Shown: in pieces, positions 1-32,000 of the stretch | How positions within the stretch are numbered: the stretch's first letter is position 1 | Layout: each line of letters opens with the position of its first letter | DNA from: Vibrio vulnificus CMCP6 | GTDB taxonomy: Bacteria; Pseudomonadota; Gammaproteobacteria; Enterobacterales; Vibrionaceae | Assembly: GCF_000039765.1 (NCBI RefSeq) | Contig: NC_004460.2 | Location: forward strand, 120,001 to 152,000 | DNA: 32,000 nt | Direction of reading: 5' to 3' | The notes under the pieces: generated by a model | Seen by the model: only the letters and a program-made list of their open reading frames with translations | The model's database searches: none | What the model was told of the DNA's origin: nothing | Made by a program: the position numbers and the translations under genes

Positions 1-862
1 CTCGACAGGCAGTTGCTTGCGCCTCAAGCAAATACTTAAAGCGGAACAAAATATCTGACCGCTCGAACTGTACAGCAAGATCTTGATAGCGGTAATGGCT
101 CGAGCTGACTCGCTCGTGAATATCCTGCGCAATAAAGTAAATATTGAGGAAGCGGTCACTTGGCCCATCAATATGACCTCGTTTCGAACGGCTCAGCAAA
201 GTCTGTTTGCAGTTGTTGAGTGCATTAACAGTCCGAGCATTGAGGCTTGCAGCGTTAATGCGCATCGGTTGAGGCGTCATGTTGGTTACCGGATGGAAGA
301 GCTGTGCTTTTGCATCAAGATAGTTGGCCAACTGGTGAAAGACGTTGGCTAGGCTCTGTTGGACAGGCTGCATTGGCCAGAGGATTTGCCAAACCATCGA
401 CATAAAGTAGTACCATGCGGCGCCTGAGAGTAGCAGCAATGGTTGAAACCAAATATTGACACTTTGGTGTGCGCCGAGCATGGCATAGATTGCGATAAGC
501 AAAGAGCCAAAGGCGATGCTGGCGTATTTGGGGCCAACTGCGCCCAACATAATGAAGCCAAAGGTGGAAACAAAGAGCCCAATCGCAAAGAGCCATGGCG
601 TATTAAAGAGAAGCTCAATTGAAAACGCCGCGATAGCAAAACAGATAAACGTGAGCAACACGGCTTTAAGCCTGCCGCTAAAACTGTCATCACTTTCCGC
701 CAAAGCGGCGGCAATAACGCCGAGGATTAAAGGCGTGATCAAGGTATTTTGTTCGTAGTACCAAGCTGGTACCACAACACCGAGCAAAGTGATGAGGATC
801 AATACACTATAGCTAATGGTTTTATTGGCCCAAAAGTGACGAAGTTTGAAACGTAAGTTCAC
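1..862 (-). CDS. yccS: YccS/YhfK-family (FUSC-like) integral membrane protein; 5' part only, the 3' end lies beyond the window start
   Basis: The minus-strand frame is open from GTG at 862-860 (AGGAAA Shine-Dalgarno-like 5 nt upstream) to the window edge. It is absent from the ORF track because there is no stop in the window. My hand translation is VNLRFKLRHFWANKTISYSVLILITLLGVVVPAWYY...PLILGVIAAALAESDDSFSGRLKAVLLTFICFAIAAFSIELLFNTPWLFAIGLFVSTFGFIMLGAVGPKYASIAFGSLLIAIYAMLG. This resembles the N-terminal TM region of E. coli YccS. The neighbours helD and mgsA match the E. coli arrangement. Confidence 0.7.
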   Translation of the reverse strand, partial: MNLRFKLRHFWANKTISYSVLILITLLGVVVPAWYYEQNTLITPLILGVIAAALAESDDSFSGRLKAVLLTFICFAIAAFSIELLFNTPWLFAIGLFVSTFGFIMLGAVGPKYASIAFGSLLIAIYAMLGAHQSVNIWFQPLLLLSGAAWYYFMSMVWQILWPMQPVQQSLANVFHQLANYLDAKAQLFHPVTNMTPQPMRINAASLNARTVNALNNCKQTLLSRSKRGHIDGPSDRFLNIYFIAQDIHERVSSSHYRYQDLAVQFERSDILFRFKYLLEAQATACR

Positions 863-1070
863 GGTTTTCCTGTGTAAATGAGCATGAACGAGTTACTCGG
901 CAGTGTAGCAGAAACCACCATTAACAATATGACTTGGACACATAAAAAGTTTTGCCTGCTTAGTATTTCTCCACTCGCTGCTGCTTGATAGGGATTAATG
1001 GCTACATTTTCCGGTTACAAAATGGTATAACCCTGAAACCCTTGATTTCAGAAGCAAGAGAAATGAATCC

Positions 1071-3143
1071 ATGCTGCTAACGGCCAATAAAACCGCCCAG
1101 TTTTTTATCCAAAAAGAGTATCACCATGTCGAATTGCAAGGTCAGTCTCTCCTCTTGGTATCGGTCGGAAGCGAGGAGCACATTCCATTCACGGTTTGGA
1201 ATGGTGAGATTCATGTAAAACGAGGCTTGTTTTGGGGGGCATTGCAGTTTTTTGCGCATCCGGTCGAAGGTAAGCAGCAGAGCTGGCTGGTACAAGGTCT
1301 TCCATGGCCAGAGTGCAAACAATTTGCTCGGAATGCAGTAGAACAATATCAACAGTGGCACGATCAGCAATGTCGCCAATTGAGTCAGTATTTGCCAATT
1401 TGGGAAGACGGGCTACACCGTTTAATCTATCTACCGGCTTATTTACCGCATTCAACCGTAGACACTTGGGTTCGTGATGTTCATGGTCAATTAAAAGAAA
1501 TGAACATGACACTTGATGAAGCGAAACAGCGACTGCCAGAGCGGGTGGCTGCGATGGAAAGCTGGCTACTTGATGGAGAGCAAGCGATTCAACAGCGCAA
1601 TTTGTCTTGGCTTGAACAGGAAAGGCAAAATTGGGAAGTGTTGTTCAATCAAATCGAATCTTCGCCGCTCAATGTTTCTCAGCAACATGCGGTGTTGCTG
1701 AATGATGATCACAATCTCGTCTTGGCTGGGGCCGGTTCAGGGAAAACCAGCGTATTGACCGCTCGGGTGGCGTATTTATTACAAAGCCATCAAGCGACAG
1801 ATGAACAAATGCTGTTGTTGGCGTTTGGTCGTGATGCGGCTCAGGAGCTGAAACAGCGCTTAGTGGATAAAATAGGGCTTGCCGCGCAAAACACCAGTGT
1901 GTCTACCTTCCATCAGTTAGGCTTGTCGATCATTCACCAAGTGGAAAGTAAGCCTGTAGAGATTTCCCCCATCGCTTTGGATGACAAACTGCGTCAAGCA
2001 TGGTGCGTGGATTGGCTGAAAAAACATTGGATGACCCCAACCAACTTCAAACGTTGGCAAAAACATTTAACCAAATGGCCGATTGCCTACCTCACAGGGG
2101 ATGATGAGTTGGGCAGCCAATCAGAAAACCCCAAGCTGATTGCTTGGCTGGACAGGCAACTGACTCAATTTGCGTCACTGGGTTTTAGTAAGAAAGAGAT
2201 CCAAGAGCGATTGGTGGAACTGCCTGATTACACGCGCTTAAACAGCGAACTGTCACTGTGCTGGCCGTGCTTCAGCGCATGGCAAAAAATGCTGAAAGAG
2301 ACAGAGCAGATCGATTTTCCAACCATGATCAGTCGTGCAACGAAATACGTCAAAGAAGGGAAGTTTGTCTCTCCTTGGCGTTTCATTATGGTAGACGAAT
2401 ATCAGGACATTTCACCCGATCGGCTGGCTTTGGTTGAAGCGCTCTGCGAAACAACCCATAAGCAGCCAGGAGCCTCTCTTTTCGCCGTCGGTGATGACTG
2501 GCAGGCGATTTATCAGTTTGCTGGCGCGGATGTTGATTTAACCACGGGCTTCCAGCAGCGTTTTGAGCACTCAACGGTGCATCACCTTGATACCACTTAT
2601 CGTTTTAATAACATGATTGGAGAGGTGGCAAACCGATTTATTCAGGCGAATCCACGACAACTGGTGAAAACGCTGCAGAGTTACAAACAGCAGAAACAAA
2701 AAGCAGTACACACAGCGCCAAGTAACTCGGTGGAAAAGATCCTCGACCAGTTAGATAGAAAGTCGGACAAGCAGAAATCAGTGCTACTGCTTGGTCGTAA
2801 TCACTATCACAAACCGGACCTTTATGATGATTGGGTAAAACGCTTCAAAAACCTGTCACTCAACTTTATGACTTGCCACGCCAGTAAGGGCAAAGAAGCG
2901 GATTACGTGATTATTCTTTGCGTTGACGAAGGCCAATTTCCAGCCAAGAAAAAGCAGCTGCATGTTGATGGAGCACTAACTCAATCTTCAGACACCTTTG
3001 CGTACGCCGATGAGAGACGCTTGTTTTATGTGGCGTTAACTCGCGCCAAAGAGAAAGTTTGGATCACACACAGTGGTGCAGGCTCCGGATTTGTTCAGGA
3101 GCTGTTGGAAAACGACTACCCAGTGGTGAAACACAACAGCTAG
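1071..3143 (+). CDS. helD: DNA helicase IV (UvrD/Rep superfamily 1)
   Basis: 690 aa. Walker A is present (LVLAGAGSGKTSVLTARVAYLL), with VDEYQDISP, AVGDDWQAIYQFAGA, DTTYRFNNMIGEVANRFIQ and a C-terminal YVALTRAKEKVW. Length and N-terminal domain match my recollection of E. coli HelD. It sits next to mgsA as in E. coli. Confidence 0.9.
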   Translation: MLLTANKTAQFFIQKEYHHVELQGQSLLLVSVGSEEHIPFTVWNGEIHVKRGLFWGALQFFAHPVEGKQQSWLVQGLPWPECKQFARNAVEQYQQWHDQQCRQLSQYLPIWEDGLHRLIYLPAYLPHSTVDTWVRDVHGQLKEMNMTLDEAKQRLPERVAAMESWLLDGEQAIQQRNLSWLEQERQNWEVLFNQIESSPLNVSQQHAVLLNDDHNLVLAGAGSGKTSVLTARVAYLLQSHQATDEQMLLLAFGRDAAQELKQRLVDKIGLAAQNTSVSTFHQLGLSIIHQVESKPVEISPIALDDKLRQAWCVDWLKKHWMTPTNFKRWQKHLTKWPIAYLTGDDELGSQSENPKLIAWLDRQLTQFASLGFSKKEIQERLVELPDYTRLNSELSLCWPCFSAWQKMLKETEQIDFPTMISRATKYVKEGKFVSPWRFIMVDEYQDISPDRLALVEALCETTHKQPGASLFAVGDDWQAIYQFAGADVDLTTGFQQRFEHSTVHHLDTTYRFNNMIGEVANRFIQANPRQLVKTLQSYKQQKQKAVHTAPSNSVEKILDQLDRKSDKQKSVLLLGRNHYHKPDLYDDWVKRFKNLSLNFMTCHASKGKEADYVIILCVDEGQFPAKKKQLHVDGALTQSSDTFAYADERRLFYVALTRAKEKVWITHSGAGSGFVQELLENDYPVVKHNS

Positions 3144-3185
3144 ATAAGTATGGTCGCTGAGGTAAACTCAGCACGAAAGAACAAA

Positions 3186-3219
3186 TAAAAATGCCAGCAA
3201 CTCAGTTGCTGGCATTTTT
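3186..3219. terminator. Bidirectional rho-independent terminator between the convergent helD and mgsA
   Basis: Sequence is AAAAA-TGCCAGCAA-ctcag-TTGCTGGCA-TTTTT. A perfect 9-bp stem is flanked by an A-run and a T-run. Confidence 0.8.
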
Positions 3220-3271
3220 GTTGTCATTCCTAAACCACCGCTTTTAGCGGTTGAGGCACTAGAAAGAAGAA

Positions 3272-3730
3272 TTAGGTGCGACCTGCCAAATAGGCTTGGT
3301 AATCAGGGATTTCGACATCAACTTCTTCATTCAATAATGGCGATTCAAAAAGGAACTTTGCCGTTGCACGGTTGGTTGCCACTGGAATATTCCACACACT
3401 GGCAATGCGCAGTAGCGCTTTTACATCCGGATCATGTGGTACCGCATTCAGTGGGTCCCAGAAGAAAATCAGCATATCGATTTTGCCTTCTGAGATTAAA
3501 GCACCAAGCTGTTGATCACCACCCATTGGGCCGCTGATCATACTTTTAATCGCAAGCCCGGTTTCACGACTAAGCATGTGGCCAGTTGTCCCCGTGGCAT
3601 ACAAGAAGTGGCTCTGCAATTTTTCTTTGTTCTCTTTTACCCAGCGTAGCAGCTCAGGCTTATAGTTATCGTGTGCAACCAATGCAATGTGTTTATGCGC
3701 TGGCATCGTGCGAGTTGTTTTTTGCATCAA
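3272..3730 (-). CDS. mgsA: Methylglyoxal synthase
   Basis: 152 aa. [59 protein letters not shown] and WNIPVATN are near-identical in pattern to E. coli MgsA. Confidence 0.95.
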
Positions 3731-3783
3731 ATGTTTCCGTTATGGTTACCTGATTCGGTTCGAAAATAATTAAGCATAAATCG

Positions 3784-4797
3784 TCACTGAGATTCAACTG
3801 CTTTGACGTCAAAAATTGGCCTGTATTCGGATGGCGATAAAGAGTCTTCAATAGTTGAGAAGTTCAGCGTGTTTGGGGTTAGTGGCTCAATGGTTGGTGA
3901 GCTGTGAATCTGATATGGCTTATGACGTAAATAGTTGACCGCTTGATCCACCGATAAGCGCCCTTGCAGTACCATTTGGTCTGTTGGAGCAAACTCAATT
4001 TTATTGCGTAATAGGCCACGATAAATGCCATGGCTGAGGTAAGTAGAAATCAAGCCAATCTGGCCGGTTTTATTGGCACTACGTAATTCGCTGATCGCCG
4101 CTTCCATTGCCACTGCGCTGCCAACGAGGTAATCAACATCGGGTGTGTCGATCGCTTGTTGTACTAAGTTACGTTGTAGCTCTTTGTCGTTATCCGCCCA
4201 GAAACTCTCCATGATATGGATATCACTGCCCTTGATGGCATCTCTAAAACCTTTATCGACGGGCTTGGTGCCGCCACTGCTTTTCGGGCCTAACAGTAAT
4301 ACGACATTTTTGATTCCTGAGCCAGCAGGATGTTTCTGTGCCAAGTAGTGACCCGCTTGATGACCCATCCAATACCAATCCACACCGACGGTGCCTTTCA
4401 GATTCTTACTTTGCGTTTCATTGAGCACCAATTGGTTTACGGTTGCGAAAATGGGAATGCTGCCCGTCCACTGTTGCAAGTTTTCGTTAAACGCCATGGG
4501 GTCAACGGTACCAAGCAAGATAGCATCTGCACCCCATTTGCTGCATAGCATCAGTTGTTGCTGCTGCTTGGCAGTGTTTGGGTAGCCTCCCGCTTCTAAC
4601 ACGCGTAGATTGACCTTTTGCTTCTCCGCTTCAGACACCATGCCGTAATTGACAGAAAGCCAGTACGAGTCTTTTAAATGTGGATAAATCGCACAGAGTT
4701 TTTCCGCCGCATAAACAGGGGTAGAAAATAGGATTGGAAGGGAAAGTGGTAAAGTTTTGCGCAAACAGTGCAAAAAAGTGTGCTTAGTCTTTAACAT
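3784..4797 (-). CDS. torT: Periplasmic TMAO-binding protein TorT (periplasmic sugar-binding-protein fold)
   Basis: I trimmed the track ORF (3784..4866) to the internal ATG at 4797, which gives the signal peptide MLKTKHTFLHCLRKTLPLSLPILFSTPVYA. KLCAIYPHLKDSYWLSVNYGM, LRVLEAGGY and YLSHGIYRGL match E. coli TorT motifs. The gene is divergent from a TorS-type kinase. Confidence 0.8.
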   Translation of the reverse strand: MLKTKHTFLHCLRKTLPLSLPILFSTPVYAAEKLCAIYPHLKDSYWLSVNYGMVSEAEKQKVNLRVLEAGGYPNTAKQQQQLMLCSKWGADAILLGTVDPMAFNENLQQWTGSIPIFATVNQLVLNETQSKNLKGTVGVDWYWMGHQAGHYLAQKHPAGSGIKNVVLLLGPKSSGGTKPVDKGFRDAIKGSDIHIMESFWADNDKELQRNLVQQAIDTPDVDYLVGSAVAMEAAISELRSANKTGQIGLISTYLSHGIYRGLLRNKIEFAPTDQMVLQGRLSVDQAVNYLRHKPYQIHSSPTIEPLTPNTLNFSTIEDSLSPSEYRPIFDVKAVESQ

Positions 4798-4907
4798 GCA
4801 GCAAGGTTCATTGGCATCGTTGGAAGTTACGTAGCAGAATATAGCGTATTCTCCCCGGCGAACCAATGCTGATCTGCTGTTTGCCGTTGTGTAAGGTTAA
4901 GAAAAAT

Positions 4908-7820
4908 ATGTTATTAGCAACAGCGAGTATCGGCCGGAAGTTGTTACTCTCGTTCATCGCCATGGCAATGTTGGTGATGTTATCGGCGTTAATTGGCGTC
5001 TCGGGCTTTTCGTTCGTGGCAAAAACAGAGCGCAATGTCGTTGATACGGCTATTCCCGCTATGATTGAAGCAAGACAAGTCTCTGAACTCAGCTCGCGTA
5101 TCATTGCATCGGTCCAAACCTTATCAAACGCCAAAAATGAAGAAGAGCGAAAACAGTCAGGGAAAGAGCTTTTTTCTCAGTTGGAGTCGCTACTTTCGCA
5201 TATTAAAGCGCTTGGCGGTGGAGAGTCGTTTGATCCGCTATTGTTAGAGCGCCTCGAAACTCATGTGCAAAGTGTGATCGATAACTTGGCCGACTTGGGC
5301 GTATCGGTGGAGAAAAAACTGTGGTTAGCAAAAGAGATTGATAGCCGAGTTGAAGAGATGCGCCTACTCAGTGAAGAGCTTGAACAATTGACGCGCACTC
5401 AAGTGCTCAATACCAGCACCATTGCGGTTGCAAATGTGACACATATCTATGACTTATTGGAGTCAAACAAAATTCCTCAAGCTTACCAAGCACTTGATGC
5501 CTTGGTGGAAGTTGACCTTGATCTTTCCGAGCGCTTGCATGAACTGCATCTGCTCGCATTCAAAATGCTCAACCAGATCGAAGAAGCACGTACACTCACC
5601 AATATTGAGCGTATCCAAGATGTGCGTAATGAGTTTGATGCCAACCTCAAAATTATGGTTCGTCGAGTTCAAGCGGTGGAAGATCCTACTCGCTCTGCGC
5701 AAATGTCCAGCTTACTTACCGAGTTGGGCAAGCGCCAAGTCGTGTTTAACATCCTCGGGCAACAATACCAAAACAACCTAGAATCTCAGAAGCTCATGCA
5801 GCAAAACCTCGCGCTCTTTTCTGAGCTCAACGGTACCGTTAATAAGCTTGTGGACGACTCAAATCAGACAACAACAAAAGCCGTCTCAGAGTTAACTCGC
5901 ACACTGAACTTAGCGCAGCTCATTCTAACGGTGATTTCACTCGCTGGCCTGATCGTCGCCATCGTGATTGTTTGGCGAGTGGTTTATGTTTCAGTGGTGA
6001 CGCGTTTAACGGAATACTCAGCGGCGTTGTTGCAAGTGGCTCAGGGCAATCTCGATATTGAGCTTCAAGTTCGGGGCAATGACGAGCTGGCGCATATGGG
6101 GCAGGCGATCATCACAGCAAGGAACACGGCTCAAGCACTGAAAATCGTTGCAGAAGGGGAAGCCAAAGCGAAAAAAGAGCTTCAAGAGCATAAAGAACAC
6201 TTAGAAGAGCTCGTTACTGAGCGCACGCGTCAGCTACAACTGACCAATGAGAAACTCAATCACGAAGTGCTCAATCACGCCAAAGCGCGTTCACTAGCAG
6301 AACAAGCAAACCGAGCGAAATCGGCATTTTTGGCCACGATGAGCCATGAAATTCGCACGCCAATGAACGGCGTACTTGGTACCGCTCGCTTGCTGATGGA
6401 CTCCGGACTGAATCCGTTGCAGAAGCGTTATGCCGATATCATCAATCGCAGTGGTAAAAATCTCCTGGCTATTTTGAATGATGTTTTGGATTACTCCAAA
6501 ATTGAAGCCGGGCATCTTGAGATTAGAGAGTCCGCCTTCGAGTTGCATCAAATGGTGGAAGACACTTTCCAACTGATGCAAAGCCGCGCCGCAGAGAAAT
6601 CACTGACTTTCTCTTACCATATCGAGAGTGATGTTAACCATTATTGGCGTGGCGATGTTACGCGCATCAGTCAAGTGCTCAACAATCTTGTTGGTAATGC
6701 GATTAAATTTACTCACCAAGGTGCGGTGGATATTTACGTTAGCCTCGATCTCGAACAGGAGAATGTGGTTCAGTTTGAAGTCACTGACACGGGCATCGGC
6801 ATTGCCCAACAAGAGCAGGCGACCCTTTTCGACGCCTTTACTCAAGCCAGTGGCGGACAAAAAGCCGCGGGTGGTACAGGGTTGGGTTTGGCGATCAGTC
6901 GCCGTATCATTCAAGCCATGGGTGGGCAGATGGAAATGGCGTCGGAAGAGGGCGAAGGCAGTCGTTTTTGGTTCACTGTGCCTCTGACGCCTTGCGACGC
7001 CGTTGAGCCCGTTGTTTGCCCGCTCGAAACCGAAAACCGACAAGCGACGATCCTATTGGTCGAAGACAACGCTGTGAATCGCATTGTTGCGGAAGGGTTT
7101 CTCAGCAGCTTGGGCCATACCGTAGTAATGGCGGAAGATGGTGCGGAAGCACAAATGTTGTTTGAGCAGCAGTTATTTGATATTGCGTTGGTTGATATCA
7201 ATCTGCCTGATTGTAATGGCACGGATTTGATCCAACGTTTAAAGCAGCAAGAGTATTCAAGTGAGAGAAAAACACCTATGGTTGCGGTTTCTGCTCATGT
7301 ATTTAATGAGGAAGTGGAGAGCTATTTAGCCTCAGGGTTTGATGGTTTCCTTGCAAAACCACTGGAAAAAGAAGCGCTTTCAGCGCTGATTCAAAAAATG
7401 TTAGAAGGAAAAGTTCTGGTGTGCGTAGAAAGTGAAGCAACGGTAGTGAGCAGTGATGCTTGCTCAAGCATTGCTCAATCTAAAAATAGCAACCTGATGG
7501 ATCCTCAAGTGGTGCTTTCCGATATGGAGGTGCTTGGTGCTGACAAAATGCGACAAATAATCGAACTGTTCAAAAGCAGCAGCGATGAAATTCTTCAAGC
7601 CTTAGTGAGCGCTGCCAATGAGGCGAATGAAGCGCAAGTTAAAGGGCTAGCCCACAAACTTAAAGGCAGTGCAGGCAGTTTGGGTCTAAATAAGTTAATG
7701 ACGTTGTGCAAAACAATTGAAACCCACTCTTCACCAACGAGTCTCTATCTCAACGAAAAAGAAGCGTTGGAAGAGTGTGTTGAGCTAAGTTATCATGCAC
7801 TGAAGAACTTGGTTCAATAG
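4908..7820 (+). CDS. torS: TorS-type hybrid sensor histidine kinase (periplasmic sensor, HAMP, HisKA, HATPase, REC, HPt)
   Basis: I moved the start to ATG 4908 (MLLATASIGRKLLLSFIAMAMLVMLSALIGV, TM1). A second TM and HAMP follow, then the H-box FLATMSHEIRTPMNGVLG, N/G boxes (NLVGNAIKFT, DTGIGI, GGTGLGLAISRRII), REC (ILLVEDNAVNR...ALVDINLPDCNG) and HPt (AHKLKGSAGSLGL). It is paired with torT. Confidence 0.85.
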   Translation: MLLATASIGRKLLLSFIAMAMLVMLSALIGVSGFSFVAKTERNVVDTAIPAMIEARQVSELSSRIIASVQTLSNAKNEEERKQSGKELFSQLESLLSHIKALGGGESFDPLLLERLETHVQSVIDNLADLGVSVEKKLWLAKEIDSRVEEMRLLSEELEQLTRTQVLNTSTIAVANVTHIYDLLESNKIPQAYQALDALVEVDLDLSERLHELHLLAFKMLNQIEEARTLTNIERIQDVRNEFDANLKIMVRRVQAVEDPTRSAQMSSLLTELGKRQVVFNILGQQYQNNLESQKLMQQNLALFSELNGTVNKLVDDSNQTTTKAVSELTRTLNLAQLILTVISLAGLIVAIVIVWRVVYVSVVTRLTEYSAALLQVAQGNLDIELQVRGNDELAHMGQAIITARNTAQALKIVAEGEAKAKKELQEHKEHLEELVTERTRQLQLTNEKLNHEVLNHAKARSLAEQANRAKSAFLATMSHEIRTPMNGVLGTARLLMDSGLNPLQKRYADIINRSGKNLLAILNDVLDYSKIEAGHLEIRESAFELHQMVEDTFQLMQSRAAEKSLTFSYHIESDVNHYWRGDVTRISQVLNNLVGNAIKFTHQGAVDIYVSLDLEQENVVQFEVTDTGIGIAQQEQATLFDAFTQASGGQKAAGGTGLGLAISRRIIQAMGGQMEMASEEGEGSRFWFTVPLTPCDAVEPVVCPLETENRQATILLVEDNAVNRIVAEGFLSSLGHTVVMAEDGAEAQMLFEQQLFDIALVDINLPDCNGTDLIQRLKQQEYSSERKTPMVAVSAHVFNEEVESYLASGFDGFLAKPLEKEALSALIQKMLEGKVLVCVESEATVVSSDACSSIAQSKNSNLMDPQVVLSDMEVLGADKMRQIIELFKSSSDEILQALVSAANEANEAQVKGLAHKLKGSAGSLGLNKLMTLCKTIETHSSPTSLYLNEKEALEECVELSYHALKNLVQ

Positions 7821-7842
7821 CGTTTTCTAAGCAGCAACCGAC

Positions 7843-7881
7843 CAAAAAGAAAGCCTCCGTTAATCAACGGAGGCTTTTTTA
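7843..7881. terminator. Bidirectional rho-independent terminator (torS / 61-aa ORF)
   Basis: Sequence is AAAAAGAA-AGCCTCCGTT-aatc-AACGGAGGCT-TTTTT. The stem is a perfect 10 bp. Confidence 0.85.
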
Positions 7882-7899
7882 TGCCCGATATTTGCCCAG

Positions 7900-8085
7900 T
7901 TAGTTGTCACTGTCCCAATCAAATTGGGTATCCAGCGCGTTAGGGTCGTCATCAAATGGATGCTCAACACGCCCTCTTAGGCGTTCTAATTTGCTCTCTA
8001 ACATGTTCACGGTGTCATAATCACCTTCAGAACAAGCGACGTAAATTTGTTGCTCCAGAGCTTCGATTCTATCTCGGATACTCAT
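7900..8085 (-). CDS. Small (61 aa) acidic helical protein of unknown function, probably co-transcribed with cti
   Basis: A strong Shine-Dalgarno AAGGAGG lies 6 nt upstream of the ATG. The ORF starts only 26 bp downstream of the cti stop with no hairpin between, and is followed by the strong terminator at 7843-7881. Heptad-like N-terminus IRDRIEALEQQI...LESKLERLRGRV; acidic tail DDDPNALDTQFDWDSDN. Confidence 0.6.
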   Translation of the reverse strand: MSIRDRIEALEQQIYVACSEGDYDTVNMLESKLERLRGRVEHPFDDDPNALDTQFDWDSDN

Positions 8086-8111
8086 GGGAACCTCCTTTAC
8101 GTTAGGTTGTG

Positions 8112-10466
8112 CTATCGGTTCTCAAAACGATTATAGTCAAGCAATCCAAATTCGATAGGTTGATCGTTGCGATACCAAGTATGAACTTTGTCGCTAAACG
8201 ACCAGAAATTGGTTGAGCTACGACGAATCGCAAACTTATCCAATAACTTAACGTAGTCTTGCTCAGATTCCATTGAAGTAATGATTTGAACGAATTCGGC
8301 TACTTGGTTTTCGTTCAACGAGAAGAACGCCGCAGGGTAGCTTCCGACAACGCCGCGCACTATGGTGAGGTCGTCATTCGCTGGGTCACGATTTTTCTCT
8401 TCGTTAAACAAACTTGAGATGTTCAAATGTGCATTGTTGTGCAGCAGTGTATAAAGCTGCTCTTTTCCAGAGTCTGCTTTGACCATCAACATAGTAATTT
8501 GCGGGATAGGCAACAGCTTTTCACCTTTTACCAAATTCAATGACTTCAGCAATGCTTCGTTTTTCAGGCTCATGCCAGTATCGACAATCTCATAGCGCGA
8601 ATTCAGGATTGGGCTTACTTGACGGCGTAATATGTCAAACAGCTCAGACTTGGGATCATCGGTTTTATATACAACGCTAGTCGGTTGGCTAAAGGGCACC
8701 ACATTGCGCTGCAAGAAATCGCTCAGTTGGCGGTTTTGCTGTTGATACCAGCTGGATTGCTCTTGGTGGCGCATATCTGCGGGCAACAAGGCGATGAAGT
8801 TACTTTCACCTTCTAAACGAAGAAAATCCATAAACATGCGAGTGATCAACTGATGGCCAAAGTTGCCATACACATCAAAACCCGCCACTAACAAGTAGTG
8901 GATGCGTTCTAGCAAGGCGTAGTCGAGAACCCAGGCCGTTTTGGGCTTCTCACCCACCAATCCCTGTACCACTGAGGCACTATCAAAGTGACGGAACACG
9001 GTTAACGCGGCATTGGGGTTAGTGCCATTGCCATCCCATATGATGTCGGTGGTGAGATGCGTACCATTTTTAAACCAATGGTTAATGAACTCCGATTTCG
9101 CTTCTAAATAGCGAGCTTGTTGGGCGGAATATTTGACCCAATTGGTGACTGGTAGGGTGTTACTTTCGAGTTCGCCCGGTAGTTTTAGATTATCGGCTTG
9201 TGAGCGATAAAACTCATTAACTGCAGGAAGATCCGCTTTGTCAGGATCGAGGAAGAAAACCCAGAAACGATCGTTAATCACATTCAGCGCCAACTGGCCG
9301 CGGCACACTGGTCCCTTTATGTAAGCCATAATGGTGTTTTGTGCGTTATCTAGCATGAATTTAAAGCGTGCTTTCACTGGGAGGTCAATAAAAGCGCTCA
9401 TTGGGTTGGCGGCAATCTCAGGATCGTAACTTGGCAACTGCTCGACGACGTAATCTGCGTCAATAAACCACGCTTTCCAATCCTTCATTCGCTGGCTATT
9501 GAGAGCAAAAGGCATGTGTGTCTTATCAACAATCGTGCCTTGCTCGGGAATGATTCGATAGTAAACACGTTCTACACCCGGATCATCGTAGGGGCGACGA
9601 GTAACAATGCGCTGTACGGGTTCGCCTGGTGGGGTGGACGAACGAACCATAGTAAAGAAGCGAGGTTCCCCCTCTAACTCAGAGAAATAGAGATGCGATA
9701 AAAAAAGATGCTCGTAGATATAACGTGCAGCAAGCTGGTTTTTGCGTGAACTCTTATTGAACATTTGTTCGTATCGCGTGATCTCTGCTGCCTGCTCACG
9801 AGTGAGCGGGAGGTGATCGTTCATGATCGCGCCATTTTCTAACCAAGCCATGAGTGTTTGGTGTTCTTTGGCCGAAAGATTTGGCATACCAAAGGGCATT
9901 CCCCAGCTTGGATTGGTACGCTCGTACTGATCAAATTCTTCAATCGTCGGACAGGTTTGTTCGCGATCAATCGAAAAATCAAATCCTTCAAGTTGGTCCT
10001 GTTGAGGAAGGGGATGACGCTCCTTCTGTTGCAGCAATCTCGCAATCAAGCCGGCATCAATGTTGGCAACACCGGTTTGGGCACGCTCGTTGAGCACAGG
10101 ATGAAAGCCCGCATCACGCCACTCTTGGGTGGTTTGTGCATCTTCAAATAAGCGTGTGGGTGCTGTGGCTGTGAGACGAGTCCCTTGATAAACAAGCGTC
10201 TTGCTTGCGCCACGGTCAATACCTTCTACAGAAGAGAGTTTGAGTTGACATGGCGCGTCGTAGAGCGTGTGACAAACCACACATCGGTTTTCGATGATGG
10301 GCTTGACATCGTGCATAAAAAACGCACTTTGAGCCGATTGAATGTGCGCGGTCCGGTCGCGGACTTCGGCCTCGCCAAACAGCTGATCATAGTTGAGCCC
10401 AGCATAGGTGGCACAACCTGCAAAAAGTGTGACTACTGCTAGTATTAGAAATGTTCTAAATTTCAT
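8112..10466 (-). CDS. cti: Fatty acid cis/trans isomerase (cytochrome c-type, periplasmic)
   Basis: 784 aa. The N-terminal signal ends in the lipobox-like LFAGC. There is a single haem c motif in the context RCVVCHTLYDAPCQLKLSS. Size and N-terminal haem site match the Pseudomonas/Vibrio Cti family as I recall it. Confidence 0.8.
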   Translation of the reverse strand: MKFRTFLILAVVTLFAGCATYAGLNYDQLFGEAEVRDRTAHIQSAQSAFFMHDVKPIIENRCVVCHTLYDAPCQLKLSSVEGIDRGASKTLVYQGTRLTATAPTRLFEDAQTTQEWRDAGFHPVLNERAQTGVANIDAGLIARLLQQKERHPLPQQDQLEGFDFSIDREQTCPTIEEFDQYERTNPSWGMPFGMPNLSAKEHQTLMAWLENGAIMNDHLPLTREQAAEITRYEQMFNKSSRKNQLAARYIYEHLFLSHLYFSELEGEPRFFTMVRSSTPPGEPVQRIVTRRPYDDPGVERVYYRIIPEQGTIVDKTHMPFALNSQRMKDWKAWFIDADYVVEQLPSYDPEIAANPMSAFIDLPVKARFKFMLDNAQNTIMAYIKGPVCRGQLALNVINDRFWVFFLDPDKADLPAVNEFYRSQADNLKLPGELESNTLPVTNWVKYSAQQARYLEAKSEFINHWFKNGTHLTTDIIWDGNGTNPNAALTVFRHFDSASVVQGLVGEKPKTAWVLDYALLERIHYLLVAGFDVYGNFGHQLITRMFMDFLRLEGESNFIALLPADMRHQEQSSWYQQQNRQLSDFLQRNVVPFSQPTSVVYKTDDPKSELFDILRRQVSPILNSRYEIVDTGMSLKNEALLKSLNLVKGEKLLPIPQITMLMVKADSGKEQLYTLLHNNAHLNISSLFNEEKNRDPANDDLTIVRGVVGSYPAAFFSLNENQVAEFVQIITSMESEQDYVKLLDKFAIRRSSTNFWSFSDKVHTWYRNDQPIEFGLLDYNRFENR

Positions 10467-11072
10467 TTGGTTAATCGTCTAAATAAGCCATAGTGTTTAT
10501 TATACTCAAATAACGGTGAGATGCTTGGCCGCCCGACAAGTTTAAGATATCGACGTTATTTGGGTAGAAGGTGCAGAAGAATAGCGCTTTCAATAATAAA
10601 ACACCATGCAAAATCAAGATTGTGATTGCCCTCTAGCTGAGCATTGCTTAAGGCTGAGATGGCAGATAGGTTTTTTTGATTAGCTCACGCTTCTGACTTA
10701 TTGGGCTATCTCGCTACACGTTTTGTGTTAAATGTTTTATAGAGAGATATTGGAGTGGTTTCACTTGAAAACACAGTTTTTGCTAATGATGCTGATTTTT
10801 TGACCGGCAAACGATGCTCGGTTATTCAATAGTTTTCGTAATGTAACTGGTTGTTTCTTGATGCCATTACTGTCAGCAGGAGCAAAATTGAGCGATAAAA
10901 TTATGTAATTAGCTCAAAAGTGTGATTTGGTTTAGACTTTGAAAACAATATTCTCAACAGGATTGATATACAATGATTTTTCAGGAGATCGTTTCTAATA
11001 ATTAGCAGAGCTCTTGAGCTTCTTCTCAAGTACGGATTTGTCGCGGTACTAGAAGGAAGGTTTGTTTAGATT

Positions 11073-11096
11073 AACGAGATGCTTATCTCGTTTTGC
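11073..11096 (+). promoter_or_regulatory. Terminator-like hairpin in the 5' leader of the first PEGA gene
   Basis: Sequence is AACGAGAT-gctt-ATCTCGTT-TTGC, an 8-bp perfect stem with a short T-run, ~40 nt upstream of ATG 11132. A second hairpin, CTTGAG-cttctt-CTCAAG, lies at 11013-11030. Confidence 0.3.
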
Positions 11097-11131
11097 ACGT
11101 ACAGAATGTAACGTTATTTGAGCAGGGAACT

Positions 11132-12229
11132 ATGAACATACGTCCAATCCCAGCGCTTTTGCTTGCGCTAAGTTTTCCATGGGCATCTTCTGTGTTGGCA
11201 GAAGAGGTGAATCAGGCCGATCCAGTTGCCGCCGTTGATGAAAAAATCGATGCAAAACAACAAGAGATCAAAGCAGTAGAAGAGCAATACAGCGAAGAAA
11301 GCGGTCAACTGAAAGGGTTGAAAGGCGACAACGCTCGTTTGCAGCGAGAAGCCGAAGAGCTGGAAGCGAAACGTAACCGAGCGAAATCTGCTCTTGATAA
11401 GCAGTATGCTCGTTTACTGGAAGACCCAGATACTGACCTTGTTTCTTTCCAGAAAAAATACCAAGAGTCTTGGGAAGCGTTGAAACAGAATCAAAACGAA
11501 AAGCTCAAGAGTGATCAAAGTATCGTAGAAAGCGAATCTCGTTTATCTCAGCTAAAACAGAAGCTGGCACGCTTAAACAGTGAATACACGAATTTACAAG
11601 AGTCTCACGTTGAAGCGCGTGTAAAACGTTTGGAAGCTGAGCTTCGCGAAAGCGCGGTACTAGAAACACGTTACACGACGACTTGTTCATCAACGATGAC
11701 GATTGGCGAGTGTATTAGCCAAGGCAAATATCTCACCAAGCAAAAAGCCGTAAACACTTTTAAAGATAAACTTTTGTCAGGCTTGACGGAATCGGTGTTG
11801 GCGAAGCAAAACTTGCAAGGTGTTCAGTTAAATATCCACGTTCAAGAGAGTCAAACGATTGAAAGTGGCTTCTCAGGCAATGGTGCGTATAGCACGAGTA
11901 TTCAGGCTCAGCTTCAAGCAAAACCAGAAGCAACGGCAGCATGTAAACTACTTTCTGTATCAAGCCGCTACTGTTTATCAGCGAGCAGTAACTCATCAAA
12001 GCAAGAGAAAAAAGATTGGGTCACAGTAACGGTAAGATCGGATCAGTACAATGATGCGGTGACGATCAATGGCGTTAGCTACGGAAGTACGCCAGTCGAA
12101 TTGCTCTTGCCTAAAGGCAAGCATCGTTTTACGGTGTCGAAACCGGGCTACGAAACGTATAATCGTGAGATTTATGTCGGCTCGACCGATACCGTTTGGG
12201 TCAAGTTGGTTGAAGATAAGCAGGGGTAA
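11132..12229 (+). CDS. Secreted coiled-coil protein with a 4-Cys middle domain and a C-terminal PEGA domain (paralog 1)
   Basis: Start moved to ATG 11132 (AGGGAA Shine-Dalgarno), giving the signal peptide MNIRPIPALLLALSFPWASSVLA. About 150 aa of charged heptad-rich sequence follows. Then come Cys motifs TTCSSTMTIGEC and CKLLSVSSRYC, and a PEGA-like C-terminus VTVRSDQYNDAVTINGVSYGSTPVELLLPKGKHRFTVSKPGYETY. Confidence 0.75.
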   Translation: MNIRPIPALLLALSFPWASSVLAEEVNQADPVAAVDEKIDAKQQEIKAVEEQYSEESGQLKGLKGDNARLQREAEELEAKRNRAKSALDKQYARLLEDPDTDLVSFQKKYQESWEALKQNQNEKLKSDQSIVESESRLSQLKQKLARLNSEYTNLQESHVEARVKRLEAELRESAVLETRYTTTCSSTMTIGECISQGKYLTKQKAVNTFKDKLLSGLTESVLAKQNLQGVQLNIHVQESQTIESGFSGNGAYSTSIQAQLQAKPEATAACKLLSVSSRYCLSASSNSSKQEKKDWVTVTVRSDQYNDAVTINGVSYGSTPVELLLPKGKHRFTVSKPGYETYNREIYVGSTDTVWVKLVEDKQG

Positions 12230-12250
12230 CCCTGCTTTCGCATTTTTATT
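12220..12250 (+). terminator. Weak hairpin overlapping the stop codon of paralog 1 (possible partial terminator or attenuator between the paralogs)
   Basis: Sequence is GCAGGG-gtaa-CCCTGC followed by TTTCGCATTTTTATTT. The loop contains the TAA stop (12227-12229). The stem is only 6 bp. Confidence 0.35.
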
Positions 12251-12307
12251 TAAACGCCATTTTTCGATAATTTGGCATGTTCCCTAAGTTTTAATGAAGT
12301 ATTTATC

Positions 12308-14119
12308 ATGCGTTTAGTTTTTTCTGCACTTACACTTGCCATGCTGCCTGTTGTTGCTGGAATTCCTGCGATGGCGGAAGAAGCAAGCCCTGTGGTGGTT
12401 GTTGATGACGCTTTGTTCACCCAAAACACGTTGCTTAGCGATACGGAAAAGAAGAAATCGGCTAAACAGAATCAGTTGAATAACCAAGCAGAGCAGCTTG
12501 AGCGATTGAAACAACAAGAGGCTGAACTTGTTACGCGACTCGATAAGGCGAAGCAACAGCTTGAGAAAGATTATCAACGTTTAAGTGATACGCCTGATTT
12601 TGATTTGATGCCCGCTCAGAGTGCCTATCAGTCCGCTTGGTCTAAGGTCAAGCAGAATCAAAGCGAGCAGCTCGAAGCGCGTCAAACGCATGAAACACTC
12701 GCAAGCGAATTGGCTGCGATTAACGCAGAAGAAACGGTGATTCGTGGCAAAATTGCACAGCTTCAAGAAGAACGTCAACGTGCTCGTATTGCGACCATGC
12801 GCAGTGAAATCAGCCAGAAAGGGGATCTCACCGTATCGTTCACCAATACTTGTCGTAGCGATATGACACTTGAACAATGTGCGAAACAAACAACGACCTT
12901 AGCGCTGCAAAAAGCGGTTCGTCAGTACCAAAGCGAACTGATCGACGGAACAACCGAAGCCAAATTGGCCAAACAGAATCAATCGCAAGCCGCTCTGAAT
13001 ATCCATGTATTGAAGCACCAGTCGTCGAAAGCTGAGTTTTCAGGTGAGAATCAATACACGCAAATTCTTAAGGTTTCTTTAAACACTCGACCTGCTGAAA
13101 ATGCGCCGTGCAAGCTGCTGAACATTGATTCGAAATACTGTTTTTCTCCAAGTCAGGTCGTCGACGGTGAAAAAGTGACCGAAACCGCTTGGCATACGCT
13201 GACCATTCGTTCCAATCAATATGGTGATACCGTTTTGATTGATGGGGTGAAGTATGGCTCAACCCCTGTTGAGATTATGCTGCCGATGGGCAATCACCAG
13301 ATCAGCATTGAGAAAGAAGGCTACAGTACCTTCCGTACCGATCTGATGGTTAGTCAAGACCAAACGCTGAGAGCAAATCTAGTGGCGAAACGCAATGTGG
13401 CCAAAACGGGTGAGACGTTTGCGGATAACTTAGGCTCGTTACCAGCACCTGAAATGGCGGTCGTGACAGAAGGCACTTATATGATAGGTGAGCGTGCGGG
13501 TAAGCAAGTTCGCTTGAATCGCGGATTTTCGATAAGTACAACGCCGATTACGGTTGCTCAGTTCCGTGCTTTTGTTGACCAAAGTAACTATCAGACAGAT
13601 GCTGAATTACACAAAATCTGTACTCGTATCGAACAAGCGACGATCACACCTATTGCCAACAAATACTGGCGTGATCCTGGTTTCAGCCAGCAAGAAAACT
13701 CTCCGGTTGTCTGTGTCAGTCAAAATGACGCGAACGCCTACGTTAACTGGCTATCCGACAAAACAGGCTACCATTACCGATTGCCTACCGAAGACGAATG
13801 GGAGATCGCAGCGAGAGCGGGATCGGAAGCCGATTATTGGTGGGGCGAGAAGTTTGGTTCGGGCCAAGCTAATACAGGGTGGGGGGGAACTCCTTGGTCA
13901 AATAACAGCACTTCTCCAGTGAAGTCATTTAGTGCCAATGGCTTTGGCCTCTATGATGTGGTTGGTAACGTCTGGGAGTGGACCGCAGACAGCAAAGGCT
14001 TGTTAAAAGGCGGTGCTTGGAGCTTCTCTCCTGAAAAAGCAAAAGCGGAATCGCAGTTGTTTATTTCTCCTGATTCTGCAGCAAACTTTGCAGGATTCCG
14101 AGTTGTCAGAGTACTGTAA
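12308..14119 (+). CDS. Secreted coiled-coil / 4-Cys / PEGA protein fused to a C-terminal FGE-sulfatase (SUMF1/DUF323)-like domain (paralog 2)
   Basis: Start moved to ATG 12308, giving the signal peptide MRLVFSALTLAMLPVVAGIPAMA. It is collinear with paralog 1 (shared LAKQN, LNIHV, FSG-N-Y, CKLL, YC, RS-QY-D-V-I-GV-YGSTPVE). It has an extra ~220-aa C-terminus with FGE-family motifs: PVVCVSQNDANAYVNWL, YRLPTEDEWEIAARAG, NGFGLYDVVGNVWEWT, KGGAW, GFRVVR. Confidence 0.8.
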   Translation: MRLVFSALTLAMLPVVAGIPAMAEEASPVVVVDDALFTQNTLLSDTEKKKSAKQNQLNNQAEQLERLKQQEAELVTRLDKAKQQLEKDYQRLSDTPDFDLMPAQSAYQSAWSKVKQNQSEQLEARQTHETLASELAAINAEETVIRGKIAQLQEERQRARIATMRSEISQKGDLTVSFTNTCRSDMTLEQCAKQTTTLALQKAVRQYQSELIDGTTEAKLAKQNQSQAALNIHVLKHQSSKAEFSGENQYTQILKVSLNTRPAENAPCKLLNIDSKYCFSPSQVVDGEKVTETAWHTLTIRSNQYGDTVLIDGVKYGSTPVEIMLPMGNHQISIEKEGYSTFRTDLMVSQDQTLRANLVAKRNVAKTGETFADNLGSLPAPEMAVVTEGTYMIGERAGKQVRLNRGFSISTTPITVAQFRAFVDQSNYQTDAELHKICTRIEQATITPIANKYWRDPGFSQQENSPVVCVSQNDANAYVNWLSDKTGYHYRLPTEDEWEIAARAGSEADYWWGEKFGSGQANTGWGGTPWSNNSTSPVKSFSANGFGLYDVVGNVWEWTADSKGLLKGGAWSFSPEKAKAESQLFISPDSAANFAGFRVVRVL

Positions 14120-14137
14120 GCATCAGTAAGTAATGCG

Positions 14138-14168
14138 AATGGCGAGCCAATCGGCTCGCCATTTTATT
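14138..14168 (+). terminator. Rho-independent terminator after paralog 2
   Basis: Sequence is AATGGCGAGCC-aatc-GGCTCGCCATT followed by TTATTTA. The stem is GC-rich, 8-11 bp. Confidence 0.8.
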
Positions 14169-14214
14169 TATCAATATGGTTATTTTTAAATACAGTTATT
14201 TTCAAAATAGGGGA

Positions 14215-14415
14215 GTTAGCATAAGCAAATGAGCGTGACCTTATGCTACTTACTTGGTAGGCATAGCCACTTATCCCCTTCCTACTAGAAGCTGCTACGG
14301 TGTTGGCTGCATTCGTTCACTGCTCGCCAACCCGGCCTAATCACATAGCGTATCTATGCTCATGAGGACTCACTCATTTGCCGCCGACCTGCAACGCCAA
14401 GTTGTTTGGGTATAG
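14215..14415. repeat. ERIC-like (enterobacterial repetitive intergenic consensus family) imperfect-palindrome element, possibly with an extra partial copy at its left side
   Basis: The core, ~14271-14414, runs TATCCCC...GCTGCATTCGTTCAC...CTATGCTCATGAGGACTCACTCATTTGCCGCCGACCTGCAAC...GGGTATA. It aligns by eye with the ERIC consensus GCTGCGTTCGCTCAC...ATGTAAGCTCCTGGGGATTCACTCGCTTGCCGCC..CTGCAAC. The termini TATCCCC/GGGTATA are inverted. It is non-coding, and the ERIC1R primer region is recognisable. Confidence 0.55.
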
Positions 14416-14435
14416 CGATAGCAATGTCGACATGT

Positions 14436-14993
14436 TTATTCAGATTGTTGCGGCAGTTTGTGCGCGATTCCCGCATGACAATCAATACACGATTTCTCTC
14501 TTTCCTCCATGGTTTGATGCCGACGAGCAACCGTTCGATCTTGCGCAGTGAAATCCATCATCTCAACACTATGACAGTAGCGGCACTGCTGTGATTTGTT
14601 TGCCACAAATTCGTTGGTTACTTTTTCAAACAGTCTAGGTCGGTGCTCTGTCTCAAAGTTGTCCAGAGTGATGTCGCCCGACAACTTGTGAAAGATATCC
14701 GCAGTCGCCATGATTTTTAACTTGAGCTTAGGCAGCAATTCACGAGGGACATGGCAATCACTGCACGTTGCCGCAATCACACCTTTGGCGTTCTTGAAAT
14801 GAACGGACTCTTGGTATTCTTCGACAATAGTATCCATCCCAATATGGCAGCCAAAACAAAACGCATTGCTGTTGGTGAACGTCATACCCCAATGAAAGCC
14901 GCTCATGGCTATGGCACCAATAACAAAAGCCAAAACGCCTCCAAGTGGAACGCCTAACCACCATTTGTTGCGAGGTTTATCCCATAAGCTCAT
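14436..14993 (-). CDS. cymA: NapC/NirT/CymA-family membrane-anchored tetrahaem quinol dehydrogenase
   Basis: 185 aa. N-terminal TM anchor WWLGVPLGGVLAFVIGAIAMSGF. Four CXXCH motifs (CFGCH, CSDCH, CRYCH, CIDCH). Shine-Dalgarno GGGAG. It lies 26 bp downstream of the dihaem gene. There are no napAB or torZ neighbours; instead it is adjacent to mtrCAB. Confidence 0.8.
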   Translation of the reverse strand: MSLWDKPRNKWWLGVPLGGVLAFVIGAIAMSGFHWGMTFTNSNAFCFGCHIGMDTIVEEYQESVHFKNAKGVIAATCSDCHVPRELLPKLKLKIMATADIFHKLSGDITLDNFETEHRPRLFEKVTNEFVANKSQQCRYCHSVEMMDFTAQDRTVARRHQTMEEREKSCIDCHAGIAHKLPQQSE

Positions 14994-15019
14994 AAGACCA
15001 CTCCCTGATATAAACGTAT

Positions 15020-15643
15020 TTATTGGAAGCTTGCATAATATTCAACAAGTGCTTGTCGCTCTTCTTGAGATAAGGCTTTAATCGCTTTATCCATTTTCTT
15101 ATCTGCTGAACGTTTGCCTTGATGAAATTGCGTTAAGGTGGTTATCAAATAGCCTTTTTGTTGGCCAGCCAAAATGGACGCTTCATCAAGAGGATCGCTT
15201 CCACCATCGGCATGACAGCTTTCGCAACTTTTTAGGTGAATGGCTTTACCTTGGTTTGCCAGTGCTTGATCAAAAGGTTGCTTTGCGCGAACAAACTCCA
15301 TATCAGCGTAGTAGGCCGCCAGTTGTTCTATTTCCTCTTCTGTTAAAGAACGAACGATGGTTGCCATGTCTCCGGATTGACTGATATCTCCCGACACGTG
15401 TTGGACGGTATTGGCGGGGCGACCTTCTAGGTAACGTAGCATTTGGTCGCTGAGATTGAACTCAGGAATGCCCGCAATGGTGGGGATATCAGTGTGCCCA
15501 CTCACGCCATTTGCCCCATGGCATGCATCGCATTGTTTCTCGCTAACGAGGGCTTGCGTGCTAGCGAAAGCTGATCCAATTGAAGCGATAACCAGAGCAA
15601 TGGTACAGAAGATGTTGTTTAAAGTAGATTTTTTATCAAGCAT
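15020..15643 (-). CDS. pdsA: Periplasmic dihaem cytochrome c (c4-like); candidate PdsA-type periplasmic shuttle
   Basis: 207 aa. Signal peptide IALVIASIGSAFA. Two CXXCH motifs (CDACH, CESCH), one in each of two c-type repeats. It is the first gene of a two-gene operon with cymA and is divergent from mtrCAB. The pdsA name is a context-based inference. Confidence 0.6.
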   Translation of the reverse strand: MLDKKSTLNNIFCTIALVIASIGSAFASTQALVSEKQCDACHGANGVSGHTDIPTIAGIPEFNLSDQMLRYLEGRPANTVQHVSGDISQSGDMATIVRSLTEEEIEQLAAYYADMEFVRAKQPFDQALANQGKAIHLKSCESCHADGGSDPLDEASILAGQQKGYLITTLTQFHQGKRSADKKMDKAIKALSQEERQALVEYYASFQ

Positions 15644-15884
15644 AGCGTGACGTTCCTATAATTAAATAGTGCAGTGATACTTTCTAAAGTTAGTTGGCTT
15701 TCTAATTTGATAGTAATACATTATTTGAAATCTGCTCGATCTCTTTGATATTTTTGTTTGTTGTGCTAAGGAATTGAATTCGTGATTCGTTTGGATTCGT
15801 TATTGAGCTATTTTGGTATGGAATATTATTGGGTGTATAGCTTTATTTAATCTCGTTAATATCTAAATTATGACGGTGGTTTGG

Positions 15885-15898
15885 ATGATCTAAATCAA
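15885..15898. promoter_or_regulatory. Candidate FNR/CRP-family half-site palindrome in the pdsA<>mtrC control region
   Basis: aTGATctaaATCAA matches TTGAT-N4-ATCAA at 9/10 positions. A weaker site, TTGATagtaATACA, lies at 15707-15720, ~70 bp upstream of the pdsA ATG. The AT-rich background makes chance matches likely. Confidence 0.2.
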
Positions 15899-16339
15899 TT
15901 AAATGTCGTTTTTTCTCTATTCCATTTCTATGGAAATAGAAAAGATGCTTGAATTAAATGAGACTTGATATCACTTGTTGATTATGTGATTCTATTTATC
16001 TAATTGATTTAATTGCATTTTAGTTTTGTAGTTTAATTCTTAAATATTTCAAGTTCAAATGTGTGCCTTATGTCTCAAAAGTGAAATGCTATTATGTAAG
16101 TCATGTTGAATTTCTTGTCTGATAGTTGGAAAGTAATTGATAAATATAAAAATACAGATGTATTCACTCCGATAAAATATAATTTATTACGAGTTGTTTT
16201 GACTGAATCCTTCCTTTTTATGAGCTCATTACGATGGGGTGTTTTGACGGGAAATCTGGAAAAACTCCACTACAATTACGTAAAGTATAAAGCAACAACT
16301 CCAACATACAGAAGATTAATAGGAATAAGGGATAATCCT

Positions 16340-18544
16340 ATGATTATATTAAGAGCGATGTTGGCCTCTGTACTCAGTATTTTACTGATTGCTTGTGGAC
16401 CAGAAAGTGGTAACGATCAAAATACGCCGCCGCCCCAGCTTGGGAAAGACTTTACGGTCAGAGTGGCTACCCCTCAACTCGTGGTACCTGATGGGGCTAG
16501 TGAAACCAAGCTTGTGGTTGATTTTGAAGTGTTTGATGCATCAGGCCGCGCCTATGAATTCGATGCGACGAAAGATTTTCGTATCGCGGTGCTTAAAGCA
16601 ATGCCTCAAAGAAGCGGCGGTGGGCGAGATGGCAATACGTTTTGGAAGAGCTTCCACCATTCTAGTAATGACGCAACCAATCGAGCGAGCATGGAAAATG
16701 TTTGGACAGCGGGGGGAGAGTTGCTCAAAACAGATAGTGGCTACACTTATACCTTTGCGATTGCAGACATTCTGAATGTTGCCGACCCTTACCCCACTGA
16801 CTCAGCAGATAATGGTGGCATGATCGCGTGGGATGAAGACAAGTTGCATCGTATTGTGATGGCGTATGGTGACCAAGAGCTAGGATTTACCTATGTGTAC
16901 CAGTGGATTCCTGGAACACCATCCGATCAAACGGTTTCTCGCAATGTCATTGAAGAAGAGACTTGCTCTAACTGCCATATGGGTGAACCACTACATCATG
17001 GTCCTGGGTATCGTTCCATTGATAACAACATCGCGGTTTGTACGTCTTGCCACAATGACAGTAATCCCGGTGCCGCCCCACGTCGTCGACCACTGGCCGC
17101 CATCGTGCATCAGTATCACGGAAATGTGTATGCCCTCGGCTCAAGTTCAAGCGATCCGACAACCTACAAACAGCCAGTCGATAGCAATGGTGTTTTGGTT
17201 ACGGACATCAATGGATTGGTGATGGAAGGCAATCCATTTCCACAAGACGCGCGTAACTGCACGACTTGTCACTCGCAAGATGTGACAAAAGCGTCAGATG
17301 CGAACAACTGGTTTGAACATCCTAGCCAAGTGGCGTGTGAGTCTTGTCATTTGTACAGAGACAGAGGCGCACACGACAATGAAGTCGGTTTTACCTGGGA
17401 TAGAGAAACCTGCACAGGTTGCCATCGCCCTTATGAGCGAGATGAAAACGGTGACCCAATTATTGGTATGGATGCCAGCCGAAGCGCTCGCACTGTGCAT
17501 CTAGGCCGTTTGGATAACTTAGCGGCAGCACGGGATACGTTGCTTGTCAGTATTAAGCAGGCGCGCTTTGTGGATTCCATGTTTGAAGTTGATGTCATCA
17601 TTCAGAAAGATGGCGTTGGCATTAGCGCGCTTAGTGAAATCACGCCATTTATTAACGAGCATGGTCATGTCAACTTACTGCTCAATTGGGATAACGGTGA
17701 AGGCCCAATGCTGGCAAATAACGGTTTGGATCTCTCTACCTGTACCGCACAAGGCAATGGCTTGTTCACTTGCCAGAAAGACTTCACTGGCGCGACGCTT
17801 TTGCCAACTGCAACGTCGACGTTGACGGTGAATGTGGCCGATATGCCGCTGTGTGCCGACCGAACAACAGGTGAGTTGGCGGATTGCTCGACATTCACTG
17901 GCATTGATAATTTGAAATACCCTTATGTGATTGCTGCTAAGAACGCAAAAGGAACGTTTGATGTGGGCGGTATCACAACACCGCATACCTTACCTGTTGG
18001 TGCAGAGGTAACGTCTTGCAACAATTGTCACAAAGAGCTCACCATTCACAAATTGGGTGCTCATCCACACGCAGCAACGGATTTGCAGCAGTGTAAAAAT
18101 TGCCACAATTCAGAGCGCTCTGCGTACTACGCAGGCATGGCCGCGGATCTCAAATATCATGTTCATTCATTCCATGCCTTCGGCTCTGCGCATGTAGGTG
18201 AATCTGTCTTCCCTGGTGCGATTAACAACTGCGAAGCGTGCCATGGTTCAGGACAATACAACTTACCAAGCCAGAAAAATACACGACCTTCGCTGGCCAG
18301 TGGAAAATACTTCAGCCCCGCATTAGTAGCGTGTGGAGCGTGTCATATTGAATCGCCTTTGGCCAATGCCGATCCTGATACGATTCCTGGTGATGCCGTG
18401 CTCGATCATATGATCAAAAACGGGGCCGTGTTTGCCGCGGATACCGCTGTGGAAGCAACGGGTAAAGAACAGTGCGCAACGTGTCACGCCATTGGTCAGG
18501 AGCAAGGCGTAGATAAAGTCCATAAAGTGTACGAATACCGTTAA
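16340..18544 (+). CDS. mtrC: Outer-membrane decahaem c-type cytochrome lipoprotein, MtrC/OmcA family
   Basis: I trimmed the track ORF (from 16103) to ATG 16340 (Shine-Dalgarno AGGAATAAGGGA). The signal MIILRAMLASVLSILLIAC ends in a lipobox. Ten CXXCH motifs fall in two groups of five (CSNCH, CTSCH, CTTCH, CESCH, CTGCH / CNNCH, CKNCH, CEACH, CGACH, CATCH) separated by a ~190-aa Cys-pair-containing region. This matches the MtrC/OmcA four-domain layout. Confidence 0.8.
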   Translation: MIILRAMLASVLSILLIACGPESGNDQNTPPPQLGKDFTVRVATPQLVVPDGASETKLVVDFEVFDASGRAYEFDATKDFRIAVLKAMPQRSGGGRDGNTFWKSFHHSSNDATNRASMENVWTAGGELLKTDSGYTYTFAIADILNVADPYPTDSADNGGMIAWDEDKLHRIVMAYGDQELGFTYVYQWIPGTPSDQTVSRNVIEEETCSNCHMGEPLHHGPGYRSIDNNIAVCTSCHNDSNPGAAPRRRPLAAIVHQYHGNVYALGSSSSDPTTYKQPVDSNGVLVTDINGLVMEGNPFPQDARNCTTCHSQDVTKASDANNWFEHPSQVACESCHLYRDRGAHDNEVGFTWDRETCTGCHRPYERDENGDPIIGMDASRSARTVHLGRLDNLAAARDTLLVSIKQARFVDSMFEVDVIIQKDGVGISALSEITPFINEHGHVNLLLNWDNGEGPMLANNGLDLSTCTAQGNGLFTCQKDFTGATLLPTATSTLTVNVADMPLCADRTTGELADCSTFTGIDNLKYPYVIAAKNAKGTFDVGGITTPHTLPVGAEVTSCNNCHKELTIHKLGAHPHAATDLQQCKNCHNSERSAYYAGMAADLKYHVHSFHAFGSAHVGESVFPGAINNCEACHGSGQYNLPSQKNTRPSLASGKYFSPALVACGACHIESPLANADPDTIPGDAVLDHMIKNGAVFAADTAVEATGKEQCATCHAIGQEQGVDKVHKVYEYR

Positions 18545-18548
18545 CTGA

Positions 18549-18575
18549 GTGGTCCGGGAGAGCCTTCCGGACCAC
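18549..18575 (+). other. GC-rich intercistronic stem-loop between mtrC and mtrA
   Basis: Sequence is GTGGTCCGG-gagagcctt-CCGGACCAC, a perfect 9-bp stem beginning 5 nt after the mtrC stop. No T-run follows. The mtrA Shine-Dalgarno and ATG lie ~20 nt downstream. Confidence 0.5.
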
Positions 18576-18597
18576 GGTTGAGCAATAGGAAAATCTT

Positions 18598-19569
18598 ATG
18601 AAAACAACGATTCAGTGGTGGTTCGTGACGATAGTGATGGCGCTTGGTCTCTCTTCAAATTTGAGCGCCGAAGAGAGCTCTACGCAGCCTGTGGTCGATT
18701 CTCGTGAAGCGATTGAAGCAATATTGGATCAGAAGTTTAGTGACGGAAAGTATTCACGACGTGGCCCTGATGGCTGTTTACGCTGCCATGATGACGATTC
18801 AGAGTTACCCGCAACGGGAATTTTCGACAATATTCATGGTAAGTCGGCCAATATTCATGGGCCAATGAGCGACAAACAGTGTGAAGCGTGCCATGGCCCG
18901 GCAAACAATCATGAACGTAACCCTCGCAAAGGTGAAATGCGTGAACCCATGATTACCTTTGGCCCTATGTCTCCAGTGCCGTCAGAAAAGCAAAACAGTG
19001 TGTGCTTATCTTGTCATACCGACTCGAGTCGCTCAGCGTGGCACAGTAGCGAACATGCCTTTGAGGATCTCTCTTGTTCGAGTTGCCATAAATTGCATGA
19101 GAAAGACGACCCTATGATGGTGGCCGAAAAACAAGTGGAAACCTGTACTAACTGCCATGCAAAAACAAAGTCTGATCTGCATAAACGCAGTAGTCATCCG
19201 ATTCTCAACGGTTCGCTGGAGTGTTCGAGTTGTCATGATCCCCATCAAACCGTCAATGAGTACAGCTTGAAGCAAACCACCATTAATGAAACCTGTTTGG
19301 ATTGCCACTCAGAAAAACGTGGCCCATTCTTGTGGGAGCATGAACCCGTCACAGAAGACTGTTCTAACTGCCACAATCCACACGGGGCGGTCAATCAGGC
19401 GTTATTGATTAAACGGCTTCCGCAACTTTGTCAGGATTGCCATAGCGTGCCGCACGCTAATGTTGAGATACCGGAAAATGATCTCAAGGTGAGGGGAGGC
19501 AGTTGTTTGAACTGCCACAATCAAGTGCACGGAACCAATCATCCGCGCGGCATGTCATTAAGAAACTAG
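18598..19569 (+). CDS. mtrA: Periplasmic decahaem c-type cytochrome, MtrA/DmsE family
   Basis: 323 aa. Signal peptide VMALGLSSNLSA. Ten CXXCH motifs (CLRCH, CEACH, CLSCH, CSSCH, CTNCH, CSSCH, CLDCH, CSNCH, CQDCH, CLNCH). Size and haem density are typical of MtrA. Confidence 0.9.
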   Translation: MKTTIQWWFVTIVMALGLSSNLSAEESSTQPVVDSREAIEAILDQKFSDGKYSRRGPDGCLRCHDDDSELPATGIFDNIHGKSANIHGPMSDKQCEACHGPANNHERNPRKGEMREPMITFGPMSPVPSEKQNSVCLSCHTDSSRSAWHSSEHAFEDLSCSSCHKLHEKDDPMMVAEKQVETCTNCHAKTKSDLHKRSSHPILNGSLECSSCHDPHQTVNEYSLKQTTINETCLDCHSEKRGPFLWEHEPVTEDCSNCHNPHGAVNQALLIKRLPQLCQDCHSVPHANVEIPENDLKVRGGSCLNCHNQVHGTNHPRGMSLRN

Positions 19570-19579
19570 GGAGGGTGTC

Positions 19580-21562
19580 ATGAACGTATCACCTTTGTGG
19601 GCCGCCATTGTTGCCGCTCTCGCTATTCCCGCGCTCGCTGATGACTACGCCTTACAACAGGCGAGTGAGGCAGACACCAGTCGCTGGAGTTGTGAACCGT
19701 GTGAAAGTGACGGCAAGTGGATTGGGGAAATCAGTTTTGGGCTGGGATACCAAAACAACGACGGCGCATCTCGGTTTAATAACTGGGTCCCACCAATTTG
19801 GAGTTCCAATGATCCCGGAAAAGGCGTGGGTAGCAGCTTCAACACCGATCTATCGAGATACGACGAAGATGGGTTTTACAGCAAGCTGAAAATTGAAGAT
19901 CTAGGGTTAAAACGGTTTTTAATGCAACTCGATGTGGGCCAGTATGATGGCCTACGCTTCCAAGGGCGTTATCGAGAATCGCCATACTATTGGAATGGAG
20001 CATTACTCAGCACCTACAGTGGCGAAAACAACGTACAGACGGCGGGTGAGTTAGCCACTTTTGAGAAAGGTGTGAAAAGAGAAACACTGAATCTCTCGCT
20101 TGCGCTCACGCCACATTCTCCTTGGAAACCGCATGTCGCCGTTCAACATGAAAGAAAAAAAGGCACAGTGACGGCTTATACCTCCTCAATACCTGCCTAT
20201 GGCAATGTACCGGGATATCTTCCGAAGGTGGTGGACTATGAAACACTGAATACCGCTGCGGGGCTTAGCTACATTGAAGAGAAGTGGAATGCGGACATTT
20301 CTTATCAAGGCGCATTCTTTCGTCAGAAATACAGCGCCCTTTACTACGGTGAGCAAGCGAATCCGTATGCCAATCAACTGGCGTATGAGCCGGAAAACGA
20401 TTTTCATCAATTGTCACTTTCGGGAAATTACCAGCTAGAAGAGCAAAGTCTTAACGGACGCCTGCTTTTGTCACGTGCTACCTCAGAGGGGGGCATGAAT
20501 CCATTTCCTCAGTCTCCGGTCACAACGGATAGTTTCCACGGGCGAGTGGATACGGTTCAGATCGATGCGAACTATCACAATCGTTTGAGTCGTTCTACCT
20601 CGCTTAAGCTAGGGTTAGATTATCGTGATCGCGATGATCGCTCCGATCGCCAAGTGGTGATTGGTCAAACGCGTAAAGAATACGATAGGAATGTATTTAA
20701 GTTTGACGCGAAGTTGGGCCATCGTTATTCCCGCTCGTTACGCTTGAATGCGGGCTATGAGTATCGGGCAGACAAGCGCCAATACGCAGTGCGTGAAGAA
20801 ACCAATGAGCATACCTTCTATCTAGGTACCGTGTATCGCCCTGAAGCCGATTGGCGAATGGGCGGAAAACTCTCGTATCAAACACGTGATGGTTCCAAAT
20901 GGACGCAAACCTCTGCTGATGCCCCCCATCTACGTCAATTTTACCTCGCAGATCGTGAGCGTTTGGAACTGCGTGGCGATGCCAGTTACGATCTTGCCGA
21001 TAACGCACAATTTACCGCTATCGCGTGGTTGGCTGATGATCGGTATCCGCAACCTGATATCGGTCGCAGTGAAGGGCAGGATTACGGCTATGATCTCGGC
21101 GTCAGCTTTTATCTTGAAGATGACACCACGGGTCATCTCTTTTTCAATCAACAATTTATTCGCTTTGAACAGCAGCACGCCAACAGCGCAGCACCGGGTT
21201 GGAATCGCTACGAAACAGAGACAAAAGACAGTGTGACCACAGTGGGATTTGGTTTTAAACGGCAGAACTTGTTAGAGAAAAAACTCAGCTTGTCGTTGGA
21301 CTATAGCTACAACCATGGTCGTGGACAAACCAACACCATAGGAGCAGGCTACAGCTATCCAGATGTAGACTCGGTGACGCATCGCCTCGAATTTATAAGT
21401 GATTATCGCGTGGCGGAAAACCAAAGTGTGCTATTAAATCTGCGTTTTGAAGACTTCAATGAGGCGGATTATCTGTTCGATGCGGAAACGGCCAATATGG
21501 GGCGCGTTGAACAAGATTATAATGGCTTCTTCGCGATGCTTTCATGGGAGTTTCGTCACTAA
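19580..21562 (+). CDS. mtrB: MtrB/PioB-family outer-membrane beta-barrel sheath for MtrA/MtrC
   Basis: 660 aa. Shine-Dalgarno GGAGGG. Signal peptide AALAIPALA. N-terminal CXXC (SCEPCES) as in Shewanella MtrB. Alternating aromatic/polar beta-strand pattern rich in Y/R/D/N. It starts 10 bp after the mtrA stop. Confidence 0.85.
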   Translation: MNVSPLWAAIVAALAIPALADDYALQQASEADTSRWSCEPCESDGKWIGEISFGLGYQNNDGASRFNNWVPPIWSSNDPGKGVGSSFNTDLSRYDEDGFYSKLKIEDLGLKRFLMQLDVGQYDGLRFQGRYRESPYYWNGALLSTYSGENNVQTAGELATFEKGVKRETLNLSLALTPHSPWKPHVAVQHERKKGTVTAYTSSIPAYGNVPGYLPKVVDYETLNTAAGLSYIEEKWNADISYQGAFFRQKYSALYYGEQANPYANQLAYEPENDFHQLSLSGNYQLEEQSLNGRLLLSRATSEGGMNPFPQSPVTTDSFHGRVDTVQIDANYHNRLSRSTSLKLGLDYRDRDDRSDRQVVIGQTRKEYDRNVFKFDAKLGHRYSRSLRLNAGYEYRADKRQYAVREETNEHTFYLGTVYRPEADWRMGGKLSYQTRDGSKWTQTSADAPHLRQFYLADRERLELRGDASYDLADNAQFTAIAWLADDRYPQPDIGRSEGQDYGYDLGVSFYLEDDTTGHLFFNQQFIRFEQQHANSAAPGWNRYETETKDSVTTVGFGFKRQNLLEKKLSLSLDYSYNHGRGQTNTIGAGYSYPDVDSVTHRLEFISDYRVAENQSVLLNLRFEDFNEADYLFDAETANMGRVEQDYNGFFAMLSWEFRH

Positions 21563-21634
21563 GTTGTACGCGAGTGGCTTGTGGACTTTGTGCCTGGTCG
21601 AAGGAGGAGAGGTGCTAGAGCTTAAGGGAGTTGA

Positions 21635-21661
21635 GTGTCGGTGAGTCAAGATCACCGACAC
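21635..21661. other. Perfect 10-bp hairpin between the convergent mtrB and dbpA (possible terminator lacking a U-tract)
   Basis: Sequence is GTGTCGGTGA-gtcaaga-TCACCGACAC. There is no flanking T/A run on either strand. Confidence 0.4.
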
Positions 21662-21684
21662 TCGCTATGAACGGAAACGCGTTT

Positions 21685-23064
21685 TTAACCTTTCATAATT
21701 CGGGCTTTAAAGTTACGCCCTTTCATTTTGCCGTTTTGCAGTTGCTGTTCGGCGATTTTGGCCACAGAGTTATCGATAGCAACATAAGAGACCATAGGTA
21801 AGATATTGATTTTACCAATCAACTTACCATCAATTCCGGCTTCTTTGGTTAGGCTGCCTAAGATATCGCCAGCACGGACTTTTTGCTTTTTGCCACCCAA
21901 AATTTGAATCGTACGCATTGAAGGGTAGTAAGGTTTAGGGTTTTCCGGTTGAGGCAGTTTGGCCGGATGCACATCAATACCCATGTATTCTTCAATACGC
22001 TCTACTCGATACAGCTCTTTCTCACTGAAGAAGCTGATCGCAATCCCTTTCGCACCCGCGCGGCCAGTACGACCAATGCGGTGAACATGCACTTCAGGGT
22101 CACGAGAAAGCTCAAAGTTAATCACGGCGTCTAGGTTGTCCACGTCTAAACCACGAGCGGCAACATCGGTTGCGACCAAAATAGAAATGCTTTTGTTGGC
22201 AAACATGGTTAACGCGCGTTCACGTTCACGCTGTTCCATGTCACCGTGCAGTTCGATAACGCTGAAGCGACGATGGTTCAGCTCGTCGGTGACGTTTTGC
22301 ACTTCTTTCTTGGTATTACAAAAGACCACGGTAGATTCAGGTCTGTGCGTAAGCAGCAGAGCTTCCAAAGCGTTGTCACGTTCTTCTGTGTTCTCGAGCT
22401 GATAAAAGCGTTGTTCGATGGTGCTCTTTTGGTGTGTAGACTCGACTTTCACCATTTCCGGATTCTGCATCACTTTGCTTGCGATGGTTTCAATCTGCTC
22501 TGGGAAGGTCGCACTGAAAAGTAACGTCTGGCGTTGAGTCGGTGCGACGTCAATGATGGCATCAATCGCATCTTGGAAGCCCATTTCCAACATTCTGTCG
22601 GCTTCATCAAGCACTAACGTATTCAGTTCTGCAAGATCAATACGGCCTTTGCTTAAGTGATCGAGAATGCGCCCCGGTGTGCCAACTAAGATGTGTGCAC
22701 CATGTTCCAACGAAAGAATTTGTGGCCCCATAGGCATGCCACCACACAAAGTCAGCACTTTAATGTTGTGAATGCCACGAGCCAAAGTACGAATTTCCGT
22801 TGCGACTTGATCCGCCAATTCACGTGTAGGGCAAAGAACAAGCGATTGAACGCGAAAGCGCGAGACATTCAGGTTGCTCAGCAGACCCAAAGCGAAGGTG
22901 GCGGTTTTCCCTGACCCTGTTTTTCCTTGACCAATTACATCCTTTCCATCGAGCACCAATGGTAGGCTCTGAGCTTGAATTGGCGTCATCTCTGTATAGC
23001 CCAATGTATCAAGAGTCGATAGCAGTTCAGGCTTGAGAGAAAGAGTGTTAAATGGTGCAGTCAC
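21685..23064 (-). CDS. dbpA: ATP-dependent DEAD-box RNA helicase DbpA (23S rRNA hairpin-92 dependent family)
   Basis: 459 aa. Q-motif region; GQGKTGSGKT (motif I), PTRELA, TPGR, VLDEADRML (DEAD), SAT, HRIGRTGRAG. The C-terminal ~75-aa DbpA-type RNA-binding domain is present (QILGGKKQKVRAGDILG...). Confidence 0.9.
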   Translation of the reverse strand: MTAPFNTLSLKPELLSTLDTLGYTEMTPIQAQSLPLVLDGKDVIGQGKTGSGKTATFALGLLSNLNVSRFRVQSLVLCPTRELADQVATEIRTLARGIHNIKVLTLCGGMPMGPQILSLEHGAHILVGTPGRILDHLSKGRIDLAELNTLVLDEADRMLEMGFQDAIDAIIDVAPTQRQTLLFSATFPEQIETIASKVMQNPEMVKVESTHQKSTIEQRFYQLENTEERDNALEALLLTHRPESTVVFCNTKKEVQNVTDELNHRRFSVIELHGDMEQRERERALTMFANKSISILVATDVAARGLDVDNLDAVINFELSRDPEVHVHRIGRTGRAGAKGIAISFFSEKELYRVERIEEYMGIDVHPAKLPQPENPKPYYPSMRTIQILGGKKQKVRAGDILGSLTKEAGIDGKLIGKINILPMVSYVAIDNSVAKIAEQQLQNGKMKGRNFKARIMKG

Positions 23065-23268
23065 AGGCGCAATCCTTAAGTGGAAAATAGGTTGGGGCGG
23101 GTACTATACCGAGTTTAAAAAAAATGAACATAGAAAAGTCATTTTCGCCATCAATCTCTCACTCATCAGTTAATGTGTGATTGCTCATTAATTGTTGTGA
23201 GAATATTCCTACAAAAATATATCTTGTTGATATCGTTATAAAAAGTAAAATTTATCATCACTGTTTAA

Positions 23269-26200
23269 ATGTTGTGCGCTTGTCAATCAATCGCTACACT
23301 TCCCCACCTTATAATCATCACTAGAGAGAGTTGTTGCTTGTTGTTACGAATCGCCGCGATCGCTTTGCTTAGTTTGCTCACATCATTGACCTCTGCGGCT
23401 AATTATCTATCAGATGCAGACCGCGATTACCTTTCAGCCCATCCGGTGCTGAATGTCGGCATTCTAAACAATAGTTGGTTACCATATTGGGGAGGGCTAG
23501 AGCTCGCGCCTCAAGGTATTCACCACGACTACGCAATGAGCTTTGCCAGAGAGCTAGGCATACAGATCCGCTACCAAGGCTACGACAGTATTCGCGAGAT
23601 GCTGCTTGGGTTAAAAAACGAAGAAGTGGATATGGTGATTGGCTTTGGCAAAACGCCGTCTCGCGCAAATGATTTCCTGTTTTCATTGCCGCTGTACAAA
23701 AATGTGCGCGTGATTTGGTTACGCGACAAAGCCCTTGAGCTTGAACCGCTCGAATCCCTCAAATGGGTCTGCGTTGAAAAAACCTCTTATTGTGAAGTGC
23801 TGGCCGAGCGGGGTTATCACAACGTTATCACCGCACGCAATTATCAGGCCGCTACGCAAATGATCTTGCAAGGGTTAGCCGATGCCACTATCAGCAACTA
23901 TGTCTCGCTTAGCCATTTCTTGAGCGAAAAAGAGGTCAGCCAGGGCAAGGTGTTGTTTGACAAGTCACTGGGTACCCAAATTAATCGTGTGTTGTTTAAC
24001 AAAGAGCAGCGCAAACTGAAGTCCATTATCGACAAAGTGATTCTGGCAGAACAAAGAGGCTTAACACGCAGTCGAATTCATTCAAAAGACATCTATTTTT
24101 TGAATGATCAAGCCAGCCTTCGTTTGCTGTTTGACGAAGGGCGAGAGCAAGTGATTCGTTATACGATCGAAGAAGAAACCTTTCCACTTTCCTATCGCGA
24201 TCAAGATGGAAAAGTGAAAGGCTATGTGCACGATATTCTGGATCGTATCAGCATGCGCAGCGTACTCGAATTTGAGTATGTGCCAGCGGAAGGGCGCGAT
24301 GTGCTGCAAATGTTGGAAGATGGTGTTGTTGACCTTCTGCCTGCTCGTAACTACCAAGGCGTGGACCAGCGCGACTTTCTCGTCACCGAGCCCTATGCCA
24401 ATATCACTTTTGATATGGTGGAAAGTACCGCTGACTATCAAGAGCGTAATCTGGCAATTCTTGATCGCACGGGCAACTACTACTCCTATCTGGATGTGAA
24501 TCGAGACTATCGAAATGTGCGTGTGTTCCGTGAGTTAGAAGAACTCTTACCGCAATTGGAATCGGGCAAAGTGAGTCACGCGTTGATGAATCAGGATCTG
24601 ATTCATCAACTATTGATTGACGATCATCGCGATCACTTTAAGCCACTGGCGGACTCGTTAGAGACCGAATTCGTCGTTAAATTAGCAATGGTGGTTCGTA
24701 AAGACGATCCCATGTTTCATGACATGCTAAACACTGCGCTGAAGACATTCTCCGTAAAGGAGATCGATTCTATTCAGTCTGCCTACCGCAAAGTAATGCT
24801 TCATTTTGGCTATGACAAGCAGCAGGTCATCATCTACTCGTTGATCGCTTTGTGTCTGGCGTTGCTGATCGTTTTGCTGTTTTCTCTTTGGTCGACACGC
24901 TTGAAAGACTCGTTGCGTCAGAGTGAAAAAGTGGTTGAGTTGTCTCAACATCAAATCAGTTGGTTAACCAAGTTGCTCGATACCATCCCTAGCATGATTT
25001 CCATTTCGGACTCAAAAGGACGTTTGGTGCTTTCAAACCAAGCTTATCAAGCGAGTTTTCGTCAATGTCGAGAGAATGGCTGTGTCGATCTAGAGAGCGC
25101 CTGTTCGTTTCTTCATTTATCTGAGCGAGAGCAAGCTGAATTTGAAGAGATCATTCAAGTGCCGGCCAGCGAATGTGGTCTGGGGGAGCGTTTTTACCAT
25201 GTGACGCGCAAAGCCATCCTCCATGACCAGATGGAAATGACTCACTATCTCACGCTGTTTAGCGATATTTCAGACTTGAAGCAAACCGAGCTGGCGCTGC
25301 GAGAATCCAACCGCGCGGCGTTGCAAGCCGTTGAAGCACGCAATCAGTTTTTAGCGGTGGTGAGCCATGAATTAAGAACCCCGATTGCTGCCATGTTGGG
25401 GCTGATGGAGATTCTGTCTCATCGCCTTTCAAACAGTGAAAGTCAGCAATTGCTTGATAACGCCATCCGTTCGGCTGAGCGTCTGAGTTTGCATGTGAAC
25501 GACATTCTCGATTTCTCAAAAATTGAGGCAAGCCAGTTGCAGCTAGACATTCAAGAGTATCGAATTATCGAAGAGCTGGGCCCTGTGTTACGAAGTTTTG
25601 AAGCAAGCGCGCAGCTAAAGGGATTACAGTTTAACGTTCATTGGCAACCCACGGCGTATATTGACGCGCAGTACGATGCGTTGAGAGTGAACCAAATTGT
25701 CAGCAACTTGCTTTCTAATGCGGTGAAATTCACCGAAGTCGGGCAGATAAAGGTGGAGATTGCTTGCGACGAAAATGCGCTATCGATTGAGATTGTAGAC
25801 ACTGGCTGCGGTATGACTGAGGCTCAACTCGATTGTGTCTTCCAGCCGTTTGTTCAAGCCGATACCAGCATTACTCGCCGCTTTGGGGGGACTGGCCTTG
25901 GGATGTCTATCGTCAAAAGTTTGCTGGATTTGATGGGAGGCACCATCGCATTCTATAGCGAGCTAGAGCAAGGAACCAAGGTGTCGGTCTGGATCCCGGT
26001 TAAAGGCCGCGCTTATGCGAGTGAGATTGAAGTGGCGCACTACCTCGGCGCAAGTGACCTCGTCATGGCTTGGTTCGAAAAATGGGGTACGCGAGGGAAT
26101 GCTGTGCACGGTTTGCCAAAGTTTGTCGATTGGTCATTATCGCCCATGGATAACCTCTATCCGGATTTATTACTCAAACAGTGGCTTGCTCAGGAGTCTG

Positions 26201-26940
26201 ACAACGTTCGCCGTCCCAATGAACAAGTGACCCGCCAGTTGCAGGGCAGGGTGCTGATCGTTGATGATGAACCGATCAATCGCTTATTGATGCAAAAACA
26301 GCTAAAAGAAATCGGCATTACTAGCGTTGCGCTGGCCGATGGTGAACAGGCGTTTCGTTATCTCCAACAGCATGGCGAGGGCATTGATTTGTTGATCACC
26401 GACTGCCATATGCCAATCATGGATGGTTTTGAATTAACGGCAAAAACGCGTAGCGATATTCTCTCATTTGCGGCGAAACCAATTGTTGGGTGCACCGCTG
26501 AGGATTCACGCATCGCAGCAGAAAAAGCCATGTCAGCCGGGATGGATAAGGTGATCTACAAGCCGTATTCACTGGCACAACTGCAACGCGTACTCGCGCA
26601 CTATTTGCCTGAGCAAGTTCAACAAGCGGACACTAACGCCAATTGGTTAAAGGAATATCAAGAAGAAGAAAGAGAAGAGATGGCGAATGTCGTTATCGAG
26701 TCATTTGGTTTTGATATTGAACAGCTCGAACAAGAAGGTGCCGATGTCGCGGCCATTGCTCACCGTGTAAAAGGGGCGGCAGGTGCTTTACTGTTGCATG
26801 AGTTGGCCGCGTTGGCGAAACGCGTTGAACAGCAAAAAGAACCTGAGCACGTTGAACGTAACAAACAGCAATTGATCTTATCCATGCAGACGGTGGTCGA
26901 GCAGGCGAATGCATGGTTAGCCAGTTCAAAGGGAGAGTAA
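23269..26940 (+). CDS. vieS: VieS-like hybrid sensor kinase: two periplasmic SBP_bac_3 (Venus-flytrap) domains, TM, PAS, HisKA, HATPase, REC, HPt
   Basis: 1223 aa in the track ORF. The true start may be an in-frame TTG near 23338, giving LLLRIAAIALLSLLTSLTSA as the signal. TM VIIYSLIALCLALLIVLLFSLW; H-box FLAVVSHELRTPIAAMLG; NLLSNAVKFT; DTGCGM; GGTGLGMSIV; REC RVLIVDDEPINR...LLITDCHMPIMDG; HPt AHRVKGAAGAL. It is followed by vieA- and vieB-like genes, as in the V. cholerae vieSAB operon. Confidence 0.75.
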   Translation: MLCACQSIATLPHLIIITRESCCLLLRIAAIALLSLLTSLTSAANYLSDADRDYLSAHPVLNVGILNNSWLPYWGGLELAPQGIHHDYAMSFARELGIQIRYQGYDSIREMLLGLKNEEVDMVIGFGKTPSRANDFLFSLPLYKNVRVIWLRDKALELEPLESLKWVCVEKTSYCEVLAERGYHNVITARNYQAATQMILQGLADATISNYVSLSHFLSEKEVSQGKVLFDKSLGTQINRVLFNKEQRKLKSIIDKVILAEQRGLTRSRIHSKDIYFLNDQASLRLLFDEGREQVIRYTIEEETFPLSYRDQDGKVKGYVHDILDRISMRSVLEFEYVPAEGRDVLQMLEDGVVDLLPARNYQGVDQRDFLVTEPYANITFDMVESTADYQERNLAILDRTGNYYSYLDVNRDYRNVRVFRELEELLPQLESGKVSHALMNQDLIHQLLIDDHRDHFKPLADSLETEFVVKLAMVVRKDDPMFHDMLNTALKTFSVKEIDSIQSAYRKVMLHFGYDKQQVIIYSLIALCLALLIVLLFSLWSTRLKDSLRQSEKVVELSQHQISWLTKLLDTIPSMISISDSKGRLVLSNQAYQASFRQCRENGCVDLESACSFLHLSEREQAEFEEIIQVPASECGLGERFYHVTRKAILHDQMEMTHYLTLFSDISDLKQTELALRESNRAALQAVEARNQFLAVVSHELRTPIAAMLGLMEILSHRLSNSESQQLLDNAIRSAERLSLHVNDILDFSKIEASQLQLDIQEYRIIEELGPVLRSFEASAQLKGLQFNVHWQPTAYIDAQYDALRVNQIVSNLLSNAVKFTEVGQIKVEIACDENALSIEIVDTGCGMTEAQLDCVFQPFVQADTSITRRFGGTGLGMSIVKSLLDLMGGTIAFYSELEQGTKVSVWIPVKGRAYASEIEVAHYLGASDLVMAWFEKWGTRGNAVHGLPKFVDWSLSPMDNLYPDLLLKQWLAQESDNVRRPNEQVTRQLQGRVLIVDDEPINRLLMQKQLKEIGITSVALADGEQAFRYLQQHGEGIDLLITDCHMPIMDGFELTAKTRSDILSFAAKPIVGCTAEDSRIAAEKAMSAGMDKVIYKPYSLAQLQRVLAHYLPEQVQQADTNANWLKEYQEEEREEMANVVIESFGFDIEQLEQEGADVAAIAHRVKGAAGALLLHELAALAKRVEQQKEPEHVERNKQQLILSMQTVVEQANAWLASSKGE

Positions 26941-26943
26941 CCG

Positions 26944-28710
26944 ATGAGAATACTGATTGTTGAGGATGAACGGATACAATCCACCAGTCTCAAATTAAAA
27001 CTGGCGTCACTCAATTACTGCGATGTTCAAGTGGCAGACAATGGTGAAGAAGCGTTAAAGCTTTGTGCGAAGCAGCGATTTTCACTGATTTTCTGTGATA
27101 TTCATATGCCAGAGATGGATGGCATTAGTCTGCTCACTCAACTCAGTGAACAACCCCATCGCCCGGCCATCGTCATTCTCAGTGCGGTCGAAGACGCGGT
27201 ACTTGAGTTGACCAAAAACATGTGCAGTCTGGCGGGCTTTCCTTACGTGGATGTGCTGAAAAAGCCTTTTAGCATTGAGTCGCTCTACAACGTCATTAAT
27301 CACTATGCGAGCTCAAAACAGCGCACGGTTGAGCCGAGTATCCAACACTCGCTTCGTTGTGAAGAGGTCGAGGTTGCGTTCGAGACCGATCAAATCTTCA
27401 ACTATTATCAGCCGCAATACGATTTTGCTACGGGTGCCATGGTTGGGGTGGAAGCTCTGGTCAGACTGAAACATCCGGAACATGGCGTGTTGGCTCCTGC
27501 TTCCTTTCTGTCAGTGATTGAGCAGTGTCAATGGATGGATAGGTTATTCTGGCGCGTGTTGGAAAAGGCGATCAGTGCGATTTCCAGCATGAGCGATGGT
27601 TTAAAGTTGTCGGTCAACATCAGCCAAAGCAATCTGCAACAGCCGATGTGTGACCGCGTGATGGCGTTATGCCAGCAGTACGACTTCGATCCCCATCGCT
27701 TGACGTTAGAGCTCACGGAAGATCAGGTTTACAACGGTAACACCGTTTCTCTGGCCAATCTTGCTCGGCTTCGTATGCACGGGGTTGGCTTATCCATTGA
27801 TGATTTTGGCACTGGGTACGCATCGCTCAGCCAGCTTGGTAAGTTGCCATTTAATGAACTCAAAATAGACAAAGGGTTTGTCTTTGATCTTGTCACTAAC
27901 TACAAGCATCAACAATTGACCAAAATGTGTTTGATGTTAGCCCAGTCGTTAGGGTTGCACTGCGTAGTGGAAGGCGTCGAGGACGAAGAGTCTTGGCAAT
28001 ATCTGCGTACGCTTGGGGTCGATACGTGTCAAGGCTATTACTCTTCGCCACCACTGACGATCGCTGAGCTTTCTGAGCAATATGCCAAAAATCAGAGTCG
28101 TAGCCTGAGCCAAGAGAGCATTGAAGGCGGGATTTGCGCGTTGGTGATTGATGAGTGCTCGGTCAGCTCTTCCGCGCTCACGAAACAATTACAACGTGCC
28201 AGCAGTGTGGCGCAAGTATTGATTGCTCGTAATCTCGATCAAGCAGTGAAAACGTTAAGGGATTACCCAGTCAATTTGGTGGTGGTTGATATCAAGTTTA
28301 TGTCTGATGCGACAAATTACACATTGTTGACCGATATTGATCAGCGCTTTAGTGGGCGGATGATTTTACTGACAGAACAATCGAATCCTGACATTGTTCT
28401 GTTACCTGAGCTCACCGCACGTAGTACCATTTTGTCAAAAGGCAGCGCCCTGTTCGATACCGTTCAAGAGATCTTAGCGCACAGTAAGCTCGAAAAAACG
28501 GATTTCTCAGCACAGCAAAATAAACTCGATCAACTGTCAGAAAGAGAGTTGGCGGTGGCGCAGATGTTGTTTAAAGGGCTTGGTAACAAGCAGATCGCAA
28601 ATCAATTGGACATCAATCAAAAGACAGTCAGCACATACAAAACACGAGTACAAACAAAGTTAGGGATCAAGTCTGCCATGGAACTGGTGAGGTTCTTTAC
28701 TCTAGATTGA
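26944..28710 (+). CDS. vieA: VieA-like response regulator / c-di-GMP phosphodiesterase (REC-EAL-receiver-like-LuxR HTH)
   Basis: 588 aa. REC (MRILIVEDE...LIFCDIHMPEMDG...KKPF). The EAL domain has all catalytic signatures (VEALVRL, NIS, ELTE, DDFGTGYASL, KIDKGF, EGVEDE, QGYY). C-terminal LuxR/FixJ HTH (LSERELAVAQMLFKGLGNKQIANQLDINQKTVSTYKTRV). It starts 4 nt after the vieS stop. Confidence 0.85.
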   Translation: MRILIVEDERIQSTSLKLKLASLNYCDVQVADNGEEALKLCAKQRFSLIFCDIHMPEMDGISLLTQLSEQPHRPAIVILSAVEDAVLELTKNMCSLAGFPYVDVLKKPFSIESLYNVINHYASSKQRTVEPSIQHSLRCEEVEVAFETDQIFNYYQPQYDFATGAMVGVEALVRLKHPEHGVLAPASFLSVIEQCQWMDRLFWRVLEKAISAISSMSDGLKLSVNISQSNLQQPMCDRVMALCQQYDFDPHRLTLELTEDQVYNGNTVSLANLARLRMHGVGLSIDDFGTGYASLSQLGKLPFNELKIDKGFVFDLVTNYKHQQLTKMCLMLAQSLGLHCVVEGVEDEESWQYLRTLGVDTCQGYYSSPPLTIAELSEQYAKNQSRSLSQESIEGGICALVIDECSVSSSALTKQLQRASSVAQVLIARNLDQAVKTLRDYPVNLVVVDIKFMSDATNYTLLTDIDQRFSGRMILLTEQSNPDIVLLPELTARSTILSKGSALFDTVQEILAHSKLEKTDFSAQQNKLDQLSERELAVAQMLFKGLGNKQIANQLDINQKTVSTYKTRVQTKLGIKSAMELVRFFTLD

Positions 28711-28711
28711 T

Positions 28712-30379
28712 ATGGTACTGATTAATAACACTATGGCAAAAAGACGTTTTTCACAGCTTAAAGTTTTGATCATCGATGATGCACCTGTCGTCATCACTAG
28801 TTTACGAGGTATGTTGCTCAAATTGGGTTTTTCCGATAGCAATATTCAGTTCAGTAAAAGCCCAAAATCAGCGGTATTCAAAGCGAATCGAGAAAAGTTC
28901 GACATCTTTATTTGTGACTATAATTTCGGCAAAGGGATGAATGGTAAGCAAATTTTTGAAGAGCTGAAACATTATAAATTGCTGGCAAATGATGCTGTTT
29001 TTATTCTCGTGACCGGGGAAAGCTCGGCCTTCATTGTCCATTCCATCTTAGAGCTCAAACCAGATGAATACATTCTAAAACCGTTCAATATCGGTATATT
29101 GCAAACTCGGCTCGAAAACGCAGTGTTGCGCAAGCAAGCGCTGGTGGAACTCTACCAAGCTGAGGCGGAAGGCAATGCGGAAAAGGGCTTGGCGGTGTGT
29201 ACAGAGTTGGAGCCCTTTCATCCCGAATACTATTTCATTATTCAGAAATTTCGTGGCGGTTTCCTCACTCGGCTGAAGTTGTACGAAGAAGCCAAAAAGG
29301 TTTATGAGCAGACGCTGGAAAAGAAAGAGCTCGATTGGGCGAAAGTGGGTCTTGCCAACGCGTTAAGGCACACAGGTAAAAAGTCGGAAGCCGCAAAACT
29401 GGTGCATGAGTTGATTGCAGCAATGCCGAGTAATACCACGGTAAGGGTTGAAGCCGCCAGCTTAAGCTTGATGAACAGCGATGTGCCTGACGCTATTGCA
29501 CACCTTAAGATTGCCAGCTCAATTGTACCTGGTAACTCAGAACGAGAATTGGTGATCGCTAACTTATGTTTGTCTGAAGGGGACACTCGCTCGGCTTTGC
29601 AACGATTTCGCCTCTATTCGGAAGTGAACAAAGAGACCTTTCGTAACAACCATTTCATGCGTATGAATCATATTCGAGCTTTACTCTATGCGTTGAATGA
29701 CGCCGAGCCGCAAGAAAGACTCCGTTGGCTGAAAGAAGCGAAAACCTTATTTAAACATGCTTACGAATTTAGTTTTGATGAGGAGCTGGAAAGCCAGTTT
29801 CAACTGATTGCTGCACACATTGCCATGGCGGAAAAACAGTATCGAATTTCATTTGAGATACTCAACCAGCTTTATCGTGTCAAACCGTTTAAGCATTTTT
29901 ATGATCGATACCATTTCGCGTGGCTGTTGAATGCGATGGGTTTTGACAGCGAGTTTTCACAATGCATTACCTGGTGTAAAGAGAGTTTACTCGACGATGA
30001 GCTAGAAACCATTTTAGCCAGTAAGACAGCGATGGCGAGAGCATTAGAAGTGCAAGGTCAGCAGAAAGTCGAGTGGTTAGAAGGCAAGTACAAATCGCTG
30101 ATTGAGCATAAACAAAACATCGAAAAACTGTTTCTCATTTACGCGGAGATATTTGAGCGCAGCCCAACGTTAAGAACCGTTTGCATCAAAATCATCACTA
30201 TTTTGTCTCGCTATTGGCCAAAAGAGATGGAGATCAAACGTGCTGCAGAGATTATGAAAGAATGTGATGTCACAATTCGTCAACTCATGACAGAAGAAGA
30301 GCGTGAAAAGCTTGGTTACGAGTCGATTTATGCCAAAGCGCATGAGCTACATGAGCAGCAGTATCAGGTCGTTTCTTAA
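28712..30379 (+). CDS. vieB: VieB-like response regulator (REC plus helical/TPR-like repeat region, no DNA-binding or enzymatic output domain)
   Basis: 555 aa. REC (LKVLIIDDAPVV...FDIFICDYNFGKGMNGKQ...LKPF) followed by ~430 aa of helical repeats. The ATG overlaps the vieA stop region (TGAtATG); an alternative start is ATG 28733. Confidence 0.7.
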   Translation: MVLINNTMAKRRFSQLKVLIIDDAPVVITSLRGMLLKLGFSDSNIQFSKSPKSAVFKANREKFDIFICDYNFGKGMNGKQIFEELKHYKLLANDAVFILVTGESSAFIVHSILELKPDEYILKPFNIGILQTRLENAVLRKQALVELYQAEAEGNAEKGLAVCTELEPFHPEYYFIIQKFRGGFLTRLKLYEEAKKVYEQTLEKKELDWAKVGLANALRHTGKKSEAAKLVHELIAAMPSNTTVRVEAASLSLMNSDVPDAIAHLKIASSIVPGNSERELVIANLCLSEGDTRSALQRFRLYSEVNKETFRNNHFMRMNHIRALLYALNDAEPQERLRWLKEAKTLFKHAYEFSFDEELESQFQLIAAHIAMAEKQYRISFEILNQLYRVKPFKHFYDRYHFAWLLNAMGFDSEFSQCITWCKESLLDDELETILASKTAMARALEVQGQQKVEWLEGKYKSLIEHKQNIEKLFLIYAEIFERSPTLRTVCIKIITILSRYWPKEMEIKRAAEIMKECDVTIRQLMTEEEREKLGYESIYAKAHELHEQQYQVVS

Positions 30380-30535
30380 GCGAATATCGCTTTGTTGATT
30401 AGATAAGAGAACTTATTCATATCTTTATGGGATGAATTGGAGGTGAGTCATATCTATGACTCATTACTTATGGTATTTTTTAGCTTCTGTTGAGTCCTGA
30501 TTACAAGTGGGGCTTTGCTGTTACAGGAGTTTTCT

Positions 30536-30769
30536 ATGTCACACAAAATCGAATCACATGCTTGCCCACAATGCGGCACCGATACACCTCATGTCGTTAT
30601 CTTGGTACGAAAAACCAGTCCTTATAAAGATGACAAAAAGCGCGATTGGAAAGAGTTTTTCTCAGGCTTTGTAAAAGGCGCAGTTTTAGGGGCATTCATC
30701 GCTTCGATGGACGAATTTGAACGCCATCTCGTCTGTGAACAGTGCGGACATAAAATCATCGAAGAATAA
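30536..30769 (+). CDS. Small (77 aa) zinc-ribbon-like protein with a central hydrophobic segment; unknown function
   Basis: I trimmed the track ORF to ATG 30536, which has an AGGAG Shine-Dalgarno 7 nt upstream. Two CXXC pairs (CPQC near the N-terminus, CEQC near the C-terminus) bracket FFSGFVKGAVLGAFIASM. A good terminator follows. Confidence 0.55.
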   Translation: MSHKIESHACPQCGTDTPHVVILVRKTSPYKDDKKRDWKEFFSGFVKGAVLGAFIASMDEFERHLVCEQCGHKIIEE

Positions 30770-30818
30770 CGTTCTACTGTTGCAAGCAACGAAAAGCATC
30801 GCAACACTCAACTCAATT

Positions 30819-30851
30819 TGAGCGGCTCAAGCGCGAGCCGCTCAGCTTTTT
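30819..30851 (+). terminator. Rho-independent terminator after the zinc-ribbon ORF (the hairpin is shared with the convergent GGDEF-EAL gene)
   Basis: Sequence is TGAGCGGCTC-aagcgc-GAGCCGCTCA-GCTTTTT. The stem is a perfect 10 bp. Confidence 0.75.
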
Positions 30852-30875
30852 CATGCGGTGAGTTAAAAAATAACG

Positions 30876-32000
30876 TTAAAATTGCTGACTACTTGCTAAT
30901 TGTTGAGAGAAGTCGTCAGCCGGAACCGCCTTGCCATACAAAAAGCCTTGAGCGTAGTTGCATTCCTCGGTTCGAATGAAGTCTTCTTGGTATCGATCTT
31001 CTACCCCTTCCGCTATCACCATCATATTGAGTTTGTGCGCCATGGCGATGATGGCTCTTGTCAGTTCTCGATTGTGCTGATTGTGTTCCAACTGATTGAT
31101 AAAACTGCGATCAATTTTTAGCGTATCGAAAGCGTATTTTTGCAGATAACTGAGTGAAGAGTAACCGGTACCAAAGTCGTCAAGCGAGATGCTGACACCG
31201 AACTGACGCAACTGAGCGAGGACGTTTTGCGCATACTCTTCATCTTGCAGCAGAATACCTTCAGTCAGTTCCAGTTCAATGCATTTTGCTGGCAATTGGT
31301 AAAGATCAATAATGTCTTGTAAGTGTTGCACAAAGTGTCGTTCACGGAACTGGATGGGGGAGATGTTAATCGCCACTTTAAACGCGTGAGGTGATGCGCG
31401 ATGCCATGCCGCTGCTTGTTTCAATGCTTGATGTAAAACGAAGTAGCCGATTTCAATAATTTGGCCGTTACTTTCCGCTAAAGGAATAAATCGATCTGGG
31501 GAGACTTGCCCAAGCGTTGGATTATTCCATCTCAGTAGTGCTTCGGCACCGATGATTTTCCCTCCCTGTTTCAAGCAAATGATCGGCTGAAAATGCACTT
31601 CAAGTTCGTTGTTCTTCAGTGCTTCAGAGAGATGTGACTCCAGTTGCAAGCGCTCTTCTGCGGCTTTTTGTGCGGCAAAATTAAAATAAGAGACCTGCAA
31701 ACCTTCGTTTTTACCTTCGCTCATTGCAGAGCACGCTCGCTGAATAAGGCTAAATGAGTCTGTTGCATCCATCGGGGCTAATGCGACCCCTAAATGACAT
31801 TGCAAATTGACACTCATATCGTTGACGTTAAACGGTTGGGTGCACGCTTTGGTAATGCGTTCGATGACTTGTTCTTGTATCTCGGGTTTGCGCAGATGCT
31901 GCGCTGCTAAGACGAAATCCGATCCGACAATTCTTGCCAGCTTCCACTTTTTAGGCAGTTTGTGACAAATGCGTTGGCTCAGAGAGGATAAAATTTGATC
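30876..32000 (-). CDS. GGDEF(degenerate)-EAL c-di-GMP phosphodiesterase; 3' part only, the 5' end lies beyond the window end
   Basis: The track ORF starts at an internal Met (31817), but the frame stays open to base 32000. My translation upstream reads ...KLARIVGSDFVLAAQHLRKPEIQEQVIERITKACTQPFNVNDMSVNLQCHLGVALAP. This is the C-terminal half of a GGDEF domain with VGSDF in place of GGDEF/GGEEF. The EAL domain is intact (GAEALLRW, NIS, ELTE, DDFGTGYSSL, KIDRSF, EGVED, QGF). Confidence 0.85.
   Translation of the reverse strand, partial: DQILSSLSQRICHKLPKKWKLARIVGSDFVLAAQHLRKPEIQEQVIERITKACTQPFNVNDMSVNLQCHLGVALAPMDATDSFSLIQRACSAMSEGKNEGLQVSYFNFAAQKAAEERLQLESHLSEALKNNELEVHFQPIICLKQGGKIIGAEALLRWNNPTLGQVSPDRFIPLAESNGQIIEIGYFVLHQALKQAAAWHRASPHAFKVAINISPIQFRERHFVQHLQDIIDLYQLPAKCIELELTEGILLQDEEYAQNVLAQLRQFGVSISLDDFGTGYSSLSYLQKYAFDTLKIDRSFINQLEHNQHNRELTRAIIAMAHKLNMMVIAEGVEDRYQEDFIRTEECNYAQGFLYGKAVPADDFSQQLASSQQF

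Follow-up and report, generated by a model that had tools for sequence, protein, structure and literature searches.

Orthology of the gene pair to crvA and crvB

The tandem genes at positions 11132 to 14119 of the window (the whole 32,000-nucleotide stretch of Vibrio vulnificus CMCP6 DNA analysed here) are, with a probability of about 0.93, the V. vulnificus orthologues of crvA and crvB, which together make up the curvature module ("periskeleton") of Vibrio. A seemingly unknown tandem pair is thereby equated with a module for cell shape, CrvAB, that is already published, and the nearness of the pair to cti and Mtr cytochromes in V. vulnificus carries no conserved meaning. The finding is real, yet already known. 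The genes and the two hairpins that accompany them are as follows.

11132..12229, + strand: crvA orthologue, 365 aa, putative periplasmic filament protein (orthology to V. cholerae VC_A1075)
12308..14119, + strand: crvB orthologue, 603 aa (orthology to the V. cholerae protein directly downstream of VC_A1075)
12218..12237, + strand: terminator-like hairpin over the crvA stop codon, followed by a T-rich tail (consensus scan; RNAfold -15.3 kcal/mol)
14137..14164, + strand: strong intrinsic-terminator-like hairpin 3' of crvB, with a 12-bp stem, seven GC pairs and a T-run (consensus scan)

The first protein (A) aligned with V. cholerae VC_A1075 over 350 aa at 67% identity (E = 6e-168). The V. cholerae sequence used (L042:7920-9056) corresponds exactly to "hypothetical protein VC_A1075 [V. 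cholerae N16961]", and crvA is VCA1075 in the V. cholerae literature. For the second protein (B), the V. cholerae protein downstream of VC_A1075 aligned along the full length at 52% identity. Window A showed 59-94% identity to A-like proteins vs 32-37% to genuine B-like proteins, and window B showed 36-81% to B-like vs 34-39% to A-like proteins. The crvB gene was defined as a larger crvA homologue directly downstream of crvA, with a C-terminal CrvB-specific domain of ~250 aa (Martin et al. bioRxiv 2020). The window arrangement fits this definition, since B lies downstream on the same strand, is homologous to A and has about 240 extra C-terminal residues.

The original prediction presented the pair as a candidate undescribed envelope system and named orthology to a characterised system as the finding that would count against this. 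Such orthology is clear, and it leads to the named and experimentally characterised CrvA/CrvB. Furthermore, V. vulnificus CMCP6 already has CrvA and CrvB entries in Table S2 of Martin et al. (bioRxiv 2020, later Nat Microbiol 2021), where YJ016 and other V. vulnificus strains also stand in the CrvA/CrvB accession columns and the CMCP6 row gives WP_011081111.1 and the adjacent gene. Window B is identical to AAO07103.1 / WP_011081112.1 of CMCP6; by its neighbouring accession number and the shared genome, WP_011081111.1 is probably window A. In the source annotation, the crvA sequence is a "PEGA domain-containing protein [Vibrio vulnificus]" and B a "SUMF1/EgtB/PvdO family nonheme iron enzyme".

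The crvA stop and the crvB start are separated by 78 bp. An alternative TTG start of crvB at 12272 would give a protein of 615 aa; the ATG at 12308 agrees with the N-termini of crvB orthologues. The hairpin over the crvA stop codon is shared with V. floridensis L001 and is not conserved across Vibrio; it was rejected as a family feature, its conservation ending at the V. vulnificus clade. An Rfam scan of positions 10000-16200 returned nothing above gathering scores, and a sub-threshold V_AS5 match lay outside the crvA and crvB genes.

Domain anatomy of the two proteins

The sequence-level description in the original prediction (same-strand paralogues with a secretion signal, four cysteines and a PEGA domain, and an FGE-like domain in B only) holds throughout. 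The two proteins are paralogues far above chance, with 36% identity over 357 aa (BLASTP, E = 5e-71), in agreement with the predicted collinearity over ~360 aa. A has no C-terminal extension comparable to the ~240 extra residues of B. The following features were delimited.

11132..11200, + strand: CrvA Sec-type signal peptide, residues 1-23, VLA/EE (sequence rules; residues 1-27 have low pLDDT)
11222..11644, + strand: CrvA helical rod, helices 31-95 and 103-171 with the turn EDPDTDL (AlphaFold2, pLDDT >90)
11651..11980, + strand: CrvA middle alpha/beta domain with C185, C194, C271 and C281 (AlphaFold2, conservation)
12017..12211, + strand: CrvA PEGA beta-sandwich, residues 296-360 (Pfam PF08308, E = 4.1e-20)
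12308..12376, + strand: CrvB signal peptide, residues 1-23, AMA/EE (sequence rules)
12392..13384, + strand: part of CrvB collinear with CrvA, comprising helices 29-94 and 101-168, the four-Cys domain and PEGA residues 295-359 (BLASTP, Pfam, AlphaFold2)
13448..14110, + strand: CrvB-specific (CBS) C-terminal domain, FGE-sulfatase fold (Pfam PF03781, E = 3.4e-50)

Each N-terminus combines a single basic residue and a hydrophobic core with a cleavage-type site at residue 23 and contains no lipobox cysteine, as expected from the Sec signal peptide originally proposed for each protein. The 10-residue hydropathy of the core was 2.37 in the CrvA signal peptide and is given as 2.4 for both proteins. 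By these rules, window CrvA is predicted to be exported to the periplasm through its signal peptide.

Each protein was modelled by AlphaFold2 with two uninterrupted helices at pLDDT above 90. The CrvA rod locally resembles antiparallel two-helix coiled coils in Foldseek searches, including the PI3K p85 iSH2 region (rmsd 1.9-2.0 A over 132-134 columns, local alignment) and, as a further local match, the Smc5/6 arm. The turn motif of the rod is kept in both A-like and B-like orthologues, with P99 and D102 of CrvA invariant. We infer for CrvA/CrvB a rod that folds back on itself within one chain as an antiparallel helical hairpin. A 3.5-residue hydrophobic periodicity was detected in the first helix, where the fraction of shuffles reaching the observed power was 0.0235 (A) and 0.0035 (B), and was not significant in the second helix of either protein in this crude shuffle test. 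The charged region had been described as heptad-like, a description that this test backs only in part, for the first helix of both proteins. Because the periodicity test supports the first helix only, a canonical coiled coil is not claimed for the whole rod.

The middle domain of CrvA is modelled with strands at 174-184, 235-248 and 252-263 and a helix at 191-216. No Pfam family above its curated cut-off, PDB sequence match or PDB fold match was found for it. The corresponding cysteines in CrvB are C182, C191, C268 and C278. All four cysteines are invariant, with a spacing of 9/77/10 in 78/78 A-like and 42/42 B-like orthologues, which confirms the earlier observation of four conserved cysteines, and the two pairs (CX8C and CX9C) probably form disulfides. 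The PEGA-type beta-sandwich seen earlier in both proteins was recovered by PF08308 (E = 1.6e-20 in B), with scores of 71.9 bits (A) and 73.2 bits (B) against a gathering cut-off of 20.8. The PEGA region of CrvA also aligns locally with carboxypeptidase regulatory-type beta-sandwiches (Foldseek).

Conserved pairing and genomic context across Vibrio

Of 80 Vibrio species loci, 79 have gene A followed by gene B, and the only exception (L069) is a short contig ending right after gene A. This profiling, suggested in the original prediction as a check on the pair, thus shows that the two genes co-occur, as likewise reported across Vibrio by Martin et al. (bioRxiv 2020). In 71/80 loci, an AraC-type regulator adjoining putA lies upstream of the pair, and in 68/80 pdxH lies downstream. 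In V. cholerae, VqmR (181.9 bits) and a PAS-LuxR regulator come after crvB, as would fit the VCA1075-1079 region. Compared with most Vibrio, the window has torS-cti in place of araC-putA on one side and lacks vqmR/vqmA/pdxH on the other. The context of the V. vulnificus pair is therefore non-canonical, and its regulation may differ. The crvAB locus was found in two alternative chromosomal contexts, and homologues also occur in Ferrimonas and Aliidiomarina.

Function and proposed mechanism

Experiments on V. cholerae showed that CrvA and CrvB are periplasmic, co-localise and co-assemble in one filament at the inner curve, that curvature requires both genes, and that the two proteins are jointly enough to curve E. 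coli and further species (Martin et al. bioRxiv 2020). In the same work, CrvB assembly depended on CrvA, and CrvB promoted higher-order assembly through its CrvB-specific domain, which was needed for curvature (Martin et al. bioRxiv 2020). The CrvAB literature further describes a filament that changes peptidoglycan insertion rates and is thought to exert mechanical force on the envelope, reduced virulence and soft-agar migration upon crvA loss in V. cholerae, and a pairing site for the VadR sRNA on crvA mRNA. The structural or scaffolding pair imagined in the original prediction, located in the periplasm and possibly assembling together, agrees with the published co-localisation in one filament.

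Our literature search found no experiment on V. vulnificus crvAB, and the function of the pair is therefore deduced from orthology; the V. vulnificus proteins probably do the same job as V. cholerae CrvA/CrvB. Under this model, both proteins would be exported by Sec to the periplasm and co-assemble into a single filament on the side of the cell that would become the inner curve, and the filament would modify peptidoglycan insertion so that the cell grows as a curved rod. CrvA would be the core polymer, without which CrvB would not assemble, and CrvB would drive higher-order filament assembly, for which its extra C-terminal domain of ~240 aa would be needed.

The filament architecture could depart from the "intermediate-filament-like" picture by combining three elements, a tentative proposal to which we give somewhat less than even odds and which draws on AlphaFold2 monomer models and conservation. 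In the rod, two antiparallel helices of one chain could form a hairpin that the conserved (E/D)(D/E)P(D/E)xD(L/I) turn closes. The cap could be an alpha/beta domain not classified before and held together by the invariant CX8C and CX9C pairs, and the CBS domain could be a dead FGE/C-type-lectin-like fold serving as a lateral-assembly or wall/outer-membrane-binding module. The hairpin rod, the Cys-locked cap and the dead-FGE module were not found stated in the CrvAB literature examined, and a search for CrvA together with PEGA returned nothing relevant.

The CrvB-specific domain and alternative explanations

PF03781 (FGE-sulfatase) matched B only, at residues 381-601, as expected from the FGE/SUMF1-like domain earlier assigned to the second copy alone. 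The nearest solved sequences to the CBS domain are PvdO (5hha, E = 4.7e-21) and SUMF2/pFGE (1y4j), and its predicted fold matched FGE, PvdO and pFGE at E of about 1e-10 (Foldseek). The significance of the Pfam match (E = 3.4e-50), the fold match and the source annotation of B as a nonheme iron enzyme could together suggest an active member of the FGE/EgtB/PvdO family, either a sulfatase-maturing FGE or a PvdO-like oxidoreductase, with the coiled-coil and PEGA parts merely positioning the enzyme. FGEs have two copper-binding catalytic cysteines in their C-terminal segment, after the GNVWEW motif, and the PDB entry titles of the FGE matches name human C336S and C341S mutants. However, the 45-48 residues after GNVWEW contain no cysteine in 41/42 CrvB orthologues; in window CrvB this segment reads KGGAWSFSPEKAKAESQLF, and the catalytic pair of FGE/SUMF1 is missing. 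The only invariant cysteines of the domain, C438 and C469, are both upstream of the motif. The top sequence matches point the same way, since PvdO and pFGE/SUMF2 are not known to carry the catalytic pair either, and the NCBIfam enzyme equivalogs all scored far under their cut-offs (e.g., 101.6 bits vs 500 for PvdO). In addition, a CBS domain fused to CrvA restores curvature, consistent with an assembly role (Martin et al. bioRxiv 2020). We thus regard an active enzyme as extremely unlikely and the CBS domain as probably a non-catalytic assembly or binding module. Of the binding or maturation role first proposed for the FGE-like head, an accessory module in CrvB assembly is supported by the V. 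cholerae literature; with the catalytic cysteines missing, a formylglycine-generating (maturation) role is unlikely.

The pair might also be an undescribed envelope scaffold functionally tied to Cti and/or to MtrCAB-type extracellular electron transfer cytochromes, as the original prediction suggested from its position between cti (8112-10466, - strand) and the cymA-like, c4 cytochrome and mtrCAB-like genes (14436-21562). This explanation is close to refuted. The cti gene adjoins the pair in just 3/80 Vibrio loci, and mtrC/A/B and cymA are next to it in 0/80, so the cti/Mtr context is incidental; the usual neighbours elsewhere are the AraC-type regulator by putA and pdxH. In the window itself, the neighbours are divergent or convergent and are set apart by 665 bp and the strong terminator, and the pair has a published autonomous function, even in E. 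coli (Martin et al. bioRxiv 2020). A further alternative is that the genes are true crvAB orthologues that have drifted to another role or none, the relocated locus no longer setting curvature. Consistent with drift are the non-canonical context, the lack of the crvA-crvB intergenic inverted repeat conserved in most Vibrio species, and the absence of a V. vulnificus crvAB experiment from the literature search. However, both ORFs are intact and keep every family-invariant residue, among them four cysteines in A and six in B, and their identity to other Vibrio orthologues is typical of the family. Identical sequences are also present in a very large number of V. vulnificus assemblies (A on about 1000 contigs, B with 333 cluster members), and the cells of this species are described as curved rods. 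Drift of this kind is very unlikely.

CrvAB itself is of interest as a periplasmic, nucleotide-independent polymer that curves cells. Our study adds modest new points, namely the CBS domain without FGE catalytic cysteines, the predicted hairpin rod, the invariant cysteine spacing, the Ferrimonas and Aliidiomarina homologues and the two chromosomal contexts, which could guide structural work on filament assembly.

Comparison with known systems

The window pair shares with V. cholerae CrvA/CrvB (Bartlett et al. 2017; Martin et al. 2020/2021) the tandem arrangement, gene order, strand, domain plan, signal peptides and the extra C-terminal domain of ~240-250 aa in the second protein, at identities of 67% and 52%. 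It differs in location, since the V. cholerae pair lies between araC-putA and vqmR-vqmA-pdxH and the window pair between torS-cti and the cymA-like/mtr genes, and in its shorter intergenic region with its own terminator-like hairpin. CrvY of Aliivibrio fischeri (VF_A0834) has the same modules (rod, four-Cys domain, PEGA and FGE-like domain) and is on its own enough to curve V. cholerae delta-crvAB cells (Martin et al. bioRxiv 2020). However, it is a single gene with a CBS domain, in contrast to the duplicated and specialised A and B of the window.

Crescentin (CreS) of Caulobacter crescentus is likewise described as a coiled-coil-rich inner-curve polymer that biases wall growth, and CrvAB is able to curve a delta-creS strain. 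However, crescentin is cytoplasmic and intermediate-filament-like, whereas CrvA/B are periplasmic proteins with signal peptides. True homology is also absent at the sequence level (21.4 bits for Pfam Rod_CreS against a cut-off of 100, outside the family), and the AlphaFold2 model of CrvA is a helical hairpin with globular domains rather than a long parallel rod.

The C-terminal domain of CrvB has the fold of the FGE/pFGE (SUMF1/SUMF2)/PvdO family (PF03781). It differs from true FGEs in lacking their catalytic cysteine pair and in its fusion to a protein that forms filaments, and an assembly role is indicated by genetic data. An FGE-sulfatase-fold domain in the Gram-negative periplasm is also found in PorK/GldK, a lipoprotein of the type IX secretion system, to which the CBS domain showed E values of 8e-10 (PorK structures 9mzu and 9ots) and 2.7e-15 (NCBIfam GldK). 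However, the CBS domain scores far too low for this family (56.6 bits against a cut-off of 350), and CrvB differs in its N-terminal architecture and in lacking both a lipobox and a T9SS context. As a structural part of a large oligomeric ring in the periplasm, PorK may serve, by analogy, as an example of non-catalytic structural use of the FGE fold.

Identity of the gene pair

The tandem same-strand secreted paralogues of the original prediction, with long helices, four cysteines and a PEGA domain, were recovered by the ORF list, BLASTP, Pfam, AlphaFold2 and conservation across orthologues. The two genes are as follows.

11132-12229, forward strand, same strand as gene B: gene A, crvA orthologue; 365 aa counted from ATG (ORF list)
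12308-14119, forward strand, same strand as gene A: gene B, crvB orthologue; 603 aa counted from ATG (ORF list)

The two proteins share 36% identity over 357 aligned aa (BLASTP, E = 5e-71). Both have Sec-like signal peptides with sites at residue 23 (VLA/EE in A, AMA/EE in B), and inspection of their N-termini found no lipobox cysteine. Pfam detected a PEGA domain in A (E = 4e-20) and B (E = 1.6e-20), and an FGE-sulfatase domain in B only (residues 381-601, E = 3.4e-50), as had been proposed for an FGE/SUMF1-like domain confined to the second copy. The four cysteines are invariant, with constant spacing (9, 77, 10) in 78/78 A-like and 42/42 B-like orthologues examined. The crvB start differs between public annotations (TTG at 12272, giving 615 aa, versus ATG at 12308, giving 603 aa); orthologue N-termini and signal-peptide geometry favour 12308 as the likely start.

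Sequence look-up found the exact A sequence recorded as a V. vulnificus protein, and B was identical to AAO07103.1/WP_011081112.1 of V. vulnificus CMCP6. Both families occur throughout Vibrio under generic source names ("PEGA domain-containing protein", "SUMF1/EgtB/PvdO family nonheme iron enzyme"). Their usual neighbourhood (AraC, putA/putP, pdxH) pointed to the region of V. cholerae chromosome 2 containing crvA. The protein encoded at 7920-9056 of the V. cholerae locus (L042) is exactly "hypothetical protein VC_A1075 [V. cholerae N16961]", and VCA1075 is crvA according to a V. cholerae cell-shape paper. Gene A is 67% identical to VC_A1075 over 350 aa (E = 6e-168), and gene B aligns over its full length with the product of the V. 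cholerae gene directly downstream, at 52% identity. VqmR lies just 3' of that downstream gene (Rfam, 181.9 bits), which further anchors the identity of the locus.

Our main source on these genes was Martin et al. (bioRxiv 10.1101/2020.02.20.954503; later in Nat Microbiol 2021). The CrvA/CrvB accession columns of its Table S2 contain V. vulnificus CMCP6 (NC_004460.2, genes 3238 and 3239; CrvA WP_011081111.1), along with YJ016 and other V. vulnificus strains. Given the orthology to VC_A1075 and this published record, the pair is the orthologue of a system already characterised and catalogued, and not the undescribed envelope system that had been proposed.

Published function and proposed mechanism

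The name crvB was given to the larger homologous gene 3' of crvA, and V. cholerae turns straight when either gene is deleted, with no cross-complementation (10.1101/2020.02.20.954503). CrvB accompanies CrvA in almost every Vibrio, and Aliivibrio has a single-gene form, CrvY. CrvA and CrvB reside in the periplasm, where they co-localise in a single filament at the inner curve; CrvB assembly depends on CrvA, and CrvB promotes higher-order CrvA assembly. Expressed together, crvA and crvB curved cells of E. coli, P. aeruginosa, C. crescentus and A. tumefaciens, with no dependence on MreB or FtsZ (10.1101/2020.02.20.954503). In further papers, CrvA is presented as an intermediate-filament-like protein of the periplasm that changes the rates at which peptidoglycan is inserted. 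The suggestion that the two genes encode a periplasmic structural pair thus agrees with what is published for their V. cholerae orthologues.

By orthology, the V. vulnificus pair very probably works by the mechanism of the V. cholerae proteins (probability about 0.93). CrvA and CrvB would both be exported by Sec, and CrvA would polymerise in the periplasm, with long filaments promoted by CrvB. One filament would run along one side of the cell, which would become the inner curve and make growth curved. The experimentally shown steps all come from V. cholerae, and our literature search found no V. vulnificus crvAB experiment.

Conserved pairing and genomic context

One genome was scanned per species, which yielded 80 Vibrio loci; 79 of these have A and then B in the same orientation, and the remaining one (L069) lies on a short contig stopping just 3' of A. 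The co-occurrence of the pair, which the original prediction had left to phylogenetic profiling, is confirmed across these Vibrio loci.

Clustering of flanking ORFs across the 80 loci placed an AraC-type regulator, adjoining putA and putP, upstream in 71 and pdxH downstream in 68. The gene cti was adjacent in three (V. floridensis, V. rotiferianus and Vibrio sp. WZ-1), and mtr and cymA were adjacent in none. In the window, the flanking genes lie on the opposite strand to crvAB, with a 665-bp spacer upstream of crvA and a strong terminator 3' of crvB. Taken together, these observations do not bear out the suggested link to cti and the extracellular electron transfer cytochromes.

Comparison of window positions 8112-14119 with loci L001 (V. 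floridensis), L003 and L005 and with the remaining 76 showed the crvAB module in two alternative chromosomal contexts. The first, torS-cti-crvAB, occurs in V. vulnificus, V. floridensis, V. rotiferianus and Vibrio sp. WZ-1; the second, putA-araC-crvAB-(vqmR-vqmA)-pdxH, occurs in most Vibrio species. CrvA identity to the window was highest (70-94%) in species with the cti context, which suggests that the two-gene module was relocated or transferred.

The genes for MtrCAB-type extracellular electron transfer form a complete cluster at 14436-21562, with a NapC/NirT (CymA-like) tetrahaem cytochrome, a dihaem c4-type cytochrome, an 813-aa MtrC/OmcA-like outer-membrane cytochrome, an MtrA-like decahaem protein and an MtrB porin. 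In the gap separating the cymA-like gene from the crvB terminator, Rfam gave a sub-threshold match to the Vibrio antisense RNA V_AS5 (14276-14415, reverse strand; 57.7 bits, gathering score 96, E = 4e-11).

Intergenic and regulatory features

Most Vibrio crvA-crvB intergenic regions contain a long conserved inverted repeat (V. cholerae copy, L042 9109-9165), which reads AAAACGCCATTTTGTCAyTAAGT...ACTTCwGACAAAATGGCGTTTT, then CGTTTAGAAT, and is preceded by a conserved TTCACAAAGmTG. The repeat matched no Rfam family; it may combine a crvA terminator or attenuator with a promoter for crvB, or be a palindrome bound by a protein. V. vulnificus has largely lost it and retains a degenerate copy at 12255-12290. 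A terminator-like hairpin (12218-12237, -15.3 kcal/mol) lies over the crvA stop codon, followed by a T-run; V. floridensis has it too, other species do not, and it could make CrvA expression higher than CrvB expression.

Upstream, an unusually long AT-rich intergenic region (665 bp, 10467-11131) separates the divergent cti and crvA. It contained no Rfam match, and a simple scan gave no promoter-like site. V. cholerae crvA is regulated by VadR and c-di-GMP, and regulatory sites are therefore probable in this region.

Homologues outside Vibrio

Searching 1.84 billion representative proteins with a profile gave 69 matches at E <= 1e-30, many of them multi-PEGA proteins matching the PEGA part alone, and a few dozen spanning the whole profile. 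Full-architecture homologues are present outside Vibrionales. Ferrimonas aestuarii (L081, 6001-7392) has a CrvA-like singleton (33% identity over 377 aa, all four cysteines aligned) with no CrvB-type neighbour at that locus; Aliidiomarina maris has a 624-aa CrvY/CrvB-like PEGA and FGE protein (P0460), and a Chromatiales MAG encodes a further homologue (P0465). Martin et al. called the crv genes restricted to Vibrionaceae/Vibrionales and used the outside "closest homologs" as an outgroup (10.1101/2020.02.20.954503), to which these examples probably belong.

Predicted structure and the CrvB-specific domain

AlphaFold2 models, built from alignments of 24 orthologues for each protein (mean pLDDT 84.9 for A, 74.8 for B), showed two long helices (A, 31-95 and 103-171; B, 29-94 and 101-168), then a mixed alpha/beta domain with the four cysteines and a PEGA sandwich. 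In the monomer model the rod would be an antiparallel helical hairpin, and an intermolecular arrangement would be compatible too. The turn motif (EDPDTDL in A, DTPDFDL in B) is kept across both paralogue families, and Foldseek aligned the rod with antiparallel two-helix coiled coils at ~2 A rmsd over ~134 columns. In a crude test, hydrophobic periodicity of 3.5 residues was significant in the first helix of both proteins but not in the second, so the test gives partial support to the proposed heptad-like character. The alpha/beta domain, with its CX8C and CX9C pairs, had no Pfam match above the curated cut-off and none among PDB sequences or folds.

The ~250-aa C-terminal CrvB-specific (CBS) domain is required for curvature and is functional when fused to CrvA (10.1101/2020.02.20.954503). 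We infer that it belongs to the FGE-sulfatase fold: its closest solved relatives are PvdO (5hha, E = 4.7e-21) and pFGE/SUMF2 (1y4j, 1.7e-20), and Foldseek matched FGE, PvdO and pFGE at ~1e-10. The two catalytic cysteines of true FGEs lie in the C-terminal segment. The equivalent segment contains no cysteine in 41/42 CrvB orthologues, and every enzyme equivalog model scored far under its cut-off against B, making formylglycine-generating activity very unlikely. The genetic data fit a non-catalytic role in assembly or binding, and the FGE-fold ring protein PorK/GldK, matched by CBS at E = 8e-10, may offer an analogy.

Follow-up and report, generated by a model that had tools for sequence, protein, structure and literature searches.

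The closest described relatives of the locus analysed here are the Mtr systems of Shewanella, Aeromonas hydrophila and Vibrio natriegens. For A. hydrophila, a NetBCD-PdsA-MtrCAB system has been described (Conley et al. 2018, AEM 84:e02134-18), and for V. natriegens a "hybrid" CymA-PdsA-MtrCAB system (Conley et al. 2020, AEM 86:e01253-20; cited in Carpenter et al. 2026, bioRxiv 10.64898/2026.05.06.723379). V. natriegens mutants that lack cymA or pdsA no longer reduce Fe(III) or electrodes, and in this species an imbalance in decahaem gene expression is harmful. According to the survey of Baker et al. 2022 (PMC8805035), all Group 2 clusters come with pdsA, and mtrCAB/pdsA/cymA forms a mobile unit, that is, a complete transferable kit for extracellular electron transfer (EET). 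Both Group 2 organisms that have been tested experimentally reduce Fe(III).

Table S1 of that survey places V. vulnificus CMCP6 itself among the "Group 2" MtrCAB organisms, with the entry ND under EET, and mtrCAB in V. vulnificus is also mentioned in PMC6048853 and PMC13270974; no functional work on the V. vulnificus cluster was found in the searchable literature. The first-pass annotation of this DNA had considered the distribution in the lineage untested, which was wrong in view of the survey. Because the CMCP6 cluster is already included there, we regard it as ordinary rather than novel, and its functional reading is not new.

Gene organization of the cluster

The cluster is located on chromosome II, as identified by exact protein matches, within the 32-kb stretch of DNA that was analysed as a whole (hereafter, the window). 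The first-pass annotation had described a compact five-gene multihaem module, and all five ORFs were found intact at the same coordinates, with 26 haem-binding motifs and with the same spacings, namely 10 bp between mtrA and mtrB and 53 bp between mtrC and mtrA. The gap between pdsA and cymA is 26 bp, which suggests a single operon of pdsA and the cymA-like gene.

According to the motif count, the 26 CXXCH motifs fall within approximately 1449 codons, whereas the remainder of the window contains just 10 over six frames, only one of which belongs to an actual gene, that of Cti (nt 10283). The density in the cluster is far beyond chance. The CXXCH scan revealed no further multihaem gene in the 32-kb window, in accordance with the earlier statement that no FccA/STC-type tetrahaem gene is nearby. 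Genes for cytochrome c maturation and menaquinone synthesis lie outside the window.

The conduit proteins MtrC, MtrA and MtrB

The mtrC gene (16340..18544, + strand) encodes a surface decahaem lipoprotein of the OmcA/MtrC family. Its ORF is open from 16103 (16103-18544, +), and lengths of 728, 734 and 813 aa are annotated in public records; the likely start is the ATG at 16340 (MIILRAMLASVLSILLIAC), which would give 734 aa. V. vulnificus records name the protein of this length "OmcA/MtrC family", and in strain MO6-24/O it is called "MtrC". Its 10 CXXCH motifs are arranged as 5+5, behind a lipobox (LLIAC, Cys19). It scored 543 bits with TIGR03507 (OmcA/MtrC; cut-off 209) and matched PF22113 twice, corresponding to domains II and IV. 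The PDB sequence matches were MtrF (3PMQ, 2.6e-18) and UndA (8.9e-17), with none to the Shewanella MtrC or OmcA structures, from which the protein is too divergent for a match by sequence.

The mtrA gene (18598..19569, + strand) encodes a 323-aa periplasmic decahaem cytochrome, predicted to be inserted in the MtrB barrel, with a signal peptide, 10 CXXCH motifs, 24 His and no Cys other than those of the haem motifs. It scored 320 bits with TIGR03508 (DmsE/MtrA; cut-off 192) and matched chain A of the S. baltica MtrCAB complex over residues 12-321 (6R2Q_A, 1.1e-90). The sequence is identical to AAO07107, which has the UniProt name "Decaheme cytochrome c MtrA". The mtrB gene (19580..21562, + strand) encodes a 660-aa outer-membrane beta-barrel of the MtrB/PioB family that has no CXXCH motif and has a signal peptide ending in ALA; it scored 523 bits with TIGR03509 (MtrB/PioB; cut-off 240) and 485 bits with PF11854, and matched 6R2Q_B of S. 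baltica over residues 8-637 (1.4e-53). MtrB has exactly two Cys, both in the N-terminal C38-E-P-C41, and a CXXC was present at this position in all 20 N-termini inspected (17 from Vibrionaceae/Aeromonas loci and 3 from Shewanella).

Every detail of the earlier description of these three proteins (a lipobox decahaem protein with a 5+5 layout, a 323-aa decahaem protein and a 660-aa barrel with CEPC) was thus reproduced. The barrel matches the MtrB/PioB model, and a DmsEF-type module, which had been named as an alternative, is not what was found, with MtrC, MtrA and MtrB all above the curated cut-offs.

The CymA-like protein and PdsA

The cymA-like gene (14436..14993, − strand) encodes a 185-aa tetrahaem protein with 4 CXXCH motifs, assigned as an inner-membrane-anchored NapC/NirT-family quinol dehydrogenase. 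In V. vulnificus CMCP6 the identical sequence has the accession AAO07104. The N-terminus of the protein is a hydrophobic helix (WWLGVPLGGVLAFVIGAIAMSGF), and it matched Pfam PF03264 (NapC/NirT) with 187 bits and the NrfH structure 2J7A at 4e-9. Identity to the verified S. oneidensis CymA is just 31% (E 1e-20), whereas syntenic counterparts at other Vibrio/Photobacterium loci are 66-75% identical. In NCBIfam it scored highest with the TorC N-terminal region, at 175 bits, followed by NapC/NirT at 172.5 bits, both far under their curated cut-offs; among the family models, those of NapC and the TorC N-terminal region are no more distant from the protein than any other.

The pdsA gene (15020..15643, − strand) encodes a 207-aa periplasmic dihaem c4-like cytochrome, the putative electron shuttle, in which CXXCH occurs 2 times and the signal peptide ends in AFA. 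It matched the NCBIfam PdsA model NF049874 over positions 6-198 of 198 (E 4.6e-78) with 261.6 bits, which falls short of the curated cut-off of 330. Aeromonas proteins that carry the name "periplasmic diheme shuttle PdsA" are 50-56% identical to it, and the homologues of V. parahaemolyticus and V. alginolyticus 61-68%. Among solved structures, it is nearest in fold to the dihaem subunit of FCSD (1FCD_C, 3e-18) and to cytochrome c4. For both proteins, the model and structure matches agree with the assignments made in the first pass, a NapC/NirT-type tetrahaem protein and a dihaem c4-like PdsA.

Control region and flanking sequences

The intergenic (promoter) stretch from which pdsA and mtrC diverge (15644..16339, 696 bp) is AT-rich, with a GC content of 0.29 against approximately 0.46 across the window. 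It contains a candidate FNR-like site (ATGATCTAAATCAA) at 15885 and a candidate CRP-like site (TGTGCCTTATGTCTCA) at 16062, and gave no confident alignment to other Vibrio loci. Inspection with Rfam revealed nothing at E <= 1 in this region except a chance-level match to the snoRNA snR41 (E 0.77, 16163-16243), and it holds no ORF of more than 30 aa besides the one that extends mtrC in frame.

Between mtrB and dbpA, which are convergent, lies a 122-nt spacer (21563-21684), the fold of which (-45.2 kcal/mol, z = -3.1) was matched by 0 of 200 shuffles. It contains a hairpin (21633..21663) with a perfect 12-bp stem, arms GAGTGTCGGTGA and TCACCGACACTC, and a 7-nt loop. A consensus terminator scan did not call the hairpin because no T-run follows it; it is probably a transcription stop or an mRNA-end stabiliser. 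On the other side lies an ERIC-like element (14272-14415), which has no association with the cassette, a point that is new here. Beyond dbpA there is a three-gene operon containing REC-EAL, so that the flanks named earlier (ERIC-like repeat, hairpin and c-di-GMP operon) are all present. The sensor genes torS and torT are found 7-10 kb upstream.

Synteny and distribution

The order cymA<-pdsA<- ->mtrC->mtrA->mtrB recurs unchanged at 12 further loci of Vibrio and Photobacterium (L002-L012 and L017), in all of which the cymA-like gene stands alongside pdsA and mtrCAB. Aeromonas loci have pdsA and mtrCAB without cymA, and in other Vibrio species the cluster occupies unrelated genomic contexts. Within V. 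vulnificus, the exact cluster proteins occur in hundreds of contigs, including those of strains YJ016 and MO6-24/O, and the five genes show few variants over these contigs from clinical and environmental strains.

At the dbpA-side junction, to which the first-pass annotation had drawn attention, the sister species V. floridensis ceases to be syntenic at most a few bases from the stop codon of dbpA; DNA collinearity starts at 21679, just past the hairpin, and V. floridensis has no mtr genes at this junction. This break and the low identity of the CymA-like protein to Shewanella CymA are new here.

Interpretation of the locus

By comparison with the described systems, the region is very probably the Group 2 Mtr EET cluster of V. 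vulnificus CMCP6, and the hybrid CymA-PdsA-MtrCAB route that had been proposed for it is well supported by homology and synteny. The membrane-anchored CymA-like NapC/NirT protein would oxidise (mena)quinol, soluble PdsA would carry the electrons over the periplasm, MtrA threaded in the MtrB barrel would pass them over the outer membrane, and at the surface MtrC would reduce Fe(III), Mn(IV), flavins or an electrode. We infer this mechanism from homology to the tested Shewanella, A. hydrophila and V. natriegens systems; that the genes are expressed, which way the electrons flow, what accepts them and what the pathway does for V. vulnificus are likewise inferences. In V. natriegens the system is reported to serve redox balancing and survival of anoxia, which is probably its role here too.

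That the cassette was horizontally acquired and is silent or nearly so in nature, with little physiological contribution, is unlikely. Its very AT-rich control region (GC 0.29 against ~0.46), its position where synteny with the sister species is lost, its unrelated contexts in other Vibrio species and the harm done by mis-balanced decahaem expression in V. natriegens would fit this explanation. However, the intact ORFs, conserved with few variants over hundreds of V. vulnificus contigs, indicate purifying selection, which argues for use.

Shewanella CymA feeds several reductases, and the CymA-like protein and PdsA might likewise be a general periplasmic hub for soluble-acceptor reductases (NapC/TorC-like), with extracellular reduction by MtrCAB being secondary. 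Although the TorC N-terminal region and NapC/NirT are the top NCBIfam matches of the tetrahaem protein and torS/torT lie 7-10 kb upstream, this is improbable, considering the scores far under the curated cut-offs, the constant pairing with pdsA and mtrCAB in the 12 loci, the failure to find terminal reductase genes in the 32-kb window, and the loss of Fe(III)/electrode reduction upon deletion of cymA or pdsA in V. natriegens. A mostly inward conduit (PioAB/MtoAB-like), taking electrons from Fe(II) or a cathode, is very improbable: the surface reductase MtrC is present, pdsA/cymA stand in place of mtoD/mtoC or pioC, and Fe(III) is reduced by both tested Group 2 organisms, even though one family unites MtrB with PioB, and likewise MtrA with PioA and MtoA, and the Shewanella Mtr conduits are reversible.

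Comparison with known systems

The V. vulnificus Group 2 cluster shares with that of Shewanella oneidensis/baltica the architecture of a quinol dehydrogenase, a decahaem cytochrome in a barrel and a surface decahaem lipoprotein, and MtrA is 48-53% identical and the N-terminal CXXC of MtrB is conserved. In contrast, MtrB and MtrC are just 23-26% identical, the periplasmic carrier in Shewanella is the tetrahaem FccA/CctA instead of the dihaem c4-like PdsA, and in V. vulnificus cymA is linked to the cluster, which lacks paralogous mtrDEF or omcA. The resemblance to A. hydrophila lies in a pdsA gene divergent from mtrCAB, a PdsA of 50-56% identity and MtrCAB in the same tree group, whereas no cymA-like gene stands beside pdsA there and the quinol dehydrogenase is NetBCD according to the literature.

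Identities to the Harveyi-clade Vibrio loci sampled (e.g. V. diabolicus) reach only 52-75%, with 52-56% for MtrB, 66-71% for MtrC, 71-73% for MtrA, 60-67% for PdsA and 68-75% for CymA. V. vulnificus differs from V. natriegens in being another species and a human pathogen, in which the function is predicted, and in having the cluster on chromosome II, at a junction absent from other Vibrio loci. The two have the same five components, their clusters fall into one clade at the genus level (Baker Group 2), and both lack an mtrDEF/omcA paralogue and an FccA/CctA gene adjoining the cluster.

Organisation of the cluster and its haem-binding motifs

The five genes are arranged as two divergent groups between positions 14436 and 21562. 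On the reverse strand lie the cymA-like gene (14436-14993), with four CXXCH motifs, and pdsA (15020-15643), with two; on the forward strand lie mtrC (open reading frame 16103-18544), whose ten motifs are laid out as 5+5, mtrA (18598-19569), which has ten, and mtrB (19580-21562), which has none. Counting motifs gave 26 CXXCH in approximately 1449 codons for the five genes together, the same number as in the first-pass annotation, and the five reading frames and the gaps of 10 bp between mtrA and mtrB and 53 bp between mtrC and mtrA likewise reproduced what was described there. The spacer between pdsA and the cymA-like gene is 26 bp. Elsewhere in the 32-kb window, ten CXXCH motifs were found in all six frames, and one of these was within a real gene, that of the fatty-acid cis/trans isomerase Cti. 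This only other in-frame motif of the window has torT and torS as neighbors: positions 3784-7820 and 8112-10466 carry torT, which encodes a periplasmic binding protein, torS, whose product is a sensor kinase containing a TorS sensor domain, and, adjacent to these two, the Cti gene, and no torCAD or torR was found in the window.

In the translations, plain signal peptides were read on PdsA, MtrA and MtrB, and an N-terminal hydrophobic anchor on the CymA-like protein. The five V. vulnificus genes are intact and conserved, and their products have the expected cofactor motifs and export signals. The five proteins that were looked up by exact sequence correspond to the CMCP6 chromosome II records AAO07104, AAO07105, AAO07107, AAO07108 and AAO07109, and hundreds of V. 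vulnificus contigs, among them those of strains YJ016 and MO6-24/O, carry near-identical variants. Public names for the products of the cluster include 'Decaheme cytochrome c MtrA', 'MtrB/PioB family decaheme-associated outer membrane protein' and 'surface localized decaheme cytochrome c lipoprotein, MtrC'.

Assignment of MtrC, MtrA and MtrB

All three forward-strand products scored above the curated cut-offs of their NCBIfam models, and Pfam agreed, which bears out the assignments made from the sequence. MtrB, which had been read as a barrel protein of the MtrB/PioB family, reached 522.9 bits against TIGR03509 (MtrB/PioB; cut-off 240.05) and 485 bits against PF11854 (cut-off 23). Its structural counterpart was chain B of 6R2Q, the solved S. 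baltica MtrCAB complex in which chains A and B are MtrA and MtrB, and the match was nearly full length (E = 1.4e-53, residues 8-637 against 10-666). By homology to this structure, MtrB would form a 26-strand barrel that sheaths MtrA. The protein has only two Cys residues, in the motif C38-E-P-C41, and each of the 20 N-termini of MtrB that were inspected (17 from Vibrionaceae/Aeromonas loci and 3 from Shewanella loci) has a CXXC at the same position. An N-terminal CXXC is reportedly a signature of the MtrB of metal-reducing gammaproteobacteria.

MtrA has a Sec signal peptide and contains 24 His besides its ten CXXCH; it scored 320.3 bits against TIGR03508 (DmsE/MtrA; curated cut-off 192.2) and matched 6R2Q chain A over nearly its full length (E = 1.1e-90).

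MtrC scored 543.2 bits against TIGR03507 (OmcA/MtrC; curated cut-off 209.3) and was matched twice by PF22113; its ten CXXCH fall in two pentahaem domains, and it carries the lipobox LLIAC. The reading frame is open from 16103, and the ATG at 16340 leads to MIILRAMLASVLSILLIAC, a lipobox; this start fits the public annotations of 734 aa, and versions of 728 and 813 aa are also on record. When the protein was compared with PDB by phmmer, MtrF (3PMQ, 2.6e-18) and UndA (8.9e-17) were found, and no MtrC or OmcA chain was matched even at E ≤ 10, so that the protein is called MtrC for its family and for the position of its gene. Between the pentahaem domains, residues 468-516 hold two non-haem Cys pairs, C468/C478 (CX9C) and C505/C516 (CX10C). 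Shewanella proteins of the MtrC family have a single conserved CX8C disulphide between these domains. A single mtrC is present at the V. vulnificus locus, and no second copy was seen there.

Assignment of PdsA and the CymA-like protein

The dihaem protein, a c4-like cytochrome with a signal peptide and two CXXCH whose gene lies divergently beside mtrCAB, was matched end to end by NCBIfam NF049874 (261.6 bits, E = 4.6e-78, positions 6-198 of 198). NF049874 is an 'exception'-type model with a narrow curated cut-off of 330 bits, and because the score is under this value the NCBI name is only 'c-type cytochrome'. Identity to Aeromonas entries annotated as 'periplasmic diheme shuttle PdsA' was 50-56% over 90-99% of the length, which together with the model match upholds the assignment as PdsA; identity to the V. 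parahaemolyticus and V. alginolyticus homologues was 61-68%. The V. parahaemolyticus homologue is on contigs of 3.6 Mb, that is, on the other chromosome. Among the hits of the homologue searches, none bore the name V. natriegens.

The tetrahaem CymA-like protein belongs, as judged from its domain content, to the NapC/NirT family (PF03264, 187.3 bits; cut-off 24.1), and it resembles NrfH (2J7A, 4e-9). The NapC/NirT model and the TorC N-terminal model gave approximately 172-175 bits, both under their curated cut-offs. The name cymA comes from syntenic Vibrio genes with 66-75% identity. Compared with S. oneidensis CymA (AAN57551), identity was 31% over 153 residues (E = 1e-20), and at this level specific orthology to CymA over NapC, TorC or NrfH is not demonstrated by sequence alone.

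Two other identities were weighed against these assignments. The model that recognizes MtrA also covers DmsE, and the decahaem proteins might have belonged to a DmsEF-type or other respiratory module. The context of mtrA is of the Mtr type, with an OmcA/MtrC-family gene and mtrB on its flanks, and no molybdopterin reductase or dmsAB-type gene was found in the window; the grouping with DmsEF that the first-pass annotation had named as a possible outcome was therefore rejected. For PdsA, the nearest solved folds were the dihaem subunit of flavocytochrome c sulfide dehydrogenase (1FCD_C) and cytochrome c4, and a role as the former was considered. This reading was set aside, since no flavoprotein gene is adjacent and pdsA stays syntenic with mtrCAB, its position being kept in 16 loci. 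The assignment as a MtrCAB module with PdsA is retained.

Conservation of the cluster and its possible insertion site

For the comparison of gene order, one genome per species was scanned with MtrA, and all proteins of the window were mapped onto the resulting 80 mtrA loci. The order cymA and pdsA on one strand, divergent from mtrC, mtrA and mtrB, was identical in 12 Vibrio/Photobacterium loci. Four Aeromonas loci have pdsA and mtrCAB without cymA, and the Shewanella loci have only mtrA, mtrB and mtrC in common (23-53% identity). This conserved synteny, with the family models and homology, supports the reading of the cassette as a CymA-PdsA-MtrCAB system.

The flanking genes of the window recur beside the cluster in none of the other Vibrionaceae/Aeromonas loci, and the sole recurrence of a flank among the 80 loci was a dbpA homologue (57% identity), which in Ferrimonas gelatinilytica lies approximately 4 kb past mtrB. 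dbpA is the gene convergent to mtrB at the right end of the cassette. When the dbpA junction was compared for presence or absence of the cassette, as had been proposed, V. vulnificus was found to carry it, and its sister species V. floridensis (strain IRLE0018, locus L081; DbpA 94% identical) has no mtr genes on that side of dbpA. In the latter, collinearity with the window covers dbpA and a three-gene REC-EAL operon, the DNA ceases to be similar only a few bases beyond the stop codon of dbpA, at position 21679 of the window, and none of the left-flank genes of the window lies within 10 kb of dbpA. Across the junction (L081 11729-15742) there are an autotransporter gene, a gene whose 399-aa product matched no family, and a phage-integrase fragment of 193 aa. 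From this content, it looks as if insertions at the 3′ side of dbpA vary within this clade. In V. navarrensis and V. cidicii, comparison of the dbpA neighborhoods showed dbpA alone in common with the window.

Beyond dbpA, a three-gene operon (23269-30379, forward strand) encodes a 1223-aa hybrid kinase with two SBP_bac_3 domains, HisKA, HATPase and REC, a 588-aa REC-EAL-LuxR protein and a 555-aa REC-TPR protein. We take this layout of SBP-kinase, REC-EAL-LuxR and REC-TPR to resemble that of V. cholerae VieSAB, so that its earlier description as an adjacent c-di-GMP regulatory operon is a fair one. A separate EAL protein of 313 aa (30876-31817, reverse strand) is encoded after this operon. On the other side of the cluster, two adjacent paralogues (11093-12229 and 12272-14119, both on the forward strand) each have a signal sequence, a long coiled coil and a PEGA domain, to which the second adds an FGE-sulfatase (SUMF1-like) domain at its C-terminus; these PEGA paralogues were found beside mtr genes in none of the 80 loci.

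Flanking repeats and the divergent region

The cassette had been described as lying between an ERIC-like repeat and a hairpin. The hairpin is real, with a perfect 12-bp stem at 21633-21663, and the spacer that holds it folds significantly better than its shuffled sequences (z = -3.1). The element at 14272-14415 is indeed ERIC-like, with 70-76% identity to unannotated intergenic elements of approximately 128 nt in 2978 E. coli genomes. It covers the full Rfam V_AS5 model (RF02818, 'Vibrio RNA AS5') with 57.7 bits and E = 1.6e-11, under the gathering score of 96; at the gathering threshold, the Rfam scan of the whole window returned no families. Together with the E. coli matches and a copy in V. 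floridensis, this match suggests that V_AS5 is in fact a repeat found dispersed in genomes. We considered the element as a boundary or mobility feature of the cassette and rejected this, since none of the 80 mtrA loci contains a copy, so that it is not a cassette feature, a copy is present elsewhere in V. floridensis (L081:17512-17639), and the element folds no better than shuffled sequences do (z = -0.8).

The divergent region between pdsA and mtrC (15644-16339, 696 bp) has a GC content of 0.29 and contains near-consensus FNR-like and CRP-like sites, which are candidates only. No credible small ORF was found in it, and Rfam gave nothing at E ≤ 1 except a chance-level snoRNA (E = 0.77). The V. 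vulnificus region could not be aligned reliably with those of the other Vibrio loci. In four of these (L004, L005, L008 and L009), a near-consensus CRP-like site, TTTGAGCGnnATCACA, with one or two mismatches, lies at a constant distance of approximately 262-272 bp upstream of mtrC and is followed by a conserved TTATGTCTATACTCATA block. These four loci may share a CRP-dependent promoter, and conservation of the candidate site in V. vulnificus is not clear.

Discussion

By homology to systems for which genetics exist, quinol would be oxidized by the CymA-like protein, electrons would then pass through PdsA to MtrA inside MtrB, and from MtrA/MtrB they would reach MtrC and an extracellular acceptor. 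For the V. vulnificus cluster itself, we infer that it is expressed, which way electrons flow, what accepts them and what physiological role this serves.

The cluster type has been surveyed across Bacteria by Baker et al. 2022 (PMC8805035), where Vibrio, Aeromonas and Photobacterium form 'Group 2', all members of which have pdsA, where mtrCAB/pdsA/cymA(netBCD) is regarded as a transferable full kit for extracellular electron transfer (EET), and where the distribution within Vibrio is uneven. The V. vulnificus cluster has the Group 2 layout, with contiguous mtrC-mtrA-mtrB and divergent pdsA and cymA as in the 12 Vibrio/Photobacterium loci, and the synteny break at dbpA agrees with the mobility and patchy occurrence described for such clusters in the literature. 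Table S1 of Baker et al. 2022 (PMC8805035) lists 'Vibrio vulnificus CMCP6' in Tree Group 2 with EET given as ND, and two further papers mention mtrCAB in V. vulnificus. The identification made in the first-pass annotation thus holds, but the cluster had been catalogued before: its type, the pdsA and cymA passengers, the patchy mobile distribution and the occurrence in CMCP6 are all published. Our literature search found no published experimental test of the cluster or of EET in V. vulnificus.

In V. vulnificus, a lethal pathogen, virulence depends on how much iron is available. A broader reading would make the cassette a lineage-defining acquisition tied to iron-dependent ecology or virulence, perhaps under VieSAB-like c-di-GMP control. 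The cassette is conserved across V. vulnificus and absent at the V. floridensis dbpA junction, and under such a reading it may serve, for example, Fe(III) reduction in host or sediment or redox balancing in anoxic oyster and wound niches; we consider this broader reading improbable. As a sequence finding the cassette adds little; public annotation, too, already names the proteins. If V. vulnificus does reduce Fe(III) or electrodes through it, this would be a useful, incremental extension of the work on V. natriegens and A. hydrophila, and an effect on survival in sediment, oysters or wounds, if real, would be an equally incremental one.
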